Source: Candidatus Woesearchaeota archaeon (GTDB lineage: Archaea > Nanobdellota > Nanobdellia > SCGC-AAA011-G17 > ARS1403). From it: a stretch of DNA of 64,000 nucleotides. A model generated the notes under the pieces. The model did no database searches, had not been told where the DNA came from, and was given only the letters and a program-made list of their open reading frames with translations. Each line of letters begins with the position of its first letter. Positions within the stretch are counted from its first letter, which is position 1. Shown piece by piece: positions 1 through 64,000 of the stretch. The stretch is taken from contig JAGVZI010000012.1 in NCBI GenBank assembly GCA_018302705.1, forward strand, positions 332 to 64,331, read 5' to 3'. A program made the position numbers and the translations under genes.

Positions 1-989
1 TAGAAAAAGAAAAGCCTGAAATTAAAAAAGAAAAAAAACCAGAGCCGGAAAGGTTTGAAATAGAAGATTTGCCAGTGGTAGATAAGAAAGAAGAAGTGAA
101 GAAAAAAGGTTTTGTTTCTAAATTCGCAGAGAAGATTACAACCAAAAAAATTTCAGAAGAACAGTTCGAGGAAATCTTCCAAGATTTGCAGATCATTCTG
201 CTTGAAAACAATGTCGCCCTGGAAGTTGTGGATAAAATAAAGGAAGACCTGAAGAAAGAATTGCAGGAAAAGCAGATTAAAAGAACCCAAATAGAAGCCC
301 AGATAAAAGAAGCGCTAAAAAAATCCTTGGAGGAGATTCTCACCCCGCCAGAATTCGATTTGATTAAGGTTATTGAAAAGGCTAAGAAGGAATCAAGGCC
401 GGCAGTTATACTAATCATCGGCTATAATGGTTCGGGGAAATCACTGACATGCGCAAAGCTTGCTAATTTCTTAAAAGAAAAAGGATACAGGCCGATACTT
501 GGAGCGGCAGATGTTTTTCGTGCTGCAGGCGCTATTCAGTTAGTAGAGTATGGTAAAATAGCAAATATCCCGGTTATTGAAAACCCAAAGACAAAAGATT
601 CTTGCTCTGTTATTTTTGACACGATAAAGCATGCAAAATCAAAACACTTTGACGTGGTTGTAGCAGATACTTCAGGTAGAATACAGAATAATAAGGATTT
701 AATGGACGAGCTCAAAAAAATTTCAAGGATAAATAATCCAGATGCAACTCTTCTTGTAGTTGACTCATTAACAGGCTCTGATGTAGTAATACAGGTAGAT
801 GAATTTGATAAGAATATTTCTGTTGATGGATTAATTTTAACTAAAATAGATGTTGATGAAAGGGGGGGAGCATTTTTATCAGCAGTTTACACAGGGAAGA
901 AGCCGGTATTGTATATCTGCTCAGGCCAAAGGCTTAAAGACATTGAAGAATATAGTCCGGAGAGAGTTATAAGTCAGCTGGGACTATGA
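1..989 (+). CDS. ftsY: Signal recognition particle receptor FtsY (5' partial; the reading frame is open to the window edge, and the listed start at 69 is TTG)
   Basis: NG domain with GYNGSGKS P-loop and DTSGR, ending LTKIDVDERGGAFLS; in-frame with no stop back to position 3 (EKEKPEIKKEKKPEPE is a charged A-domain tail). Confidence 0.85.
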   Translation, partial: EKEKPEIKKEKKPEPERFEIEDLPVVDKKEEVKKKGFVSKFAEKITTKKISEEQFEEIFQDLQIILLENNVALEVVDKIKEDLKKELQEKQIKRTQIEAQIKEALKKSLEEILTPPEFDLIKVIEKAKKESRPAVILIIGYNGSGKSLTCAKLANFLKEKGYRPILGAADVFRAAGAIQLVEYGKIANIPVIENPKTKDSCSVIFDTIKHAKSKHFDVVVADTSGRIQNNKDLMDELKKISRINNPDATLLVVDSLTGSDVVIQVDEFDKNISVDGLILTKIDVDERGGAFLSAVYTGKKPVLYICSGQRLKDIEEYSPERVISQLGL

Positions 990-1022
990 ACATTTATAAA
1001 TTAGTTTTCCTCTAAAAATTAG

Positions 1023-2366
1023 ATGGTATTAGATAACCTTTCAGTATCGTTAAAGAATTCGTTGAAGAAAATAACATCTGCATTATTTATAGATGAAAGG
1101 ACAGTAAATGAGCTGGTCAAAGAAATCCAGAGAGCGCTTTTAGCAGCAGATGTCAATGTCCAATTAGTTTTCGATTTAACAAACAAGATTAAGCAGCGCT
1201 TCAGGGAAGAAAAGCCGACGAAAGACCAGCCTAAGAGGGAATTCTTAATCCATATTGTTTACGAGGAACTAACAAATCTATTAGGGAGAGAAAAAGAAGA
1301 AATAACAATTCAGCAAAAGAAACCATTCAAGATAATGCTTGTTGGCCTTTTTGGTTCTGGGAAAACTACGACAATATGCAAATTAGCAAATTACTATAAG
1401 AAAAGAAATTACAAAGTAGCTGTTTTAGGTTTGGATGTTCACAGGCCGGCGGCAACTCATCAGTTAAAATTATTATCGGAACAAGTAGGGGTGCAGTGCT
1501 TTATCGATGAGAAAGAAAAAGATCCGGTAAAAATTTACAAGGAATTTGAAAGCCAGTATAAAAACTATGATGTCTTAATTATTGACACAGCTGGAAGAGA
1601 TGCCTTGCTTCAAGAATTGATAGATGAGATAGAATCTTTGAACAAAATAATCCAGCCAGATGAGCGTATCTTAGTAATCCCTGCAGAACTCGGGCAGACA
1701 GCTGAAAGACAAGCAAAGCAGTTTCATAAATCCTGCAACATCACCGGCATTATAATTACAAAAATGGACGGTACAGCAAAAGCAGGAGGCGCTTTATCAG
1801 CTTGTTCGGTTTCAGGTGCAAAGATAAAATTCCTCGGTGTAGGAGAAAGGCCAAATGACTTAGAAACGTTCAACCCGCCAAATTTTGTTTCTCGTCTGCT
1901 GGGCATGGGTGACTTAGAGGCATTATTGGAAAAAGCAAAAGAAGCAATCTCAGAAAAGCAATCAAAGGATATTGAAAAAAGATTGTTGAAAGGAGAATTT
2001 AATTTAGTTGATTTGTATGAACAGATGGAAGCCATGTCAAAAATGGGCTCTCTTTCAAAACTAATGGAATTAGTTCCTGGAATGTCCCAGCTAAAGCTAC
2101 CAAAGGAAGTTTTGGACGTTCAGGAAGACAAGTTAAAGCATTGGAAATACTGCATGAACAGTATGACTAAGAGTGAGTTGGAAGAGCCGGAAATCATTTC
2201 GGGAGAGAGGATCTCAAGAATAAGTAAAGGCTCCGGAGTTCCTACATCTGAAATCAGAGATTTGCTAAAGCAATATAAGATGGCCAAGAAAATGATGTCT
2301 TCGATAAAAGGAAAGGATCCAGAAAAATTGATGAGAAAATTCAAAGGAAGAATTCCTGGAATGTAA
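1023..2366 (+). CDS. srp54: Signal recognition particle protein SRP54
   Basis: N-terminal MVLDNLSxSLKNSLKK, GLFGSGKTTT P-loop, DTAGR, ITKMDGTAKAGGALS, and a Met-rich M domain at the C-terminus. Confidence 0.9.
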   Translation: MVLDNLSVSLKNSLKKITSALFIDERTVNELVKEIQRALLAADVNVQLVFDLTNKIKQRFREEKPTKDQPKREFLIHIVYEELTNLLGREKEEITIQQKKPFKIMLVGLFGSGKTTTICKLANYYKKRNYKVAVLGLDVHRPAATHQLKLLSEQVGVQCFIDEKEKDPVKIYKEFESQYKNYDVLIIDTAGRDALLQELIDEIESLNKIIQPDERILVIPAELGQTAERQAKQFHKSCNITGIIITKMDGTAKAGGALSACSVSGAKIKFLGVGERPNDLETFNPPNFVSRLLGMGDLEALLEKAKEAISEKQSKDIEKRLLKGEFNLVDLYEQMEAMSKMGSLSKLMELVPGMSQLKLPKEVLDVQEDKLKHWKYCMNSMTKSELEEPEIISGERISRISKGSGVPTSEIRDLLKQYKMAKKMMSSIKGKDPEKLMRKFKGRIPGM

Positions 2367-2406
2367 TTTCAAATAAACATTTAAATCTATTTTCTTTAAA
2401 TAAATT

Positions 2407-3543
2407 ATGAAGAATTTTCAAGCAAGAATAGAAGATAAGTTAAGGGTAATCTCAAATTACTTAGATTACTCTTTGTATAAAACAAGAAGATTATTTTCAA
2501 GAGAGCCTTCTTTAAATAATGTAAGAAATATTTTAGTTGTTGAGTTAAAAAGAATTGGAGACATTTTGGTTGCAACTCCAACATTTAGGGCACTAAAGAG
2601 AAATTTTCCTCAAGCAAATATAGATGTTGTTATCCCGCCAGGAATGGAAGAGGTTTTGTTTTCAAATCCAGATATAAATAAAATTTTAACATGGGATAGG
2701 GAAAAAATAAAAGAAGATTACAATGATTACTTACAACAAATCAAAGACAAATATGATTTAGGAATTATCTTACACAATGGAACCTATGAATTTTCAAAAT
2801 TACTAAAAGGTGCAAAGATTCCTTACAGGATTGGCTGCACTCGGGTTGGTTTTAGAGAGCCCAAAGGGTATTTCTTAACTAAACAATTGTTGCCAGATAA
2901 AAAATTAAAGCATAAAATCGAGGACAATTTAGATGTTCTAAAATTGATTGGTATAAGTTCTATCGAGGATAAAAGTCCGGAAGCATATGTTTCAAAAGAA
3001 GCAGATCTATGGGCAAAGCAGAAATTCAAAGAACACAAAATAAATAGCAAGGATTTTACTGTAGTATTCTCAGTTGTCTCATGGACGCATCCTACCTGGT
3101 TTAAAGAAAGGTTCGCAGAGCTTGCAGATAAATTAATAGAAGACTACAAAGCAAAAATAATTTTTTTAGGGACAGAAAAAGAAAGAGAATTTATTTATTC
3201 TGTAAAAGAGCAAATGAAACAAAGAAAAAATAATTACTGGTTCGGCCAAACTTCAATTCAAGAGTTATTTGCAATAATAAAAAGTTCTGATTTAGTTATT
3301 GGGATAGATTCAGGGCCAACAAATATAGCAGCAGCTCTAAATAAGCCGGTAGTAACTTTATTTGGGGCAGGGGACAAAACTATCTGGGCACCCTATTCAC
3401 AGAATTCAATTTCAATCCAGAAAGATGAAGTTTGCACAGCATGCATGAAGTCAGAATGCAAGTGGAGAGGCGATAGACATTTGGAATGCATGAAAGCAAT
3501 CTCAGTAGATGATGTTTTAAATGCAATTGATAGATTTAGATAA
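2407..3543 (+). CDS. GT9-family glycosyltransferase (ADP-heptose heptosyltransferase-like) with a Cys-rich C-terminus
   Basis: ILVVELKRIGDILVATPTFRALKRNFPQANIDVV N-terminus is typical of GT9; C-terminal GIDSGPTNIAAAL motif; C-terminal CTACMKSECKWRGDRHLEC. Confidence 0.7.
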   Translation: MKNFQARIEDKLRVISNYLDYSLYKTRRLFSREPSLNNVRNILVVELKRIGDILVATPTFRALKRNFPQANIDVVIPPGMEEVLFSNPDINKILTWDREKIKEDYNDYLQQIKDKYDLGIILHNGTYEFSKLLKGAKIPYRIGCTRVGFREPKGYFLTKQLLPDKKLKHKIEDNLDVLKLIGISSIEDKSPEAYVSKEADLWAKQKFKEHKINSKDFTVVFSVVSWTHPTWFKERFAELADKLIEDYKAKIIFLGTEKEREFIYSVKEQMKQRKNNYWFGQTSIQELFAIIKSSDLVIGIDSGPTNIAAALNKPVVTLFGAGDKTIWAPYSQNSISIQKDEVCTACMKSECKWRGDRHLECMKAISVDDVLNAIDRFR

Positions 3544-3946
3544 CGCCCTGCTCCCTCAAAAAGAGATATATCAGGATTATAATAAGTACAATAACAACAA
3601 TCCTTGGATCAATTATGCCTTTTTTGTTTAATTTCATCTTTTCCAAATTTGACATACGAGATTTCAAATCTGAAATATCTCTTATTATATTTATTGTGTC
3701 TTTGAAACTATTTAAATCTTTTTGCAACATCTTTATGTCTCTAGAATTTTCAATAACTTTTTTGTCTCTTTGAGAAGAAACATCTACTCTCCATGATATT
3801 AAAAAGAAGATAATGACTAGCAAGAATATACCTATAAGGATTAATATGCCTATAGTAGACTTTTCCCCAAAAAACGAACCTACAATTACCCCTATAAGAC
3901 TTACAAAAATTCCAATAGAGTTAGTGATAATGTCCTGCCTCTTCAT
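3536..3946 (-). CDS. Small membrane protein with a coiled-coil segment (hypothetical)
   Basis: Two hydrophobic helices flanking a charged, heptad-like segment. Confidence 0.35.
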   Translation of the reverse strand: MKRQDIITNSIGIFVSLIGVIVGSFFGEKSTIGILILIGIFLLVIIFFLISWRVDVSSQRDKKVIENSRDIKMLQKDLNSFKDTINIIRDISDLKSRMSNLEKMKLNKKGIIDPRIVVIVLIIILIYLFLREQGVI

Positions 3947-3998
3947 TGAAAATAAATACTTCGAAAATTCTTTTAAACCTATCTAACCTATAAATATC

Positions 3999-4418
3999 AT
4001 GAGAATAACTCTAATCTCAACTTCCAATAAACAAGATAAAGGACCGAGAATAATTGCCAGTTTTTTAGAAAAAAATAAGCACCAGGTTGAAATCCTTTAC
4101 TCACCTGAAAAGCCTAATTGTAAAGATTCTGGATTGATTGTGGTTTCCGCTAATGTTTCTACTTGTAAAAAGGCTTCAAAGATAATCAAGGCTCTTAAAA
4201 AATTAAATAAGCCAATTGTTTACGCTGGAATTTATCCTTCTTTATATCCAGCTGAAGCTATAAAAGAAACAGATTTAGTTATTTTAAAAAATCCAAAAGA
4301 AACTATTTTGGAATTAGCAAATAAACTGGAGAACTTTCAGAAGATTAGTGACATTCCAAATTTATGGTTTAAAACTAGCAAAAAAAGGATTAGTCAAGAA
4401 TTAAAACAAATATTTTAA
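3999..4418 (+). CDS. Standalone B12-binding-domain-like protein, possibly a remnant of a B12-radical SAM gene
   Basis: MRITLISTSNKQDKGPRIIASFLEKNKHQVEIL... is collinear with the N-terminal B12-binding modules of the rSAM genes at 6514, 23113, 50522, 57410 and 60789, but has no CxxxCxxC domain. Confidence 0.45.
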   Translation: MRITLISTSNKQDKGPRIIASFLEKNKHQVEILYSPEKPNCKDSGLIVVSANVSTCKKASKIIKALKKLNKPIVYAGIYPSLYPAEAIKETDLVILKNPKETILELANKLENFQKISDIPNLWFKTSKKRISQELKQIF

Positions 4419-4696
4419 TCAGAAGATTGATCAAGTTTTTCTAAATAAATTACTGTATAGCTTCCAACAGAGTATTCTTCATATCTAATATTTGCACCAA
4501 AGTATTTTGCACCGATCCCATCTACTTCCCCACCATGAAGATAAAATGTATTTTCATATCCCCCATTCGCGCCTAAATTCAATAAGCAGTTACCTTCTCC
4601 ATCATCGGTCTTTATGACAACAGCATTAAAACACTCAATTGGAGAAAGCCCCTCTAATGCTCTTTTGATTAAATCTTGTCTTTCGGAATCTTCCAT
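4415..4696 (-). CDS. Hypothetical small protein
   Basis: 93-aa ORF between convergent genes; no recognisable motif. Confidence 0.25.
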   Translation of the reverse strand: MEDSERQDLIKRALEGLSPIECFNAVVIKTDDGEGNCLLNLGANGGYENTFYLHGGEVDGIGAKYFGANIRYEEYSVGSYTVIYLEKLDQSSD

Positions 4697-4752
4697 ATTA
4701 TCTTTAATAGTTCAAACTAAAACCTTAAAACCCTTTCTTCTCTATTTAATTT

Positions 4753-5898
4753 ATGAAAATAGCCCACATCAACATGTTCTATCTTCCAACCTATGGCGGA
4801 GTAGAAAGAGTAATGCAGGAACTAGCAGAGTATCAAGTGAAACAAGGGCATGAAGTTCATGTTTTCTGCTGTGACTCAGACAAATATCAAAGAATAAAAA
4901 ATAAAGAAGAAATAATCAACGGTGTTCATGTTCATCGCTATCCTTACTGGTTCCGCTTATCATTATCAACTTTTATCTGGCCTTCTTTTCTCTGGAAGCT
5001 TCCAAAATATGATTTTGATATTCTTCATTCACATGTTTCAGGTCATTTGTACGTTTTGCTAACCGGAATAGTCTCTAAATTCAAGAAATCAAAACACATC
5101 CATACAACTCACTGTCCTTGGACAGATGCATTCCATCCCGGTATACTAAAACCATTTATTTTTCTTAATGATAAAATCCTAAATAAAATTTCGTTCAATT
5201 TAATAGACAAGATAGTTTCAATCACACCATGGGAGCATGAAATATTGCAAAAGTACACAGAGAAAGGAAAAATTGTTACAATTCCAAATGGTGCAGATCC
5301 AATTTTATATAAAAAGATCTCTCCAAACAATTTCAAGAAAAAATATAACATCAAAGGAAAAATAATTTTGTTCTTGGGGAGATTAAATCCGACAAAAGGC
5401 CCAGAAGTTTTAGCTAAAGCAGGAAAAGAAATTCTAAAAGAGAGAAGTAATTTGTCTTTTGTATTTATAGGTTCAGATGAAGGTAAAGCAGAAGAAGTTA
5501 GAGAGATGATTAAAGATGAAAAAAATATGCAATATATTGGCCCGTTAAACGGAAAGGAAAAAATAGCCGAAGCTTATCAAGCATCTTCTGTTTACGTTTT
5601 GCCAAGTTATCGTGAAGGGCTTCCACTAACTTTATTTGAAGCAATGGCATCGGGGTTGCCAATAGTAGCCTCTCCAGTAAACGGGGTTCCCTTTGAGATG
5701 AAAAATAACGAGAACGGGTTTTTTGTTAACTATGGGGATATAAATGGCCTAAAAGAGAAAATCTTAAAAGTCATTGATAACCCGAAACTGGCTAGAGAGT
5801 TTTCAAAAAACAACAAGGAAAAATCTAAAAATTATACATGGGATAAAATAAATGAGCGTTATCTAAAGGTTTATGAAGATGCCAAAAATAAGGATTGA
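4753..5898 (+). CDS. Glycosyltransferase family 4 (GT-B)
   Basis: EGLPLTLFEAMASGLPIVAS motif, about 380 aa, typical GT4 architecture. Confidence 0.8.
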   Translation: MKIAHINMFYLPTYGGVERVMQELAEYQVKQGHEVHVFCCDSDKYQRIKNKEEIINGVHVHRYPYWFRLSLSTFIWPSFLWKLPKYDFDILHSHVSGHLYVLLTGIVSKFKKSKHIHTTHCPWTDAFHPGILKPFIFLNDKILNKISFNLIDKIVSITPWEHEILQKYTEKGKIVTIPNGADPILYKKISPNNFKKKYNIKGKIILFLGRLNPTKGPEVLAKAGKEILKERSNLSFVFIGSDEGKAEEVREMIKDEKNMQYIGPLNGKEKIAEAYQASSVYVLPSYREGLPLTLFEAMASGLPIVASPVNGVPFEMKNNENGFFVNYGDINGLKEKILKVIDNPKLAREFSKNNKEKSKNYTWDKINERYLKVYEDAKNKD

Positions 5899-6463
5899 AT
5901 TTGACAAAGCAACATGCATTGGAAACAAAGCGTGCTTGGCAATGGATTTCAAGAGATGGAAGGATGTTGGGGACAAAGTGGATTTAATTGGCGGCAAAGA
6001 AGTCCAAAAAGATATTTTTATTTTAGAAGGGGATTATTCAGAAGACGAAGTTGAAACCATTGTGGAAGGAGCTAAAGTCTGCCCTGTAAATGCGATCGGG
6101 GTTAGAAATCTAGGCACAGGAGGGGAATTATTCCAAAGAAAAATAACAACTGAAAACATGAAAGAGGTAAAAGCCAAATACGATGATAGAAAAGAATTTG
6201 TTCTAGACCCAGCGGGATATTTTTTGATAAAGACAAATCCAAAGTCAAAGGAAATAGAAGTGGCTTTTTGCAGGGAGCCAAACATAGTGTCATTAAAAGT
6301 AACTGGGGAAACCCCAATAGAAATCTACCAAACAATAATTAACAAAGAAAAATTAAAAATAAGGAATGATCATTATGCATATCTGGGAAGAGAGTTGGAA
6401 AAAGCCTATATTGCATTGAAAAAAGGAGTAAAATATATACAGGATGATGAGTTGGAGTTTTAA
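5873..6463 (+). CDS. Single-cluster ferredoxin-like domain protein with an uncharacterised C-terminal domain
   Basis: IEFDKATCIGNKAC...VCPVNAI matches the mono-cluster ferredoxin pattern (C-x5-C ... CP). Confidence 0.45.
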   Translation: MKMPKIRIEFDKATCIGNKACLAMDFKRWKDVGDKVDLIGGKEVQKDIFILEGDYSEDEVETIVEGAKVCPVNAIGVRNLGTGGELFQRKITTENMKEVKAKYDDRKEFVLDPAGYFLIKTNPKSKEIEVAFCREPNIVSLKVTGETPIEIYQTIINKEKLKIRNDHYAYLGRELEKAYIALKKGVKYIQDDELEF

Positions 6464-6513
6464 ATAAGGCACAACCTTAATAAATTATAATCTTTCTCAA
6501 AAAAGAGGTAAAA

Positions 6514-8011
6514 ATGAAAATCTCACTACTTTCAACTTCGACTTTCCCTGCAGACCAGGGTTTAAGGACTTTATCAGCTTGTTTAAAGAGAGAAGGCCAT
6601 GAAGTAAAGATGGTTTTCTTGACTCTGCCTGAAAAGGATTATTCTCAAATTTACAAAAAGTCAGTTTTAGACCAGGTAGACAAAGTAGTTGAAGGATCAG
6701 GATTAATAGGAATTACAGCAATGTCATCTACATCAACCAGGGCAAAGCAGCTAATAGAATATTACCAAAATAAAAAAATTCCAGTTGTTTGGGGAGGCGC
6801 AGCTCCCACATTCTTTCCTGAAAAATGCTTCCAATCCTGCAACATTGTAGCTGTTGGAGAGGCAGAAGAGGCATTATTGGAATTAGCATCTAAATTGGAA
6901 AAAGGAGAAGATATTGCAAAAGTAAAAAATCTTTACATCAGGATAAATGGAAAAGAATTCAGAAATCCTGTACGAATTAATTCTGGAAAAAGGAAAATTA
7001 ATACAGTTCCAGCCCAGGCACCTAGGAACAATTATTTATTTCCAGACAGAAAGGGGCTGTCCGCAGGCATGCTCTTACTGCACTAATAATATTTTAAGGG
7101 ATTTATACAAGGGAAAGTCGGATTTGCTAAGAACACATTCGGTTGATTACGTTATAGAAGAATTAAAAAGGTTGCATGAAAAATTCCCGCATATTGATGC
7201 ATTTGATTTAAGGGACGAAACTTTCACAATTAGAGATATTGCTTGGATTCGAGAATTTTCAGAAAAATACATCAAGTCAGGAATCGGCGTTAGATTAAAA
7301 TGTCTGGCAGAGCCAGCTTCGATGTCTGGAGAAAAAATCTCAAGAGAGAAAATAAAATTGCTTGTAGATGCAGGATTAACCGATATCATCGTCGGGATTC
7401 AATCAGGCTCTGACAGAGTTAATAAAGAAATATATAACAGGTTCATCACAAAAGACCAGTTGCTAAAGGCAGCCCAGACTTTAAATGAATTCAAAGGAAA
7501 GTTAACAGTCATGTATGATATTATAACCTGCAACCCATATGAAAACCCAGAGGATATTTTAGAAACAATCACATTAGTATTGCAAATCCCCCCGCCGTTT
7601 TATACTTCAGTAAATAATTTAATCTATTTTGAAGGAACTCCGTTATACAGAAGGGCATTAGCAGACGGGATAATCAGGCAGGAGTCAGACACAGCTGAAA
7701 TGTTAAACTACTGGGATAGATGGCAGCACATAAAATTAAAAAAGAAAAATCCTTATTTAAATCTTTTACTAAATTTAATGCGGGGACCCGCAACAAAATC
7801 AAGACTGGGATTAATGCCCCGTAGCTTTGTGAAGTCTCTAATAAAACCAAGAATTGTATCCTTTAATTTAAAGAACGAAGTTCCGACAAAAGCAATTGGA
7901 TCAATGGTTTCATTAATGGATTACTTCAGAGAGAATATCGCAAAACCAATTTACAGGTCAATGCCGATTGAGTTTAAAACCTGGTACGATCAGGTAAGGT
8001 ATAAGGCTTAA
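6514..8011 (+). pseudogene. B12-binding radical SAM protein interrupted by a +1 frameshift (ORFs 6514-7086 and 6947-8011 overlap)
   Basis: The N-terminal ORF is the B12-binding domain; the second ORF carries CPQACSYC (CxxxCxxC). By alignment to the paralog at 57410, the join lies near 6975-6995. Confidence 0.65.
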
Positions 8012-8042
8012 TCTTTTATAATCTTCTAATCTTTATTTAAGT

Positions 8043-9125
8043 ATGTTAACAGATGCCTTAGAACCAAATGAAGAAGTTCTTTTAATTAGTACTGCGAGAC
8101 TTGATCCGGATAAAGGAAGATGTTTTGCTTGGTATTTTGGTAAGCCACGAGGTGTAGGCTCAACTCATACGTATATTCATCACCCAATTTATTCTGGAGA
8201 AAAAGTTCTTGTATTAACAGGAGAAGAACCGATTGGGGTCTATGGTCCGGGTCAAGCATTAAGAGAGCTATTTGGAGTAACTTTATATGAAGGTTACCCA
8301 AGATTAAAGCGTGTATCTGCAGTCAATGGGCAAATATTTGGTTCTGTGAATTCAGATACTTTCATTCCAGATGAAGATGGTTCTAGAAAAGGCCGCATAC
8401 CAGATAAACTTGTGAAACTTGAATCATGGCAAAATTTTCAAGATATTTATACACATAAATGCAGGATTATGGATATTTATGGTGATGAAGAAAAATTATT
8501 CATATTAGATTATGATCGAATTATGCCAGAGCATATAATCCTGCCACCCCAAATAATCACTTCTTATAATAATAATAGTGGAGAGGTTAATTGTTTTTGG
8601 GAAAAAGATAATTACAATTTTTACTCTTCAATCCATGCAGGAAGTACAAAAATTTTTTTAGGGGGGGTTGGAACTATTAATGAAATCGATAAGTCTTCAC
8701 ATTTAGCAATCCCAAGGTATCATGATAGAAGTATTTCAAATGCATTTGAAGAATTAGGAGAAATTCTTGAAACAAAAGATTGTCAATCAATCCATTTTTT
8801 TTCGAACTTAAAGAGACATCAATTATTATCCATAAAAAAAAGGCATCCAAAATTCTTTGAAGAAGCCAGTCTAAACGAAATTTTGTTTTTTTATTGGGAT
8901 GCTTTTACTGTAAAACACCTCACTGAATATCAAAGTAATCTTGTCTACTCTGTTGGAAGAAGCCTCTTTGTTTATGGAGAGCGTCAACCTATGCATACCT
9001 TTAGAGATAATATAACCGGTTTGGTAAAAGTCCCATTAGAAATGTTGGTTGAATTGGAAGGCAGAATGAATCTAAGGATGGGTGCAAGAATAAAGAAAGA
9101 AACAAGGTTGAGTTTAGCTGCTTAA
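8043..9125 (+). CDS. Hypothetical protein (360 aa) with no recognisable motif
   Basis: Long clean ORF with local GC slightly above its neighbours. Confidence 0.45.
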   Translation: MLTDALEPNEEVLLISTARLDPDKGRCFAWYFGKPRGVGSTHTYIHHPIYSGEKVLVLTGEEPIGVYGPGQALRELFGVTLYEGYPRLKRVSAVNGQIFGSVNSDTFIPDEDGSRKGRIPDKLVKLESWQNFQDIYTHKCRIMDIYGDEEKLFILDYDRIMPEHIILPPQIITSYNNNSGEVNCFWEKDNYNFYSSIHAGSTKIFLGGVGTINEIDKSSHLAIPRYHDRSISNAFEELGEILETKDCQSIHFFSNLKRHQLLSIKKRHPKFFEEASLNEILFFYWDAFTVKHLTEYQSNLVYSVGRSLFVYGERQPMHTFRDNITGLVKVPLEMLVELEGRMNLRMGARIKKETRLSLAA

Positions 9126-9829
9126 TCCTTATACGAGCTAGCATCTTTAACACCACTCCAGTAAAAGCTTTTTTTCCTCAGCATGCAATTCAAGCATTTA
9201 CCACAATGTATTAATCTTTTCTTGCTGAAATTATTTCCAATATAGCAGCTATACGTTAATTCAAAAGGAACTTTTAACTCTTCTCCAAGTTTAATCGTTT
9301 CAATTTTGTCTAAATTAATTAGCGGTGCTATAATCTTATAGTCTCCATGATGAGTTGCATCCTTAACTAATTCATTGATCTTATTTACAAATTCTGGAGT
9401 TGTATCTTTCATATGCTCTCTTCCTTCATTTTTCAGTCCGATTATAATATCGTACTTCTCTTTATTATTCAAGAATTCAGATTCAGCAAAAGCCAGCGCA
9501 TTAATTAAAAATATAGAATTCCTTGCAGGGACCCACCAGCTTAATATTTGGTTTCCAGTATTTTCCAAATCTTTCTCCGTAGTTTCTTTAAATTCAATTT
9601 TCTGATTCAAAGCAGCTCCACTTATTTTCCCAAGCCATTTCAAATCAACTTTGATAAACTCCGCATTTAGTTTTTCAGCAATTTTTCTAGCACAAAATTC
9701 TTCTTCTTTTAAGCTTCTTTGGTTGTAATCAAAAAACAGGGATTTTATTTTCTCATAACTGTCTTTAACACGATAGGCAGCAACTACACTATCTAATCCT
9801 CCGGAGCATAAAATTATAGAGTTTTTCAT
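9122..9829 (-). CDS. queC: 7-cyano-7-deazaguanine synthase QueC (PP-loop ATPase)
   Basis: SGGLDS PP-loop, WVPARNSIFL, C-terminal YSCY...CGKCLNC zinc motif. Confidence 0.65.
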   Translation of the reverse strand: MKNSIILCSGGLDSVVAAYRVKDSYEKIKSLFFDYNQRSLKEEEFCARKIAEKLNAEFIKVDLKWLGKISGAALNQKIEFKETTEKDLENTGNQILSWWVPARNSIFLINALAFAESEFLNNKEKYDIIIGLKNEGREHMKDTTPEFVNKINELVKDATHHGDYKIIAPLINLDKIETIKLGEELKVPFELTYSCYIGNNFSKKRLIHCGKCLNCMLRKKSFYWSGVKDASSYKD

Positions 9830-9882
9830 GTTTTAAATTTACATAAAAAACCTTATAAAACTCTCTTAAGTATTTTTAGAGA

Positions 9883-10269
9883 ATGATAAGCAATAAAATC
9901 GTCAAAAAAATCCTCAAAACTTATGGGGAAGCTTGGATAGAGCAAGACATAGGCAAAATTCTGAGTATTTTTGCAAAAGATGGAGAATATTATGAGAGGG
10001 CATTTCAAGGGCCATTTAAAGGACATAAAGGTATTTCAAAATATTGGCAAACTAAAGTTGTTGAAGAAGAATCCAACATAAAATTTAAACTCCTTAATTA
10101 TTATGTTTGTGGAGATGTTGTAATCGCAGAATGGGATGCCTCCTTTGATAGTAACATAGAAAACGCAAGGATTCATATTAAAGAAGTTGCCATTCTGGAG
10201 ATAAATAAAGATAACAAAATAAAGTCTTTAAGAGAATATTGGCAATCTGAAAGTTTTCCATTAAAATGA
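9883..10269 (+). CDS. SnoaL/NTF2-like fold protein
   Basis: 128 aa with alternating hydrophobic pattern and W/Y content typical of NTF2-like cone domains. Confidence 0.4.
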   Translation: MISNKIVKKILKTYGEAWIEQDIGKILSIFAKDGEYYERAFQGPFKGHKGISKYWQTKVVEEESNIKFKLLNYYVCGDVVIAEWDASFDSNIENARIHIKEVAILEINKDNKIKSLREYWQSESFPLK

Positions 10270-10457
10270 CAATCGTAGCAGAATTGAAAAAAGGAGATAA
10301 AGTGATCTTAGACGGAGAAGTCTTGATTGTTGAAAACATTGAATTCTCTAAAATTGGGAAAATGGGGAAATCTAAGTGTAGATTAGAAGCGCTGAATAGC
10401 AAAAAGGAAAAAAAGGTTTTTATTTTGCAAACAGATCAAGAGATTGAATTACAATAA
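10266..10457 (+). CDS. aIF5A-like protein, N-terminal SH3-like/KOW domain only (63 aa)
   Basis: ELKKGDKVILDGEVLIVENIEFSKIGKMGKSKCRL aligns to aIF5A [35 protein letters not shown], including the hypusine-loop region; the C-terminal OB domain is absent. Confidence 0.5.
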   Translation: MTIVAELKKGDKVILDGEVLIVENIEFSKIGKMGKSKCRLEALNSKKEKKVFILQTDQEIELQ

Positions 10458-10489
10458 TCTTTAAAACTCTTTTTTATTCTAATCTTAAC

Positions 10490-11416
10490 ATGAATTACAT
10501 TATCATAACAAGTTATGGGGAAGTTAATACCACTGAAAAGGCCGTTTCTTCAGCTCTATCTCAGCTGCCGAAGAACACGAAATTGATTGTCTCAGATCCA
10601 TTTCCAGAAACAAAATGGATGCTCGAAGAAAAGTTTCCTAATAACAAAAACATAGAATACTTTGAAGACCCAGATCAAGGAAAGTCTAAAGCTTTAAATT
10701 TATTATTTCAAAAATTATGGTCTGAAGATAAAAACAGCGTTTTAATTTTAACAGATGGGGATGTTTATGTCTCTGAAAATTCTATAGGTGAAATCCTCAA
10801 GAAATTTGAAGATCCTAAAGTTGGATGCGTTTCTGGCAGACCAGTATCAATAAATCCAAGAAATGATAAATTTGGTTACTGGAGCCATTTCTTAGTAGAC
10901 GTTGGAGCCCATGAAATATCCAGAAAAAAAAGATACGAAAAAGGACAATTTCTGGAAACAACAGGATACTTTTTTGCTTTTAGAAATGGGGTTATTGATA
11001 AGATTCCTTTGGATGTAGCAGAAGATACAATTGTCCCTTATTACTTTTACAAAAAAGGGTATAAAATTGCTTATGCAGAAAATTCTCTGGTAAATGTCAA
11101 ATGGCCGACACATTTTAAGGATTGGATGAAGCAGAAAAAGAGAGCAGCAGATTCACATTCAAAATTAACAAAATACGCTCCAGATTTTCCAAAAGTTAAA
11201 TCTTTTTCAGGAGAAATCGTTGGTGGGTTAACAAATCTGCATTACATTTTCACTTATCCTAAAACATTCGAAGAATTTATCTGGACTTTGGAATTATTCC
11301 CTATAAGGCTTTATATGTGGATTTCATTGCAAAAGGATTTAAAATTCAAAAAGAAAGAATACAAAGATGGTTGGAGAGAAGATTTGGAAGTTAAATCAAC
11401 TAGGACTTTAGATTAA
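10490..11416 (+). CDS. Glycosyltransferase family 2
   Basis: IIITSYGEVNTT...KSKALNLLF...LILTDGDVYVS (GT-A fold; the DxD-type motif is the DGD in LILTDGDVYVS). Confidence 0.7.
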   Translation: MNYIIITSYGEVNTTEKAVSSALSQLPKNTKLIVSDPFPETKWMLEEKFPNNKNIEYFEDPDQGKSKALNLLFQKLWSEDKNSVLILTDGDVYVSENSIGEILKKFEDPKVGCVSGRPVSINPRNDKFGYWSHFLVDVGAHEISRKKRYEKGQFLETTGYFFAFRNGVIDKIPLDVAEDTIVPYYFYKKGYKIAYAENSLVNVKWPTHFKDWMKQKKRAADSHSKLTKYAPDFPKVKSFSGEIVGGLTNLHYIFTYPKTFEEFIWTLELFPIRLYMWISLQKDLKFKKKEYKDGWREDLEVKSTRTLD

Positions 11417-11815
11417 TTTGAACAATCTCAAGAATTCTCGCAAGCTCAAAACTTGAAAATCCGCTAAATTTTTTGATTTAAGAAAATCTCTATTTTCCGT
11501 TATTAAATAGTCCGCTCCAATTTTTTCGCAAAACGATGCAATAGCAATGTCTCCTTTGTTTAGCCCTAATTCTTTATATTTGTGGAATAAAGCTATAGGT
11601 AAAATGTCTTCATCAATGTATATCCCATTCTCCATAACCAATTTAAAGAAGTCCTTTTCTGCATCATTTCTTAGATTCCTGAGAACCTCGTCACGGATAA
11701 TTTTGTGGAGATGAAAATAGAAACCAACTCTTTGAAATAAAGGGTTTAATAAATTAGATTGTTCATTGATATGTTTAATATATTCATTGCTGTCCAAGAC
11801 AATGATAACCATCAC
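11408..11815 (-). CDS. vapC: PIN-domain toxin (VapC-like)
   Basis: N-terminal VIIVLDSNEYI (conserved Asp), about 135 aa, 4-bp overlap with the upstream RHH gene. Confidence 0.55.
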   Translation of the reverse strand: MMVIIVLDSNEYIKHINEQSNLLNPLFQRVGFYFHLHKIIRDEVLRNLRNDAEKDFFKLVMENGIYIDEDILPIALFHKYKELGLNKGDIAIASFCEKIGADYLITENRDFLKSKNLADFQVLSLREFLRLFKLI

Positions 11816-12126
11816 AAACCCTTAAACCATTTTTTGTATCTTGTTTCCCATTCATCGTTTCTCATTTTTTTAATCTTTGCAATAATCTCTTCTTGGGACA
11901 AGTGAGATGTATCCTCTCCAATTATTCTATCTTCCTTCTCCCATTTATCTAATATTTTTTTATTCTGTATTAAGTGTCTATCTGTAAGAATTTCTTTCCT
12001 TAAACTTTCCCTAACCAGTTCTGAAAAATTCGAAAACATTCCACCATCTATCAAAATCCTTGATTCTTTTAACAACTTCTTTGGCAATGTTATATTAATT
12101 CTTTGTATCTCTGACATAATACACAC
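11812..12126 (-). CDS. Ribbon-helix-helix antitoxin (VapB/CopG-like)
   Basis: INITLPKKLLKESRILID beta-strand/helix signature, small, translationally coupled to the PIN gene. Confidence 0.5.
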   Translation of the reverse strand: MCIMSEIQRINITLPKKLLKESRILIDGGMFSNFSELVRESLRKEILTDRHLIQNKKILDKWEKEDRIIGEDTSHLSQEEIIAKIKKMRNDEWETRYKKWFKGL

Positions 12127-12136
12127 TCAATACACA

Positions 12137-12490
12137 CTAATATTTAAATCTTTCTAATTCTTTCTTTAACTCTTTTAAGTTCTCAACAAAGATCACATCT
12201 TTATTATTGCACATTACACAAATCCTGTAATCCTTATGTATTGTTTTTTTATCCTCAACTAAAGCAATCACTTTTACATTTTTAGCATAAGCATAACCTA
12301 ATTCCCATGCAGTTCCAGAACTAATCCCTTTCCAATCTAAGACAGCAACGGGATCCATTCCGTCTTCAAAAATACCCATATCTCTATGAGGCAGATAAGT
12401 CTCTCCAAATTCCTCGCAAATTTTATTAACGTCTTCAAGTTTATCCCTATTTTCTTCCTCTCTTAAATTCCCAGCTACATAAATTTTCAT
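12137..12490 (-). CDS. Nucleoside 2-deoxyribosyltransferase-like protein
   Basis: MKIYVAG...SSGTAWELGYAYAKNVKVIAL resembles the NDT fold signature. Confidence 0.5.
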   Translation of the reverse strand: MKIYVAGNLREEENRDKLEDVNKICEEFGETYLPHRDMGIFEDGMDPVAVLDWKGISSGTAWELGYAYAKNVKVIALVEDKKTIHKDYRICVMCNNKDVIFVENLKELKKELERFKY

Positions 12491-12541
12491 AGGCCAATTT
12501 TTGATAACTATCTTTAAAAATGTAACTCTATAATTAAAACT

Positions 12542-12976
12542 ATGGTAAATCCAAAAATCGTAACCTCTGCAATAATAATAAAAAACGATAAAGTTTTGCT
12601 TATTAAAAGGAAAAAATATCCCGAAGAAAATAAATGGGCATTACCTGGAGGTTTAGGTTCTTTTAAAAAATTTTCAGATCCTCAAGAGGCAATTAAAGAT
12701 GAAGTAAGATATGATTTAAATACAGATTTTAAAATAAGATCTTTCTTTAATTATAGCTTTTATACAGGATTAGAAGGACCGATAATAACCCTTCATTTTA
12801 CCGGGACAATTTTAGAAGAACCATCTATAAATAAGGAGGATATATTTGCATACGAATACTTTTCTAAAGAAGAGATGCCAAGTAGGGAAGATATGGCATT
12901 TGATCATCATCTTATTTTAACAAATTTCTTTAAATCAGTAAATTCAAAAATGACTTCTAAGGATAAATGTGATTAA
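12542..12976 (+). CDS. NUDIX-family hydrolase (divergent)
   Basis: ALPGGLGSFKKFSDPQEAIKDEV is a partial Nudix box. Confidence 0.5.
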   Translation: MVNPKIVTSAIIIKNDKVLLIKRKKYPEENKWALPGGLGSFKKFSDPQEAIKDEVRYDLNTDFKIRSFFNYSFYTGLEGPIITLHFTGTILEEPSINKEDIFAYEYFSKEEMPSREDMAFDHHLILTNFFKSVNSKMTSKDKCD

Positions 12977-13991
12977 AATGAAATTCAATAGAGATTGCAA
13001 GTCCTTTCCTGGAGTTTATGCATGCGAGATTATGAAGACTGAAGGCTATGAAGACTGCTCTAATTGCATGTTCTATGAGCCAATTGAAAAAAAGATTTTA
13101 ATCATTCAATTAGGGGCGATGGGTGACGTAGTAAGAAGCTTTTTTTTAGAAAACAGCCAGCATGTTGATGAAATTTTAACCTTTGGCTCGGAGTCTTACA
13201 CAAGATTACAACAGGAGCATTTTGATGTCTTATTTAATCTGGAAATTTCTCCTCCAGCAACCTTATTAGCTAATTTAATTAATGCAAAAGAAAAATTTGG
13301 TTATTTTTTTGACAAAGACGGTCATCCTTCAGCATTCAACAAAGGGGCAGAAACTTATTTGCACACAGCATTTTCGGATTATCTAAATAGGATAACAAAA
13401 AAATCTTATCAAGAACTAATTTTTAAGGCTTTAGATTTAGAATATAAAAAGCAAGATTATTCATTCAAGCCGAAGATAAACAAAGAATATGCTCAAACTT
13501 TCTTGAAAATAAACCATTTAAAAAAAGAAGATAAAATTCTTGGAATTAATATCGGCTCTGCATCAAGATTTCCTTCAAAAACATGGCATTTAGATAAAGT
13601 CAAAGAATTAATATCCAAGATAAAGGAGGATTATAAAATTATTTTGCTAGGAGGACCAAATGAACTTGATAAACAAGAAGAACTTGAGAAATTAGCAATA
13701 ACAAATGATTTTAACAACACCATGGAAGAGTTCTGCTCGGTTTTGAGCATCTGCGATGTTTTAATTACAGGAGACTCATTACATTTGCATTTGGCAATAG
13801 CAATGAAAAAACCGACAATAGCTTTATTTTTCACAACGCCGTCATGGCAGATAGAAAATTATAATTTTCTAAAAAAGATAGACTCTCCATTGTTAGAAAA
13901 TTATTTCATGTCAGATCAATATCACGAAGAATTAACTAAAAGTATTTCAGCAGAAGAGGTATTAAAATGTCTGAAAAGCATGAGCATGTAG
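12969..13991 (+). CDS. GT9-family glycosyltransferase (heptosyltransferase-like) with a Cys-rich N-terminus
   Basis: ILIIQLGAMGDVV... N-domain, GDSLHLHLAIAMKKPTIALF C-domain. Confidence 0.65.
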   Translation: MIKMKFNRDCKSFPGVYACEIMKTEGYEDCSNCMFYEPIEKKILIIQLGAMGDVVRSFFLENSQHVDEILTFGSESYTRLQQEHFDVLFNLEISPPATLLANLINAKEKFGYFFDKDGHPSAFNKGAETYLHTAFSDYLNRITKKSYQELIFKALDLEYKKQDYSFKPKINKEYAQTFLKINHLKKEDKILGINIGSASRFPSKTWHLDKVKELISKIKEDYKIILLGGPNELDKQEELEKLAITNDFNNTMEEFCSVLSICDVLITGDSLHLHLAIAMKKPTIALFFTTPSWQIENYNFLKKIDSPLLENYFMSDQYHEELTKSISAEEVLKCLKSMSM

Positions 13992-14377
13992 TTGTCATAA
14001 CCGGAATTGTAAAGTTCAAAGATAAAATTCTCTTGTTGAAAAGAAATTCTAAAATGGAAATGCATCCAAATAAATGGTCATTCCCAGGAGGAAAAGTTAT
14101 TTCAGGTGAAACTTTATTTCAAGCACTGCAGCGAGAAATCAAAGAAGAAACAAATCTGGAAATAGAAGATACTAAAAGATATATTTCAGACTATACATTT
14201 ACTCGTCCTTCTGGAAAAAATACAATTGGTTTCTGTTTTCTTGTAAATGCAAAAAATAACAAAGTGAAATTAAGCAAAGAGTTTACAGATTTTTCTTGGA
14301 TATCTCCAGAAGAGATTGAGAATTATAATATTATTCCCTATCTAAAGGATGAAGTAAAAAAGGCATTTAGCACTTGA
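13967..14377 (+). CDS. NUDIX hydrolase (candidate ADP-sugar pyrophosphatase)
   Basis: Clear Nudix box PGGKVISGETLFQALQREIKEETNLEIE. Confidence 0.75.
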   Translation: MSEKHEHVVVITGIVKFKDKILLLKRNSKMEMHPNKWSFPGGKVISGETLFQALQREIKEETNLEIEDTKRYISDYTFTRPSGKNTIGFCFLVNAKNNKVKLSKEFTDFSWISPEEIENYNIIPYLKDEVKKAFST

Positions 14378-14392
14378 AAGCATAAATCTTTT

Positions 14393-15724
14393 TTGGATCT
14401 GTCAGAGTTTTCAAAAAAGAGAATACTTATTGTTGGAGATATTATGTTAGACAAACACATCTTTGGTACAATTTCAAGACTGTCTCCCGAAGCGCCAGTT
14501 CCAATTTTAAAAGCAGAAAAAGAATCGTATAATCCTGGAGGCGCTGCAAATCTAGCAAATAATATTTCTTCGCTAGGCGCAAAAGCATATCTCTCCGGAG
14601 TTGTTGGGAATGATGAGGCGCAAAAAATTTTATTTAAGGATCTTGAAAATAATAACATAGATACTTCATGTATAATAAAAACTTCAAAGCAAACGATACA
14701 AAAAATCAGAGGATTATCAAGGCAACATTTATTATATCATCAACATTTATTCAGAGTAGACTATGAAGACACCTCTCCAATTTCAAAAGATGATGAAGAA
14801 AAGCTTCTTTCATTAATAAGCTCAAAAATCAATAACGTAGATGCAATTATATTATGCGATTATGCAAAAGGGACTTTAACTGAAAACTTAGTAAAATCTT
14901 TAATCAGGTTAGCAAAAGAAAATAACAAATTAATTACAGCTGATTGCAAACCGATAAATGTTGAGTTCTATAAAAACATAGATTTACTGAAGCCGAATAA
15001 AAAAGAAGCAATTGAAATGACTTTAACAGAAAATATAATGGAAGCGGGAAAGAGATTGATGGAGAAACTAAATGCCAACATAGTTATAACGAAAGGAGCA
15101 GAAGGTTTTTCTATATTTGAAAAAAATGGTAACTGTTCTGATCTGCCCACTGATGTCAAAGAGGTTTATGATGTTTCAGGAGCTGGAGATACAGTAATGG
15201 CATTATTAACATTAGCACTCTCCTCTAATTATGAACTTAAAGATGCAGTTAAATTAGCAGACAGGGCTGCAAGCATCGTTATTAGCAAGCCTGGAGTTGT
15301 TTCAATTACCTTCGATGAATTACAAAGATCATTTACAAACAACATAAAAATTATCCCAAAAGAATGGGGAGAAGAGCAGTGGATTGTTAACAATGAAAAA
15401 TACTGCGGAAAGAAAATGCTCATCAAGCAGAATTATTACTGCTCATATCACATGCACAAAATAAAGGAAGAAACTTTCTATATATTAGATGGAGAATTAG
15501 AATTGATACATAATGGAAAATACTTAAAAGTTGGAAAAGGAGAAACTTTGCATATAAAACCTGGCGAGTATCATAGCTTTAGAGCATTGAAGGACACAAA
15601 TTTCTTCGAATTTTCAACACAGCATTTGGATGAAGATAACTACAGATTAACTAAGTCTTCTTTTGGAGATCATGAAAAATGGAAAAGAGAAATTGAAGAG
15701 GCAATAAAAAATGGGCAAGATTAA
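14393..15724 (+). CDS. hldA: Heptose-7-phosphate kinase (pfkB/RfaE domain I) fused to a C-terminal cupin
   Basis: ILIVGDIMLDKHIFGTISRLSPEAPVPIL plus GAGDT ribokinase-family motifs; C-terminal YCSYHMHKIKEETFYILDGELELI...GEYHSF cupin. Confidence 0.7.
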   Translation: MDLSEFSKKRILIVGDIMLDKHIFGTISRLSPEAPVPILKAEKESYNPGGAANLANNISSLGAKAYLSGVVGNDEAQKILFKDLENNNIDTSCIIKTSKQTIQKIRGLSRQHLLYHQHLFRVDYEDTSPISKDDEEKLLSLISSKINNVDAIILCDYAKGTLTENLVKSLIRLAKENNKLITADCKPINVEFYKNIDLLKPNKKEAIEMTLTENIMEAGKRLMEKLNANIVITKGAEGFSIFEKNGNCSDLPTDVKEVYDVSGAGDTVMALLTLALSSNYELKDAVKLADRAASIVISKPGVVSITFDELQRSFTNNIKIIPKEWGEEQWIVNNEKYCGKKMLIKQNYYCSYHMHKIKEETFYILDGELELIHNGKYLKVGKGETLHIKPGEYHSFRALKDTNFFEFSTQHLDEDNYRLTKSSFGDHEKWKREIEEAIKNGQD

Positions 15725-16760
15725 AACTCGTGATGAAATAAGAAAAATAGTAGAAGATCTGAAAAGAAAAAATAAAAAAACAGGATTTACTTCAGGCTCT
15801 TTTGATCTTCTTCACGTTGGTCATGTTGATTATTTAGAAAAAGCCAAACAAAAATGCGATGTTTTGATTGTCGGAGTTAATTCAGATTCCTCAATAAAAC
15901 AATATAAAGATCCAAATAGACCAATTATCTCTCAGCAACAAAGGATAAAATTAATCGCAGCACTATATATGGTTGATTATGCTTTCTTATTTGAAGAAAA
16001 GAACAATAATAAGAATATAGAAATTTTAAAACCAGATTTTTACATTAAAGCGGGGGACTATTCGCTATCTCAATTATCTTCAAAACCAATTGCAGAGAAA
16101 TATGGGGGGGAAGTGATTTTAATCCCTATAGAAGAAAAGATATCTACGACAGACATCATTGATAATATCAGAATGTTATCTTCAACAGATTCTATCGAGG
16201 ATCAGAAATTTGAAGGGGGTATAAAGGCGATATTTTTAGATAGAGACGGATCAATAAATGAGGAAGTAGAATATTTACATGATCCAGAACAATTTAAATT
16301 GACATCAAATGCTTTAGAAGGTATGAAAAAAATGCAGGATTTAGGATATAAATTAATGATAGTAACAAACCAGCCAGGTATTGGACTCGGATATTTTACA
16401 ATGGAAGATTTTTTCAAGGTCAATTTGCATATGTTCAAACAACTTTCACCGCATAGGATCCAAATAGATAAAATCTATTTTTGTCCACATACTATAACAG
16501 CGAATTGTGAATGTAGAAAACCAAAAATAGGTTTGATAAAAAGAGCACAGGAATATTACCAAGGAAAAATTGATTTGGAGCATTCTTTCTTCATAGGAGA
16601 TTCAACTACTGATGTAAAATGTGGACAAAATGCTGGTATAAAGACAATTCTTGTTAAAACAGGCAAAACAAAACAAGATAAAAAAGAAGATGTAAAACCA
16701 GATTTCACAGCTTTAAATTTATTAGAAGCAGCCAATATTATAGAAGAAAATTCAAACTAA
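15711..16760 (+). CDS. hldC: Heptose-1-phosphate adenylyltransferase (RfaE domain II) fused to a GmhB-type HAD phosphatase
   Basis: GFTSGSFDLLHVGHVDYLEKAK (HxGH nucleotidyltransferase); C-terminal AIFLDRDGSINEE...YFCPH...CECRKPKIGLI (histidinol-phosphatase-like HAD, GmhB-type). Confidence 0.7.
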   Translation: MGKIKTRDEIRKIVEDLKRKNKKTGFTSGSFDLLHVGHVDYLEKAKQKCDVLIVGVNSDSSIKQYKDPNRPIISQQQRIKLIAALYMVDYAFLFEEKNNNKNIEILKPDFYIKAGDYSLSQLSSKPIAEKYGGEVILIPIEEKISTTDIIDNIRMLSSTDSIEDQKFEGGIKAIFLDRDGSINEEVEYLHDPEQFKLTSNALEGMKKMQDLGYKLMIVTNQPGIGLGYFTMEDFFKVNLHMFKQLSPHRIQIDKIYFCPHTITANCECRKPKIGLIKRAQEYYQGKIDLEHSFFIGDSTTDVKCGQNAGIKTILVKTGKTKQDKKEDVKPDFTALNLLEAANIIEENSN

Positions 16761-17651
16761 AAATCCTGAATTATAGTAATCTTTAATCCCTTTCTCAATA
16801 TCAAATTCTGGAGCAAAACCAATTCTTTTCTTAGCTAAACTCATATCACATTCGGTATAATCTTGGTATTTCCCTATATAAGGGTTATCAATGTATTCCG
16901 GTTTCCTATTTGTTCCAAGAACCTTATTCAAAATCCTAATTAATTCGTTAAATGTTGTAGCCTTTCCATATCCACAATTAACAACACAACTTTCTTTCGC
17001 CTGAGAGGCCAGTAGATTTGCTTTAACAACGTCTCTGACATAGATATAATCCCTCTTTTGCTCACCATCTCTGAATATTTTTGGATTTTCTTTTAACATC
17101 TGATAAGCTAATTGATAGATCATTGTAGCTCTTTTTCCTTTAATATTTTCACCTGGGCCGTAAACATTACAATATCTTAAACCTACAAACACAACATCAG
17201 GATGTTTCTTGCCAAGTTCTTTTACAACATTTTCTAAAGCAATTTTGGATTCTGCATATGGATTCAATGGATTCAACAAAGTTTCATTTTCTTTATAGGG
17301 AGCAGAAGAATTCCCATATATTGCAGTTGAACTAGCGTATACTATTCGTTTACACCCATTTTTGATAACATATTCAAACAATTTCTTTGAAGAATCGACA
17401 TTAGCCCTAAACATTTCTGTTCTATCTATATTGGTGGTGTCATTTATTGCAGCTTGATGGAATAAAGCGTCTATTTTTCCTATAGAATCAAAATCCAAGC
17501 CTACAAAGCTTGGCTGTAGATATTTTTTAACACCTTTAATCTTCCTTTCAGAATCATTCCCAGTAATCAGAACATCATGTCCTTCTTTAATCAGTTCAAG
17601 AGCAATATTACTTCCGATAAATCCAGTGCCTCCAGTGACTAAAATTCTCAT
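16752..17651 (-). CDS. hldD: ADP-glycero-manno-heptose 6-epimerase-like SDR (the real start is probably the internal Met at 17651, not 17777)
   Basis: MRILVTGGTGFIGSNIALEL Rossmann motif, YxxxK SDR, about 300 aa, adjacent to the heptose genes. Confidence 0.7.
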   Translation of the reverse strand: MRILVTGGTGFIGSNIALELIKEGHDVLITGNDSERKIKGVKKYLQPSFVGLDFDSIGKIDALFHQAAINDTTNIDRTEMFRANVDSSKKLFEYVIKNGCKRIVYASSTAIYGNSSAPYKENETLLNPLNPYAESKIALENVVKELGKKHPDVVFVGLRYCNVYGPGENIKGKRATMIYQLAYQMLKENPKIFRDGEQKRDYIYVRDVVKANLLASQAKESCVVNCGYGKATTFNELIRILNKVLGTNRKPEYIDNPYIGKYQDYTECDMSLAKKRIGFAPEFDIEKGIKDYYNSGFLV

Positions 17652-17703
17652 AAATAACTTTATATAATAAACTTTTAAAAATGTATCCCATAATAAGGAG
17701 GAC

Positions 17704-18294
17704 ATGAAAATCCTAAAACAAGGCGCAGAATCTGTAATCATTTTAGATAAAAACAGGATAATAAAGCATAGAATCAAAAAAGGCTACAGAATAAAAGATA
17801 TCGACGAGAAAATCCGCAAGTTTAGAACAAGAAGCGAAGCAAGATTATTGGAAAAAGCAAGCATGAATGTTCCAAAAGTTCTGAATGTGGATGAAAATGA
17901 AATGAAAATTGAAATGGAGTATTTAAATGGGGATTTAATTAAAGACATCTTTGATAATTTAAATAAGAAGGAAAGATTAGCAGTCTGCAAGCAATTAGCA
18001 GAAGAAGTTTCCAAGTTACATTCTCAAGATATTATCCATGGCGATTTAACGACGTCAAATTTTATCCTAAAAAATGGAAAGGTTTATTTTATCGACTTCG
18101 GCTTGGGTTTCTTTTCGAACAAAACAGAAGACAAAGCAGTTGATCTGCATCTATTAAAGCAGGCATTAGAATCAAAACATTATAAGCATTTTAATGAATC
18201 TTATACGCAGATTTTAAGGCATTACAAGCACAAAGATGTTTTAAAAAGATTGGAAAAAGTTGAAAGCAGGGGAAGATATAAGGAAAGAAAATAA
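17704..18294 (+). CDS. bud32: KEOPS complex kinase Bud32
   Basis: TRSEARLLEKA...IIHGDLTTSNFIL...YFIDFGLG...EDKAVDLHLL. Confidence 0.8.
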   Translation: MKILKQGAESVIILDKNRIIKHRIKKGYRIKDIDEKIRKFRTRSEARLLEKASMNVPKVLNVDENEMKIEMEYLNGDLIKDIFDNLNKKERLAVCKQLAEEVSKLHSQDIIHGDLTTSNFILKNGKVYFIDFGLGFFSNKTEDKAVDLHLLKQALESKHYKHFNESYTQILRHYKHKDVLKRLEKVESRGRYKERK

Positions 18295-18301
18295 TCGCAG
18301 A

Positions 18302-18343
18302 TGTAGTGACAACCATAAAGCTTAAATAAGTGTAGTGACAACC
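18302..18343. promoter_or_regulatory. Two direct copies of TGTAGTGACAACC (29-bp period) between bud32 and the Fic gene
   Basis: Exact 13-mer at 18302-18314 and 18331-18343, each followed by an A/C-ATAAG-like tail. Confidence 0.4.
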
Positions 18344-18351
18344 CAATAAGG

Positions 18352-19293
18352 ATGGTAATATTAAGGAAAGTTAAAAGTAAGAATAAAGAATATTGGGTGC
18401 TAGTTCATTCTATAAGAGAAGGAAAGAAAATTATCCAAAGAACCAGATATATAGGAAAGAACCTTCCCCCGCCAAAAAGATTGGAGTATCTAAAAAAAGA
18501 GTTTCTTAAAGAAATAAAGGGAAACAGATACAAATACTTTTCATCTGAAGATATTGAAAGAATAGAGGGAAAAAAAGAAGAGTATAATAAAGAGATAAAT
18601 AAATTAAGCAAATTAGAAAAGAAGAAAAAATTAGAGGAGTTTATTGTTAGATATACATATGATAGTAGTAAATTATCAGGGCTTGATATTACTTTAAGAC
18701 AAACCTATCTGATTTTAGAGAAGGGGATTATCCCAAAAGGGTTTAAAAATCTAGTAATTATAAGGGAACTTGAAAATCATGAAAAGTGTATTATAGCCAT
18801 AACCAAATATAAGGGAAAGCTCGACCTCAGGTTTATCAAAAAAATGCACAATATTCTCTTTGTGGGTGTTGACGATAGTATTGCTGGAAAATTAAGATAC
18901 GAGATTAAGAGGGATGTTAAGATTGCCGGAACAGTTTATACTCCTCCTAAATGGCAGACTCTTAGAAAAGAGATGGATTATTTTTTCAAATGGTATGCAT
19001 CGGAAAACAGGAGATTACATCCATTAGAATTAGCAGCGTTAATCCATTTGAAGATAGCTTCCATACAGCCTTTTGTAGATGGAAATTCAAGATTGGCAAG
19101 ACTTTTAATGAACTGGATTTCAAGATTGGCAAGACTTTTAATGAACTGGATTCTATGGAAAAGGGAATATCCCCTAGTAGATATTCCGATAGAAGACTTA
19201 GAAAAATATTACGATGTGTTGGATCATTATCAAATAGAAAAAAATGAAAAGCCATTTATTAATTACATTAAAATAAAATATTTAGAAAAATAA
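18352..19293 (+). CDS. Fic/Doc-family protein with a degenerate motif (Gln in place of the catalytic His) and an 11-aa in-frame tandem duplication
   Basis: QPFVDGNSRLARLLMNWI-SRLARLLMNWI compared with the Fic consensus HPFx[DE]GNGRxxR. Confidence 0.6.
   Translation: MVILRKVKSKNKEYWVLVHSIREGKKIIQRTRYIGKNLPPPKRLEYLKKEFLKEIKGNRYKYFSSEDIERIEGKKEEYNKEINKLSKLEKKKKLEEFIVRYTYDSSKLSGLDITLRQTYLILEKGIIPKGFKNLVIIRELENHEKCIIAITKYKGKLDLRFIKKMHNILFVGVDDSIAGKLRYEIKRDVKIAGTVYTPPKWQTLRKEMDYFFKWYASENRRLHPLELAALIHLKIASIQPFVDGNSRLARLLMNWISRLARLLMNWILWKREYPLVDIPIEDLEKYYDVLDHYQIEKNEKPFINYIKIKYLEK
19088..19153 (+). repeat. Perfect 33-bp tandem duplication (two copies, 1 mismatch) inside the Fic ORF
   Basis: caagattggcaagacttttaatgaactggattt occurs twice in a row. 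Confidence 0.9.
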
Positions 19294-19380
19294 CAGGCAA
19301 AGTATGATTCAAAAGGATATAAATAAAATAATCTTTGTAATTTAGAAATTCTTATAACTTTTATTCTACTAACTTAATTA

Positions 19381-20661
19381 ATGATTAAAATAGGGATAAT
19401 TGGCGGGAGCGGTTTAGATAATCCAGAGCTTTTACAAGACTTTAAAGAAATTGAAGTCGATACAAAATATGGAAAGCCAAGCGATAAGTTAACAGTAGGT
19501 AAATTGGGAAATGCAGAAGTTGTCATCCTGCCAAGACATGGAAAGGGACACAAAATAACGCCGACAGGAGTTAATTACCGAGCCAATATACAAGCATTAA
19601 AAGATCAAAACGTAGATTATATTCTAGCAACAACAGCTTGTGGAAGCTTAAGAGAGGAAATTGGAAGAGGAGATTTTGTTATTCTTGATCAATTTATAGA
19701 TTTTACAAAACACAGAAAAATAAGTTTTCATGAGGATTTCAAAGATGGAATAAAGCACACTTCAATGGCAGCTCCTTTCGATGAAAAATTAAGAAAGATT
19801 TTAATTGAAATTTCTAAACAGCTAGGATTCAAAACACATGAAAAAGGGACAGTCATAACAATTGAAGGTCCAAGATTTTCAACAAGGGCAGAATCTCACA
19901 TGTTTAGGTCTTGGGGTGCAGATGTAATAAATATGTCAATAGCACCAGAATGTATCTTGGCGAATGAACTAAGTATTCCGTATGCAGCAATTGCAATGGT
20001 GACTGACTATGATTCATTTCTAGATGATCTCCCGCCTGTTACTTGGGAAGAAGTATTAAAAGTGTTCAATGAGAATGCTGAAAATGTAAAGAGATTATTA
20101 ATTGAAGCAATAAAAATATTAGGAGAAGAAAAATTTGATTTAAAACAGCACATCAGGACAGTCCCGCATTGGCCAAAACAAGGGGTAATGTTTAGGGATG
20201 TTACAACATTGTTGCAAGAGCCTAAGGCATTCAGTCACGTTATAGAAACTTTTTCTGAAAGATATAAAAATAAGAAAATAGACAAAGTTGTTGGCATAGA
20301 ATCTCGTGGTTTTATCTTCGGGTCGGCACTTGCGCATAAACTCAACCTCCCATTTATTCCAGTAAGAAAACCAAATAAACTTCCAGCTGAAACAGTATCT
20401 GAGGAATATGAATTAGAATATGGAAAAGACAAAGTTGAAATTCACAAAGATGCAATTAACGAAGGGGATAAAGTTTTGATTATAGACGACTTAATTGCAA
20501 CAGGAGGGACGGTGTTAGCAACTTGTAACTTGATCAAAAAGCTGCACGGAGAAGTTATTGAGTGTGGATTTATTATTGATTTGCCTGACCTAGGTGGAAA
20601 AAAGAAATTGCAAGAAGCTGGCTATAAGGTCTTTAATTTAGTAGAATTTGAAGGCGAATAA
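19381..20661 (+). CDS. Fusion of 5'-methylthioadenosine/purine nucleoside phosphorylase (N-terminal) and adenine phosphoribosyltransferase (C-terminal)
   Basis: MIKIGIIGGSGL...HMFRSWGADVINMS (PNP/MTAP family) then VVGIESRGFIFG...VLIIDDLIATGGT (PRTase type I). Confidence 0.8.
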   Translation: MIKIGIIGGSGLDNPELLQDFKEIEVDTKYGKPSDKLTVGKLGNAEVVILPRHGKGHKITPTGVNYRANIQALKDQNVDYILATTACGSLREEIGRGDFVILDQFIDFTKHRKISFHEDFKDGIKHTSMAAPFDEKLRKILIEISKQLGFKTHEKGTVITIEGPRFSTRAESHMFRSWGADVINMSIAPECILANELSIPYAAIAMVTDYDSFLDDLPPVTWEEVLKVFNENAENVKRLLIEAIKILGEEKFDLKQHIRTVPHWPKQGVMFRDVTTLLQEPKAFSHVIETFSERYKNKKIDKVVGIESRGFIFGSALAHKLNLPFIPVRKPNKLPAETVSEEYELEYGKDKVEIHKDAINEGDKVLIIDDLIATGGTVLATCNLIKKLHGEVIECGFIIDLPDLGGKKKLQEAGYKVFNLVEFEGE

Positions 20662-20698
20662 CAATCTTTTTAAAATCACTTTCTCATATTCTTCTTAT

Positions 20699-20793
20699 AG
20701 TCCCGTGGTGTAGCGGTCAAATTGATAAAAAATCAAGACTATGCATAGAGGCCTTTGGAGCCTTTGACGGAGGTTCGAATCCTCCCGGGACTA
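20699..20793 (+). tRNA. tRNA-Gln (anticodon UUG inferred), 95 nt, with an apparent ~22-nt intron at the D-loop/D-stem junction
   Basis: Acceptor AGTCCCG/CGGGACT, T-arm GGAGG-TTCGAAT-CCTCC, anticodon arm GAGGC-CTTTGGA-GCCTT, D-arm GTGT...GCAT split by ATTGATAAAAAATCAAGACTAT. Confidence 0.55.
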
Positions 20794-20810
20794 TTTATGG
20801 AAATAAAAAT

Positions 20811-21212
20811 ATGAAGTCTATTACTCAGAAACATTCAATGGGGTGCGGGATTGCTTGTGTGGCTTATATTGCAAGAAAAAAGTATGATGAGGTTTTAGAC
20901 CTTTTCGAAAAAGGATATGCCGAGACAAGAGGATACTATTGTAGAGATCTGGTAAATGCGCTCGATATGTTGGGATTAAAATATAGTTACAAAAAAGCTA
21001 CTGAAAAAAACAAAAGTTTAGTAAGGAAAGATGAGTCTATTATATTTATTAGGCGCTCCTCCAAGTATCCTGAGGGGCATTACATTGTTAAGACTAAAAT
21101 TGGCTGGATGAATCCATGGGTAAATTTTCCAGAATCAAATCCAATAAAATCAGGATTTAACAAAAGATTACATGGTCAGGCTCAATGGGTTTTATACAAA
21201 GGTAAAAAATGA
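20811..21212 (+). CDS. Papain-fold cysteine peptidase-like protein (C39-like)
   Basis: QKHSMGCGIACVAYI (Gln-Cys catalytic signature) and downstream GHYIV histidine. Confidence 0.4.
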   Translation: MKSITQKHSMGCGIACVAYIARKKYDEVLDLFEKGYAETRGYYCRDLVNALDMLGLKYSYKKATEKNKSLVRKDESIIFIRRSSKYPEGHYIVKTKIGWMNPWVNFPESNPIKSGFNKRLHGQAQWVLYKGKK

Positions 21213-21763
21213 ACAAGAAACATTTCATGTCAATCTTTATTGCATCTATTATGATACTTAGTGTTTTAGGAATTGCAATACAATATACTACTGGTAACTC
21301 TGAAAATATAAAGTTTCGAGGTCAGAAATTTAGTCCATATCAAGGGGGCTGGATAACATACAAGGATAATAAGCAGATAATAATCCCAACGCAGCCAGAT
21401 CTGCTCCAGTATCAGCAAGTTCCAGATATTGCTTTTGAAGATTTGAATAAGGCAGGTAAGATTTATTTTACCTCGAATCCAGATAATCAGCTTCCGCAGC
21501 AAGCGCTGTTTTCAATTCAGAATAACCTCTTTCCATACTTAAACAATGTTATAGTTGCTTGCATTGAAGACTCCCCAACATGCGCCAATCTCCCATTAAA
21601 AACATGCAGAGATGCATCTCAAGCAACGATAGTTATTCAAGCTCAAATAGATAAAACTCAAGAAACATCTTTCAATGACAACTGCCTTTTAATAAAGGGG
21701 CCAATGCAATTAATAACGCAGCAAGTTGATGCTTTAATACTAAATTTACACGGGATAAAATAA
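21209..21763 (+). CDS. Signal-anchored secreted/membrane protein (hypothetical)
   Basis: N-terminal hydrophobic helix FMSIFIASIMILSVLGIAI, then a soluble domain. Confidence 0.4.
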   Translation: MNKKHFMSIFIASIMILSVLGIAIQYTTGNSENIKFRGQKFSPYQGGWITYKDNKQIIIPTQPDLLQYQQVPDIAFEDLNKAGKIYFTSNPDNQLPQQALFSIQNNLFPYLNNVIVACIEDSPTCANLPLKTCRDASQATIVIQAQIDKTQETSFNDNCLLIKGPMQLITQQVDALILNLHGIK

Positions 21764-21766
21764 AAA

Positions 21767-22339
21767 ATGGAAGAAAGGACTTTGATGATTATAATTGCAG
21801 TAGTGTTAGTATTAGCAGCTCTATCTCCATTAGTCATAATAAAGAATCCAAATAAATATGATTACAACGATTTCAAAATAGAAAAAACCTCAACAGGATG
21901 GATGACATGGGCATATAAAGGCGAACAGCCGTATCAATTGCAGTTAAGGCATGATCCTAAGACCTTGGAAGATATCCTAGTGGATTCTGAGATCAGAGAA
22001 TTGGTTTTGTCAAAGCCGACGTTGGCAACAACTGTAGACCCAAATCTGACATCAAGGGCAGTTCTTGGAGCTATTGATATAGCAAACATTCTCGGAAGAA
22101 GATTGGGATTATATGGAATCCAAGTCATAGGTGCTACAACGGAGTTTGCAAACAACGGTACTTATGTTATCAATTGTAGCGATGTCCAGGAAAATTTGAA
22201 TGTAGCAGTTTTGAAATTAGGAGAAGAAACAAAAGTCTATTTGGAAGATAGCTGCATTATTTTGCAAGGCGAGACAGAAGAAGACATTAACCGGGCAGCA
22301 GATCGTTTTATTTACCATATATTAACTGTCATGCCTTAG
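21767..22339 (+). CDS. Signal-anchored secreted/membrane protein (hypothetical; same architecture as the upstream gene)
   Basis: N-terminal TM MIIIAVVLVLAALSPLVII. Confidence 0.4.
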   Translation: MEERTLMIIIAVVLVLAALSPLVIIKNPNKYDYNDFKIEKTSTGWMTWAYKGEQPYQLQLRHDPKTLEDILVDSEIRELVLSKPTLATTVDPNLTSRAVLGAIDIANILGRRLGLYGIQVIGATTEFANNGTYVINCSDVQENLNVAVLKLGEETKVYLEDSCIILQGETEEDINRAADRFIYHILTVMP

Positions 22340-23116
22340 ATATTCAATCCCCTTTTCAAAAGGTGTAGGGTTAAATCCGAAATCTTTTTTTATCTCATTA
22401 ATGTTGCAAGTTTTATCCTGCAGCAAATTTTTATCAATAAATCTAACAGCGAAATTTGGAATATTTATTCTGATCGCTTTCTTTGATAAGGCTCTGCATA
22501 TTTTGTCGACGATTTCATTAAAGCTCAAAATCTCACCGCCAACGAAGTAAGTTTTATTCTTTTCTTTGGATTTTATTATATTAGCTATTAAATCTACGAG
22601 GTCCCCAACGAATAATGGCTGTAGCTTCATATCTCCGTTTCCAGGAATAACCGCAATGGAATATTTCTTAATCATCTTTATAAGCATTTCAAGGTCTTTA
22701 TTGTTTCCCCGGCCATAGATAACCGTTGGTCTTAATATAGTATAATTTAATCCTGAATCTCGGACATAGTTTTCAGCAGATTTTTTGGATCTCCCATATC
22801 TTGTTTCTAAGATGGCATCATACGAGCTGATAAAAATGAATTTTTTAACATTGTTTACTACGCAGGCCTCAATCAGGTTTTTGGTTCCAAGAGAGTTTAC
22901 TTCCATGACATTGCCTTTAGTAATTCCTGCAAGGTGGACAACGACGTCAACTTTGCTTGCTTCCAGCAATAGGTCTTTATCAAATAAGTCTCCAAGGTAA
23001 ACATTTTTTCTATCAAATTTTTTCCTGCTCAATATTCTCACATCATAACCTTTATCGAGTACATTAAGGAGATTCCTACCAACAAATCCGGTAGCGCCAG
23101 TAATTAAGATTTTCAT
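22322..23116 (-). CDS. NAD-dependent epimerase/dehydratase (short SDR)
   Basis: MKILITGATGFVGRNLL Rossmann GxxGxxG. Confidence 0.75.
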   Translation of the reverse strand: MKILITGATGFVGRNLLNVLDKGYDVRILSRKKFDRKNVYLGDLFDKDLLLEASKVDVVVHLAGITKGNVMEVNSLGTKNLIEACVVNNVKKFIFISSYDAILETRYGRSKKSAENYVRDSGLNYTILRPTVIYGRGNNKDLEMLIKMIKKYSIAVIPGNGDMKLQPLFVGDLVDLIANIIKSKEKNKTYFVGGEILSFNEIVDKICRALSKKAIRINIPNFAVRFIDKNLLQDKTCNINEIKKDFGFNPTPFEKGIEYLRHDS

Positions 23117-24420
23117 GTGAAAAAAGTTTTTGTGAAATATTTATAAAAATATCTGGGTCTTAAATAATAGCCAACAAGGGCTTTCTGCTGGTATCTCATT
23201 ATTTTTTCCTCGCTTAAGTTGGGGTGATCAAATATTACATGGAAATTGTCATATAGGTCATAATTCTCTGTTTTTATCCTGTCTTTTATCGCATCATAAA
23301 ATTCAGTTCCTGGAATGGGGGTGCCTATTGTGAAGTTGGCAAAATCAGTATTTAACTTTTTAGAATATTTTAAAGTAGCCTTGATAGTTTCTTCAGTGTC
23401 ATTCTCCAAACCGATTACATAGAATCCGACAACCTTCATTCCAATCTTGTCGCAATGCCTAATCATTTTTTCCTGATGCTCTAAAGCTATAGGAAGCCTT
23501 TTACTTTTCCTTAAAACTTCAAGGTCAGCAGATTCAATCCCAACCTTTATAACGCGAAATCCAGCTTTATACATCAAGTCCAATAAATTTTCATCAACCC
23601 TGTCAAGTCTTGTCTCGCAACCTAGCTCGATATCTATTTTTTCTTTAATTATTTGATTGCATAACTCTTCAGTCCTTTTCCTTATCAGAGTAAACATTGG
23701 GTCTCTAAACTGGGCGCCTTTAACATTAAATTTCTCTTTAAGATACTTCAGCTCCCCCATCACATTCTCCACGCTTCTCATCCTGTATTTGCTTCCTAAG
23801 TTAGATTCAGAAATATAAGGACAGTAATTGCATCCGTAAGTGCATCCCCTGCTAGACAAAATAAAAGTAAATGGTTTCTTTGTAATTATTGGCTCGTAAG
23901 AGAATTTCTCAATTGGAAAAAGATCCCAGTCAGGATAAGGTAGGCCATCTAGGTTAGAAACAGGAGAGCTAATTAATCCTTTAGGAATATCCCTTTTATC
24001 TATTATCCTTCCAAGTACGGTTTCGACATCACCCTTTATAATAAATTCCGCTTCCCCAAAAAGTTCAGGTTTCATTGCAGGAAAAGGTCCAACCATTCCA
24101 ACCTTGATTCCTTTCTCTTTCAGATTTTTTAAAGCTATTAATTCATTGCTATGATTTGGCATGCTACCGTGCATTACAACCAGGTCAGCATCATCAACAG
24201 AATTAGAAATAGAAACATCATGCCCGTTTTCTTTCATTATAGTCGCACCATATGCATATGGTATATATGGAAAATATTCTCTATTAGTTCTCAAACCAGT
24301 CAATAATCTTGCAAAAAACCCCCTACCAGCATTGAAGCTTGTTCCATATCCTCCATTGTAGTCTCTATAAATCTTTTTGTCAGATTTAACATCCAAAAAT
24401 ACAACTTTCATACATAGCAA
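23113..24420 (-). CDS. B12-binding radical SAM protein
   Basis: N-terminal B12-binding module; SSRGCTYGCNYCPY (CxxxCxxC). Confidence 0.8.
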   Translation of the reverse strand: MLCMKVVFLDVKSDKKIYRDYNGGYGTSFNAGRGFFARLLTGLRTNREYFPYIPYAYGATIMKENGHDVSISNSVDDADLVVMHGSMPNHSNELIALKNLKEKGIKVGMVGPFPAMKPELFGEAEFIIKGDVETVLGRIIDKRDIPKGLISSPVSNLDGLPYPDWDLFPIEKFSYEPIITKKPFTFILSSRGCTYGCNYCPYISESNLGSKYRMRSVENVMGELKYLKEKFNVKGAQFRDPMFTLIRKRTEELCNQIIKEKIDIELGCETRLDRVDENLLDLMYKAGFRVIKVGIESADLEVLRKSKRLPIALEHQEKMIRHCDKIGMKVVGFYVIGLENDTEETIKATLKYSKKLNTDFANFTIGTPIPGTEFYDAIKDRIKTENYDLYDNFHVIFDHPNLSEEKIMRYQQKALVGYYLRPRYFYKYFTKTFFT

Positions 24421-24463
24421 AAAATTTAATTATCTTTTTAAGTCTTTTTAACATTGGAGATAT

Positions 24464-25010
24464 ATGCAACAGAAGATACTGGTGGGGTGCCCAACCTCAT
24501 TCCACAAAGAATACTGCTTGAAAGAATATGCTGAGGCAATTAATAAATTAACATATAAAAATCATGATGTTCTTTTAGTAGACAATTCTCCAGAAGGGGA
24601 TTATTCTGTAAAAATTAATGGGTTAGGTATGCCGACGGTAAAAGGCCCATATTTTGAGTCGGCAAGAGACTGCAAACAATATTATCCCGGGAGAGGTCTC
24701 TTCTAAATTAATTCCTTTAGTTTATGTTTTAGAGGATCAAAAAACAATTTCAATGAGGTCGTTAAATGAAGATGAGCTATGGAAAAATCAAGGTTTAATG
24801 CAGGTCATTTCAGCAGGACTCGGATGCATTCTTATCCACAAAAATATTTTAAAAAAAATTAAATTTCGATACGAACTGAATACATTTGATGACCGTTGGT
24901 TCTTCATGGATTTATACAATAAGAAGATTCCAGTATATGCAGATACTTCGATAAAATGCAAACATTTAATTTACAATCGGCCTTACCCATGGAGCAAGAT
25001 TAAAAAATGA
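24464..25010 (+). pseudogene. Degenerate, frameshifted member of the GT-A-like paralog family
   Basis: The N-terminus KILVGCPTSFHKEYCLKEY...LLVDNS and the C-terminus SAGLGCILIHKNIL...YADTSIKCKHLI are in different frames (ORFs 24464-24706 and 24654-25010); the middle has diverged. Confidence 0.55.
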
Positions 25011-25693
25011 AAAAGATTTTAGTAGGCTGCCCGACATCAAGCTATCATGAATATGCTTTGGAAGAATATGCAAGAGCAGTAAAGTCATTAACTTATCCTA
25101 ACTATGATATCTTATTAGTCGACAATTCTAAAGATGATTTGTATTTTAAAAAATTAAAGTTATTAAATTTGCCGACGATAAAAGGCCGATGGCATGAAGA
25201 AGCGAGAGAGAGAATTGTGGAGTCAAGAAATATCCTAAGGCAGAAAGTTATCGACGATGATTATGATTATTTTCTCTCATTGGAGCAGGATGTTATCCCC
25301 CCAAAAGATATAATAGAAAGGTTGTTGCAGCACAAGAAGCGCGTTATAAATGGAGTTTATTTCAATTATATAAATGCAAAGGAAGGAACAAGACTGGCTC
25401 CTGTAATATGGACAAAAGTAAATATGAAGAAAGAAGAAAGATATTTCCTGCATCCATCACAATTAAATAAAGGGCTGATGAAGATAGCCATTTCTGGAGT
25501 TGGCTGTATCTTGATACACAGATCGGTTTTGGAAAAAATAAAGTTCAGATATGAAAAACAATATCCATCATTCGATGATATCTTCTTCGGGTTGGATTGC
25601 AAGGAAAATAATATAGGCATTTATGCAGATACAAACATCGTTTGCAAGCATTTAATCAAAAACAGGCCTTGGAGCTGGAAAAATCTAAAATAA
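25007..25693 (+). CDS. GT-A-fold glycosyltransferase-like protein (paralog family, copy 2)
   Basis: KILVGCPTS...LLVDNS, LEQDVIPP (DxD-like), GVGCILIHRSVLEKIKFRY, DDIFFGLD, YADTNIVCKHLIKNRPWSW. Confidence 0.6.
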   Translation: MKKILVGCPTSSYHEYALEEYARAVKSLTYPNYDILLVDNSKDDLYFKKLKLLNLPTIKGRWHEEARERIVESRNILRQKVIDDDYDYFLSLEQDVIPPKDIIERLLQHKKRVINGVYFNYINAKEGTRLAPVIWTKVNMKKEERYFLHPSQLNKGLMKIAISGVGCILIHRSVLEKIKFRYEKQYPSFDDIFFGLDCKENNIGIYADTNIVCKHLIKNRPWSWKNLK

Positions 25694-25697
25694 AAAA

Positions 25698-26468
25698 ATG
25701 AAAAAAATTCTCGTCGGCAGTCCAGTAAATGAAATGTACGAATATTGCATTAAAGAATATACGGATGCAATCACATCCTTATCATATAAAAATTATGATA
25801 TCCTGCTAGTCGACAATTCAAAAACAGATGCATTCTATAAAAAATTAAAATCGATGAAAATAAAGGTAATTCGAGGGAAATACTTTGAAGAGCCAAGGGA
25901 TAGAATGATAGACGGCAGGAATATCCTAAGAGAGAAAGCAATAAATGAAAACTATGATTTTTTCATGAATATCGATCAGGACGTCATTCCTCCAAGAGAT
26001 ATAATCGAGCGCTTTTTGCAGCATAAGAAGCGCGTTATAACTGGCATTTACTTCAACTACAGGAAATTCACCCCGAGAAAATTAGGTTCAAAAGAAGGAG
26101 AAAGATACGGGGGTCTATTCCCCACTGTCTGGAGATTTACAAACAAAAAAGATGTAATTAGGCAGTTAAGGGAAGATGAATTAACCGGGCAGTTAGTTCA
26201 AATAGCTTCATCTGGTTCAGGCTGTTTGTTTATCCACAATTCAGTTCTAAAAAAAATAAATTTTCATTATTCAAAAGATAATGATAAACCTGAGAAAAAT
26301 TACTTTGTTTTTGATGACGCTTATTTCTGCAAAGACTTGATGGAATTAAAAATACCGGTATATGCAGACACATCAATGATATGCAGGCACTTAATAAAGG
26401 AGAAGGGTTGGACATGGTCAGATTATTATTCCAAAAATCAGAATAGAAAACAGAACAATAATATTTAA
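25698..26468 (+). CDS. GT-A-fold glycosyltransferase-like protein (paralog family, copy 3)
   Basis: Same conserved blocks: KILVGSPV, LLVDNSK, IDQDVIPP, GSGCLFIHNSVLKKINFHY, YADTSMICRHLIKEKGW. Confidence 0.6.
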   Translation: MKKILVGSPVNEMYEYCIKEYTDAITSLSYKNYDILLVDNSKTDAFYKKLKSMKIKVIRGKYFEEPRDRMIDGRNILREKAINENYDFFMNIDQDVIPPRDIIERFLQHKKRVITGIYFNYRKFTPRKLGSKEGERYGGLFPTVWRFTNKKDVIRQLREDELTGQLVQIASSGSGCLFIHNSVLKKINFHYSKDNDKPEKNYFVFDDAYFCKDLMELKIPVYADTSMICRHLIKEKGWTWSDYYSKNQNRKQNNNI

Positions 26469-26493
26469 ATACCTAATTCTCTTACTAAATAAT

Positions 26494-26748
26494 ATGCCAA
26501 AAGAAATACTAGTTGGAGAAGTAATTAGCTTTTACAGCCATATTGATGTAATAGCAATCCAGCTTTCAGCTCCGTTGAAAATAGGGGACAAAATTCATGT
26601 AAAAGGGGCTACAACAGACTTCACTCAGAAAGTAGATTCAATGCAAATAGAGCATAAAAAAGTTTTATCTGCAAAGAAAGGGGATTCTGTTGGAATTAAG
26701 ATAAAAGACAAGGCAAGAAAAAACGATAAGGTTTATAAAGCCGAATAA
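26494..26748 (+). CDS. Small beta-barrel protein (EF-Tu domain-2-like; hypothetical)
   Basis: 84 aa with alternating hydrophobic pattern and a GDKIHVKG motif. Confidence 0.3.
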   Translation: MPKEILVGEVISFYSHIDVIAIQLSAPLKIGDKIHVKGATTDFTQKVDSMQIEHKKVLSAKKGDSVGIKIKDKARKNDKVYKAE

Positions 26749-26838
26749 TCGCAGTCTTTTCAAGATAGGTCAGTGAAAGCTTGCCTATGCTGGATGTTTT
26801 CTGGTTTTGGTAAAGCTTTTTTTAAAAAATAAAGTAAA

Positions 26839-27294
26839 ATGGCAAGAATGCATTCAAGAAAGAAGGGTAAATCCTCAAGTAAAAAACCTTTAACTACTAG
26901 CAAGATTACCTGGCAGAGGTATGATAAAAATGAAATAGTGCAATTAATAATCAAGTTGGCCAAATCGCAAAAATCGCCGTCTCAAATAGGCATAACATTA
27001 AGAGATTCATACGGGATTCCAAATATCTCACAATTAACAGGGAAATCAATAACGCAGATATTATCAGAGGAGAAGCTGCTTCCAAAGCTCCCTGAGGATT
27101 TGCTGAGCTTAATAAAGAGGTATGTAAAGATAACAAAGCATTTGCAGTTGAATAAAAAAGACCAGCCATCAAAGAGGGGATTGCAGTTGACAGAGTCAAA
27201 GATAAAAAGGCTGGCAAAATATTATAAAAAGGCAGATAAAATCCCGGAAGATTGGAGATTCTCAAGAGAGCAAGCATCTCTTTTAATTGAATGA
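26839..27294 (+). CDS. rps15: Ribosomal protein S15 (uS15, archaeal S13e type)
   Basis: MARMHSRKKGKSSSKKP N-terminus and a C-terminal helical S15 fold; a TATA-like tttttaaaaaataaa lies about 25 nt upstream (leaderless). Confidence 0.9.
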   Translation: MARMHSRKKGKSSSKKPLTTSKITWQRYDKNEIVQLIIKLAKSQKSPSQIGITLRDSYGIPNISQLTGKSITQILSEEKLLPKLPEDLLSLIKRYVKITKHLQLNKKDQPSKRGLQLTESKIKRLAKYYKKADKIPEDWRFSREQASLLIE

Positions 27295-28658
27295 TGATGC
27301 AGTTGTTTCTTGAAAAGATAAGGCAGGAAGCTGAAAAATTAAAAGCATCTGATAGTCCTATAAGGGTAGTTTCTCATTTGGATGCAGATGGGCTATCCTC
27401 AGCAGCAATATTAACCAAGGCTTTAAAGAGGCTAAATAAAAAATTTGCATTGACGATTGTAAAGCAGCTTTCTCCAAATATATTATCTCAATTCAAGGCC
27501 GAATCTTATGAAACCTTTTTATTTGTTGATCTAGGCTCGGGGAATCTCGAGGATATAAAGGGGGTTATAAATGTTAAAAAAATTATCATACTAGATCACC
27601 ATCAGCCGCAGCAGATTGAAAACTCTTTTATTCATTTAAACCCGATATCATTCGGATTAGATGGCAACAGAGATGTTTCAGGAGCAGGCCTGGCTTATTT
27701 ATTTGCAAAATCCCTCGATGAGAAAAACAAAGATCTAGCTCCGCTAGCTTTAGTTGGTGCAATTGGAGACAATCAGGAGGATAAAGGGTTCTCTGGAATT
27801 AACAATCTTATCTTGGAGGATGCAAAGCCATATTTGGAAATAATCACCGGATTGAGAATGTTCGGAACTCAAACGAAGCCATTATCAAAAATATTGCAGT
27901 ACTCAACAGACCCTTACATACCAGGCATAACAGGGGACGAGCAGGCATCAAGAGAATTTTTACAAGAGCTAAATTTGGATCCGGAAAAAAAATTAATCCA
28001 TCTAGATCACGAGGAGATGAAAAAGCTAGTTACATTTATAATATTGCAGAGGCTTGGCTCGGAGGAAAACCCGGATGATGTCCTCGGCCCGATCTATCTC
28101 TTAAAATCAGAGCCGGAAGAATCGCCTACCAAGGATTTAAGGGAGTTCTCAACATTGTTGAATTCATGCGGCAGACTGAACAAGCCGTCATTGGGGATAG
28201 CAGCTTGCATGCAAGATAATAAGTTAAAACATGCAGCAATAAGTCTTTTGAATGAATATAAAAGGGAATTGATAGCATCATTAAACTGGTTTTACAATAG
28301 CAAGGAGAAAATAACAGAGCTAGAGGGATTGGTTATAATAAATGCAGAGGACAATGTAAAAGATACAATAATAGGGACTTTAACTTCAATGATAGCAAAA
28401 TCCAACCTCTATCAAGAGAACACCATCCTGATTTCATTAGCACATTCATTAGATGAAAATACAAAGATATCAATCCGCTGCTCAGGCTATAAAAACTCAG
28501 GTATTAATTTAAAAGAGGTCTTGAATTCAATAACCTCAAAGCTAGGGTGTCAGGCAGGCGGGCATAGAAATGCAGCAGGCGCTTTAATACCTCAGGAAAA
28601 AGAAGAGGAGTTTATCGAGCTGGCAAAGACCTTAAATGGGAAAACAATAATTTTATAA
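27291..28658 (+). CDS. DHH-family phosphoesterase (archaeal RecJ/GAN/Cdc45-like)
   Basis: VVSHLDADGLSSAAIL (DHH motif I), LDHHQP, and GGHRNAAG near the C-terminus. Confidence 0.75.
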   Translation: MMMQLFLEKIRQEAEKLKASDSPIRVVSHLDADGLSSAAILTKALKRLNKKFALTIVKQLSPNILSQFKAESYETFLFVDLGSGNLEDIKGVINVKKIIILDHHQPQQIENSFIHLNPISFGLDGNRDVSGAGLAYLFAKSLDEKNKDLAPLALVGAIGDNQEDKGFSGINNLILEDAKPYLEIITGLRMFGTQTKPLSKILQYSTDPYIPGITGDEQASREFLQELNLDPEKKLIHLDHEEMKKLVTFIILQRLGSEENPDDVLGPIYLLKSEPEESPTKDLREFSTLLNSCGRLNKPSLGIAACMQDNKLKHAAISLLNEYKRELIASLNWFYNSKEKITELEGLVIINAEDNVKDTIIGTLTSMIAKSNLYQENTILISLAHSLDENTKISIRCSGYKNSGINLKEVLNSITSKLGCQAGGHRNAAGALIPQEKEEEFIELAKTLNGKTIIL

Positions 28659-28682
28659 ACAAATTTTAGGCTTTAAAAAGGA

Positions 28683-29243
28683 ATGGCAAAGCAGGAAATA
28701 AAAGGAAAGAAAAAGCATTGGTATTCAATACTGCCGACATCAAATTTCAGAATACAGGAGATAGGCGAGACATTAACAGCAGATCCTTCCAGATTAATTG
28801 GAAAAACAGTTGCAGTGAATGGAATGGACCTAATGCGCGACCCAAAAAAGCAGAATATAAAGGTAACCTTCAGGATAACAGAGATTAAAGATAATAAGGC
28901 ATTGACAGAGATCAAGTCTTATCAAGTCCTGCCAAGCTCGATTAAAAGAATGGCGCATCAGGAAAAAGACAAGATAGATCATAGTTTTAAACTCGAAACA
29001 AAAGATAATATTGCAGTAGTAGCAAAGCCGGTCATTATCACAAGGGCAAAAACATCCCGGGCTGTTTTATCAAAAATAAGAAGGAACTCAGAGGAATTTT
29101 TAAGAGCAGCAATTAAAAGGCAGAGTTACCAAGAAGCAATTAATTCTTTATTGGAAGCAAAGCTGCAATCGCAATTGCGGGAGCATTTAAAAAAAATATA
29201 CCCGATTGCGGTCTGCCATATCAGAATATTCGAGAAGAGATAA
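28683..29243 (+). CDS. rps3ae: Ribosomal protein S3Ae (eS1)
   Basis: MAKQEIKGKKKHWYSILPTSNFRIQEIGETL is a typical S3Ae N-terminus. Confidence 0.9.
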   Translation: MAKQEIKGKKKHWYSILPTSNFRIQEIGETLTADPSRLIGKTVAVNGMDLMRDPKKQNIKVTFRITEIKDNKALTEIKSYQVLPSSIKRMAHQEKDKIDHSFKLETKDNIAVVAKPVIITRAKTSRAVLSKIRRNSEEFLRAAIKRQSYQEAINSLLEAKLQSQLREHLKKIYPIAVCHIRIFEKR

Positions 29244-29336
29244 TTATTTTTAAAGTAAATAACATGTTATTTTTTTATTGCCTCAATTGTCCATATGGCA
29301 GTAAGATTTATATACTATTAAAAGTCTTACTCTCTT

Positions 29337-30119
29337 ATGAGAATTAAATTTAAAAAAGGAAAACAGAGATGGTTAATGGAAAAAGCAATTAAAAAAGCTG
29401 GTTCAGAAAGAAAACTTAAAAAGATATTAAAAATACCTAATCAAACTGTAAATCACTATAGAACTGAATATGTTAATATCTCCAAAAAAAGACTTGATTT
29501 GATTATTAATTTCTTAGGAATAAAGATTAATGATGTAGATAAATTAATAGAAAAAAAATTAGATGAAAACTGGGGAAGACATAAAGGAGGTAGAGATCTT
29601 ATCCAAAAACATAAATCAAAAGGAACATATGAGATATATATTAAACATTTACAAAAAAGAGGGAAAATAATCTTTACCCAAATGCACAAAAACATGAAGA
29701 AAAAAGACCCGGAAAATTACTATAGAATACAATATGAAAAATTCAAAAAAGTAGGTCGATATAAATTTATCACAAAAAGAGGCGAGAAGGTTAGAAATAA
29801 ACTTGAAAAAGATACAGCAGATTTACTAAACTTTTTGAAATTAAAATACTCTTATGAGCCCTACATTGTTGCAAACAAAAGAGTTTATTTTCCTGATTTT
29901 AAGGTTGGGAAATTAATCTTAGAATGTACTGCATGGAGGGGATATTTAAAAGTTAGAAAATTAAAAAGAAAATTAAAAGATTTTGAAAAAGAGGGATTTA
30001 ATGTTAGATTTATAATTCCAGAAGATATAAAAAAGTTTTATAAACCGTTTGAAGATAAGATAATTACAGGTTTAAAAGAAGCCTCAGTAGCTCAGACTAT
30101 CCGAGGATTATCTCGATAG
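29337..30119 (+). CDS. HTH-containing protein with a C-terminal nuclease-like domain; its last ~13 codons overlap tRNA-Thr and are probably read-through
   Basis: ERKLKKILKIPNQTVNHYR helix-turn-helix; C-terminal YFPDFKVGKLILECTAW block; the ORF runs into the tRNA acceptor stem at 30081. Confidence 0.4.
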   Translation: MRIKFKKGKQRWLMEKAIKKAGSERKLKKILKIPNQTVNHYRTEYVNISKKRLDLIINFLGIKINDVDKLIEKKLDENWGRHKGGRDLIQKHKSKGTYEIYIKHLQKRGKIIFTQMHKNMKKKDPENYYRIQYEKFKKVGRYKFITKRGEKVRNKLEKDTADLLNFLKLKYSYEPYIVANKRVYFPDFKVGKLILECTAWRGYLKVRKLKRKLKDFEKEGFNVRFIIPEDIKKFYKPFEDKIITGLKEASVAQTIRGLSR

Positions 30120-30182
30120 GAGAGATGGTAGAGCAATTGCCTTGTAAGCAATAGGCCGGGGGTTCAAATCCCTCCTGAGGCT
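30081..30182 (+). tRNA. tRNA-Thr (anticodon UGU), 102 nt, with an apparent ~30-nt intron inside the D-loop
   Basis: Acceptor GCCTCAG/CTGAGGC, D-stem GCTC...GAGC with loop AG[ACTATCCGAGGATTATCTCGATAGGAGAGA]TGGTA, anticodon arm ATTGC-CTTGTAA-GCAAT, T-arm GGGGG-TTCAAAT-CCCTC; the inserted segment forms a hairpin CTATCCGAG/CTCGATAG. Confidence 0.6.
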
Positions 30183-30396
30183 TTATATAATGGATGTTCT
30201 TCAATAATCTTGTCAAAATATCTGCATCTCTTGCAGGCTCAACATTTCTAAAAGTCCTATAATCCTTAAAAATGAAGAAAAGTGATTTCATCATAAAACT
30301 TTTTTCAAAAATACAATTTAAATTATTTTATATTCTCAAGTTACATCATAAATCCTTCCAAAATCTTTTTATAACTGCCTATTTTAGAGATAATAA

Positions 30397-31110
30397 ATGA
30401 ATAACAAAACAACATTAGTAATTTTAGTTAGAGACGAGCTGGAGGCAATAAAGCAGCTCATTCCAAAAATATCGCTTAATTCTGTCGATGATGTAATTAT
30501 AATGGACGGCCAGTCAAAGGATGGAACAAGAGAGTTTTTACAAGAAAAAGGCTTCAAGGTTTTTACACAAAAAAAGCTAGGGAGGGGGAATGCTTTTTTA
30601 GAGTCTTTGGAGTATACTAGCAATGAAAATTTAATCTTCTTTTCAGGTGATGGGAATGAAAACTCAGAAGATATCCCTAAGATGAATCAATATTTGAAAG
30701 AGGGATATGATCTTGTAATTGGGGGGAGGTTTATTCTTGGTGGTTCAAAGAGCGATGATTCAGACGATCCTTTAAAAATAAGAAGATACGGAAATATAGC
30801 ATTCAGCAAAATAGTTGATACCATCTGGGGTAGCAATGTGAAAGACAGCATTAATGGATTTAGAGGGATGAAAAGAACCGCAATGGAAAGGATGAAATTG
30901 GATGCGCCAAAGCATGAAATTGAACTGCAAAGCACAATAAGGGCAGCAAAATTAAAATTAAAAATCAAGGAATTCCCAACAGCAGAGCAGGAAAGGCTTG
31001 GAGGGATAAGGAAAAACACTGCAGGAACTTCAATTTTAGCATACAGATTGAGCTTGTTTTTAATCAAAGAAATATTAATAGGGAAAAAATTTGCTGATGA
31101 AAAATCCTAA
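30397..31110 (+). CDS. Glycosyltransferase family 2 (small, soluble)
   Basis: LVILVRDELEAI...VIIMDGQSKDGT...GDGNENSEDI. Confidence 0.65.
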   Translation: MNNKTTLVILVRDELEAIKQLIPKISLNSVDDVIIMDGQSKDGTREFLQEKGFKVFTQKKLGRGNAFLESLEYTSNENLIFFSGDGNENSEDIPKMNQYLKEGYDLVIGGRFILGGSKSDDSDDPLKIRRYGNIAFSKIVDTIWGSNVKDSINGFRGMKRTAMERMKLDAPKHEIELQSTIRAAKLKLKIKEFPTAEQERLGGIRKNTAGTSILAYRLSLFLIKEILIGKKFADEKS

Positions 31111-31686
31111 AATCTTAGTCGGATGCCCAACCTCATTCCACAAAGAATACTGCTTGAAAGAATATGCTGAGGCAATTAATAAATTAACATATAAAAATCA
31201 CGATGTCCTTTTAGTAGACAATTCTCCAGAAGGGGATTATTCTGTAAAAATTAATGGGTTAGGTATGCCGACGGTAAAAGGCCCATATTTTGAGTCGGCA
31301 AGAGACCAAAAGATATAATAGAAAGGTTGTTGCAGCACAAGAAAGAAGTAATTACAGCAGTTTATTTTATGCCTCGAGGGAATACCCTAATACCCCTCTT
31401 GGCTATTAATGAAGGAAAAGAGAAATATGGCTATATCCCTTTTGAATACGTGGATAAGAGCAAGCATCTTATTCATGTGAATTATGCTGGCTTAGGAGTA
31501 ATATTAATCTCAAAAAAAGTTTTGGAAAAAATAAAGTTTAGGTTTGATGAAAAACCGGGCTTTGATGATTGGTTTTTTTGTAAGGATGCAGAAAGAGAAG
31601 GCTTTAAAATTTATGCTGATTTAGGGATAAAATGCAAGCACTTAATCAAAAACAGACCTTGGGATTGGAGTCAAATAAGACTATGA
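31091..31686 (+). pseudogene. GT-A-like paralog remnant with an internal deletion/frameshift; its 5' ~190 bp are nearly identical to 24470-24665
   Basis: KILVGCPTSFHKEYCLKEYAEAINKLTYKNHDVLLVDNSPEGDYSVKINGLGMPTVKGPYFESARD is the same as at 24464, then jumps to PKDIIERLLQHKKEV in another frame (ORFs 31091-31318 and 31327-31686). Confidence 0.55.
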
Positions 31687-32405
31687 TGCCTAAGGTTTTA
31701 GTAGGCAGCCCAGTATCTGACTTGTATGATTATTGCTTTGGGGAATTCGCAGACTCAAGAAAGTCTCTTACATACCCTAATTATGACCTATTTTTCATAG
31801 ATAACTCAAAACTAGAATCTTTCTCTAAGAAATTAAAGGATAATAACCTTCCTTTTACAAGAATAAAGTATTTGGAGAATGCTAGGGAAAGGATGGTAAG
31901 GAGCAGGAATCTATTAAGAGAGAAGACATTAAAAGAAGGATATGACTATTTTTTAAATCTAGATCAGGATATTATCCCTCCAAAAGATATAATAGAGAGG
32001 ATGCTTAAACACAATAAAACTATCCTTACCGGGGTTTATTTCGTCTATAACAGCCAATATTCAAACCAGCAAGCCAGCTACCTAATTCCTACCTTATGGG
32101 TTTCAGATATTGATTTTTCAAAAGCCAGTTTAGATGGGGCAAGTGTCAGATTAATGCACCCAAGAGAGTTAGAGGATAATAATGTTGTTAGAGTAGTATC
32201 TTGTGGCTCTGGCTGTCTTTTGATTCATAAATCAGCCTTGGAAAAAATAGAATTCCGCTATGATCCATTTTTTCCTTACTTTGACGACAATTGGTTCTGC
32301 AGGGATGCTTTTTACAATGGCTTTGACATCTTTGCTGATACATCAATAAAATGCAGGCATTTAATAAAGGAAAAGCCATGGAAATGGACAGAGCTAAAGA
32401 AGTAG
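31683..32405 (+). CDS. GT-A-fold glycosyltransferase-like protein (paralog family, copy 5; start at MMPKVLVG)
   Basis: KVLVGSPVSDLYDYCFGEF, FFIDNSK, LDQDIIPP, GSGCLLIHKSALEKIEFRY, FADTSIKCRHLIKEKPWKW. Confidence 0.6.
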   Translation: MMPKVLVGSPVSDLYDYCFGEFADSRKSLTYPNYDLFFIDNSKLESFSKKLKDNNLPFTRIKYLENARERMVRSRNLLREKTLKEGYDYFLNLDQDIIPPKDIIERMLKHNKTILTGVYFVYNSQYSNQQASYLIPTLWVSDIDFSKASLDGASVRLMHPRELEDNNVVRVVSCGSGCLLIHKSALEKIEFRYDPFFPYFDDNWFCRDAFYNGFDIFADTSIKCRHLIKEKPWKWTELKK

Positions 32406-32444
32406 CCAAAAGCTTTTTATTGGCATTTTATCTTAAAATCCTAA

Positions 32445-32517
32445 GGGTCCGTGGTCTAGTGGCTATGACGTCTCCTTGACGTGGAGGAATTCGGCAGTTC
32501 GAATCTGCCCGGACCCA
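32445..32517 (+). tRNA. tRNA-Val (anticodon GAC), intronless
   Basis: Acceptor GGGTCCG/CGGACCC, anticodon arm TCTCC-TTGACGT-GGAGG, T-arm GGCAG-TTCGAAT-CTGCC, discriminator A. Confidence 0.85.
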
Positions 32518-32617
32518 ATCATTTAGCCAATAAATAGCCAATAAATTGCTCTTAACTGGGTTTAAGGATATCTATGAGCTGTTTATAAAGCCCCTTAGCT
32601 ATTAGGCTCACCACAAG

Positions 32618-32630
32618 CTATATAAATAAA
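32618..32630 (+). promoter_or_regulatory. TATA-box-like element upstream of the S-layer gene, with SD GGAGGTG at 32683-32689
   Basis: ctatataaataaa about 65 nt upstream of ATG 32697, and GGAGGTG 7 nt upstream of the ATG. Confidence 0.4.
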
Positions 32631-32696
32631 CCAAGTCTTTAAACTCCCAATGAATAATACTCCCAAATTAATGGGACACATGGAGGTGTGTATTTA

Positions 32697-34955
32697 ATGA
32701 GAACTAAAAGAGTGTTGAGAAAAATAGCCGCTCTTTCTACCGGTGCAGCAATGCTTTCTGGGTCAATAACAGGGGCACTAGCACTGAGTTATACCTTAGC
32801 TGATTACCCAGCGCCATTTATTACAAATGGGGTGTTTTCTGGTGTTATAGCTGTAGGTCAAAATGCGGCAGCATCTGATACAATAGGTCAGGCTGTTTTA
32901 TTAGCTGATCTGCAAACAAAGGCTGTTTCTCCAGCAGGTGGAACAACAGTTACAGTAGCTGGAGGCATTTCTGAGGATATTCCACTTGGAGCGAATATTT
33001 CAGACTCGAATTCATATACAATGGATATTGAGTTAGCAGATGATGATATAGACAACTTGTTAGATGGAACAATCTCTTTTCAAGGCGCAGAATACGATGT
33101 AGAAGAGTTTATAGAAATAAATCAAGCAGGTAATGCTGTTTCAGCTGAAACTTCATTGACAAGTGCTGAAGATGATTATCAGACAGATGTTGTCTTGGAA
33201 GTAGCTAGAGATTCCATAAAATATTATTATGCATTCTCTGAGTCTATCCAAGTAAACATAACAACAAGCTCTGACCCATTAAACATAAAATTCTTGGGCA
33301 AGACTTTAAAGATTACAGACATTGACGACAACACTGAAGGCAAGTTTACAGCTTATGTGGGCTCAGAATACTTTCTGGATTCAGGAGACTCAGTAGTTGC
33401 AAGTGGAAAAACTGTAAAGTTAGTTAGAGTAGGCTCTGCAGGAGCCATAGTAGTAGATGTAGACGGAGTAACTGAGACACTTTCATCTAGTACGACTAAA
33501 ACAATAAATGGTATTGAGATTGTAAATGATGAAACATTCTACGACAGTAATAATCAGGCTGCATCATCCGCCAGTTTAATTATTGGTAAGGATGCCCAAG
33601 AAACCTACAAAGATGGGGATGCATTTGCTGGAGAGGACAAAGATAATCCAGATTGGGTATGGAATGTATCAAACATAAAAGAATCCACACTATCTACAAC
33701 AGCATCCACAACAGCAGAATTTACAGGTCCATTTTTTGGTATAGAAAATGATTTCATCTACAATGATGATTCAGACAACCCTCCAAAAGTAGGAGAATGT
33801 ATAGACCTGCCCAATAACTATGTAAGTATTTGCTTAGATAGCTTTACAGTATCAGACGACAATTATGCAACTTATACCTTAGAGTATGAAAGCTCAGCAG
33901 ATCTAAGTCAGGCAGTAGGAACATTATCAGCTGCTAAAAGCGTTCAGATTAGTACACCACAGTCTGAAGGCATAGTTATTAAGGGAAGTAATTTAGGTAG
34001 ATTTAATGGCACAGCAAAAGACATTAAAACAAACAAGGTTTGGTTGTATGCAACATCTGGTACAGGAAACTCTGTAAATCTTGGAGCAAATGGCTCAGAT
34101 ATTGGGGTCTTTTATAGGGATGTAGATGACAGTAAAGTCAAATTGGCTGGACAGATCATCAATGAAACATTAGGAGCAGGTTTAGCCAGGCCTTTGGAGA
34201 TAAACTATGACAATACAAAGGACACAGATATGCAGATATTCGTAGACCATACTTCGACAGATGTAGGCGAGCGAGTAAATGTAACGTTTGTACCCTATCA
34301 TAGTACAGATCTACCAGACTACAACGATAACATAACCGTAGATTGGGCATTAAGTAGTGGAACCTTTAATTCATTAGGAACAACTGCCTCATCAGAGGAA
34401 GCCATAGAATTGCTATGGACAGGAGCAGGAGCAGCAGCTGCACCAACTACAATAGGTACAAAAGATGAAGACCACAGAACAAGATATGGTATCATCATAA
34501 GAGATCCAAAAGCACACGGTAGTAGTGATGAAGTTGTATTGGACATTCCAGGAGATCAAGTGCAGGCAAATGTAGTCCTCAAAGGTACATCGACTAAAAC
34601 AACATCAACTGGTGGCTCTGTAGTAGTAAATCCAATTCCAAGTAGTGCAGCCGCTTTTTCAGAAGAAATTACAAGCGCAAGTGCCCAAAACTTGATCGTA
34701 GTAGGTGGTCCAGCAGTAAATCCATTGGCAAATAGCGTGTTTGGCTTGACAAGAAGCGACTTTACACCAAATGAAGCCATGGTTAAATTAGCTGACAATG
34801 GTGCAAATGTAGCATTGTTAGTGGCGGGTTATGAAGCTGTAGATACAAGAAATGCAGCTTTAGCAGTAGCCGCTGGCAAATTAGCTGGGTTGAGCAAGGC
34901 AGAAGCTAAAGTAGTTTCAACAACGCAAACAGTTGGAAGCTACACAGTAGAATAA
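32697..34955 (+). CDS. S-layer protein, Methanococcales type (S_layer_N/S_layer_C-like)
   Basis: Signal peptide MRTKRVLRKIAALSTGAAMLSGSITGALA; C-terminal NLIVVGGPAVNPLANSVFG...ALLVAGYEAVDTRNAALAVAAGKLAG block; Thr/Ser-rich with several N-x-S/T sequons. The listed start 32688 is GTG; ATG 32697 has a better SD. Confidence 0.75.
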   Translation: MRTKRVLRKIAALSTGAAMLSGSITGALALSYTLADYPAPFITNGVFSGVIAVGQNAAASDTIGQAVLLADLQTKAVSPAGGTTVTVAGGISEDIPLGANISDSNSYTMDIELADDDIDNLLDGTISFQGAEYDVEEFIEINQAGNAVSAETSLTSAEDDYQTDVVLEVARDSIKYYYAFSESIQVNITTSSDPLNIKFLGKTLKITDIDDNTEGKFTAYVGSEYFLDSGDSVVASGKTVKLVRVGSAGAIVVDVDGVTETLSSSTTKTINGIEIVNDETFYDSNNQAASSASLIIGKDAQETYKDGDAFAGEDKDNPDWVWNVSNIKESTLSTTASTTAEFTGPFFGIENDFIYNDDSDNPPKVGECIDLPNNYVSICLDSFTVSDDNYATYTLEYESSADLSQAVGTLSAAKSVQISTPQSEGIVIKGSNLGRFNGTAKDIKTNKVWLYATSGTGNSVNLGANGSDIGVFYRDVDDSKVKLAGQIINETLGAGLARPLEINYDNTKDTDMQIFVDHTSTDVGERVNVTFVPYHSTDLPDYNDNITVDWALSSGTFNSLGTTASSEEAIELLWTGAGAAAAPTTIGTKDEDHRTRYGIIIRDPKAHGSSDEVVLDIPGDQVQANVVLKGTSTKTTSTGGSVVVNPIPSSAAAFSEEITSASAQNLIVVGGPAVNPLANSVFGLTRSDFTPNEAMVKLADNGANVALLVAGYEAVDTRNAALAVAAGKLAGLSKAEAKVVSTTQTVGSYTVE

Positions 34956-34990
34956 AAAGGTTAAAACCTTTTTTTCTTTTTTCTTTTCGA
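34955..34990 (+). terminator. Hairpin plus oligo-T tract after the S-layer gene
   Basis: AAAAGGTT/AACCTTTT stem followed by TTTTTTTCTTTTTTCTTTT. Confidence 0.45.
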
Positions 34991-35025
34991 TTAAATTTTT
35001 AAACTAGGTTTTTTATCTATCCATA

Positions 35026-35820
35026 ATGAATCATCCTAGAGTTCTGGTAGGCTGTCCAGTATCCGAGTATCATAGCTATTGTACAAAGGATTATCTTTCT
35101 GCAATAACACATCTTACATATTCTAATTACAATGTCCTTCTAGTAGATAACTCAAAGACAAGCAGCTTTTTTAAGTTTCTAGAGAAACAAGGAATTAATG
35201 TAATAAAATCTAGGTACGACGAAAACCCGCGCGAAAGAATTATTAATTCAAGAAACTTATTAAGGCAGCATGCATTAGATAATAACTATGACTATTTGTT
35301 CTCATTAGAGCAGGATATTATCCCCCCAAAAGATGTTCTAGAAATCTTAACCTCGCATAAAAAAGATGTAATAAGCGGGGTTTACTGTGGCAACATTAAA
35401 GTAGGGGGTAAGTTAAGAATCCTTCCGCTAGTCTACAAATTCCCCCCAGAATCAAGGCTAGAAGAGGCAAAGCAAGTCATTAATGCCTCAAATCTAAAAG
35501 AATTAAAAGAAGAAACTGGCTCTTCATATCTGGAAATGGTTAAAGCATATTACACAATTGAGGAGCTGGAGAAAGAAAGCTCTCCAACCCTTGTGCATTC
35601 CTGCGGTTTAGGTTGTGTTCTTATAAGCAGAGCAGTACTAGAAAAAGTAACATTCAGATACTCAGAGAAATACGGTGGATGGGATGATGTCTGGTTTTGC
35701 GAGGATACTAAAAAATTGGGGTTCAAAATCTACATAGATCCAAAGATAAAATGCAGGCATTTAATCAAAAACAGACCTTGGAGTTGGAAGAGTCTTCTAA
35801 AATCGCAAAATCATAAGTAG
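35026..35820 (+). CDS. GT-A-fold glycosyltransferase-like protein (paralog family, copy 6)
   Basis: RVLVGCPVSEYHSYCTKDY, LLVDNSK, LEQDIIPP, SCGLGCVLISRAVLEKVTFRY, DDVWFCED, KIKCRHLIKNRPWSW. Confidence 0.6.
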   Translation: MNHPRVLVGCPVSEYHSYCTKDYLSAITHLTYSNYNVLLVDNSKTSSFFKFLEKQGINVIKSRYDENPRERIINSRNLLRQHALDNNYDYLFSLEQDIIPPKDVLEILTSHKKDVISGVYCGNIKVGGKLRILPLVYKFPPESRLEEAKQVINASNLKELKEETGSSYLEMVKAYYTIEELEKESSPTLVHSCGLGCVLISRAVLEKVTFRYSEKYGGWDDVWFCEDTKKLGFKIYIDPKIKCRHLIKNRPWSWKSLLKSQNHK

Positions 35821-35825
35821 CTTCT

Positions 35826-36389
35826 CTAGAAATAGGTTCCTTTAGTCTTACCCTTGTGAAGATAGTGCAACAAGATTATAGATAAAGAAAGAACTGCAAT
35901 TATGATAATGCCGGGTAAAAAATATTGAAAATAACCCTCATTTATCTTTTCATCAGCAACATTCCAGTCAGAAAGGTCTATATCCGCTTCAGGATCCCAA
36001 TCCTCAAGTCTTCTAAATAGCAGGTTTACCTTATCTTTCTCACTATCTATATTCAATAAATTAATGCTTAATTCTTTTCCACCTTTCTTATCAAAATCCA
36101 GCCTTAATTCATATTTCTTTGTGAGAAACAGATAGTCAGGAGTATGTAATCCCCTTTCTAAAAAAAGAAATAAATCCAATTCAATGCTATTATCTTTGAT
36201 TTCGTCGATAATTAATGTATTGTTATACCCCCCATATTCAAATAAAATCCTATCGCTCTTCTGCAGCCATAAATCATACCTATCGTTTGCATTGAAGTCT
36301 AATTCAAAAGTTTTCCCTTCATCTGCATAAGCCAAAGGCAGGAGCAGCAGATAAAATAGACAACCAAGGATCATCAGTCTTACATTCAT
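35826..36389 (-). CDS. Exported protein with a C-terminal TM anchor (hypothetical)
   Basis: Signal peptide MNVRLMILGCLFYLLLLPLAYA, C-terminal IIIAVLSLSIILLHYL plus a basic tail. Confidence 0.4.
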   Translation of the reverse strand: MNVRLMILGCLFYLLLLPLAYADEGKTFELDFNANDRYDLWLQKSDRILFEYGGYNNTLIIDEIKDNSIELDLFLFLERGLHTPDYLFLTKKYELRLDFDKKGGKELSINLLNIDSEKDKVNLLFRRLEDWDPEADIDLSDWNVADEKINEGYFQYFLPGIIIIAVLSLSIILLHYLHKGKTKGTYF

Positions 36390-36463
36390 GAGGAGGATAT
36401 AAAAAATCTCATTTATAAATTTTATCAGAATTAAAAATATATAATAAAAAAAGAAAAAGAAAT

Positions 36464-38908
36464 TTATTTCCTTTTATTCACATAATAGCCGATTGCTACG
36501 ATGGCAACAATAACTATCAGTGTCCACCATAACCATGCCAAGCTTCTTCCAGCGACTGGTGTAACTTCTCTTTCTTCACGAGTTTCACCAGTTTCTGTAG
36601 TCTCTCTAGCTCGCTCTTCTTCTGCTTTAATCTTTGCAGCTCCTTCCTCTAACTTAGTTACAGTTACATCAGCTACACCATTAGCAACACCATTCAATTG
36701 AACCTTCATATCCTCTGTACCATCAGCATTTACATCAACAGATTTGCTCTGGCCAGCATTTAACTTAACAGTTATTGGGTCTGATGCTATCATTAATGTA
36801 ACGCTATTTGCAGTCACTTCATTGAATGTTATTGTGTGCTTTGTAACTCCATCAAAGCTAAAACTCTTTACTCTTCCCTGGCTTGCCTTGAATGTAGCTT
36901 GTGGAGATGTAGTAAAGTCAACATCAAAGCTTACTACAGCAGCTCCTCCACCTGCTCCCCCACCACCCGCTCCAGCAGATGAAATACTTACACTAAAGTC
37001 ATTTGAACCTGTTGTTTGAGTTTCATATTCATTATCTACAAAGTCAAATACTTTACACTTAACACCATAAGATCCTGTTGTTCCTATATCTAATCCACTA
37101 AAAGTTTTTTTGTTTGTCCCGCTAGTACTGCTCTCCTTATCGTAGATTTTCTCCACTCCGCCTGGTTTTATTAATGTCCATTGATAAGCCTCTACTCCGC
37201 TAGCACCATCGCCTCCAGTACATGTATACTCTATAGTATCAGCAGTTGTTATTCCTCTTGTTGCAGGTACACCCAATGTAGCAGTTGGAACTGTTCCATC
37301 AACCGTAATCAAGAATGGCCCTTCATATGTAGTATAATTATTAGGCAAATTCCCAGACAGTTTATAATCGGCACTGGCATTACCTAAAACTATGTAGAAC
37401 TGGAGAGTATTCCCGTCACTAGCATTAGCATCTATGGAGTATTCATAAGTACTTCTGGTATTTGATTGTTCATTTACCTCAAATACTGTACTTAAATTTG
37501 AAGTATTTAAGTCATTCTCCCCATCAAAGTTTGTTATGTTTAAGAGATATCCATTATTAATATTCATTGCACCAGTTAAATTATAGTAGAAGGTAATAGG
37601 TGTATTATTTCCTGGCTTCGTTGCTCCCAAAACATCAAATCTTATAGTCCAGTTAGTTGCAGATAGATAATCACTGCTTCCATCTGTATCACTACCACCA
37701 TTCCTAATATTTCCTCTAGCATCTTCAATAGTTATATTTGGAATATAAGGCAAGGTATCATTTATTGAAATACTAAATGGTTGGGCCCCAGCATTGGAAT
37801 CATTAATAGTTATTTCATTATTAAATGAATCATTCATAAGTATCATAAATGATAATGTCCTATTTCCACTACCTGTTCCAAAGCTTGTAAAGTTAGTATT
37901 CAGATGAGCAGCTGAAATAGTCCATACATACTTGATAGCATGAGTATAACTAGCATCAGCGGCAATTGAACCTATTGGACCTTGAGTAACAATAGGCCTA
38001 TTAATTCTAGTATTGCTTGTTAATAATAATTCTCCTAATTCTTCATTAGTTCCATTTATGAGGAGCCATGCCATATCCCCATCAACACTGCTGCTTACAT
38101 CGCTCGAATCATTTGCAGGATTCTGCTCATAGAATGTTGCTGTCACAACTAGATTAGATTGGTTGCTCAAAAATGTCATAAAATCATCATGAATAGTTCC
38201 ATTAAATGTCCCATTCTCCCAAGTAGTATTTCCATCTGAAATATTCAACTCGACTAATGTTGGAGCCCTACCATCAATATAAGTTGTAAGAGTTGTAGTA
38301 TTATCAACAGTAGCCGCATCATTAGAGCTAACATTAATAATAAAGTTAGATCTGTCTTCTCTATTACTAATTGCAGTTACATTGAAACGGATAATAATAG
38401 AAGTATTCTCAAGATTTAATGAACCAATAGCACTCGCATTATAACAATTTATTTGTGTAGCGCTTAGATTTAAGCATGTCCAATCTCCTATAGCCCCATT
38501 TACGATAGTAACATTAGAGAAAGTCACATTTTCAGTAGCAGCAACATCGCAATCAGCAACTGTTCCAGTATCTGCCATGCATGCAAAGCCTGAAGATTCA
38601 TTACCCGCTTGAACATCACCAATGCTCATCCATCCGCTAAAGCTATAATTTGCATCCCAAGAAACAGTAATATTAGTTATATTATTTCCAGTACCATATG
38701 TAACAGTCACATTAGCAATCTCGCTATCTCCTCCTTTAGTAGTATTCTCATATTCAATGCCAGCATATTCCCCGCCATATACGCTAATATTAGCGGATCT
38801 CAAAAGATCACTAGGACTATCATCCGAATCAACTATAGCATTACTAACAACCAAACCAATAAGAAGAAGAAAACCAAATAAAATAGACACACCTACTTTT
38901 TTATCCAT
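36464..38908 (-). CDS. Large surface glycoprotein: extremely sequon-rich, Gly-rich linker, Thr/Glu-rich stalk, C-terminal TM helix with basic tail (start at MDKK)
   Basis: More than 50 N-x-S/T sequons (NISVYGG, NVTVTYGTGNNITNITVSW, NGTN...), AGAGGGGAGGGA, ...ETTETGETREEREVTPVAGRSLAWLWWTLIVIVAIVAIGYYVNKRK; SD GGGGTG 8 nt upstream. Confidence 0.7.
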   Translation of the reverse strand: MDKKVGVSILFGFLLLIGLVVSNAIVDSDDSPSDLLRSANISVYGGEYAGIEYENTTKGGDSEIANVTVTYGTGNNITNITVSWDANYSFSGWMSIGDVQAGNESSGFACMADTGTVADCDVAATENVTFSNVTIVNGAIGDWTCLNLSATQINCYNASAIGSLNLENTSIIIRFNVTAISNREDRSNFIINVSSNDAATVDNTTTLTTYIDGRAPTLVELNISDGNTTWENGTFNGTIHDDFMTFLSNQSNLVVTATFYEQNPANDSSDVSSSVDGDMAWLLINGTNEELGELLLTSNTRINRPIVTQGPIGSIAADASYTHAIKYVWTISAAHLNTNFTSFGTGSGNRTLSFMILMNDSFNNEITINDSNAGAQPFSISINDTLPYIPNITIEDARGNIRNGGSDTDGSSDYLSATNWTIRFDVLGATKPGNNTPITFYYNLTGAMNINNGYLLNITNFDGENDLNTSNLSTVFEVNEQSNTRSTYEYSIDANASDGNTLQFYIVLGNASADYKLSGNLPNNYTTYEGPFLITVDGTVPTATLGVPATRGITTADTIEYTCTGGDGASGVEAYQWTLIKPGGVEKIYDKESSTSGTNKKTFSGLDIGTTGSYGVKCKVFDFVDNEYETQTTGSNDFSVSISSAGAGGGGAGGGAAVVSFDVDFTTSPQATFKASQGRVKSFSFDGVTKHTITFNEVTANSVTLMIASDPITVKLNAGQSKSVDVNADGTEDMKVQLNGVANGVADVTVTKLEEGAAKIKAEEERARETTETGETREEREVTPVAGRSLAWLWWTLIVIVAIVAIGYYVNKRK

Positions 38909-39126
38909 TAGATACACACCCCTTTGATTTATTTTTGATAAACTCAATATTATCAACCTCTTTGAATTACCAATATAAAATCATATCCCATATATAAAGC
39001 TTTCGTCAATGGTCGTATTAAGTTAAGTAATAGTAAATGACCCCCCTTATAATATTCTTTTTAGCTAAAAAGATAATTAGATGGGGTTAATAATCGGGTC
39101 TGTAGAAATCTTTATAATCCTTCATT

Positions 39127-39816
39127 TTGAGTTTTATCTACATGGCAATAACCCAAACAATACAGGAATTTGCATTGCAGAGCTCACAAGGAAGTATAGT
39201 TAATCTAATCGTAGGGCTTATATTAACATTAATTTTCACATTTATAACAAGCAGGTTATATGTAAAGTATGGAAGTGCCCTATCCAACCGAGAGAGGTTT
39301 GCAAGAAACTTTGTTATCTTGGGCATGGTTACAACATTAGTCATCTCTGTTGTGAAATCATCATTAGCTCTCTCTCTCGGTCTTGTCGGAGCTCTCTCAA
39401 TTGTAAGATTTCGTGCAGCAATTAAAGATCCGGAAGAAATAGTATATTTATTTTTAGTAATTGGAATAGGATTGGGATTAGGGGCTAATCAATGGATAAT
39501 AACAACAACCGCATTTGTGATAATCGTGGCTGCAATAACTGGGAGATCTTATCTAAAAAGAAACCCAGATATGAGGGGCCTATCTTTGCTAATAACAATA
39601 CCGGCTCCAAGAGAGAATTCATTTTCAAAGATAAGGCAAGTTCTCGCAAGAAACTGTAAATCTGTTAATCTGAAAAGATACGATGAAAATCAAATAGGCC
39701 TAGAAGCGCTTTTTATAATAGATTTTAATAATATTAGAAGCCTTGAGAACATTAAAGATGAACTGAAGTCCTCATTCAGTCAAGTCCAGATTTCATTTCT
39801 TGATAATATTATATAA
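39127..39816 (+). CDS. DUF4956-family membrane protein
   Basis: LIVGLILTLIFTFITSRLY...LGLVGALSIVRFRAAIKDPEEIVYLFLVIGIGLGLG. Confidence 0.6.
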   Translation: MSFIYMAITQTIQEFALQSSQGSIVNLIVGLILTLIFTFITSRLYVKYGSALSNRERFARNFVILGMVTTLVISVVKSSLALSLGLVGALSIVRFRAAIKDPEEIVYLFLVIGIGLGLGANQWIITTTAFVIIVAAITGRSYLKRNPDMRGLSLLITIPAPRENSFSKIRQVLARNCKSVNLKRYDENQIGLEALFIIDFNNIRSLENIKDELKSSFSQVQISFLDNII

Positions 39817-39821
39817 TAATC

Positions 39822-42428
39822 ATGGAACTAAATAAAAAAAAGAAGTTCGATTACTCAGAACCAATAACTAATTACAAGGCACGTATATATATAATAGGCA
39901 TAATTATAATCTCAATAATTATTATGACTTTTTTAGTAGGTATCTATTTTGGGATAATTTATACAATCCAGATAAACGATTTTTATGATAAATTCCCACA
40001 AAAGTTTGATGATATCCCTCACTACTTCCAGGGTAAGTTTTTCAATTCTGAAAAAATGTATATTGATATAAAGTTCTTAGATTACACAAAACTCAAAGAA
40101 AAAAGAGATGAGGCGCTACAAAAAGGCATACTAATCAAATCAGGAGATGATGAAGTTCCAGCAACTATCACTTATAAAGATAAATCGGTTAAAGTAAATC
40201 TTAGATTAAAAGGTGATTGGGTTGTAGATCATCTGACAGGTAACAAATGGTCCTTCAGAATCAATGCAAAAGGAGATAATGCAATTATGGGGATGGAGGA
40301 ATTTTCCTTGCACAGACCAGAAGCAAGACACTATATTTACGAATGGTTGTTCCATAGAGCATTGAAAAAAGAAGGCCTTATCGGATTAAGATATTCATTT
40401 TTGACAGTGATTCTTAATGGGGATAGTCTCGGAACTTACGCATTAGAAGAGCATTTCACGAAACAACTTTTGGAATCAAATAACAGAAGGGAAGCTCCGA
40501 TTATAAGTTTTAATGAAAATAGAATTTGGCAGATTAGAGATGAAATGCCTTTTTTTATCTCTCAAAATAACGAGCTAGAAATAGAAGATGAAACATTTTT
40601 ATCGTCGGAGATAGACTCATATTCAACAAAGAAAGTAAATGAAGATCCAGAATTCCGTAATCAATATTTAATGGCAAAAGACCTGCTAGAATCTTTTAGA
40701 ATAGGGAGATTAGAAGCGAGTGATGCATTTGATTCTGAAAAATATGCAAAATTTCTTGCTTTAACTGATCTGTTCGGAGCATGGCATGGCCAAGTATATA
40801 CAAACATGAAATTTTATTATAATCCAATAACCTCAAAATTAGAACCAATAGGGTTTGATGCATCAACAGGTGAAAAAATATCCGGTCTAATAATTAATCC
40901 ACAAAATCCACTGATTACTGAAAAGTTCATAGAATTATTATTTAAGGATTCAGAATTCACAGAGCAATACATCGAGGAGCTGGAGATATTATCACAAAAA
41001 GAGTATCTAGACGATTTCTTTTCAGAAATTGATAAAGAATTGCAAGATAATCTAAAAATAATTTATAGAGAAACCCCGAGTTTTGATTTTTCAAAAGAGA
41101 TATTCTACAAAAATCAGGAAGTTATCCAAGAAATGTTAAATCCAAAACTTGCAATCTTGCCTTATTTTGAAAAGTATGAAAACAGCATTTTAACATTAAA
41201 AATAGGAAATTTTCATGCTCTGCCAATAGAGATACAGGATATCTTCATCGAAGATAAAAAATTAAAACCCATATCCAGAGAAATATTTGAAGGAAAAAAG
41301 GATGGAGAAATTATCAATTTCAAAAAAATAGAATTTAATATACCTAATGAATATAATCTTGATGTTTCAGAAGAGTCTATCAAAGAAATTCAGATAAATT
41401 ATAAAATTCTGGGAGCTCAAAAAATATTTTCTAGAAAAGTAATCCAGTGGAAGTATCTGGATACAAACTCATTTGAAGAGGACATATTTAGGAAAAAAAG
41501 TAATGCAGAAAATTTTGGTTTCTTGATAATTGATCATGATAAAAAATTAATTTCAGTTAGGCCTGGAACTTGGACTTTAGATAAAGATTTAATTTTACCT
41601 ACAGATTTTACATTTAAAATAAATGAGGGGACAAATTTAGTTGTAATTAATAATGCACGCATTGTATCATATTCACCATTGCGCTTTATATCTATAAAAG
41701 ATAATCCAATATTAATTGACTTCAATAAAGGAAAAGGGGTCTTGGTATTAAATGCTAATAGAGAAACAATTTTAGAGAATGTTATTTTTGATGGTTTGCC
41801 AGATCCTTCAGGAGTCGGTATTGGATTAACGGGGGCAATAACTTTTTATGAATCTCCTGTATTAATAAATAATGTAGCTTTTATTAACGGGAAAGCAGAG
41901 GATTCTCTGAATATAATCCGTTCAAATTTCACTATAAGCTCAACCTTGGTTAAGGGAGCAAGTTCTGATTGTATAGATATAGACTTTAGCAATGGAGTTA
42001 TTAGGGATTCAACATTTGAACAATGTACAAATGATGGAGTAGATTTCTCAGGAAGTAAAGTTAAAATTAACAATATTAAAATAGATAAAGCAGGCGACAA
42101 GGCTATTAGTATTGGGGAGTTGAGTGAAGTAAATGCAGAAGGAATCTCTATCTATAATTCAAATATAGGGATAGCCGTCAAGGATAATTCTAATGTAGAG
42201 ATGAATAACCTACAAGTTTCAAATACAAAATTTGGAGTTTCATTGTATCAAAAGAAACCAGAGTTTGGACCAGCATCTGCAAAAATAACAAGTATCGATA
42301 TGGAAGAAGTTGAAATTCCTTACTTTATCGAGCATGGTTCTCTGCTTTATGTTGATGGAAAAGAGATAAAAGAAAGGATATCAAGAAAAGAATTAGTAGA
42401 ATATAGTTTTGATGGTATAACAACATAG
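39822..42428 (+). CDS. CotH-family (atypical kinase-like) protein with a C-terminal right-handed beta-helix repeat domain
   Basis: N-terminal TM; KWSFRINAKGD...MEEFSLHRPEARHYIYEWLFHRALKKEGLIGLRYSF (CotH core); C-terminal NxxG/DxxxS repeats typical of parallel beta-helices. Confidence 0.65.
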   Translation: MELNKKKKFDYSEPITNYKARIYIIGIIIISIIIMTFLVGIYFGIIYTIQINDFYDKFPQKFDDIPHYFQGKFFNSEKMYIDIKFLDYTKLKEKRDEALQKGILIKSGDDEVPATITYKDKSVKVNLRLKGDWVVDHLTGNKWSFRINAKGDNAIMGMEEFSLHRPEARHYIYEWLFHRALKKEGLIGLRYSFLTVILNGDSLGTYALEEHFTKQLLESNNRREAPIISFNENRIWQIRDEMPFFISQNNELEIEDETFLSSEIDSYSTKKVNEDPEFRNQYLMAKDLLESFRIGRLEASDAFDSEKYAKFLALTDLFGAWHGQVYTNMKFYYNPITSKLEPIGFDASTGEKISGLIINPQNPLITEKFIELLFKDSEFTEQYIEELEILSQKEYLDDFFSEIDKELQDNLKIIYRETPSFDFSKEIFYKNQEVIQEMLNPKLAILPYFEKYENSILTLKIGNFHALPIEIQDIFIEDKKLKPISREIFEGKKDGEIINFKKIEFNIPNEYNLDVSEESIKEIQINYKILGAQKIFSRKVIQWKYLDTNSFEEDIFRKKSNAENFGFLIIDHDKKLISVRPGTWTLDKDLILPTDFTFKINEGTNLVVINNARIVSYSPLRFISIKDNPILIDFNKGKGVLVLNANRETILENVIFDGLPDPSGVGIGLTGAITFYESPVLINNVAFINGKAEDSLNIIRSNFTISSTLVKGASSDCIDIDFSNGVIRDSTFEQCTNDGVDFSGSKVKINNIKIDKAGDKAISIGELSEVNAEGISIYNSNIGIAVKDNSNVEMNNLQVSNTKFGVSLYQKKPEFGPASAKITSIDMEEVEIPYFIEHGSLLYVDGKEIKERISRKELVEYSFDGITT

Positions 42429-42442
42429 GGTAATCATTTAAA

Positions 42443-43147
42443 ATGACAATTCAGATTAATAATATTAGCTTTTTTGGATATGAGAGAAAATTTAGGGTAG
42501 ATGAATTAACAAAAGAAGAAGTAGAATTAATTATAAAGAAAAATGTAGGGCATTTTAATGAAATCTTTCATCAAAGGGTTATAAATAATATTTATTTAGA
42601 TACGCAATCTTTTTCAAATTATACAGATAACCTAGATGGGATTCCTGAGAAAATCAAAATAAGGATCAGGTGGTACGGTAATACTTTCGGCTTGATTAAA
42701 AATCCACATTTAGAAATAAAGATGAGAAATGAATTTTTAGTAAATAAAAGAAAATATCCGCTGAATGATTTTAAAATAGATAATGATTTTTCACTTGATG
42801 ATCTTAAAAAAAATATCATCTCTTCTAAAGTACCTAATCGGATTAAAGAAGAAATAAAATCCTTAAGATTTTCTTTATTTAATACTTACATAAGAAAGTA
42901 TTTCATGTCAGCGCATAATGTGTGTAGGTTGACAATTGATTCAGATATGAGATTTATTTATTTATCTAAAAATACCAATTTATTCTTGAAAAGAGCTAGA
43001 GATGATGCAATCATTGTAGAATTAAAATATAATAAAAATAAGGATAATATTATAAGTATGTTCTCTTCAGAATTCCCATTTCGGATGACTAAGTGCTCAA
43101 AATATGCTATAGGTATTGATAAATTGAATATGAATAATCTATATTAG
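42443..43147 (+). CDS. VTC/CYTH-like domain protein
   Basis: YERKFRVDELTKEEVE...IRIRWYGN...IVELKYNK triphosphate-tunnel-like beta-strand pattern; found in the CotH-VTC-DUF4956 arrangement. Confidence 0.5.
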   Translation: MTIQINNISFFGYERKFRVDELTKEEVELIIKKNVGHFNEIFHQRVINNIYLDTQSFSNYTDNLDGIPEKIKIRIRWYGNTFGLIKNPHLEIKMRNEFLVNKRKYPLNDFKIDNDFSLDDLKKNIISSKVPNRIKEEIKSLRFSLFNTYIRKYFMSAHNVCRLTIDSDMRFIYLSKNTNLFLKRARDDAIIVELKYNKNKDNIISMFSSEFPFRMTKCSKYAIGIDKLNMNNLY

Positions 43148-43218
43148 TCTTCAGTAGAATATTAATAGAGGGTTATATTTAAGTCAAATTTAAAAGGTTT
43201 ATTAATTGATTTAAATAA

Positions 43219-44913
43219 ATGAAGTGGTTTAAAAAATTAATTTTTTTGTATCTTTTTTTTGTTATAGTTAAAATTTTCTTAGTTTATATGATCCCGGCAC
43301 CAAGTGAGTTTAATGATGGCTATATCTATGCAAAGATGGCTAGAAGTTTTTTTAATTCATTTGAGTTTAGTGTACATGGAATCCCGGCAAGGTTATATCC
43401 CCCATTATATCCGGCCATATTATCCATATCCTATATTTTCAAAGATATGCATATAGTATATTTTACTATGAAGATCATAAACTCTATACTCTCATCACTA
43501 ATAATCTTTCCAGCATGGTTAATAGCAAGAGAATTTGTTTCGAGAAGAAAAGCGTTCATTGCAGCAACATTGGTTTCGATTATCCCCTCGAATTTTTCCT
43601 TTGCTCCATTTATAATGGCAGAAAACCTATTCTATCCGCTGTTTCTTTTTACAGTTTACTTTGCTTATAAATATTTAAAAAAGAATTCGCATCTCTATGC
43701 AGCATTGTCAGGGTTTTTCTTAGGATTAACATACCTAACTAAGACAACCACAATTGTACTTGTCATTTCAATTTTTTTATTATCCCTATATAAGATCGCA
43801 AATAAAGATATATGTATAAATAAGTTTTTAATTTTCTGTTCAGCTGCACTTGCTATAATTATTCCTTGGACAATAATAAAAGGATTAATCTTCGGATTTA
43901 CTCCTATTGGGATTTTCGGGGTTTATGTAACTGAAGCAGCTAAATTTACTCTTTCTAATTTTTGGAGCAATTTTGCAATCTGGATAATATTATATTCTGG
44001 ATTTATTATTTTGGCATCTGGGATTATATTCTTCGTTTCAAGTGCTTTATTATTAAAAAATAAACAGACAAAAACTATCTTCTTGATCTTCCTTCTATCC
44101 ACAATCACAATAATCTTAATGGGAGCAAATCATAATGTTGAAGAATCTACTATAAATTCACAATACATTACCGGAAGACCTGTGGGAAGATATATTGATA
44201 CAACTTTATCATTGCTTTTTATCTTGGGTTTTATAGGATTAGATATGTATATAAGAAATAAAGAAAAATTGCATAAATATTTCAAAAAAGTAGCTATGGC
44301 AACCATCCCCATAGTTGCATTCTCTTCATTACTTGTAATGTTCCCGTTGTTTCCTGTGAACAACATGTCATTAACATGGTTAGGACTTTCAAATTTTATA
44401 TTAGATATCTTGATCAATAACAAGGTAGATTTTAATCCAGCATTCTCTTTAATCAATATTATAATTATCGCAGCAATTTTGACTTCAATTATCTTAGTAT
44501 TTTCCTATAATCTTCTTAAGGTTAATTTACAAAAGGTAATTGCTTTTTTTATTCTCTTTTTTATCTTGGTGAATGCAAGTAATTATGCAATAGCTTATTA
44601 CAATTCAAATACTTATTGGTATAAAGGAGAGCAAATGCAATTAGGAATATGGTTCAATGATTTTGATAAGGATAGAATTTCAAATATCCTTATTGACAAG
44701 AGAGATTGTGGTACTCAAATAGATAAACTAAGTCAATATTCTCTTTGCCATTATCCCATCTTTACAATCATAGGATTTTGGTTAAATGATGAAATCAAGA
44801 TACAAGTTCCTGATAATCTTGAAGGATTTGATTACATAATCTCTAGACACAATCTACCATTAGAGATAATAAGGGAAACAGAAAGTGGGATAAAAATATA
44901 TAAGACAAAATAG
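43219..44913 (+). CDS. GT-C-fold integral membrane glycosyltransferase (ArnT/PMT-like, GT39/83-like)
   Basis: More than 10 TM helices; N-terminal DGYIYAKMARSF...ARLYPPLYPAIL loop motif like the DE..Y...A...PPL of GT39/83. Confidence 0.5.
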   Translation: MKWFKKLIFLYLFFVIVKIFLVYMIPAPSEFNDGYIYAKMARSFFNSFEFSVHGIPARLYPPLYPAILSISYIFKDMHIVYFTMKIINSILSSLIIFPAWLIAREFVSRRKAFIAATLVSIIPSNFSFAPFIMAENLFYPLFLFTVYFAYKYLKKNSHLYAALSGFFLGLTYLTKTTTIVLVISIFLLSLYKIANKDICINKFLIFCSAALAIIIPWTIIKGLIFGFTPIGIFGVYVTEAAKFTLSNFWSNFAIWIILYSGFIILASGIIFFVSSALLLKNKQTKTIFLIFLLSTITIILMGANHNVEESTINSQYITGRPVGRYIDTTLSLLFILGFIGLDMYIRNKEKLHKYFKKVAMATIPIVAFSSLLVMFPLFPVNNMSLTWLGLSNFILDILINNKVDFNPAFSLINIIIIAAILTSIILVFSYNLLKVNLQKVIAFFILFFILVNASNYAIAYYNSNTYWYKGEQMQLGIWFNDFDKDRISNILIDKRDCGTQIDKLSQYSLCHYPIFTIIGFWLNDEIKIQVPDNLEGFDYIISRHNLPLEIIRETESGIKIYKTK

Positions 44914-44924
44914 GAGATAGAGAA

Positions 44925-45815
44925 ATGATAAAGCACAAAAGAAGATTAATTATCTTTTTAATATCAGGAATTTTGTTATTTTATATATTGCAAGGGATAA
45001 ATATAACAAATCTTTCTCTCTTGCTTAAAAATGCAAATTATCTTTTCCTTATGTCTGTCATCCCCCTAGTTATAGCCATATTTTTCATAAAGGTTGCAAG
45101 GCTAAATCTTATCCTAAAAATAGTAGGAATAAATATTAGATTCTCGGAACTGTCAAAAATTTTTCTTATAGGAAGTACGTATGGGTTAATTACTCCGGGG
45201 AGGGTAGGTGAGTTCGGTAGAGTGTATTATTTTAATGAAGACAAATCAAAGACTTTTCCATCATTAATAGTAGAAAGATTAGCTGATATTTTTATCCTAG
45301 TAATGCTTTCAAATATTACCCTCTTCCTCCTCTTCAGAGATATATCATTAATATTTATCTCCTTCGTAGCTTCATTATTTCTCTTGATTTTCACATTCAT
45401 ATTGATTAATAAAAAGGTGGCTTATTTTGTCTTGACAATTTTTAAAGTAAGCAAAGATAAACGGAATGAATACATGGAAAACCTGTTAGAAATTCTAAAA
45501 AGAAAACATTTATCTAAAATTCTAATGCTAACACTGTTAAATTTTACAATTTCATTTATAGTAGCATTTGTAATTTTAAAGTCTCTAGATTTTTCTGCCA
45601 ATTATCTTCTTATTTTTTCTCTGCCAATTATCATTTTATTTAGTAATATTCCTATAACAATTTCAGGAACGGGGTTAAGGGAATTTATAACAGTCTATTC
45701 TTTTACACAATTAGGTGCAGTTCCAGAATTGGGATTTTCATTTTCACTGATATTGTTCTTAACAACTATCTTATTGCCAGGATTAATTGGATTTTTCCTT
45801 ATCCTTAGAAAGTAA
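44925..45815 (+). CDS. Flippase-like (UPF0104/LPG-synthase-TM-like) membrane protein
   Basis: 8 TM helices; GSTYGLITPGRVGEFGRVYY motif. Confidence 0.5.
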   Translation: MIKHKRRLIIFLISGILLFYILQGINITNLSLLLKNANYLFLMSVIPLVIAIFFIKVARLNLILKIVGINIRFSELSKIFLIGSTYGLITPGRVGEFGRVYYFNEDKSKTFPSLIVERLADIFILVMLSNITLFLLFRDISLIFISFVASLFLLIFTFILINKKVAYFVLTIFKVSKDKRNEYMENLLEILKRKHLSKILMLTLLNFTISFIVAFVILKSLDFSANYLLIFSLPIIILFSNIPITISGTGLREFITVYSFTQLGAVPELGFSFSLILFLTTILLPGLIGFFLILRK

Positions 45816-47123
45816 TTTGCTTTTTTTAAGAATTTCATCAACAGCGTTATAAGAAGATTTTATTATATAATTTACATTCCTGCTATTGGGATAAATCATG
45901 ACATTCCCAGCAAAATACAATCCCTTAATCGGGCTTTCTATATTAGGCATTATTTTAAGAAAATCAATCGTGTAAAGTGGTGTAGCAAAAGCATTTCTTG
46001 AGATTTTTTTCCAAAGAATGTCCTCTTCTTCGAGCTCTGGAAACATCTCTTTTAAAGAATCCAAAAATAGTCTAATTATCTCATCATCATTTTTATTCCA
46101 CCATTCATTATTTTTTTCTACATATTTTCCAAGATAAACAATATGATCTCCTCCATAGTGTTTCTCATTTTCTAAGTTTGTATGCTCTACCATAACTCCA
46201 AAAGGAACATCTTCAGAGAGTATATTAATCCAGTAAAAATCACTTAATCTTATTTTTAATCCTACAAGTACGCATATCACTGCTTGATAATCAATTTTTT
46301 TTAATCTGTCTTGATAATCTATAGGAAAATCTTTAATTAACTTTAAACTTAGATTTATTGGCAGAGTGTTAATAACATAGTCGCCTTCAATTTTTTTCTT
46401 TCTTCCATTGCTTTCAAATTCAACAATGAATTTCTCACCTATTTTTTTAATGTTTTTAATCTCAGAATTCATATGATACTGAACAGATCTTCTTGAAGCT
46501 TCTTTAATAGAATTTAAAATAGATTGATAGCCCCCTCTAAAGTATCCAAGTATTTCTTTGCCGCCTTTAGATCTTGTAATTGCTCTGGCTTTTATCCTTT
46601 CACAAACAAAAGCAGCAGAAGCCCTTTTCATAGACATTCCGAATTTTATCCTTAATAGATATCTAAAAATTTTTTCATAAGCCTCATCCCCCCATTGATC
46701 TTTCAACCATTCTTCGGCATTTAATTCCTCCAATTTTTCTGTGTCTTTCTGAAAATAAGAAATTTTTAAAGTCATCAGTCCGAACCTTATCCTGTTTAAA
46801 AACTTTAATGGTTTAAACCTTAATAAGTCAAGAGGAGTAGACATCTTATACAATCTCCTGTTGTAAAAAAATCCAACTTTAGACTCGTTCCATTTAAGCT
46901 TGTCATATAAATTCAGCTCTCTCAGCAATTCTAAAAAGATATCATCGGTCGTATATACAATGTGGTAAAATCTTTCTATATCATAGTTTTTTATTTTGTA
47001 ACTTGAAACTAATCCTCCGACAATCGGTGCTTTTTCAATTACTTCTGCATTAATCCCGAGCTTAGATAACCTATATGCTGCTCCAAGTCCTGCAGGTCCT
47101 CCACCAAGTATAATAACTTTCAT
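45783..47123 (-). CDS. FAD/NAD(P)-dependent oxidoreductase (amine oxidase/desaturase-like)
   Basis: MKVIILGGGPAGLGAAYRLSKLGINAEVIEKAPIVGG dinucleotide-binding motif. Confidence 0.7.
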   Translation of the reverse strand: MKVIILGGGPAGLGAAYRLSKLGINAEVIEKAPIVGGLVSSYKIKNYDIERFYHIVYTTDDIFLELLRELNLYDKLKWNESKVGFFYNRRLYKMSTPLDLLRFKPLKFLNRIRFGLMTLKISYFQKDTEKLEELNAEEWLKDQWGDEAYEKIFRYLLRIKFGMSMKRASAAFVCERIKARAITRSKGGKEILGYFRGGYQSILNSIKEASRRSVQYHMNSEIKNIKKIGEKFIVEFESNGRKKKIEGDYVINTLPINLSLKLIKDFPIDYQDRLKKIDYQAVICVLVGLKIRLSDFYWINILSEDVPFGVMVEHTNLENEKHYGGDHIVYLGKYVEKNNEWWNKNDDEIIRLFLDSLKEMFPELEEEDILWKKISRNAFATPLYTIDFLKIMPNIESPIKGLYFAGNVMIYPNSRNVNYIIKSSYNAVDEILKKSKLLSKDKEKSN

Positions 47124-48070
47124 CGCTCTAAAATCTTTTCAATTTCATAGTTTTTTCTAGCATCATAGTAAATCCTTATTTGTATTTCAGCTAAGAAACC
47201 AAACATAATAAATAAAATTCCAATTATTACAAGGAATATGGAAGCTAGCAACAAAGGTCCAATATCTGCCTCACCAAATCTTAAATAATATAATATGGTA
47301 GTAATGGTTTTTATTATACCCAAAACAAGTCCTACTAAGATTAATATCCCCCCTATAAATCCAAAGAAATGCAAAGGTCTTCTTGAATAATCCAGCCAGA
47401 ATTTTACATAAAATAAATCCAAAAATCCTTTAAAAATTCTTTTTGCATTATATTTGCTTTTCCCATGCTTTCTCTCACTGTGCCTTACTTTCACTTCTCC
47501 TATTCTAAATCCGTACTGAGAAATAATTGCAGTTATGTACCTGTGCATATCACCATATAGGTTTAGGTTTTCCACAGCCTCCTTTCTATAGGCCTTCAAA
47601 GAGCACCCAGAATCATGTATATCCTCCTTTATCAAAAATCTTCTAAATGAATTAGCAATCTTTGAAAAAATTCGCTTTTCAAGTGGATCTATTCTATCAA
47701 ATCTCCAGCCACTGACAACATCATAGCCATCTTCGATTTTTTTTAGCAATCCAGGAATATCTTCAGGATGATTTTGCAGATCCCCGTCCATCGTAACAAT
47801 GACATCTCCGCTAGAATACTTAAGTCCTGAAACTGTAGCAGCGCACTCTCCAAAATTTTTCCTATGTTTTATAACCTTTACATGCATATCTCTTTTATAA
47901 ATTTCTTCTAGAATTGAAAAGGAATTATCTTTACTTCCATCATCAGTAAATATGATCTCGTAATCTACACCGATTTTATTCATAACCTTGCTTAATCTAG
48001 TATATAATTCAATGAGGTTTCCTTCTTCATTATATACGGGTATTGCCACTGAAATTTTTTTGAATTTCAT
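47120..48070 (-). CDS. GT2 polyprenol/dolichol-phosphate glycosyltransferase (GtrB/DPM1-like) with C-terminal TM helices
   Basis: ISVAIPVYNEEGNL...FTDDGSKDNS...TMDGDLQ...; two C-terminal TM helices. Confidence 0.8.
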   Translation of the reverse strand: MKFKKISVAIPVYNEEGNLIELYTRLSKVMNKIGVDYEIIFTDDGSKDNSFSILEEIYKRDMHVKVIKHRKNFGECAATVSGLKYSSGDVIVTMDGDLQNHPEDIPGLLKKIEDGYDVVSGWRFDRIDPLEKRIFSKIANSFRRFLIKEDIHDSGCSLKAYRKEAVENLNLYGDMHRYITAIISQYGFRIGEVKVRHSERKHGKSKYNAKRIFKGFLDLFYVKFWLDYSRRPLHFFGFIGGILILVGLVLGIIKTITTILYYLRFGEADIGPLLLASIFLVIIGILFIMFGFLAEIQIRIYYDARKNYEIEKILER

Positions 48071-48079
48071 AAGACGTCT

Positions 48080-49702
48080 TCAAACAGAGAATATTATAAA
48101 TTTATTGTTCTCATAAGCAACTTGAAAATTTAGCTTCTTAGGTTTATCAAATATAATGTAATCAATATCATACTCTTCTTTAATTTTTAGTATATCCTCT
48201 TCAGAAAGTTCATTATAGTTTTCAATGCATTTTTTGCTTTCTTCAAGAAAATTACAATTTATGAAATTCAGCCTTTTTAAGTATTCTGGAATTATTTCTT
48301 CTCCATTTGGGTTTAAAATTATCCCCAACCCAAGATCCTTGCCACTTACAAAAATGCTTCTTTCAGAATAAAATCTAAAGGGTTTGTCATAGCGAGTAAC
48401 AAATAATGCATCCTTTTTAGTATTGTTTTTACTCCAAAGTTGGATGTCAATCCATTCATCATAATAATCTGTCCAAGGCAAATTAACATGGTTCTCCCCC
48501 TTCCAAATATTCGCACCTATCGAGCCAATAATTAAAAAAACTAGAACTGAAGAAATCAAAGCTGCCTTAAACCACTTTGTTTTTTTAAAATATCTAAGGA
48601 TTATAAAAGCAACTATAACATATAATAGGATAGCAAGATATACCTTCATATTCCCGTTGTAAAACAAAGCAACACCTAGAAAGATTCCAAGAAGATTGTG
48701 AGAAAATTTAGGCTTCATAATAAGACCATAGATATAATTTGAAGAATATAAAAGGGCAAATATTACAAGAAATGGAGCACTTCTAAGCAGATGTAGTTGT
48801 ATTATGCTTCTAATCGGCAGAATTTCAGAGAACACAAATCCAAGGATGAGCATAATAAATACAGCCAGTGAAAAAATAGCAATAGTCCTATTATAGATTT
48901 CTCTTTTCTTATTTCTAAATTTATATGCAAGAAAGAATAATATCATAATTGGAATGAAATTTAACCATACAGATATAGCCCATGTTGAAGGAAAAAGATG
49001 CAACCCTGCTCTAGTCCTGGCAACATCGATCCATAAAGGACTAGGAATGAGACTTTCCTTTTTTCTGCCAAGCACAGTAATTAAAAAAGGCAAGGAAGCT
49101 ATTATTAAAGAGCCAAAAGATAAAAATATTTTAAACTTTCCTATTTTATTAAATTTAAAAAGAAAATAGAGTAAAAACATTGATAGAACAAAAATGCTAG
49201 TCATTCCATGAAAATTAAAACTTAATCCAAGAAAGATAAAAGACCATATGTATCTTCGTTTCAGAAATAAATAAATTGCCAGCAATAAAAATGGAAAGAC
49301 AAAAGTAGAATGCTGAAGTGCATAATCCCTAGTATGTGCTCCTCCTATAGTGTTTTTTGGAATAATAGAAAATAACACAGATAAATAAGAAACATAATCA
49401 TTGTTGAATAATAATTTAGTTAGCTTAAAAATCATAATGAATGTAAAATATAATAAAAAGAAATAAAGGAAGAAGCTAGTCCACTCTAATTTATCTCCAC
49501 TCAATCTTACTAATAAGTCATAAAAAAATCCAGGATATTCTGTATTATGAATGTAAAAATCCCTAGTATAAAGGGTGCTGTCTATCTTAGCCTTAGCCAA
49601 AGAAAAATAATTTGTATGGTTTTCTTCTCCAAACCTATATCCTTCTATTAAAATTGCAAAAATTGTTAGTAATAACAGGAATATTAGATATTTATTTTTC
49701 AT
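48080..49702 (-). CDS. Large polytopic membrane protein with a C-terminal soluble domain (hypothetical; possibly a glycan polymerase/GT-C-like)
   Basis: More than 10 TM helices, about 150-aa C-terminal hydrophilic domain. Confidence 0.35.
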   Translation of the reverse strand: MKNKYLIFLLLLTIFAILIEGYRFGEENHTNYFSLAKAKIDSTLYTRDFYIHNTEYPGFFYDLLVRLSGDKLEWTSFFLYFFLLYFTFIMIFKLTKLLFNNDYVSYLSVLFSIIPKNTIGGAHTRDYALQHSTFVFPFLLLAIYLFLKRRYIWSFIFLGLSFNFHGMTSIFVLSMFLLYFLFKFNKIGKFKIFLSFGSLIIASLPFLITVLGRKKESLIPSPLWIDVARTRAGLHLFPSTWAISVWLNFIPIMILFFLAYKFRNKKREIYNRTIAIFSLAVFIMLILGFVFSEILPIRSIIQLHLLRSAPFLVIFALLYSSNYIYGLIMKPKFSHNLLGIFLGVALFYNGNMKVYLAILLYVIVAFIILRYFKKTKWFKAALISSVLVFLIIGSIGANIWKGENHVNLPWTDYYDEWIDIQLWSKNNTKKDALFVTRYDKPFRFYSERSIFVSGKDLGLGIILNPNGEEIIPEYLKRLNFINCNFLEESKKCIENYNELSEEDILKIKEEYDIDYIIFDKPKKLNFQVAYENNKFIIFSV

Positions 49703-49734
49703 TGAACCTCTATATAAAGGCTTTAGTAAACCTT

Positions 49735-50496
49735 CTAAATATTTTTTAATGGCCGATCTTCAGCTTTCTTTGATGCACCCATAGCAAAATATCCGCAAAG
49801 CATTGGAAATGTTTTAGATAATGAAAAGTCCAGACTAGGAGAATAGATGAATCTAAAAGGATATGGGATGACACTTCTTCGTTTTGAAAAATTTATGATG
49901 AAGCCTTTATTTAAGAGCATAGATTTTAACTCATTTAATTTATAAAAGTTATTTCCCTCTTTCACGCAGTTATTTGAGACTCCAAGAAATTTTAACAATA
50001 TCCTTATAAAAATGTTTTCTATATTCGGCTCACAAATAACAAATACACCTCCAGGTTTCAAAATCCTATTTGCCTCCCTAATTACTTTTTCAGCTACATT
50101 TTTATTAAAATGGTTAAAAGTAACAAAAATTACAACGAAGTCGAAGTGCTCATTTTCGTAATTGATGTTGGTAGCAGATCCCAATACGAATTCGGTTTTA
50201 GGATAAATAACTCTAGCAAGTTCAATAGACTTATCAGAGATGTCTAGGCCTACAGTTTTTTTTGTAATGCTATTAAGATAGTCTGCAGAATGCCCTATCC
50301 CGCATGCTATCTCTAATCCGACAAGCTCATTTAAGCTTTTTTTAAAACAGGAGTTGAGAATTTCAATAGTAATGTTTTCTTTAACTTTTGCATAATATTT
50401 ATATCTTTTCCATCTGTTAAAGTAAACTTCTTCACATATTCTATTAAAAGATTCTCGTTGCATGTCTTCTATAGTAGTATTCATACTAAGGTTCAA
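49735..50496 (-). CDS. Class I SAM-dependent methyltransferase
   Basis: VGLEIACGIGHSADYL (motif I), LKPGGVFVICEP. Confidence 0.7.
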   Translation of the reverse strand: MNLSMNTTIEDMQRESFNRICEEVYFNRWKRYKYYAKVKENITIEILNSCFKKSLNELVGLEIACGIGHSADYLNSITKKTVGLDISDKSIELARVIYPKTEFVLGSATNINYENEHFDFVVIFVTFNHFNKNVAEKVIREANRILKPGGVFVICEPNIENIFIRILLKFLGVSNNCVKEGNNFYKLNELKSMLLNKGFIINFSKRRSVIPYPFRFIYSPSLDFSLSKTFPMLCGYFAMGASKKAEDRPLKNI

Positions 50497-50521
50497 CTAA
50501 CAAGAAGAATTATAAACATTA

Positions 50522-51964
50522 TTATTGAGAAATTACAGTTACTGCTGCAGAAGCCAATTCCCTGAATTCTCTAAAAGATCTTACCTTAGAAATCATCTTG
50601 AAAACATAACTAGGTCTTAAGTAGAAGCTCCTATAAGCTTTTTTCAGCCATTCATCTAGCTCCTTGCTGGATAGTTTACATCCGGGGACTCTTATCTCAT
50701 CACTCTCAGTAGTCTTTCCTACAGTGAAATCTTTCCAGTAATCTCTTCCAATCTCATCTATGACATCATCGTACAAAGGTGTGCCAGCAATTGGAGTTAA
50801 TTTATTGATCTGCACATAATCCAAGTCTAAGCTTTTAGCAAATTCAATAGTCTCTTTTACAGACTCTTCCGTTTCTCCTGGAAATCCAATAATAAAGAAA
50901 CCGAAAGGAGACATGCCTGCTTCCTGTGTCCATTTAACAGCCTGCTCAATTTTCTCTCGTGGCATATATCTCTTCATTTTATGTAAAATCTCTTCATTAG
51001 CAGATTCAATGCCGTAGTTAACTCTCACACATCCTGCTTTCGCAATTAATTGTAGCAATTCTTTATTCACGCAGTCTGCTCTAGTTCTAATGCTGAATGT
51101 AAGTCTTTTATTTAACCCTCTTCTTATGATTTCATTGCAAATCTTTTCAGCTCTAGGTTGATTTATTGTAAATGTCTCGTCATAGAATATAATCTCTTTT
51201 ATTCCATATTTATCAGCACATTCCTCCATCTCATCTACTACATCCTTGTAATCCCTATAAAAAGCAGTCTTGTCTGTGCTGCAATATGTACACTTGTAAG
51301 GGCAACCAGTAGCAGTTAGCATAGTGCTTACAGGCCTTCTTTTAGAAATCAATGTAGAATATCTCTCATTGGGCAGCAAATCCCTGGCAGGATGAGGTAT
51401 GCCTTTCCAATAATCAGTTCTTCTAGGTCTTGGAGCTGTTATTATAATTTTACCTTCTCTGTCTTTATATCCAATGCCTTTAACTTTGCTCAAGTCTTTT
51501 TTACTCTTAAGGGATTCCATCAGCTCAGGCAAGGTCTCCCAAGCTTCTCCAATTACAATATAATCAACAACATTGTACATCTCTAAAGTTTCTTTAGGAT
51601 ATGACAAGGTATGCGGTCCGCCAAGAATCATTTTAATGTTTAGCTTTGACTTGATATACTCCATCCATTCAACAGTTATCTTCAAGCTCGCAGTAATAAC
51701 TCCAAACATCAAAAAATCAGGATTGTGCTCTTTTATCTTTTCAATCATCTCTTCTTTTGTATAATGGATAGCATAGCCGTCGATTATTCCAACCTCGTAT
51801 CCTCTATTTCTCATGTAAGCAGCCAAATAAGCAACACCTAGAGGAGGAAGAACAACGCCTTTCTTGGAGTAAAGTTTATGAATCTTCTTAGTATAATACA
51901 ATCTCTGCATTTGTTGAGGTGGTTGTATAAATAAAATCTTCATATTATCTCCAAAAGTTAACAA
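50522..51964 (-). CDS. B12-binding radical SAM protein
   Basis: N-terminal B12-binding module; TATGCPYKCTYCS. Confidence 0.8.
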   Translation of the reverse strand: MLTFGDNMKILFIQPPQQMQRLYYTKKIHKLYSKKGVVLPPLGVAYLAAYMRNRGYEVGIIDGYAIHYTKEEMIEKIKEHNPDFLMFGVITASLKITVEWMEYIKSKLNIKMILGGPHTLSYPKETLEMYNVVDYIVIGEAWETLPELMESLKSKKDLSKVKGIGYKDREGKIIITAPRPRRTDYWKGIPHPARDLLPNERYSTLISKRRPVSTMLTATGCPYKCTYCSTDKTAFYRDYKDVVDEMEECADKYGIKEIIFYDETFTINQPRAEKICNEIIRRGLNKRLTFSIRTRADCVNKELLQLIAKAGCVRVNYGIESANEEILHKMKRYMPREKIEQAVKWTQEAGMSPFGFFIIGFPGETEESVKETIEFAKSLDLDYVQINKLTPIAGTPLYDDVIDEIGRDYWKDFTVGKTTESDEIRVPGCKLSSKELDEWLKKAYRSFYLRPSYVFKMISKVRSFREFRELASAAVTVISQ

Positions 51965-52115
51965 TTGTTAAATAAATATTTGGATACTAGACTTTATATA
52001 TTTTTCTCTCAGCAAGTTTATTTTTAGACCGAGTTACATAATGAAGGAACTAATAAAAACCAAATCCATTAAAGAGATTATAAGAAAAACTAAGGCAGGA
52101 ATAAAAATTCTAAAT

Positions 52116-52997
52116 TCATAATTTAGTGCTTAACACTTCTTCGGCAATTCTCTTATAAGGTATAATCTTTATCTGTAATTCTCTTGTTTTATCAATGATA
52201 CCTTTATGAATTTGGAGTTCAGGATCATATTCCATAACTGCCCAAGGATGTAAGCACAGAGATATATAAATTAGTTTGTCTCTGGACATCTCAATTGCAC
52301 TTTTCATGAGACTTGTATAGTGTTGAAGGATTTCTTCAGGGTCACTAGGAGTTTGTTTTAGATACTTGTGCGCTTTTTCAGCAGTAAAAATATCATCATG
52401 CCAGCCGTGCGAGGGAATCTCCACTATGTTATTATATCCGATATTATTATATGTATGTGGTTGTCTTTGATGTGTCAGTTTTGCTTCAATAGAATCTTCG
52501 CCTCTTAAATCAGATGAAACAAAACGTAATCCGGTTTTACTTAATGCCTCAACCATTTCAGGGAGATCTGATAAGTCATGGTGATATCCCATGGGGGTTC
52601 TTAATCCTATAGGATCGATATCTAAAATTTTTTTTAGAGTTTGATTTGCTTTTTCAACATCGTCTACAAATTGTTGCCATGATACAATGGGTTTACCTTC
52701 ATTCCTTTTAATTCTCCTAAAAATTAGATGAGAATAACTATGCTGTTGTATATCATTCAATCTACTTCTACAATATATCCCTCTAAGCTCGTCTTTAGAA
52801 AAATCTCGTAAACATTTTTCTAAATAATCTCCAAGAATAAAAAAAGTTCTTGGCACATTTTCTTCATCTAAAAAATCAGAAAGCCGGTTTATAAATCTTA
52901 ATTGCTCTCTCCTAAATTGCTTACCATTATAAGAATCAGCAAATATTCCATAAGGTCTTTCAGTATCATATCCAAGAGATAGTATCACATTAGACAT
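52116..52997 (-). CDS. Polysaccharide deacetylase-like (CE4-like) protein
   Basis: ILSLGYDTERPYG...TFFILGDYLE resembles the CE4 TFDDG/...F.vG pattern; weak. Confidence 0.4.
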   Translation of the reverse strand: MSNVILSLGYDTERPYGIFADSYNGKQFRREQLRFINRLSDFLDEENVPRTFFILGDYLEKCLRDFSKDELRGIYCRSRLNDIQQHSYSHLIFRRIKRNEGKPIVSWQQFVDDVEKANQTLKKILDIDPIGLRTPMGYHHDLSDLPEMVEALSKTGLRFVSSDLRGEDSIEAKLTHQRQPHTYNNIGYNNIVEIPSHGWHDDIFTAEKAHKYLKQTPSDPEEILQHYTSLMKSAIEMSRDKLIYISLCLHPWAVMEYDPELQIHKGIIDKTRELQIKIIPYKRIAEEVLSTKL

Positions 52998-53006
52998 TTT
53001 ATTTAT

Positions 53007-53966
53007 CTATCTAGAAAGGTAATTCCTTTTAATCCATTCAGCAGTTCTATCAATACCTTCTTCAAAGCTTATAGATTCTCTAAAGCCTAATTGTTCTATT
53101 TTTGTAGTATCTGGAACTGGGTAGTAGTTTTCACCGAGCCTTTCTGGACGATAAGTAATCTCCAGTCCGGGATTATATTTCCTAATTAATTTTTTAGCCA
53201 AATCCTCTATTGAGATCCTTGTTTTGGAAGCAACATTATAAACTTCCCCAACAGTTTCAGATTCATGCCGAAGCATAAGCATATTTGCTTCTACAATATC
53301 ATCAATATATGTAAAGCATCTGAGTTGCTTTCCACCAAAAACTATAGGGCTTTCTCCTTTTAGGATTCTACTCAAGAAAATACTAATTACTCCTACCTCT
53401 CCTTCAGGGTCCTCTCTCGGACCAAATACATGAAAATATCGTAATACTCTAACATCTATTCCAAAATTCTTAGCATAATATTTACAATAAGACTCTACAG
53501 CATTTTTACTTATCCCATATACCGTGCTTGGATTTTTAGGACTCTCCTCTTTCATGGGGGTCCTATCTATAGAACTACCAAGAACAGATCCAGTAGAAGC
53601 ATGAATAATTTTGGTCCTAGAAGACCCTCTAGCTGCTTCTAGTATCATTGAACTACCCAAAACATTAGTTTCAATATCGGAGAAAGGGGCTTTTAAAGAA
53701 TGAACTAGCTTAGCAGCAGCTTCATGGAACACATAATCACTTTTTTGAACTAGATATCTTGTAAGTGCATAATCCGTTATAGATCCTTGAATAAATTCCA
53801 CTCTTTGATCGTTAATGGCATCTTTTAAGCGTTCGACTTTACCGCTATTAAGATTATCTAATATCTTAACCTTTCCAGCTCCCTCTTTTAAACATCTATC
53901 TACTAAATGGCTACCAATAAAACCTGCACCACCAGTAACCAGAACTGTCTTTTCTTTCAGTAACAT
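53007..53966 (-). CDS. NAD-dependent nucleotide-sugar epimerase/dehydratase
   Basis: VLVTGGAGFIGSHLVDRCL, YGISK (YxxxK). Confidence 0.8.
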   Translation of the reverse strand: MLLKEKTVLVTGGAGFIGSHLVDRCLKEGAGKVKILDNLNSGKVERLKDAINDQRVEFIQGSITDYALTRYLVQKSDYVFHEAAAKLVHSLKAPFSDIETNVLGSSMILEAARGSSRTKIIHASTGSVLGSSIDRTPMKEESPKNPSTVYGISKNAVESYCKYYAKNFGIDVRVLRYFHVFGPREDPEGEVGVISIFLSRILKGESPIVFGGKQLRCFTYIDDIVEANMLMLRHESETVGEVYNVASKTRISIEDLAKKLIRKYNPGLEITYRPERLGENYYPVPDTTKIEQLGFRESISFEEGIDRTAEWIKRNYLSR

Positions 53967-54121
53967 TTTAATTGAAATTAAAAAACAGGTTTTTTAAATA
54001 TATTGCTTATTAAGAATATATAACCCTCAACTATATTAATAATTTCGGGATAACACACAAACTCGACTTTGCCAAAACTTTTAAATAAGGTTATTTTGAA
54101 GAACTTGATTGGGGGGTAACT

Positions 54122-55063
54122 ATGTACAAACATTTAAAGGTCTCGCTTGTTATTCCGGCATATAATGAAGAGAAGCTAATAGTCCCAACACTAGAAAACG
54201 TACCTAAAATAATAGACAAGGTTTATGTTGTAGATGATGCTAGTACAGATAATACCCATTTAATTGTTAATAAATTAATCCAAAAAGATAAACGGATAAC
54301 TCTCCTCAGGCATCAAGCCAATAAAGGGACTGGAAATGCAATTATAACTGGATATAAACAATCTTCTAAGGATGGACATGACATAGCTGTAGTCATAGGT
54401 GGAGATAATCAGATGGATCTTGCCGATTTAAATAATTTTCTTGAGCCAATAGCAAATAATGAAGCAGACTACACGAAAGGGAATAGGTTCCTTTTAGGGG
54501 GGAATGCTTATACAGACATGCCAAAAAAACGCTTTTTTGGTAATGCTATCTTGACCTTCATGACCAAATTTGCATCTGGCTATTGGAAAATTTTTGATAC
54601 TCAAGATGGCTATACTGCAATATCTAAGAGGGTTATAGATAAGGTTGATTGGTCGAGAGCATCAGTAGGATATGGTTATGTTTCAGACTTCTTGATTCTT
54701 TTTAATGTCTATAACATTCGAGTCAAAGATGTTCCAAGAAAGGCAATTTACTTAAAAGGAGAAAGACAATCACAGATTAAAATTTTTAGATATATGATAA
54801 CTGTTGGTCCTAGAATTATTAAAAAATTTTTCTGGAGAATAAATACAAAATATCTAATCCAAGATTTCCATCCGCTTATTTTATTTTACTATTTCTCTTT
54901 TGTCTTGTTGCCCTTAGGCACAATCTTAGCATTTAAAGTAGGCTATCAAGGGCTGACTGGGCTAGCTTCCGGAAACCTGGCAGTTCTTTCGGCCCTATTG
55001 CTAATCATGGGCACACAATTCTTACTTTTTGCAATTTTGTTTGATATGCAGGCAAATCAATAG
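54122..55063 (+). CDS. GT2 polyprenol-phosphate glycosyltransferase with C-terminal TM helices
   Basis: VSLVIPAYNEEKLI...VDDASTDNT...GGDNQ; C-terminal TM pair. Confidence 0.8.
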   Translation: MYKHLKVSLVIPAYNEEKLIVPTLENVPKIIDKVYVVDDASTDNTHLIVNKLIQKDKRITLLRHQANKGTGNAIITGYKQSSKDGHDIAVVIGGDNQMDLADLNNFLEPIANNEADYTKGNRFLLGGNAYTDMPKKRFFGNAILTFMTKFASGYWKIFDTQDGYTAISKRVIDKVDWSRASVGYGYVSDFLILFNVYNIRVKDVPRKAIYLKGERQSQIKIFRYMITVGPRIIKKFFWRINTKYLIQDFHPLILFYYFSFVLLPLGTILAFKVGYQGLTGLASGNLAVLSALLLIMGTQFLLFAILFDMQANQ

Positions 55064-55190
55064 ATTATTCAGTTTCAAAATAATTAATTTATCAAGAATA
55101 CAAATTCTTAAAACCTCAAAAATATTTGATAAATATGTAACAATTTTTGGGGAAGCTAAATTTTTAAATATATCTTTATTCAAATTAAAA

Positions 55191-56377
55191 ATGAACTATG
55201 ATATTATTAGATTATTAGATAAATATATGGGGGTACCATTATGTTTTTTGTTTTCTATAATAGATAGCTTATTCCCAAAAGGTAAAAAAAGAGAAATAAA
55301 AAATATCCTAATCATAAGATTTTGGGGGATTGGCAGCATAATACTCTCTTCTCCGACATTAAAGACTATTAGGGAAAATTATCCACAAGCTAAAATTTAT
55401 TTCCTAACAATGAAGAGAAATGAAGGGGTTTATGACGGCAGCAATTTAATGGATGAGATTATCTATTATAATTTCAAAAATTATTTCAATGTTTTTAAAG
55501 ATTTTTTTAAAGTAATTTTCTACATAAGGAAAAAAAAGATTGACCTGGCAATTGATTTAGAGCATTTCTCGAAATTTTCGAGCATAGTCACTTATTTAAG
55601 TGGAGCATGGGAAAGGGCAGGTTTTTTCACAAAGGGGCAACATAGAGAGGGGGTATATACAATTAAGGTTCCATTCAGTGATTATCATCACGTGGTTGAA
55701 AACTTTTTAAATATTCCACTATATATAGGTTTGAAATCAAACTCTGGTAATCTTGTTAAACTTCCTGTGACCGATAAGGAAAAGATTTATATAAATCAAT
55801 TATTAGAAAAGAATAAGGTAGGCAAGAAGGATCTAATAGTGGGGATAAATATCAATTCAAGCGATTTTGCAATTGAAAGAAGATGGCCAAAAGAAAAATA
55901 TGTGGAACTGGCTGATAAAATATTAAAAAAGCATCCGAATGCAAAAATATTTTTTATAGGAGCTAAGTTTGATAAAGAATTTGTGCAATCTACAATAGAT
56001 ATGATTCGGGACCATTCAAAATGAAAGAAGAAAAAAAGAGGGTAATTAATCTGGCTGGAGAAACTAACTTATTAGAGTTGGCAGCGTTTATGGAGAAATG
56101 TGATTTGTTTATCTCCAATGATTCAGGCCCATTACATCTGGCAACAGCAATGGATGTCCGAACAGTATCTTTTTTCGGACCAGAAACCCCTGCATTATAT
56201 GGCCCAAGAGGAAAGAAGCATTCCATTTTATACAAGAAACTGCCCTGTAGCCCATGTATCACGGTTTATAACAATAAGACGGTTCGCTGCCCATATGATT
56301 CAAGGTGCTTAAAAACAATAGAAGTAGATGAAGCATTCAAAATAGTTGAACAAAAATTAAAGCAGATTAAAAAATGA
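55191..56377 (+). pseudogene. GT9 heptosyltransferase-like gene split by a single-base frameshift (ORFs 55029-56024 and 56021-56377)
   Basis: GT9 N-terminus ILIIRFWGIGSIILSSPTL and C-terminus INLAGETNLLELAAF...NDSGPLHLATAM lie in adjacent frames; inserting one A in the A4 run 56017-56020 restores a continuous ...IRDHSKMKEEKKRVINLAGE... Confidence 0.65.
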
Positions 56378-57450
56378 AAAGGCATATTGTTCTCGCAAAG
56401 AAAATAATTGAATCTAATTTTAAATATCTGGATTTTCCATATAAATTAACATTGATTACAACTTATAACTGCAACAGCAAATGTTTAACTTGCAATATCT
56501 GGAAAATAGATGATTTCTCCCAAGAGTTAAAACTGGAAGAATATCAAGAATTTTTTAAGAAATCAAATGAATTCTCGTGGGTGGATATAAGTGGAGGGGA
56601 GATATTCTTGAGAAAGGATATTGTTGAACTAGCTAAGGCAATAACAGACAATTGTAAGAACCTATATATGCTGCATTTTCCAACAAATTCCCTTCTGCCT
56701 AAAAGGGTTATAGAAAAAACAAAAGAAATTTTAGAACTGAAACCGAATAAATTAATTGTAACTGTCAGCTTGGATGGCAATGAGGGACTACATGATAAGA
56801 TAAGAGGAGTGAAAGGCAACTTCGAAAAATGCATGCAAACTTATGAGGGATTAAAAAGTATGGGTGTTGAGACCTATTTTGGTTTTACTCTATCTAATTA
56901 CAATTTAGGTATGATTGATAAAACTTTTGAAGCTGTTAAAAGGAGGTTTAATCACATCACATGGGATGATTTTCATATGAATATCTCAAATTCTTCAGAT
57001 CATTATTATGGAATTAAGATGAGACAGCTTACTACTGCCGAAGTTGTTTCTGAAGTAAACCGGTTTATTCAAAAGAGAGGAATTCCAAGGACACCTGTTC
57101 AAATACTAGAATATAGGTATTTAAGCAAAATCGAAGAATTCTTGAAAACTAGAAGAACCCCTGTTACATGTAAGGCTCTTTCATCTTCATGTTTCTTAGA
57201 TCCAAAGGGGGATGTTTATCCTTGTAATTCTTTTAGTAAAGTAATGGGGAATATAAGGAACTATGATTATGATTTAAGGAAGATATGGAACCTGCCTTCT
57301 ACTCAAGAGACAAGAGAAGGAATAACTAAAGGTAAATGCCCGCATTGCTGGACTCCATGTGAGGCATATCAGAGTCTTTTAGGAAATTTATTTAATCAGG
57401 AGGTAAAGCATGAAGTTATTGATGATAAACCCCCCATCCAAGCATGCTGA
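56374..57450 (+). CDS. Radical SAM protein with a C-terminal SPASM/twitch-like Cys cluster
   Basis: TYNCNSKCLTCN (CxxxCxxC); C-terminal CKALSSSCFLDPKGDVYPCNS...CPHCWTPC. Confidence 0.75.
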   Translation: MKRHIVLAKKIIESNFKYLDFPYKLTLITTYNCNSKCLTCNIWKIDDFSQELKLEEYQEFFKKSNEFSWVDISGGEIFLRKDIVELAKAITDNCKNLYMLHFPTNSLLPKRVIEKTKEILELKPNKLIVTVSLDGNEGLHDKIRGVKGNFEKCMQTYEGLKSMGVETYFGFTLSNYNLGMIDKTFEAVKRRFNHITWDDFHMNISNSSDHYYGIKMRQLTTAEVVSEVNRFIQKRGIPRTPVQILEYRYLSKIEEFLKTRRTPVTCKALSSSCFLDPKGDVYPCNSFSKVMGNIRNYDYDLRKIWNLPSTQETREGITKGKCPHCWTPCEAYQSLLGNLFNQEVKHEVIDDKPPIQAC

Positions 57451-58906
57451 TGGCTCAACGAATCCAAGAATATATTTACCAATTGGTTTGCTTTATCTAG
57501 CATCAATGCTGGAAAAACACAATCATCAAGTAAAAGTATATGATGGAAGGTTAAGTGCAAAGATCACAAAGGACTCAAATGGAAACATTCATTTTGGCGA
57601 TAGTTGGGAAGAAGTTAGAAAGGTAATTCAGGATTTTAATCCAGAAATAGTTTGCATATCCTGCATGTTCTCAAACCAAAGCTCACAGGCATTTAAGACA
57701 GCCGAGATTGCAAAAGAAATAAGCAAAGATATTCTAGCGGTCGTTGGGGGACCGCATCCATCTGTTGATACTGCATTTGTAAATAATAAATTTGTTGATA
57801 TCCAAGTATCAGGAGAAGGAGAGTTCACCATCCTTGACATTGTTGATTATTTTAATGGTAAGAAGAAACTAGATGAAATAAAGGGTATTGCATTCAAAGA
57901 AAATGATGAAGTAAAAATTATGAAAAAAAGAGAATTTATTGATGCTCTTGATGAAATCCCTTTTCCGGCATACCATCTAGTTGATATGGAGGAATATTTT
58001 AGAAAACAAAATCACGGTTATGGGGCAAGACCATTAATTAGGGGAAAGAGAGTTGTATCCATAATCACTAGTAGAGGCTGTCCTTATGAATGTACATTCT
58101 GCTCAATATTCTTATCAATGGGAAGAAAATTCAGATATCATTCTCCCAATTATGTTTTAAATCATATTCAATTATTAAAAGAGAAATATGGAGTAGACTT
58201 TATTCTATTTGAAGATGACAATATGTCTTTAAGATTAAAAAGATTTGACGAAATTTTAGAGGGTATGATCTCAAGAAGGTTAAATGATGTTAAATGGGGC
58301 GTAATTAATGGATTAAGAGCAGATACTTTGAGCAGAGAGATGATGCTCAAGATGAAGCGAGCTGGCTGCTCATATGTAGTGATAGCGATCGAATCAGGAG
58401 TTCAGAGGGTTGTTAATGACGTGATTAAAAAATATCTTGATTTAAAGAAAGTAGTCAGAGTTTGTGAGGATGCAATGCAGGTTAAAATGGAGATGTATGC
58501 ATATTATATAGTTGGATTTCCTGATGAAACAATGGATGAGATAAAGCAGACAATAAACTTTGCAATGATGCTTGATGATAAATATGGTGTATTCCCCATG
58601 GTTAACATAGCAACACCGTTGTATGGGACTGAACTCTATAGCAGAGCAGAAGAAACAGGATCTCTTGTGCAGGAGGTAACAGAAGAAGGCTTGTTAAAGG
58701 CAACACAAACTCACGGCTCAGGATTGATACAAACTTCTGAATTTACATTTGAAGATTTGCAAAAAGAAAATAAAAGATTGAATAGGAACATTTTCAAGAA
58801 TCTTGTTAAAAGATCAATTCTTCATCCTCCTTTACTGGTAAATTATATCTCTACTACGATTAAAAACCCATATGTAATAAAGAAATATGTCTTCGGGAAA
58901 GGTTGA
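57410..58906 (+). CDS. B12-binding radical SAM protein
   Basis: N-terminal B12 module; TSRGCPYECTFCS; 41-nt overlap with the upstream rSAM-SPASM gene. Confidence 0.8.
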   Translation: MKLLMINPPSKHADGSTNPRIYLPIGLLYLASMLEKHNHQVKVYDGRLSAKITKDSNGNIHFGDSWEEVRKVIQDFNPEIVCISCMFSNQSSQAFKTAEIAKEISKDILAVVGGPHPSVDTAFVNNKFVDIQVSGEGEFTILDIVDYFNGKKKLDEIKGIAFKENDEVKIMKKREFIDALDEIPFPAYHLVDMEEYFRKQNHGYGARPLIRGKRVVSIITSRGCPYECTFCSIFLSMGRKFRYHSPNYVLNHIQLLKEKYGVDFILFEDDNMSLRLKRFDEILEGMISRRLNDVKWGVINGLRADTLSREMMLKMKRAGCSYVVIAIESGVQRVVNDVIKKYLDLKKVVRVCEDAMQVKMEMYAYYIVGFPDETMDEIKQTINFAMMLDDKYGVFPMVNIATPLYGTELYSRAEETGSLVQEVTEEGLLKATQTHGSGLIQTSEFTFEDLQKENKRLNRNIFKNLVKRSILHPPLLVNYISTTIKNPYVIKKYVFGKG

Positions 58907-59545
58907 ATGGCAGAAAAAAACAAATGGGGTGAATTCTTTCAGAAAAAAGGATTTCTATCTTTATTTATAATATATTTAGACAGGATTTATTTTTCAAAGA
59001 GGGTTAAAAATTTTTTGGTTAAAAATTTAAAAGAAGGAGACTCTATATTAGAGCCAGGATGCGGCTCGGGGTATGTATCAATACAATTTGCTAAAGAGGG
59101 ATATAATGTCACATTTCTAGACAATTCAGATATTGCATTAAAATTAGTTAAAGAACAATACCCAAAAGCAAATACAATTAAAGCCGATATAAATAAAATG
59201 CCGTTTAGGAGCAGTACTTTTGATCTGACATGGAACTATGGAGTAATTGAACATTTTGATAATCCGGAGAAAGTTGTGAAAGAAATGATAAGGGTGACAA
59301 AAGAGCAAGGAAAACTAATCTTAGTAGTCCCGGCATATATGTCACTGATGCATTTTTTGTATAAAATACTAAATGCTTTTAATCTTTGGACAATAGATAA
59401 ACAAATATTTTTCAAGAAGAGCGAGCTCAAATCTTTATTAAAAAAAGCCGATTTAGATAAGATAGAGATTTCAAGGCCTATACTATCGCTAGGATTATCC
59501 TTATTTGCTTCAGCAACTAAAAAGCAGCAAGAAAGTCCAAAATAA
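58907..59545 (+). CDS. Class I SAM-dependent methyltransferase
   Basis: ILEPGCGSGYVSIQFAKEGYNVTFLDNS. Confidence 0.7.
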   Translation: MAEKNKWGEFFQKKGFLSLFIIYLDRIYFSKRVKNFLVKNLKEGDSILEPGCGSGYVSIQFAKEGYNVTFLDNSDIALKLVKEQYPKANTIKADINKMPFRSSTFDLTWNYGVIEHFDNPEKVVKEMIRVTKEQGKLILVVPAYMSLMHFLYKILNAFNLWTIDKQIFFKKSELKSLLKKADLDKIEISRPILSLGLSLFASATKKQQESPK

Positions 59546-60737
59546 ATATCATTGATATACCAATTACTATCAATGGGATCATTCTTTTTTTGATTTGTGA
59601 AAATACAAGCCCGGAACTAATTGCAATAATTGGGTCTAAAGGGATAAAATATCTTCCGGCGCTTTGTGTTCCAAAGCAAACACCATTTTTGATTAGATAA
59701 ACTGGATCACACCCTAACAAAACTGTCAAGCCAAATTGAACTAGAGGAACTAATAACAAGAAATTTAGATTTATTTTATCTGAGTTATTATAGAATTTTT
59801 TAATACCAACTAGAGTAGTTATAATAAGTGTTATACTGGCTAGTCCTACAAGGAAAAATATTTTCTCCTCTCCACCATACACTCCACCCCAAAATCCTCT
59901 TGCTAGATGAGCTAATCCGGAAAATAATTCTCTTTCCTTAAAATAGCTAGTGATATCTCCAAAAGGACTGTCAAATAGGATTTTGTTTCTGATTAGAACA
60001 CCACCCCCAATTACTATTGCAGTTAGAAGAGAATATGAAAGTAATTTTGCTTCATTATATTTTCTATTGAAATATTTAAAAATGATGTAAATTGCTAAAG
60101 CTATAAAGATTGCAATGGCAGATAATCTTGACAATAAGCCTAGGCCTGCAAAAACTCCAAATATTATCGCATTTTTCTTATTTTTATTAACTGCGAATCT
60201 GATAAAAAAGTAAAATATTAGAGAATAAACAAAATAATACATGATATCATTATGAATAAAGCCGCTATGGTACAAGTGAACTGGTAAGAAAGCAAAAATA
60301 ATCAAGGAATAGGTAACAAAACTCTTTTCATTTTCAAAATAGTTAGAGATCTTTTTTAAGGACAGGAAGAAGAATATATTAGCACAAATCATTAAGACAA
60401 CAGAAAGAAATTCAAGCAACAATAATCCCTTACCCGGTGAAAGATTGTAGACAAATCCCCCGAGAAAATAATACAAAGGACTATGGAACATACTTCTAAT
60501 ATTTTCTTTTGATAGATCTCCGTTTATACCCGCATCAGAATTAGTCTGAACTTCTCTAGGCAGATTCCAGGTATTAGCAACATATTTGATTGTATTAAAA
60601 TGCCAATAAAGATCAGAAGAAAGCTTTATTTCTTTTTCAATTGTATTCCCCTCTTTATAAGAATTTATAACTGGATAGGAATATATCGAAAGACTTATTA
60701 ATAATATTAAGATAAACCTCTTGTAATCATCTTCCAT
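59517..60737 (-). CDS. GT-C-fold-like polytopic membrane protein (PMT/ArnT-like)
   Basis: About 11 TM helices, HSPLYYFLGG loop motif resembling the one at 43219. Confidence 0.45.
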   Translation of the reverse strand: MEDDYKRFILILLISLSIYSYPVINSYKEGNTIEKEIKLSSDLYWHFNTIKYVANTWNLPREVQTNSDAGINGDLSKENIRSMFHSPLYYFLGGFVYNLSPGKGLLLLEFLSVVLMICANIFFFLSLKKISNYFENEKSFVTYSLIIFAFLPVHLYHSGFIHNDIMYYFVYSLIFYFFIRFAVNKNKKNAIIFGVFAGLGLLSRLSAIAIFIALAIYIIFKYFNRKYNEAKLLSYSLLTAIVIGGGVLIRNKILFDSPFGDITSYFKERELFSGLAHLARGFWGGVYGGEEKIFFLVGLASITLIITTLVGIKKFYNNSDKINLNFLLLVPLVQFGLTVLLGCDPVYLIKNGVCFGTQSAGRYFIPLDPIIAISSGLVFSQIKKRMIPLIVIGISMIFILDFLAAF

Positions 60738-60788
60738 AACTAGTCGGTCATAGAATAATTAATAAAATTATCCAATTAAAATAGTAAA

Positions 60789-62207
60789 ATGCCTCCAAAA
60801 CAAAAAAAAGTATTGCTTGCTATAACCTGGGATTATTATGGCGCTTATAAGACCAAGCTAGCGGTGGCTGTTCCTAAAATACCTAATTTAGCATTGGCAA
60901 CAATTGCAGCACCTTTGATGGAAAAAGGTTTTATTGTAAAGATATTTGACCCGAATATAATTGAGATAGATCCAAAAATAGCTTTCTTAAAGATGCTTAA
61001 TGACTTTCATCCAGACTATGTAGCGATTTCATTCCCCTCAGCATTATATTCAAAAGCAAAAGAGGCATTTAACATAGTTAAGGACTTTGATAAAAATATA
61101 ACTACTGTTGGTGGAGGTCCGCATACTTCTGTAGAGCCCAAGAAAACATTGGAAGATATGAAAAACATGGATGTTGCAATTGTGGGAGAAGGGGATTATA
61201 CATTATTAGAAATGGCTCAGGGCAAAAATCTTAAAAATGTTAAGGGTATAGCTTATAGAAAAGGTAAGAGAACCTTTACCAACCCAACAAGGAATTTGAT
61301 AGAGGATATAAATATGCTTCCATTTCCCCGCTGGGATTTATATGATTTATCAAAGTATCACAGCCCAAGAATAAGCTCTAAAAAGTCTCCGATAGGTTCT
61401 GTAGAAACCAGCAGGGGTTGTGCATGGGGTTGCACTTATTGTAATAAAGGAGTTTTTTTCAAGAAATGGAGAGTTAAAACACCAAAAAGAGTAGTCGATG
61501 AAATGGAATATATGTTGGATATAGGCTTCAAGGAAATAAGGATTGAAGATGATATGTTTACCACGGATAAAAAAAGAGCAAAGCAGATTTGTGATGAAAT
61601 AATAAATAGGGGGTTGAAATTTCCTTGGAATTGTGGTAATGGTATAAGGGCAGATTCTGTTGATTTGGAGTTGCTGAAAAAGATGAAGCAGGCTGGTTGT
61701 TACAGCATTAGTATTGGTGTTGAATCAGGCGATCAAAAAATTCTAGATAATATAGACAAAGGAACAACAGTAGAAAAAATAAGAACTGCTTTCTCATTAG
61801 CTAAGCAGGCAAAAATAAATACCGTAGCATTTTTTATGATTGGTTTACCTGGGCAAGATGAAGAGTCAATAAACACTTCAATAAAACTTGCAAATGAAAT
61901 AAAACCAGATGCATTGAAAGTAGGAATCACAGTTCCACTTCCAGGAACTACATTATACAATCAGGTAAGGGCAGATGGAAGAATACTGAATGAAGACTGG
62001 GATAATTATAATTACAATGATGTAACCTCAACTTATCGGCATGACACCATGGATTGGCCCATAATAAATAAATATTTAAAAATTTTTTACAGAAAAACAC
62101 TTCTAAAACCTTGGTTTATATGGAATAGAATAAGAAAAGGAATCCTCTCTGGAGATTTATTTTATGATGCATACTATTTTCTAAAAACCATTAGATATGG
62201 TTGGTAA
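60789..62207 (+). CDS. B12-binding radical SAM protein
   Basis: N-terminal B12 module; TSRGCAWGCTYCN. Confidence 0.8.
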   Translation: MPPKQKKVLLAITWDYYGAYKTKLAVAVPKIPNLALATIAAPLMEKGFIVKIFDPNIIEIDPKIAFLKMLNDFHPDYVAISFPSALYSKAKEAFNIVKDFDKNITTVGGGPHTSVEPKKTLEDMKNMDVAIVGEGDYTLLEMAQGKNLKNVKGIAYRKGKRTFTNPTRNLIEDINMLPFPRWDLYDLSKYHSPRISSKKSPIGSVETSRGCAWGCTYCNKGVFFKKWRVKTPKRVVDEMEYMLDIGFKEIRIEDDMFTTDKKRAKQICDEIINRGLKFPWNCGNGIRADSVDLELLKKMKQAGCYSISIGVESGDQKILDNIDKGTTVEKIRTAFSLAKQAKINTVAFFMIGLPGQDEESINTSIKLANEIKPDALKVGITVPLPGTTLYNQVRADGRILNEDWDNYNYNDVTSTYRHDTMDWPIINKYLKIFYRKTLLKPWFIWNRIRKGILSGDLFYDAYYFLKTIRYGW

Positions 62208-62256
62208 TTCTTCTATCTGATGTTATAGATCAAGTTCCATTCTTTATCTCTGAAAA

Positions 62257-63324
62257 TCATTTAATAGGAAGATAAACCTCTTGATGTAGCGCACTTGATT
62301 TGTAAATCGCTTCAGCTAATTCTAAACTCTTTCTTCCTTCAAAGCCATCAACTAAATGTCCCAGGTCAACTACACTTGCTTGATAACTATCATTTTCTAA
62401 AATACAGGATTTTACTCTTTGATAGAATTGCCTATGTGCAAAATTTGGAATCGATGCAGGATTTGTTAATCTGCTACTATATGCTCCATCTTCATTCGTA
62501 TAATCTCTGAATTCCCATAACTCTGTTTTATCAGCTGCCAATCCCCCAATTTTAACAGAACCATTTTTGCCATATATCGCAATAGCTCCTTCTAAATTTC
62601 TCGGATATGTGCAAATTGTAGCATCTATTGAGCCTAATGCCCCACTTTCAAATTCTACCGTAGCAACACCTGTATCATCAGTTTCAATGCCAGGATGACC
62701 TAAATTATTCACAATAGAATACACTCTTTTTATTGGTCCTCCAAACCACCGAAGTAAATCAAGATGGTGTATTGCCTGGTTTAGAAAAATCCCTCCATCC
62801 ATATTCTTAGTTCCTCTCCAAGAACCAGAACTAAAATATTCTTGGTCTCTAGTCCATTTCAAGACAACACTTAATTGATATATCTCTCCAAAGCGCCCTC
62901 TGTCTAATGCCTTTCTTGTCTCTATAACGGGAAGATGATGCCTGTATTGTTTCACAACAAATAACCTTGTACTGTTCTTGTCACAAGCTTCAATCATATC
63001 ATCTGCATCTGCTAAATTAAGGGCCATTGGTTTTTCTACAATCACATCTTTTCCAGCGTCGGCTGCTTCAATTGTCATTTCAGGATGTAATCCCGAGGGG
63101 GTGCATATAATAACAACGTCAATATTTTCATTTCTCAACATATCTTGATAGTTCCCATAGCCTATAGAAGGATTATATTTATTGACAACTTCTCCAAGTC
63201 TTTTTTCATTAACATCGCACACAGCTACAAGCTTGGATTCAGGTAGTTGTTCAATTGCATCCAAATGCTTTGAAGATATTCTTGCACATCCAGCTAAAGC
63301 AAAATTAAGATAATTTTTCATCAT
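62257..63324 (-). CDS. Gfo/Idh/MocA-family NAD(P)-dependent oxidoreductase (sugar dehydrogenase-like)
   Basis: N-terminal Rossmann KLVAVCDVNEKRL; EKPMALNLADADDM consensus. Confidence 0.75.
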   Translation of the reverse strand: MMKNYLNFALAGCARISSKHLDAIEQLPESKLVAVCDVNEKRLGEVVNKYNPSIGYGNYQDMLRNENIDVVIICTPSGLHPEMTIEAADAGKDVIVEKPMALNLADADDMIEACDKNSTRLFVVKQYRHHLPVIETRKALDRGRFGEIYQLSVVLKWTRDQEYFSSGSWRGTKNMDGGIFLNQAIHHLDLLRWFGGPIKRVYSIVNNLGHPGIETDDTGVATVEFESGALGSIDATICTYPRNLEGAIAIYGKNGSVKIGGLAADKTELWEFRDYTNEDGAYSSRLTNPASIPNFAHRQFYQRVKSCILENDSYQASVVDLGHLVDGFEGRKSLELAEAIYKSSALHQEVYLPIK

Positions 63325-63394
63325 CTAGATTTTTAAAGAATGCTTAATAAATTTTATTATTATAAGAGATATATAATCTAGCTCAACAATATAA

Positions 63395-64000
63395 ATAATT
63401 CGGTTGGCGGTGATTCCTCATCTTTAGCGTGATGCTTCATCTTGAGGTGAGCCGCCAACAGGAAAAATAAAGGATTATTAACAAAGGCTCTTTCTTTTTT
63501 ACGTCGGTAATCTGACGTAAATGTATAAGGCCTCATACAGCCAAAAAAACTGTACGAGGTGAAGTAGGCATGAATACTGAGAAGTATCAAGAGTTAAAAA
63601 GCCTTTCGCATAGCAAAGGCCAAAATTGGTACCATGTAATTTTGGTACCAAGAGCAAGATGCCCGGTGTTTCGATTTGAGCCAACCAAAAGGTTGTGTGA
63701 AGAAGCACTTGTAACAATATGCAAAAGACACAAAGTAGAACTTTTTGCATACCAAGTAATGCCAGATCATGTGCACATCTTTCTTTCTTGTCCACCAAGA
63801 AAGCCCATTCTGAAAGTTTGTGCAATGATTAAGGGAGGAACATCTTACTACATAAGATCTAAGATGCCTTCCTTGAGAAGATACCCAAGACTTTGGAGCA
63901 AGGGCATCTTCTACAGAAGTGTAGGCAATGTAAGTGCAGAGTCAATAAGGAACTACATTGAAAACAGTAAAGGAAATGATTGGCATCAAACCAGGAATAT
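63395..64000 (+). mobile_element. IS200/IS605-family element, left-end hairpins plus tnpA, truncated by the window edge
   Basis: Nested palindromes at 63403-63470 and hairpin ACGTC...GACGT at 63502-63520 upstream of a Y1 HUH transposase gene. Confidence 0.55.
63570..64000 (+). CDS. tnpA: IS200/IS605 transposase TnpA (Y1/HUH), 3' end beyond the window (not in the ORF track because it has no stop)
   Basis: MPDHVHIFLSCPP (HuH), IKGGTSYYIRSK, RLWSKGIFYRSVGNVSAESIRNYIENS; SD GAGGTGA at 63556-63562. Confidence 0.8.
   Translation, partial: MNTEKYQELKSLSHSKGQNWYHVILVPRARCPVFRFEPTKRLCEEALVTICKRHKVELFAYQVMPDHVHIFLSCPPRKPILKVCAMIKGGTSYYIRSKMPSLRRYPRLWSKGIFYRSVGNVSAESIRNYIENSKGNDWHQTRN

What the first reader, a model, noticed from the sequence alone, without database searches (positions are those of the whole stretch)
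39127..43147. CotH-kinase / VTC(CYTH-like) / DUF4956 trio next to the surface glycoprotein, in an archaeal context
Established knowledge: the CotH, VTC-domain and DUF4956 gene triad is a recurrent operon of unknown function, mostly in bacteria. CotH proteins are atypical protein kinases that phosphorylate spore-coat or secreted proteins, and VTC-like domains bind or polymerise polyphosphate.

Here the order is DUF4956, then CotH, then VTC. The CotH protein is membrane-anchored and extended by a right-handed beta-helix domain, which is a carbohydrate-binding or carbohydrate-processing fold. The trio sits immediately beside the major glycoprotein gene.

Inference: this may be an extracellular phosphorylation or polyphosphate-related modification system acting on the envelope glycoprotein or its glycan.
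Basis: partly seen in the sequence, partly recalled or inferred. Interest (0 to 1): 0.55.

Follow-up and report, generated by a model that had tools for sequence, protein, structure and literature searches.

The report
Surface-glycan phosphate module: DUF4956, CotH-like enzyme, VTC
A DPANN archaeon carries a three-gene set that is widespread in bacteria and some archaea (a polyphosphate-polymerase-like enzyme, a membrane protein, and an outward-facing kinase-like enzyme fused to a sugar-binding domain); it sits among surface-sugar genes and probably adds or handles phosphate on cell-surface glycans, but its chemistry has never been shown.

Summary
The three genes are real and are a conserved operon. 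DUF4956 (39142-39816) and VTC (42443-43147) pass the Pfam cut-offs. The 868-aa protein gets no CotH hit when scanned full length. It is still a CotH-fold protein by excised-domain Pfam, profile-to-PDB search, HHalign and Foldseek (5jd9, E 4e-10).

Its architecture is an N-in TM anchor, a CotH fold, a beta-sandwich and a right-handed beta-helix. At least 552 loci occur in GTDB species genomes, mostly bacterial, some archaeal. Of 53 evaluable loci, 44 carry both partners and 37 have the window's exact gene order.

Three points are, as far as I could find, undescribed:
- VTC keeps all nine Vtc4 triphosphate/Mn ligands, including K458, which marks the active polymerase.
- This CotH subfamily replaces the catalytic Asp with an invariant His-Gly.
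- The triad is widespread outside Pel loci.

Linkage to S-layer or surface-protein genes is lineage-specific (window and L001; AglB in L086). The general linkage is to glycan-assembly genes.

NCBI already annotates the genes. The triad is published as a Pel-locus accessory set of unknown mechanism. Best explanation: an envelope-spanning phosphoryl-transfer module that modifies a surface glycan. A polyP relay is speculative.

The parts
38957..39141 (.). AT-rich divergent intergenic region between the 830-aa surface-protein gene (minus strand) and the trio. It presumably holds both promoters; a TTTATAAT-like box lies about 25 nt upstream of ATG 39142.
   Evidence: Sequence read. No archaeal promoter tool was available, so this is inference.
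39142..39816 (+). DUF4956 membrane protein (224 aa from ATG 39142; the mechanical ORF starts at TTG 39127). Five TM helices (nt 39193-39555) plus a cytoplasmic ACT/PII-like beta-alpha-beta-beta-alpha-beta domain (nt 39580-39801). Predicted topology N-out, C-in.
   Evidence: Pfam PF16316 E 2e-16. About 50% identical to bacterial homologs, with the invariant motif VKSSLALSLGLVGALSIVRFRAAIKEPEE. AF2 model pLDDT 74. Weak ACT/PII-like Foldseek hits. Loop charges. Described independently as 'MgtC TM + ACT' for S. intermedius SIR_1592 (PMC12345266).
39822..42428 (+). 868-aa type-II membrane protein: TM anchor, CotH-like kinase fold, beta-sandwich, right-handed beta-helix. NCBI MBS3151245.1, 'CotH kinase family protein'.
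39873..39992 (+). N-terminal membrane-anchor helix (aa 18-57), preceded by a Lys/Arg-rich cytoplasmic stub.
   Evidence: AF2 secondary structure. Positive-inside statistics from the 77 of 83 family members that have an N-terminal TM.
40053..41141 (+). CotH-like atypical-kinase fold (aa ~78-440). Conserved: RLKGD (K130), KWSFR (K142), E174, ALEEH, D304, H322-G323 (nt 40785-40790, at the place of the catalytic Asp), N328, Y332, N334, EPIGFD (D346, nt 40857-40859).
   Evidence: Pfam on the excised domain. Profile versus 5jd9. HHalign. Foldseek. Residue counts.
41154..41441 (+). All-beta linker domain (aa ~445-540), probably an Ig-like sandwich.
   Evidence: AF2 strands 445-539. No family assignment.
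41523..42356 (+). Right-handed parallel beta-helix (aa ~568-845) with a conserved acidic/basic ladder on successive coils: D694, D716/D719/D721, D738/D741, D759-K760, E766, K787-D788, K812.
   Evidence: AF2. Foldseek hits to GH87, tailspikes, GH28, pectate lyase, AlgE4 and WceF. Weak Pfam Pect-lyase_RHGA_epim/NosD hits. PF13229 in homologs. Conservation across 83 sequences.
42443..43147 (+). Soluble (cytoplasmic) VTC-domain protein, 234 aa, a Vtc4-like triphosphate-tunnel enzyme. S219-K220 (nt 43097-43102) correspond to Vtc4 S457-K458. NCBI MBS3151246.1.
   Evidence: Pfam PF09359. Profile hits Vtc2/3/4 structures. Ligand list from bioRxiv 10.1101/2023.01.27.525886. All equivalents conserved in 36 sequences (13 invariant; the Y359 equivalent is Y in 35, F in 1).
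43219..44913 (+). GT-C glycosyltransferase (PMT_2, ArnT/YkcB-like), 71 nt downstream of VTC on the same strand. Probable operon mate.
   Evidence: Pfam PF13231 E 3e-13. Junctions. PMT_2 also lies near the trio in L001, L004, L006 and L018.
44925..45815 (+). Flippase-like membrane protein (LPG_synthase_TM / TIGR00374), 11 nt after the GT-C gene.
   Evidence: The same family is found near the trio in L001, L002, L007 and L087.
47120..48070 (-). Polyprenol-phosphate sugar synthase-type GT2 with C-terminal TM helices (ArnC/PgfS/AglJ-like). The commonest neighbour family of the trio.
   Evidence: Pfam. NCBIfam best hits ArnC E 3.5e-57, PgfS, AglJ, all below cut-off. Homologs in 21-24 trio loci.
36464..38956 (-). 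Context, not part of the module: 830-aa predicted surface glycoprotein (37 sequons, C-terminal TM anchor), divergently transcribed from the trio.
   Evidence: A homolog sits next to the trio only in L001.
32688..34955 (+). Context: 755-aa S-layer-like protein (PF05124 S_layer_C).
   Evidence: A homolog sits next to the trio only in L001.

Best explanation
The trio is one copy of a widespread, vertically and horizontally spread three-component module. It works across the cytoplasmic membrane as an accessory to surface-glycan assembly.

Shown:
- The three genes are co-oriented and often overlapping, and they are co-inherited across many bacterial phyla and several archaeal lineages.
- They sit inside clusters for Wzx/Wzy-type or polyprenol-phosphate-dependent glycan assembly.
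- The VTC protein is soluble and keeps the complete Vtc4 catalytic tunnel.
- DUF4956 is a 5-TM protein with a cytoplasmic ACT-like domain.
- The CotH-like protein is anchored N-in, so its kinase-like fold and glycan-type beta-helix lie outside the membrane.

Inferred:
- The outward-facing CotH-like domain is an active but atypical phosphotransferase. It keeps the Mg-binding Asn and Asp, and an invariant His stands in for the catalytic Asp. It acts on a glycan held by the beta-helix.
- In this archaeon the glycan is probably the one built by the adjacent GT-C, flippase-like and Dol-P-sugar GT2 genes. It could be the N-glycan of the neighbouring surface glycoproteins.

Most speculative step (about 0.25): the outside of the cell has no ATP. 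VTC would make polyphosphate from cytoplasmic ATP while docked on a DUF4956 oligomer, and the polymer would pass outward, as in the eukaryotic VTC complex. Outside, it would serve as phosphoryl donor or as the attached group. The secreted metallophosphoesterase found in about 25 loci, but not in the window, would trim it.
For: Linkage: 44 of 53 evaluable loci have all three genes and 37 share the same order, with median gaps of +1 and -4 nt. In the window the gaps are 5 and 14 nt.

Neighbours: GT2 in 24 loci, metallophosphoesterase-like protein in 23-25, epimerase in 17, GT4 in 16, plus Wzy, Wzx, PMT_2, DegT and sulfatase-like genes. The window island also holds GT-C, flippase-like, ArnC-like GT2, methyltransferase, B12-radical SAM, deacetylase, epimerase, GT2 and GT9 genes.

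VTC: the equivalents of K200, R264, R266, K281, Y359, R361, E426, S457 and K458 are conserved in 36 sequences, eight invariant and the Y359 equivalent Y in 35 and F in 1. K458 is the one ligand lost in the inactive Vtc2 and Vtc3.

Topology.

CotH fold and beta-helix. Conserved active-site-like residues and the beta-helix ladder.

The metallophosphoesterase partner has a signal peptide and a C-terminal anchor, so it faces outward.

Genetics in a distant homologous triad: deleting S. intermedius SIR_1592 (DUF4956) or SIR_1594 (CotH) changes Pel polysaccharide levels and cuts aggregation by more than 50% (PMC12345266).

DPANN-lineage relatives place the trio next to surface-protein genes (L001) or AglB (L086).
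Against: - There is no biochemical evidence for any prokaryotic VTC-domain protein, DUF4956 protein or secreted CotH.
- Deleting the VTC homolog SIR_1593 gave no phenotype in S. intermedius.
- The catalytic Asp of CotH is missing, so the domain could be a pseudoenzyme.
- DUF4956 shows no detectable similarity to the Vtc1/DUF202 channel. Its TM part matches nothing solved, and MgtC-like proteins are not known to be channels.
- No VTC-DUF4956 fusion was found. The single CotH-VTC 'fusion' (P0382) looks like a frameshift artefact.
- The window lacks the metallophosphoesterase partner.
- The substrate is unknown, and the glycan clusters differ between lineages while the beta-helix groove is conserved.
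Confidence: 0.5

Rival explanations
1. One reading: the module phosphorylates or polyphosphorylates the S-layer or envelope glycoprotein, or its N-glycan, encoded next door. The gene adjacency reflects an enzyme-substrate relation.
For: Divergent arrangement with a sequon-rich 830-aa surface protein, and an S-layer-like gene 4 kb away. The same synteny is kept in L001 at 51-61% protein identity. L086 places the trio directly after an archaeal-type STT3/AglB inside an N-glycosylation-type cluster. Archaea such as this DPANN organism display most of their glycan on surface proteins (general knowledge).
Against: Surface-protein homologs are absent beside the trio in the other 79 loci fetched at that point, including 10 other archaeal loci. 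STT3 adjacency occurs in only 1 of 87 loci. The module is mostly bacterial and sits in polysaccharide loci. L001 belongs to the same lineage, so the shared synteny may simply be inherited.
Confidence: 0.2
2. Regulatory protein kinase, as proposed for Pel loci: the CotH-like protein phosphorylates proteins of the glycan-assembly machinery to control output. VTC and DUF4956 sense or buffer phosphate, in an MgtC-like role.
For: Canonical CotH is a Ser kinase (PMC7821199). Whitfield et al. proposed regulation of Pel by phosphorylation (PMC7112168). Deleting SIR_1592 raises Pel and deleting SIR_1594 lowers it, which looks regulatory. DUF4956 has an ACT-like domain, a fold typical of ligand sensing.
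Against: The catalytic domain is outside the membrane, where no ATP is available. The catalytic Asp is absent. It is fused to a conserved glycan-type beta-helix. Full conservation of the VTC catalytic tunnel argues for catalysis rather than sensing.
Confidence: 0.12
3. The beta-helix is the working enzyme: a glycan lyase, hydrolase or epimerase that processes the exported polymer, like PelA, AlgG or WceF. The CotH-like domain is a pseudokinase scaffold or binding module. VTC and DUF4956 make cytoplasmic or membrane-associated polyP for an unrelated purpose.
For: Foldseek matches to GH87, GH28, pectate lyases, AlgE4 epimerase, tailspike depolymerases and WceF. A conserved Asp/Lys ladder typical of beta-helix active sites. 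Loss of the catalytic Asp in the CotH-like domain. Pel loci pair the triad with a glycoside hydrolase, SIR_1591.
Against: The CotH-like domain keeps many invariant residues at kinase active-site positions (K130, K142, E174, N328, D346, H322), which is unusual for a pseudoenzyme. Tight translational coupling with VTC and DUF4956 is not explained. No GH or PL family reaches significance by sequence.
Confidence: 0.15

Closest known systems
CotH / polyP-polymerase-domain / DUF4956 accessory genes of Gram-positive pel loci (Whitfield et al. 2020, PMC7112168; S. intermedius SIR_1592-1594, mBio 2025, PMC12345266)
   Same: The same three protein families are encoded contiguously beside exopolysaccharide genes. 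The CotH protein is secreted or outward-facing. The DUF4956 protein is an MgtC-like TM domain plus a cytoplasmic ACT domain. The mechanism is undetermined.
   Different: No pelDEADAFG genes and no DUF4832 hydrolase are present here. The CotH protein is a different subfamily: TM-anchored, 868 aa, fused to a beta-helix instead of FN3, with His-Gly in place of the catalytic Asp. The host is an archaeon. The gene order is DUF4956-CotH-VTC. The 2025 paper reports not finding this synteny outside the Pel locus. Here it is found in hundreds of non-Pel loci.
Bacillus CotH spore-coat Ser kinase (PDB 5jd9/5jda)
   Same: Same atypical kinase fold (Foldseek E 4e-10; HHalign 95%). The equivalents of the metal-binding Asp (B. 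subtilis D251, here D346) and the catalytic-loop Asn (N328) are kept.
   Different: About 16% identity. The catalytic Asp (B. subtilis D228) is replaced by Gly/Ala/Ser, preceded by an invariant His. The protein is membrane-anchored and extracytoplasmic rather than in the mother-cell cytoplasm. It carries extra beta-sandwich and beta-helix domains. No Ser-rich coat substrates (CotB, CotG) are nearby.
Eukaryotic VTC complex (Vtc4/Vtc3/Vtc1), which couples polyP synthesis to membrane translocation
   Same: Same VTC tunnel domain, with all triphosphate/Mn2+ ligands conserved including K458. A dedicated small multi-TM partner protein is always encoded next to it. Conserved basic residues (R50, R89, R91, K95) lie on the cytoplasmic loops of that partner.
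   Different: There is no SPX domain. The catalytic domain is not fused to a membrane domain. The partner is a 5-TM MgtC-like protein with an ACT-like domain, not the 3-TM DUF202 fold. No polyP synthesis or transport has been shown for any prokaryotic member.
MgtC/SapB/YhiD family membrane proteins
   Same: Five TM helices followed by a cytoplasmic ACT-like domain. JGI labels several DUF4956 proteins 'YhiD'. The mBio 2025 paper calls the TM part an MgtC domain.
   Different: The Pfam MgtC match is not significant (E 0.3-0.6). DUF4956 has its own invariant motif and is obligately paired with VTC.

Membership tests
CotH kinase family (Pfam PF08757) | Sequence matches the family HMM above the gathering score | tested here: met
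   The excised aa 61-493 scores 29.7 bits against a cut-off of 23.8, E 6e-7, covering model 2-316 of 322. Caveat: the full-length protein gives no hit at all. Most homologs carry a precomputed PF08757 assignment.
CotH kinase family (Pfam PF08757) | Atypical protein-kinase-like fold as in 5jd9 | tested here: met
   Foldseek top hits 5jd9 and 5jda, E 4e-10, TM 0.66 normalised to the target. Profile versus PDB E 5e-6. HHalign 95%.
CotH kinase family (Pfam PF08757) | Catalytic Asp (B. subtilis D228; D228Q is inactive) | tested here: not met
   HMMER and HHalign both place residue 323 at this position. Among 83 family members it is mostly Gly/Ala/Ser (76 of 83) and Asp is not among the five commonest residues. 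Invariant His322 (79 of 83) precedes it. Canonical CotH paralogs in the same kind of loci keep the Asp ('NSDWPNNN').
CotH kinase family (Pfam PF08757) | Metal-binding Asp (B. subtilis D251) and catalytic-loop Asn | tested here: met
   D346 (71 D, 7 E, 5 N of 83) in EPIGFD aligns to 'EVIPWD' of 5jd9. N328 (73 N, 8 D) aligns to the HN Asn. The residue numbering in 5jd9 was inferred from the 23-residue D228-D251 spacing, because the original structure paper was not available.
CotH kinase family (Pfam PF08757) | ATP-dependent Ser phosphorylation of protein substrates | not testable with these tools
   Needs biochemistry.
Vtc4-type polyphosphate polymerase (VTC domain, PF09359; triphosphate tunnel metalloenzyme) | VTC-domain HMM above the gathering score, full length | tested here: met
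   84.8 bits against a cut-off of 23, model 3-234 of 235. The profile hits Vtc2/Vtc4/Vtc3 structures at E 1e-7 to 3e-4.
Vtc4-type polyphosphate polymerase (VTC domain, PF09359; triphosphate tunnel metalloenzyme) | Triphosphate/Mn2+ ligands K200, R264, R266, K281, Y359, R361, E426, S457 | tested here: met
   Equivalents K16, R74, R76, K93, Y149, R151, E193 and S219 are conserved in 36 sequences, all invariant except Y149 (35 Y, 1 F). The E426 equivalence rests on the motif (ELK versus EIK/EVK), not on a significant local alignment.
Vtc4-type polyphosphate polymerase (VTC domain, PF09359; triphosphate tunnel metalloenzyme) | K458, the ligand that distinguishes active Vtc4 from inactive Vtc2/Vtc3 | tested here: met
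   K220 in 'SKY' aligns to S457-K458 'SKF' and is invariant in 36 of 36 sequences.
Vtc4-type polyphosphate polymerase (VTC domain, PF09359; triphosphate tunnel metalloenzyme) | Covalent C-terminal 3-TM (DUF202) channel domain and N-terminal SPX domain | tested here: not met
   The protein is 234 aa, a single domain with no TM segment. 149 of the 150 best relatives in the 50%-identity library are short single-domain proteins (123-277 aa, most about 230 aa).
Vtc4-type polyphosphate polymerase (VTC domain, PF09359; triphosphate tunnel metalloenzyme) | PolyP synthesis from ATP coupled to membrane transit | not testable with these tools
   No published assay of a prokaryotic member was found.
DUF4956 (PF16316) | HMM above the gathering score | tested here: met
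   60 bits against a cut-off of 30.6.
MgtC/SapB family (PF02308) | HMM match | tested here: not met
   E 0.33-0.64, about 11 bits against a cut-off of 31.4. Only the architecture (5 TM plus an ACT-like domain) resembles it.
Pel-locus accessory set (CotH + polyP polymerase domain + DUF4956 + DUF4832) | Three families contiguous | tested here: met
Pel-locus accessory set (CotH + polyP polymerase domain + DUF4956 + DUF4832) | Contiguous with pelDEADAFG and a DUF4832 hydrolase | tested here: not met
   Pfam scans of all neighbours from 32.7 to 57.5 kb show no Pel-specific or DUF4832 family.
Anti-phage defence systems (PADLOC) | Match to any defence-protein model | tested here: not met
   No hit for any of the three proteins.

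The most novel reading that the evidence does not exclude
VTC plus DUF4956 is the long-missing prokaryotic counterpart of the eukaryotic VTC machine. In this reading a cytoplasmic Vtc4-like polymerase feeds polyphosphate through an oligomeric DUF4956 pore to the outside. There a CotH-like enzyme uses polyP instead of ATP, with His322 possibly acting as a phospho-enzyme intermediate as in PPK1. It would phosphorylate, or attach polyP to, a glycan held on the conserved acidic/basic groove of the beta-helix. This would explain how secreted CotH 'kinases' work without extracellular ATP. It would also give a PPK-independent route to extracellular polyP in bacteria and archaea.
Probability: 0.2. Interest if true: 0.85.

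Novelty: new variant of a known kind. Interest (0 to 1): 0.5.

Why it matters
The triad is common, with at least 552 loci among GTDB species genomes for this one CotH subfamily, yet none of its three proteins has a demonstrated activity.

Secreted CotH-family proteins occur in biofilm loci, cellulosomes and fungal pathogens. How a kinase fold could work outside the cell, where there is no ATP, is unresolved.

The origin of PPK-independent extracellular polyP in bacteria is also an open question (PMC13484657).

This analysis yields concrete, testable statements:
- The prokaryotic VTC proteins keep the full Vtc4 catalytic set, including the residue that separates active from inactive paralogs.
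- The partner membrane protein places its ACT-like domain on the cytoplasmic side, where VTC is.
- The 870-aa CotH subfamily swaps the catalytic Asp for an invariant His.

The analysis also shows the module is not tied to Pel or to S-layers. It is a general accessory of surface-glycan assembly and reaches into DPANN and methanogenic archaea. That includes a cultured strain, Methanogenium marinum DSM 15558, and Methanosarcina relatives.

Tried and rejected
- Full-length Pfam and NCBIfam scans of the 868-aa protein gave no CotH hit. Excising the domain and using profile and structure methods resolved this.
- Single-sequence PDB searches found nothing useful for CotH, VTC or DUF4956. Profiles worked for CotH and VTC but not DUF4956.
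- The original CotH structure paper (Nguyen et al. 2016) is not in the library. The catalytic residues were therefore taken from PMC7821199 and mapped by spacing.
- I looked for Rosetta-stone fusions of VTC with DUF4956 or CotH. The only candidate, P0382 (1110 aa), has an Arg/Gly/Pro-rich junction that replaces the normal CotH C-terminus. I judge it a frameshift read-through of overlapping genes.
- Defence-system hypothesis: no PADLOC hits.
- S-layer linkage as a general rule: rejected.
- STT3/AglB linkage as a general rule: found in only 1 of 87 loci.
- MgtC membership: not significant.
- DUF4956 Foldseek gave only generic ferredoxin-like ACT/PII/CutA hits for the C-terminal domain and nothing for the membrane part.
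- The NJ tree for horizontal-transfer direction is star-like with long branches and no support values. It shows only that the window and L001 do not group with the other Woesearchaeota copies, and I draw no firm conclusion from it.
- Local GC (0.28-0.31 across the trio and glycan island, against about 0.33 for the window) is too weak a signal to call recent transfer.

Full report
OBSERVATION

The window comes from a Candidatus Woesearchaeota (DPANN) MAG. Exact-sequence look-ups return NCBI proteins MBS3151196-MBS3151263. Among them are MBS3151245.1, 'CotH kinase family protein' (the 868-aa ORF), and MBS3151246.1, 'VTC domain-containing protein'. An intron-containing tRNA at 20699-20793 fits an archaeal origin.

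The three ORFs are where the finding says they are.
- DUF4956 and VTC pass the Pfam gathering scores.
- The DUF4956 gene most likely starts at ATG 39142, giving 224 aa, rather than at TTG 39127.
- The CotH call needed work.
- The excised segment aa 61-493 does pass: 29.7 bits against a cut-off of 23.8, with nearly full model coverage.
- A 41-sequence family profile finds B. cereus CotH (5jd9) at E 5e-6 over chain residues 25-348. HHalign gives 95% probability.
- A high-confidence AlphaFold2 model (pLDDT 88.6) has 5jd9/5jda as its best Foldseek matches, E 4e-10.

ANATOMY OF THE 868-aa PROTEIN

The model shows four parts:
- a long N-terminal helix at aa 18-57, the membrane anchor;
- the CotH fold at aa ~78-440;
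- an all-beta domain at aa ~445-540;
- a right-handed beta-helix at aa ~568-845.

After CotH, the Foldseek hits are glycan-active beta-helix proteins: GH87 alpha-1,3-glucanase, P22 and CBA120 tailspikes, the PfbA adhesin, GH28 polygalacturonases, pectate lyase, the AlgE4 epimerase and WceF.

Among 83 family members, 77 have an N-terminal TM segment. The 20 residues before it carry a mean net charge of +4.5 and those after it +0.8. By the positive-inside rule the protein is N-in, so the CotH-like and beta-helix domains lie outside the membrane.

The beta-helix carries a ladder of residues conserved in at least 88% of the 83 sequences, on successive coils: D694, D716/D719/D721, D738/D741, D759-K760, E766, K787-D788 and K812. 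This looks like a specific groove rather than a spacer. Because it is conserved from Woesearchaeota to Planctomycetota and Bacteroidota, its ligand is probably chemically similar in all of them. That last point is inference.

THE ACTIVE SITE IS NOT CANONICAL

B. subtilis CotH is inactivated by D228Q and by D251A (PMC7821199). In 5jd9 the matching pair, 23 residues apart, is 'nfDGfvHN' and 'ipwDyD'. HMMER and HHalign give the same register for the family:
- N328 aligns to the HN Asn.
- Y332, N334 and E341 align to identical residues.
- D346 (EPIGFD) aligns to the metal-binding Asp.
- The catalytic Asp aligns to residue 323.

Position 323 is Gly, Ala or Ser in 76 of the 83 members, and Asp is not among its five commonest residues. 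The preceding His322 is present in 79 of 83.

Canonical CotH paralogs lie directly after DUF4956 and VTC in some Bacteroidota loci. They give a Pfam CotH hit of E 5e-49 and keep the Asp ('NSDWPNNN...LYDTD'). The His-Gly replacement is therefore a trait of this 870-aa subfamily.

Many other kinase-site residues remain conserved (K130, K142, E174, N328, D346), which argues against a decayed pseudoenzyme. The chemistry may still differ from Ser phosphorylation. I could not superpose coordinates, so whether His322 occupies the catalytic-base position remains open.

VTC AND DUF4956

A profile of 36 trio-linked VTC proteins hits the yeast Vtc2, Vtc4 and Vtc3 tunnel domains at E 1e-7 to 3e-4.

The VTC cryo-EM preprint lists the triphosphate ligands K200, R264, R266, K281, Y359, R361, S457 and K458, with E426 binding Mn2+. 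All are needed for polyP in vivo. K458 is the only one of them that differs in the inactive Vtc2 and Vtc3 (bioRxiv 10.1101/2023.01.27.525886). The equivalents here are K16, R74, R76, K93, Y149, R151, E193, S219 and K220. All are conserved in the 36 sequences (Y149 is F in one).

The protein has no TM segment and no SPX domain. Of its 150 best relatives in the exhaustive 50%-identity library, 149 are short single-domain proteins, most about 230 aa.

DUF4956 is unusually conserved, at about 50% identity between this archaeon and bacteria, with the invariant stretch VKSSLALSLGLVGALSIVRFRAAIKEPEE.
- Its model has five TM helices plus a beta-alpha-beta-beta-alpha-beta domain.
- That domain resembles ACT, PII-like and CutA domains only weakly.
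- Loop charges place the ACT-like domain and the conserved R50, R89, R91 and K95 on the cytoplasmic side.
- The Pfam MgtC match is not significant. However, JGI labels several members 'YhiD', and an independent paper describes the S. intermedius homolog as an MgtC-type TM domain plus ACT.

DISTRIBUTION AND LINKAGE

The 868-aa protein has 936 scored homologs of uniform length (~870 aa) at 38-53% identity, mostly from bacterial phyla.

A scan of GTDB species genomes found at least 552 loci. The bacterial hosts include KSB1, Omnitrophota, Planctomycetota, Gemmatimonadota, Bacteroidota, Chloroflexota, Poribacteria, CPR and Proteobacteria. The archaeal hosts are:
- Methanogenium marinum DSM 15558;
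- a Methanosarcina species and two Methanosarcinales MAGs;
- four other Woesearchaeota MAGs;
- a Nanohalarchaeota MAG.

Of 53 loci with at least 1.5 kb on both sides, 44 hold DUF4956 and VTC within 8 kb. Thirty-seven have the order DUF4956-CotH-VTC, with median gaps of +1 and -4 nt. In the window the gaps are 5, 14, 71 and 11 nt through a GT-C (PMT_2) gene and a flippase-like gene, which suggests a five-gene unit.

Neighbour clustering gives the following families:
- a polyprenol-phosphate-type GT2 in 24 loci, including the window, where it is ArnC/PgfS/AglJ-like;
- a ~360-aa protein in 23-25 loci, often between CotH and VTC; it has a signal peptide and a C-terminal anchor, and one copy passes the Pfam Metallophos cut-off (24 bits against 21.5);
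- an epimerase in 17 loci and GT4 in 16;
- methyltransferase, Wzy, Wzx, PMT_2, DegT and sulfatase-like genes.

The window has no copy of the metallophosphoesterase.

THE S-LAYER QUESTION

The divergent neighbour is an 830-aa protein with 37 sequons (45 per 1000 aa) and a C-terminal TM anchor. The PF05124 S-layer-like protein is 4.2 kb upstream and has 8 sequons.

Homologs of either one sit beside the trio only in L001, a metagenomic relative with 51% CotH identity and the same synteny. The ten other archaeal loci show no adjacent large sequon-rich gene.

A third low-GC relative, L086 (45% identity), puts the trio directly after an archaeal-type STT3/AglB and a type-I phosphodiesterase-family protein. 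That cluster also holds GT2s, B12-radical SAM enzymes, a Wzx flippase and an initiating Glycos_transf_4. STT3 adjacency is unique to that locus.

The conserved association is therefore with glycan assembly. In the window's own lineage, that glycan may well be a protein N-glycan.

WHAT IS ALREADY KNOWN

Whitfield et al. (PMC7112168) described CotH, a 'poly-phosphate polymerase', DUF4956 and DUF4832 as accessory genes contiguous with Gram-positive pel operons. They suggested regulation by phosphorylation.

The 2025 S. intermedius study (PMC12345266) deleted each gene:
- loss of the DUF4956 homolog raised Pel levels;
- loss of the CotH homolog lowered Pel levels;
- both deletions cut aggregation by more than 50% in artificial sputum medium;
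- loss of the VTC homolog had no phenotype.

The authors state that the mechanism is undetermined. They also report that they did not find this synteny outside the Pel locus.

C. perfringens NELoc-2 also carries VTC, a membrane protein and CotH together.

I found no biochemical study of a prokaryotic VTC-domain protein, and essentially nothing on DUF4956. A 2026 preprint reports PPK-independent extracellular polyP of unknown origin in the B. cereus group. Its authors state that B. cereus has no VTC4 homolog (PMC13484657). That work is therefore context, not evidence.

MECHANISM

Shown:
- operon-like coupling of the three genes;
- a split across the membrane, with VTC and the ACT-like domain of DUF4956 inside and the CotH-like and beta-helix domains outside;
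- an intact Vtc4-type catalytic tunnel;
- a glycan-assembly context;
- a frequent extracytoplasmic metallophosphoesterase partner.

Inferred:
- The module performs phosphate chemistry on a surface glycan.
- The attractive but unproven link is that an outward-facing kinase fold has no ATP supply. The one known VTC-type enzyme makes polyP and threads it through a membrane pore. VTC plus DUF4956 could therefore deliver polyP outward as donor or as the attached group. His322 might act as a base or as a phospho-intermediate, as in PPK1.

I put about 0.5 on the general statement and about 0.2-0.25 on the polyP relay. Rivals are given separately.

VERDICT

At the level of annotation and triad membership this is already known. 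The TM-CotH(His)-beta-helix subfamily appears undescribed. So do its breadth outside Pel loci, its presence in archaea, and the full conservation of the Vtc4 catalytic set. I rate it a new variant of a known kind, of moderate interest, with a higher-interest hypothesis attached.

Noticed in passing
window 20699-20793 (+): A 95-nt tRNA found by Rfam (54.7 bits) but missed by ARAGORN. The extra length suggests an archaeal-type intron.
   Followed up: no
L004:10579-11667, L010:7873-8970, L020:12665-13750, L033:3634-4827 and about 20 other loci: A ~360-aa protein with a signal peptide, metallophosphoesterase motifs and a C-terminal TM anchor is a frequent fourth partner of the trio, often between CotH and VTC. 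One copy passes the Pfam Metallophos cut-off and most do not. There is no copy in the window.
   Followed up: partly
L063, L068, L070, L078, L081 (Bacteroidota loci), e.g. L070:6665-8389: A second, canonical CotH (574-586 aa; CHB_HEX_C + Fn3_assoc + CotH, Pfam E 5e-49, catalytic Asp intact) follows DUF4956-VTC directly. The 870-aa His-variant CotH lies about 1.5 kb further on. The two CotH types coexist in one locus.
   Followed up: partly
L004:8001-16643: Tandem duplication inside the module: two 870-aa CotH genes, each followed by a metallophosphoesterase-like gene, with a truncated 79-aa DUF4956 fragment between them and a single VTC gene at the end.
   Followed up: no
window 35826-36389 (-) and 36464-38956 (-); L001:5997-9090: The 187-aa membrane protein and the 830-aa sequon-rich surface protein form a conserved gene pair in the window and L001. 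The 830-aa protein has a Gly/Ala-rich linker (AGAGGGGAGGGAA) and matches no family.
   Followed up: no
window 50522-51964 (-), 56374-57450 (+), 60789-62207 (+); also L004, L022, L034, L048, L086: B12-binding radical SAM and radical SAM/SPASM enzymes recur in the glycan clusters around the trio, in the window and in several unrelated loci. This hints at unusual (C-methylated?) sugars.
   Followed up: no
P0382 (1110 aa, from the 50%-identity library): An apparent CotH-VTC fusion. The junction is an Arg/Gly/Pro-rich stretch that replaces the normal CotH C-terminus, so it is most likely a frameshift read-through of overlapping genes in a high-GC genome.
   Followed up: partly
window 39822-42428: Technical point: hmmscan reports no CotH hit for the full-length protein even at E up to 10. 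The excised domain passes the gathering score. Domain-rich, low-complexity-biased proteins of this family can be missed by routine Pfam annotation.
   Followed up: yes
L030 (contig labelled Ignavibacteriales MAG): In the NJ tree its CotH-family protein nests inside the Methanosarcina/Methanosarcinales clade. This could be a mis-binned contig or a recent transfer.
   Followed up: no
window 44925-45815 (+) and 45783-47123 (-): The flippase-like gene and the convergent FAD amine-oxidase-like gene overlap by 33 nt at their 3' ends.
   Followed up: no
L086:1182-5719: In a 45%-identical low-GC relative the trio (order VTC-DUF4956-CotH) directly follows a type-I phosphodiesterase-family protein and an archaeal-type STT3/AglB. 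This is the only locus of 87 with an oligosaccharyltransferase next to the module.
   Followed up: partly

Follow-up and report, generated by a model that had tools for sequence, protein, structure and literature searches.

Why does an uncultured archaeon carry a set of radical SAM (rSAM) genes among its glycosylation genes? We examined this question in a 64,000-nucleotide stretch of DNA (hereafter the window) from a Candidatus Woesearchaeota metagenome-assembled genome (DPANN), a groundwater archaeon. The first-pass annotation had described five adjacent B12-binding rSAM paralogs and proposed that they act on a surface glycan, its lipid carrier, or surface proteins. Our results point to class-B and SPASM rSAM genes that are built into modules making and exporting cell-surface sugars, with the same gene sets present in many unrelated uncultured microbes. 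These recurring combinations suggest an uncharacterised route of chemical surface-sugar tailoring.

The radical SAM genes and their neighbours

Domains were called with Pfam at its gathering scores (32.1 for B12-binding, 21.5 for SPASM) and with NCBIfam at its curated cut-offs. The window contained five intact rSAM open reading frames, those at 56374, 57410, 60789, 50522, and 23113. Three of these (50522, 57410, and 60789) were intact class-B enzymes with a B12-binding domain and a CxxxCxxC motif. The count of five B12-binding enzymes thus held for these three, but not for 23113, which had no B12-binding match, nor for 6514, which is broken. A transmembrane (TM) scan found no TM segments in the rSAMs, which are soluble proteins, two or three C-terminal TM helices in the GT2 proteins, and 9–14 in the GT-C proteins. 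The glycosylation surroundings described earlier were borne out, with GT2, GT9, and GT-C (PMT_2) transferases, SDR epimerases, and a Polysacc_deac_1 deacetylase. The rSAM genes form tight operons with genes for GT9 or ArnC/AglJ-like GT2, flippase-like and GT-C proteins, class I methyltransferases, the deacetylase, SDR and GFO oxidoreductases, and a flavoprotein. Elsewhere in the window were ADP-heptose pathway genes (14393–17777), a C39 peptidase domain gene (20811–21212), and genes for S-layer and large surface proteins (32688–42428).

At least two separate conserved modules were present, 45783–55063 and 55191–63324. The features of the second module were:

55191–56024, forward: N-terminal 278 codons of a GT9 (heptosyltransferase-family) protein, the operon's first gene (Pfam Glyco_transf_9)
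56021–56377, forward: GT9 C-terminal 118 codons, the donor-binding part, with a conserved CxxC...C...C tail (NCBIfam heptosyltransferase II positions 234–336)
56374–57450, forward: SPASM-domain rSAM enzyme (Pfam Radical_SAM 43 bits, SPASM 37.4 bits)
57410–58906, forward: class-B rSAM, marker family of the conserved GT9 cassette (Pfam B12-binding 63.8, Radical_SAM 68.2 bits; CPYECTFC)
58907–59545, forward: class I SAM methyltransferase, starting right after the preceding stop codon (Pfam Methyltransf_11, 77 bits)
59517–60737, reverse: GT-C fold membrane glycosyltransferase of PMT_2 type, ~9 TM (Pfam PMT_2 35 bits; NCBIfam LA_3751/LA_3752; TM scan)
60789–62207, forward: second class-B rSAM (Pfam B12-binding 53.8, Radical_SAM 81.3; CAWGCTYC)
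62257–63324, reverse: GFO/IDH/MocA NAD(P) sugar oxidoreductase, possible sugar 3-dehydrogenase (Pfam; partial NCBIfam matches to inositol 2-dehydrogenase and UDP-GlcNAc 3-dehydrogenase)

From 55191 to 59545, successive genes overlap at ATGA or by 41 nt, or abut with a 0-nt gap; such stop–start overlaps indicate that they are co-expressed. The 41-nt overlap (57410–57450) of the SPASM gene with the next rSAM is real, as annotated, and an orthologue alignment showed that it stems from a C-terminal tail of ~11 residues that is not conserved. The GT-C gene is convergent with the methyltransferase gene, overlapping it by 29 nt. The GT9 gene (55191–56377) was split by a 1-nt frameshift at ~56018–56024, its halves overlapping at ATGA. 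When three cassette GT9 proteins were used as tblastn queries, both frames abutted with 0 residues lost, and metagenome contigs L005 and L006, which are separate and come from other samples, had the identical junction. The C-terminal part was 52% identical to that of the GT9 in locus L001, and the best PDB relatives were 3tov and WaaF (1psw).

The SPASM enzyme has CNSKCLTC at residues 33–40 and six conserved C-terminal cysteines, with shortened spacing (Cx5Gx4C and Cx2Cx3C) in the orthologue alignment. Its best NCBIfam match was AhbD (70.6 bits versus a cut-off of 500). For 57410, the AF2 model (pLDDT 89.7) had a class-B fold, and the top Foldseek matches were AprD4, MgmA/QCMT, TsrM, CysS, OxsB, and TokK (TM-score 0.62–0.70).

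The features of the first module and of the adjoining GT-C and flippase-like genes were:

43219–44913, forward: GT-C (PMT_2) membrane glycosyltransferase (Pfam PMT_2 50.8 bits; TM scan)
44925–45815, forward: flippase-like membrane protein, LPG_synthase_TM/TIGR00374 (Pfam; TIGR00374 52.1 bits, above the cut-off of 43.2)
45783–47123, reverse: flavin amine-oxidase-family oxidoreductase of the PRK07233 family (Pfam; NF005560 451.5 bits, above the cut-off of 252)
47120–48070, reverse: GT2 polyprenyl-phosphate glycosyltransferase, ArnC/PgfS-like, with two C-terminal TM helices (Pfam; TM scan; NCBIfam ArnC 193.8 bits over full length, PgfS 148.6 bits)
48080–49702, reverse: polytopic DUF6798 membrane protein, ~13 TM, candidate GT-C-like transferase (Pfam; TM scan)
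49735–50496, reverse: class I SAM methyltransferase (Pfam)
50522–51964, reverse: third intact class-B rSAM (Pfam B12-binding 73.3, Radical_SAM 107.8; CPYKCTYC)
52116–52997, reverse: polysaccharide deacetylase family protein, from ArnD's Pfam family (Polysacc_deac_1, 47.4 bits)
53007–53966, reverse: SDR nucleotide-sugar epimerase/dehydratase (Pfam; NCBIfam dTDP-glucose 4,6-dehydratase 165 bits, under cut-off)
54122–55063, forward: GT2 polyprenyl-phosphate glycosyltransferase, AglJ/PpgS-like, with C-terminal TM helices (Pfam; NCBIfam; TM scan)

Both methyltransferases, at 49735 and 58907, were thus confirmed by Pfam.

Family relationships and recurrence in other genomes

The window rSAMs were only 23–32% identical to one another, and each intact rSAM tested had relatives at 45–50% identity in other phyla; we therefore regard them as old, separate families. 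Judged by their sequences, they are distinct families and not recent duplicates. The picture of adjacent paralogs accordingly gave way to one of widespread families placed in at least two conserved modules, with two outliers elsewhere, one degenerate and one broken. No rSAM reached the curated NCBIfam cut-off of any named family (HpnJ, BchE, PhpK/Sden_1168, QCMT, AprD4, or AhbD/NirJ). Grouping with housekeeping rSAMs had been named beforehand as telling against a glycan role; none reached the BchE, HemN-like, or MiaB/RimO curated cut-offs. The best partial matches carry differing chemistries and substrates (Sden_1168 P-methyltransferase, HpnJ, BchE); those of 50522 were BchE (195.7 bits) and HpnJ (179.6 bits), both under cut-off. 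Relatives of 57410 numbered >5000, the best non-self one being 48% identical, and relatives of 60789 at 44–52% occurred in Woesearchaeota, Parcubacteria, and Elusimicrobia.

Relatives of 57410 and 60789 at 40–50% identity lay in glycan clusters in 11/11 independent contexts inspected, which upholds the proposed tie between radical enzymes and surface-glycan genes; among these contexts were Parcubacteria, further Woesearchaeota, and metagenome contigs outside any bin, and the counts come without a random-locus control. Recurrent partners of the 57410 family were GT9, a GT-C protein, a methyltransferase, and two further rSAMs, one SPASM and one B12-type, and the methyltransferase stood beside the 57410-type rSAM in 7/7 homologous contexts. 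Three loci (L004, L007, L009) carried a B12-rSAM, GT9, a B12-rSAM (45–46% to 57410), SPASM (42–47%), a methyltransferase, and a large membrane/YfhO protein. L001 carried Wzy, GT9, a methyltransferase, a B12-rSAM (48%), another B12-rSAM, PMT_2, and Wzm/Wzt. In L091, L092, and L093, the 57410-type rSAM lay amid PMT, GT2, flippase-like, GT4, GT9, methyltransferase, and Wzx genes; in L091 the flippase-like family (LPG_synthase_TM/TIGR00374) adjoined GT2, PMT, and B12-rSAM genes. Four relatives of 57410 at lower identity (L011–L014, 38–39%) had no recognisable cassette partners in a BLAST screen.

For the 60789 family, L094 held GT2, SPASM, PMT_2, and the rSAM, and L095 held PMT_2, GT9, the rSAM, and SPASM. 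The Parcubacteria locus L096 held SPASM, GT4, a deacetylase (again Polysacc_deac_1), an epimerase, a membrane protein, GT2, the rSAM, and a flavoprotein; the Woesearchaeota locus L177 held GT2, PMT_2, a flavoprotein, two rSAMs, PMT_2, a methyltransferase, and GT2. The PRK07233-family flavoprotein was again beside B12-rSAM genes in L095, L096, and L177. SPASM relatives in ~7 archaeal metagenome loci lay beside a small GT2, a PMT_2 GT-C protein, and a carbamoyltransferase.

Such gene sets in unrelated genomes argue against chance co-location. A variable surface-gene island could in principle gather unrelated or dying rSAM genes, and this locus does hold one disrupted rSAM (6514), one fragmentary B12-like ORF (3999), and a frameshifted cassette GT9. 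Given five intact rSAM ORFs, the same combinations across domains and phyla in all contexts inspected, and the indicated co-expression, we find this account extremely improbable. Nevertheless, the GT9 frameshift and the broken fourth B12-rSAM mean that parts of the system may be decaying here.

The probable substrate

We consider it fairly probable that the rSAMs are cytoplasmic surface-sugar tailoring enzymes within three-component-type glycosylation modules, which consist of a carrier-lipid loading transferase, a flippase, and an external GT-C enzyme. The tailored sugars are probably linked to a carrier lipid, in modules like Arn, Gtr, or CsbB-YfhO, before external GT-C transfer. GT2, or GT9, would load a sugar onto a polyprenyl-phosphate carrier or lipid-linked glycan at the cytoplasmic face, the GT9 donor probably being ADP-heptose from the pathway encoded in the window. 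The B12-rSAMs would then perform radical chemistry on unactivated sugar carbons, either C-methylation or, after the example of AprD4 and HpnJ, a deoxygenation or rearrangement. The commonest class-B reaction is C-methylation; here it is one candidate chemistry among several, as judged from best partial matches that include the non-methylating HpnJ, BchE, and AprD4. Known twitch/SPASM sugar chemistry, in BtrN and HygY, is radical oxidation or epimerisation, and the SPASM enzyme may do likewise. The class I methyltransferases would O- or N-methylate the sugar, and the product would be flipped and passed by GT-C to S-layer or other surface proteins or glycans. DPANN archaea are not known to make cobalamin, so cofactor supply counts against this reading.

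We compared the modules with GtrA/B/C, ArnC/ArnD/ArnT, CsbB/GtcA/YfhO, the Pgf system, Citrobacter ORF12-15, and mycobacterial DPA with DprE1/E2. Shared elements were the ArnC/PgfS-like GT2 with C-terminal TM helices, the flippase-like protein, GT-C, and the ArnD-family deacetylase. In contrast to these systems, the window modules contain as many as three embedded rSAM families along with methyltransferases and a flavoprotein, and one has GT9, not GT2, as its cytoplasmic transferase. The three-component glycosylation literature that we searched described no radical SAM or B12-dependent tailoring enzyme. ArnD and DprE1/E2 act on lipid-linked sugars. The concept of tailoring a lipid-linked sugar in the cytoplasm before export is likewise documented for a three-component system, in which the ORF13 epimerase acts on the lipid-linked sugar (PMC11127046).

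The rSAMs might instead act on nucleotide-activated sugars (e.g., ADP-heptose or UDP-HexNAc) before any transferase, as in antibiotic deoxysugar tailoring. The gene neighbourhood does not tell lipid-linked from nucleotide-sugar substrates. In favour of the latter, SDR epimerase/dehydratases, the GFO oxidoreductase, and the ADP-heptose pathway are nearby, and the rSAMs are soluble. Moreover, AprD4, the nearest solved structure, acts on a free aminoglycoside pseudodisaccharide. We judge this substrate unlikely, however, because the recurrent partners (ArnC-like GT2, flippase-like, and GT-C proteins) use lipid-linked donors and are joined by an ArnD-family deacetylase, and because the documented precedents in such systems act on lipid-linked sugar.

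AprD4 (an rSAM 1,2-diol dehydratase of apramycin biosynthesis; PDB 6fd2) was the closest solved structure to 57410 and 60789 by both sequence and fold, and it acts on a sugar. However, identity was 18%, NCBIfam AprD4 scores were 92–126 bits versus a cut-off of 500, and 57410, 60789, and 50522 retain a Pfam-significant B12-binding domain. Class-B sugar and lipid tailoring enzymes (GenK, GenD1, MoeK5, Fom3, HpnP/HpnR) share the N-terminal B12-binding Rossmann domain, the CxxxCxxC rSAM barrel, and a sugar-biosynthesis context. The window proteins differ in being only 15–18% identical to any solved class-B enzyme and in their setting, primary surface-glycan modules of DPANN/CPR and other anaerobes rather than antibiotic clusters; methyltransferase activity is putative. 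The SPASM enzyme resembles BtrN, HygY, BlsE (a weak sequence match), AhbD, and NirJ in its short N-terminus, early CxxxCxxC, C-terminal auxiliary-cluster cysteines, and lack of an RRE domain, but has best scores of at most ~70 bits versus cut-offs of 300–650, shortened cysteine spacing, and GT2/GT-C or GT9/B12-rSAM genes as conserved partners.

A second alternative takes as models HpnJ, which forms the cyclitol ether of hopanoids, and the calditol synthase Cds; the roles of both have been described, and the partner set (GT2, deacetylase, SDR) is similar (PMC13459092). GT2 would add N-acetylhexosamine to a lipid, the deacetylase would free the amine, and an HpnJ-like B12-type rSAM would contract the ring into a carbocyclic cyclitol, yielding an ether-linked membrane-lipid head group and not a transferable glycan. 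By NCBIfam, 60789 (218.6 bits) and 23113 (163.4) matched HpnJ best, and for 50522 it ranked second. Within module 50522–55063, the SDR, GT2, and deacetylase are analogues of HpnA, HpnI, and (by function) HpnK, and the flavoprotein weakly matches HpnE. We nevertheless think this quite improbable. Scores of 163–219 bits were far under the cut-off for HpnJ (577.6), genes for hopanoids or GDGTs are absent, and the deacetylase and HpnK belong to different Pfam families. A GT-C enzyme could not use a ring-contracted sugar phosphate as donor, yet the neighbours found most constantly are GT-C genes; the GT-C and flippase partners imply a transferable donor, not an end-product lipid. Finally, the 60789 family is common to archaea and CPR bacteria at ~44% identity, whereas membrane lipids differ between Woesearchaeota and Parcubacteria, which favours a substrate that both domains possess, for example a sugar linked to a carrier.

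B12-rSAM, SPASM rSAM, and methyltransferase are also the classic RiPP tool-kit, and they could modify a ribosomal peptide or surface protein, in RiPP-like fashion or in S-layer maturation, that the glycosyltransferases then glycosylate. In agreement with this, NCBIfam gave partial matches to C-methyltransferases of RiPP pathways (ApyD, TIGR03975) and to SPASM peptide maturases, and the window holds the C39 gene and the surface-protein genes. However, the RiPP-family scores were all far under cut-off, the C39 gene is >30 kb off, and the SPASM enzyme, with CxxxCxxC already at residue 33, has no N-terminal RRE peptide-recognition domain. Over the intervals searched, neither the tightly packed core operon (55191–59545) nor 59545–62257 has space for a precursor-peptide gene, and no conserved small ORF accompanied the cassettes in L001–L010. 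We hold such maturation to be very unlikely, and the earlier suggestion of action on surface proteins gained no specific support.

Outlying, degenerate, and broken genes

The remaining features were:

23113–24420, reverse: rSAM with a degenerate B12-domain-like N-terminus, adjoining an SDR gene at 22322–23116 (Pfam Radical_SAM; CTYGCNYC)
6514–8011, forward: disrupted class-B rSAM, its B12 and rSAM domains in different frames (Pfam; comparison with protein P0138)
3999–4418, forward: standalone B12-domain-like ORF of 139 aa, a remnant or small Rossmann protein (Pfam 19.7 bits, under threshold)
5873–6463, forward: Fer4_15 4Fe-4S and PterinBD-DUF4346 protein (Pfam; Fer4_15 29.4 bits)

A custom HMM of the family N-domains matched two short fragments of the 23113 N-domain (E 7e-7). 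The domain is thus a Rossmann-like module in degenerate form; AprD4, whose Rossmann-like N-domain lacks cobalamin, is a comparable case and a possible model for it. The NCBIfam AprD4 score of 23113 was 126 bits. The frameshift proposed for 6514–8011 was found as a frame change at about 6974/6975, but it is not a simple one: relative to the intact 517-aa P0138 (82–91% identical), residues 155–172 (~54 nt, ~18 codons) are missing, and the gene is probably a pseudogene. The supposed B12 fragment at 3999–4418 fell short in Pfam, but matched the 6514 B12 domain at 28.6% identity (E 2e-19; custom HMM E 2e-12); because this match covers the whole length, the ORF is a genuine B12-like domain, either a remnant or a standalone one. 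The 5873–6463 protein proved ferredoxin-like as annotated, and NCBIfam matched it in part to MtrA-like and dihydropteroate-synthase-like proteins, in their C-terminal region. It may act as a redox or cofactor partner; the adjacent rSAM gene, 6514–8011, is the disrupted one.

Organisation of the gene cluster

The window is low in GC (~33%) and archaeal in character: its genes include those for SRP54 and FtsY, for ribosomal proteins S15 and S3Ae of archaeal type, and for an S-layer-family protein. Exact protein matches assign it to a Candidatus Woesearchaeota MAG, with NCBI proteins MBS3151196 to MBS3151263 (locus tags J4443_). Pfam searches, joined by NCBIfam for the upstream module, identified the features below; rSAM stands for radical SAM, and genes are named by their start coordinate.

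43219-55063, second module, upstream
49735-50496 and 58907-59545, class I methyltransferases
50522-51964, 57410-58906 and 60789-62207, B12-binding + Radical_SAM proteins
56374-57450, SPASM rSAM
59517-60737, GT-C/PMT_2 protein
62257-63324, GFO/IDH/MocA oxidoreductase

The SPASM rSAM and both methyltransferases had been called by the first-pass annotation, and Pfam bore them out. Five head-to-tail ORFs run from 55191 to 59545 (GT9 N-part, GT9 C-part, SPASM rSAM, B12-rSAM and methyltransferase); they are linked by ATGA overlaps, a 41-nt overlap and a 0-nt gap, and thus form a single predicted operon. The same annotation noted that the SPASM and B12-rSAM genes overlap by 41 nt; this overlap is real, and an alignment of orthologues showed that it comes from a C-terminal tail of the SPASM protein that is not conserved. 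The GT-C gene is convergent with this operon, and the second B12-rSAM gene diverges from that GT-C gene.

The upstream module contains a PMT_2 protein, a flippase-like protein, a flavin oxidoreductase, an ArnC-like GT2 and a 13-TM DUF6798 protein, together with a methyltransferase, a B12-rSAM, a deacetylase, an SDR and an AglJ/PpgS-like GT2. A transmembrane scan showed C-terminal TM helices in the GT2 proteins, 9-14 TM segments in the GT-C proteins and none in the rSAMs. The GT2 at 47120-48070 (2 TM helices) matched the ArnC model over its full length at 193.8 bits, under the equivalog cut-off, and is best described by its sequence as ArnC-like rather than ArnC; the GT2 at 54122-55063 (2-3 TM helices) is AglJ/PpgS-like. 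Two proteins exceeded the PMT_2 gathering score (59517-60737, 35.0 bits; 43219-44913, 50.8 bits), and the DUF6798 protein (48080-49702, ~13 TM segments) is an additional GT-C candidate. The putative flippase, 44925-45815, scored 52.1 against a cut-off of 43.2 for the TIGR00374 'flippase-like domain' and does not belong to the GtrA/GtcA family. Docking of the rSAMs on the membrane through amphipathic C-terminal helices was considered and dropped, the hydrophobic-moment scan being unremarkable.

The GT9 gene of the cassette (55191-56377) is split by a 1-nt frameshift at ~56018-56024. The shift falls within a short run of A (…tca aaa tga aag…) where stop and start codons overlap as ATGA, and homologues span the junction with zero residues missing. 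Both halves match the GT9 family (PF01075; criterion, an intact GT-B protein), the gene itself being frameshift-split. An identical junction was found in two separate metagenome contigs of other samples; the frameshift is fixed in the population, and 19 contigs have records of the 118-aa C-terminal ORF. The split gene may represent a pseudogene that has become fixed, an enzyme made in two pieces, or a gene whose expression depends on slippage. Two further GT9 genes, 2407 and 12969, are intact. A C-terminal four-cysteine motif prompted us to consider the cassette GT9 as a BAHT/TibC-type protein heptosyltransferase; this was rejected, because 3tov and WaaF were the only entries that a PDB sequence search recovered, TibC not being among them.

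Families and folds of the radical SAM proteins

We assigned enzymes to class B by an N-terminal B12-binding Rossmann domain at or above the PF02310 gathering score (32.1 bits). CxxxCxxC was present in all rSAM ORFs, and PF04055 (Radical_SAM) was above threshold in 57410, 60789, 50522, 6514 and 23113. Five rSAM genes had earlier been credited with B12 modules. That reading holds for 57410 (63.8 bits), 60789 (53.8), 50522 (73.3) and 6514 (52.4), but 23113 gave no PF02310 match in the Pfam search, and a custom HMM built from the family's N-domains recovered only two short fragments in it. The description of 6514-8011 as frameshifted was right as to a change of frame at ~6974/6975, but incomplete: the gene also lacks residues 155-172 relative to P0138, an intact 517-aa relative, and on this comparison it is probably a pseudogene. 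The ORF at 3999-4418, previously taken for a standalone B12-domain fragment, scored 19.7 bits and so falls under the gathering score, although it is clearly related to the B12 domain of 6514 (28.6% identity, E 2e-19).

The rSAM genes were also described as paralogs, and close paralogy did not survive comparison. Pairwise identity among the window's rSAM proteins is just 23-32%, whereas 57410 and 60789 each have hundreds of relatives at 40-52% identity outside their own phylum. These occur in Aenigmarchaeota, Bathyarchaeota, Hodarchaeota and Nanoarchaeota, and in Omnitrophota, Parcubacteria, Elusimicrobia and Scalinduaceae. Because of these two ranges, the window's rSAMs are old, separate families assembled in one region rather than recent paralogs.

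None of 57410, 60789, 50522, 23113 and SPASM 56374 reached the cut-off of a curated NCBIfam family, as tabulated below.

NCBIfam scores of the rSAM proteins, in bits. Order of entries: protein; best partial match with score and family cut-off; HpnJ score (TIGR03471, cut-off 577.6); score to BchE, the anaerobic Mg-protoporphyrin cyclase (TIGR02026, cut-off 481.35).
57410; Sden_1168 P-methyltransferase, 204 vs 575; 146.7; 141.9
60789; HpnJ, 218.6 vs 577.6; 218.6; 185.2
50522; BchE, 195.7 vs 481; 179.6; 195.7
23113; HpnJ, 163.4 vs 577.6; 163.4; 131.8
SPASM 56374; AhbD, 70.6 vs 500

Housekeeping identities (BchE, HemN-like, MiaB/RimO, QCMT, BzaD) were rejected, every NCBIfam score being far under its cut-off; for the MiaB/RimO methylthiotransferases and HemN-like rSAMs, all scores were ≤61 bits against cut-offs of 205-357. 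The 57410 and 60789 families comprise thousands of relatives that carry generic names or are mis-named "BchE", and the JGI name 'BchE' on these relatives is generic. The top match of 57410 to Sden_1168 (NF038361) prompted us to consider P-methylation or phosphonate chemistry. We rejected this at 204 bits against 575; PhpK (TIGR04479) gave 112 bits against 600, and family searches showed no PEP mutase or other phosphonate genes within the window.

The nearest solved structures in a PDB sequence search (E 1e-15 to 1e-20) were AprD4 and 9CCB, the MCR glutamine methylase (PMC12931638). A confident AlphaFold model of the 57410 protein (pLDDT 89.7, pTM 0.89) superposed on AprD4, MgmA, TsrM, CysS, OxsB and TokK with TM-scores of 0.62-0.70 at 15-18% identity. 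The modelled architecture is that of a class-B enzyme with no close characterised relative, and cobalamin binding is predicted. Rossmann-like N-domains need not bind cobalamin, as AprD4 and ArsL illustrate (PMC12931638).

SPASM 56374 combines a Radical_SAM domain with a PF13186 match (37.4 bits; gathering score 21.5), and its orthologue alignment shows six invariant C-terminal cysteines. A role in RiPP or protein modification, as in SPASM maturases of RiPPs, is disfavoured on three counts. The CxxxCxxC motif begins at residue 33, too near the N-terminus for an RRE to precede it; the tightly packed cassette operon has no small ORF or space for a precursor gene; and scores to maturases of the AlbA, SkfB, PqqE and CteB type were ≤53 bits against cut-offs of 340-850.

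Conserved glycosylation contexts and a candidate tailoring role

Orthologues of 57410 at 45-48% identity lie within a conserved cassette. In L004, L007 and L009 (L-numbers denote other genome or metagenome loci that hold relatives) its order is B12-rSAM, GT9, B12-rSAM, SPASM rSAM, methyltransferase and a large membrane protein, which is YfhO in L004; the SPASM rSAM of these loci is 42-47% identical to that of the window. L001 reads Wzy, GT9, methyltransferase, two B12-rSAMs and PMT_2, then a Wzm/Wzt transporter. At 40-45% identity to 57410, L091-L093 have PMT, GT2, flippase-like, GT4, GT9, methyltransferase, Wzx, DegT and SPASM genes as neighbours. By BLAST screen, relatives at 38-39% identity (L011-L014) had no recognisable cassette partners.

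Relatives of 60789 (44-50% identity) keep company resembling that of the 57410 orthologues, for example GT2, SPASM and PMT_2 in L094, and PMT_2, GT9, B12-rSAM, SPASM and a flavoprotein in L095. L177, from another member of the Woesearchaeota, carries GT2, PMT_2, flavoprotein, two B12-rSAMs, PMT_2, methyltransferase and GT2. The Parcubacteria locus L096 (SPASM, GT4, deacetylase, epimerase, membrane protein, GT2, rSAM, flavoprotein) mirrors positions 45783-55063 of the window. A metagenome scan with the SPASM family found relatives of 38-45% identity in archaeal loci, ~7 of which have a small GT2, a PMT_2 GT-C and a carbamoyltransferase; B12-rSAM and GT9 are usually absent from them.

The constant theme of these contexts is a cytoplasmic transferase with a GT-C transferase, the radical enzymes being interchangeable accessories. 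Co-location without functional meaning is contradicted, since the gene sets recur across phyla. The glycan link proposed by the first-pass annotation held in the loci inspected (no random-locus control), where the families were not dispersed from glycosylation genes in related genomes; the partnerless relatives of 57410 at 38-39% identity are a reservation.

Two side observations arose from these scans. When a genome collection was scanned with the 57410 family, most matches belonged to other B12-rSAM subfamilies (≤40% identity) and the source genome was not among them; rSAM arrays were frequent beside GT2, PMT_2 and flavoprotein genes. L015, L017, L031, L036, L086 and others (Bathyarchaeia, Omnitrophota and other MAGs) hold 3-8 adjacent B12-rSAM genes, often with GT2 or SPASM; therefore the multi-rSAM arrangement is not peculiar to the window. 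Secondly, L096 (ENA ERZ27254739, protein P0191) comes from a CPR bacterium, and its accession is numerically near ERZ27254749 and ERZ27254845, which hold contigs of this archaeon. It shares about the same deacetylase, epimerase, membrane protein, GT2, B12-rSAM and flavoprotein set with the window, a likeness that suggests exchange of surface-glycan modules across domains, between CPR and DPANN.

In three-component extracytoplasmic glycosylation systems a sugar is loaded on polyprenyl phosphate by a GT2, exported by a flippase and, once outside, transferred by a GT-C enzyme; ArnD and DprE1/E2 are cytoplasmic auxiliary enzymes that tailor the lipid-linked sugar before export. In a Citrobacter system, an SDR epimerase tailors the lipid-linked sugar in the cytoplasm (PMC11127046). 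Judged by gene content, the partner set of the window matches such systems. Because of this fit, and because auxiliary cytoplasmic tailoring is known there, we propose that the B12-rSAMs, SPASM rSAM, class I methyltransferases, deacetylase and flavoprotein tailor a carrier-linked sugar ahead of export. Gene content, its conservation and the folds of the proteins are observed, whereas the substrate and the chemistry are inferred. The reaction could be C-methylation, deoxygenation, oxidation, epimerisation or ring contraction. The GT9 cassette probably acts on a heptose, given the apparent ADP-heptose pathway at 14393-17777. A bolder reading is that DPANN archaea, CPR bacteria and other anaerobes share a widespread, hitherto undescribed class of surface-glycosylation modules, in which B12- and SPASM rSAMs rewrite carrier-lipid-linked sugars before GT-C display; we put this reading forward tentatively, and on balance it is somewhat doubtful. 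Such a class might achieve C-methyl branching, deoxygenation, epimerisation or carbocycle formation.

Two alternatives concern the substrate. Tailoring by the rSAMs at the level of the nucleotide sugar is possible. The HpnJ-like best matches, with GT2, deacetylase and SDR as partners, suggest instead an HpnI/K/J-like or calditol-like ring contraction that yields a cyclitol lipid head group (HpnJ and Cds roles: PMC13459092). However, the HpnJ scores lie far under the cut-off, and this explanation leaves the ubiquitous GT-C partner without a donor. The 60789 family is common to archaea and CPR bacteria, which argues against core membrane lipids as its substrate.

Class-B rSAM enzymes are among the largest pools of enzymes of unknown function, and to our knowledge those characterised come nearly all from antibiotic, cofactor or lipid pathways. 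We found no description in the literature of rSAM or B12-dependent tailoring in such glycosylation modules, nor of this cassette, and a 2026 review of class B lists no glycan-module enzymes (PMC12931638). What is new here is the placement of putative radical tailoring enzymes in a glycosylation module of three-component or GT9 type; class-B enzymes of unknown function inside polysaccharide clusters would as such be no great surprise to specialists. Under the genomic rule, a B12-rSAM, which a SPASM rSAM and a methyltransferase may accompany, would be flanked by a polyprenyl-phosphate GT2 or a GT9 on one side and by a GT-C transferase on the other. If reproducible, it would give a testable substrate hypothesis for thousands of unannotated proteins, and it would predict unusual, possibly C-branched, surface sugars in DPANN archaea and CPR bacteria. 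Cell-cell attachment of these organisms depends on the surface, and we know of little description of their surface-glycan chemistry. Were the tailoring module class real, it would bring sugar chemistries new to surface glycans and tie the surface of cobalamin-auxotrophic symbionts to B12 from hosts or the community. A further question would be how organisms of minimal genome keep four to six radical enzymes provided with cobalamin and reducing power.

Other features of the window

An apparent ADP-heptose pathway, in an archaeon, occupies 12969-17777 (also 2407-3543). One of its proteins joins an HldE kinase domain (329 bits to rfaE domain I) to a cupin, and a second fusion combines a cytidylyltransferase-like part with a HAD phosphatase; an SDR epimerase, two NUDIX proteins and GT9 genes complete the set. 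The 64 kb contain three GT9 loci. Four small glycosyltransferase-like ORFs (in 25007-26468, 31632-32405 and 35026-35820) match Anp1, the Pfam family of a yeast Golgi mannan polymerase subunit. Only the 31632 (37.8 bits) and 35026 (29.6) proteins exceed its gathering score of 28.8 bits. These ORFs flank the S-layer-family gene 32688-34955, and Anp1 is unusual for a DPANN archaeon.

DUF4956 and VTC-domain (polyphosphate-related) genes at 39127-39816 and 42443-43147 flank a gene for an 868-aa protein with a weak pectate-lyase-like match, and an 830-aa ORF at 36464-38956 has no family match. Both large proteins are probably surface proteins and candidate glycosylation targets.

The small protein at 5873-6463 has a single-cluster 4Fe-4S domain (Fer4_15) and PterinBD-DUF4346; the latter domain resembles, in addition, the C-terminal part of proteins of the MtrA-like and dihydropteroate-synthase-like kinds. 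By these domains it could handle corrinoid or pterin rather than being a plain ferredoxin. At 20811-22339 a standalone Peptidase_C39 domain ORF (133 aa) is followed by two ORFs without a family match, directly upstream of the SDR gene and degenerate rSAM at 22322-24420.

Rfam and tRNA scans of the window found only three tRNAs. Thr-TGT at 30110 and Val-GAC at 32445 are ordinary; the third, a 95-nt tRNA by Rfam (20699-20793, 54.7 bits) that is missing from the ARAGORN output, is probably an intron-containing archaeal tRNA. Lastly, 18352-20661 encodes a Fic/DOC-domain protein and a 426-aa fusion of purine/uridine phosphorylase-family and phosphoribosyltransferase domains.
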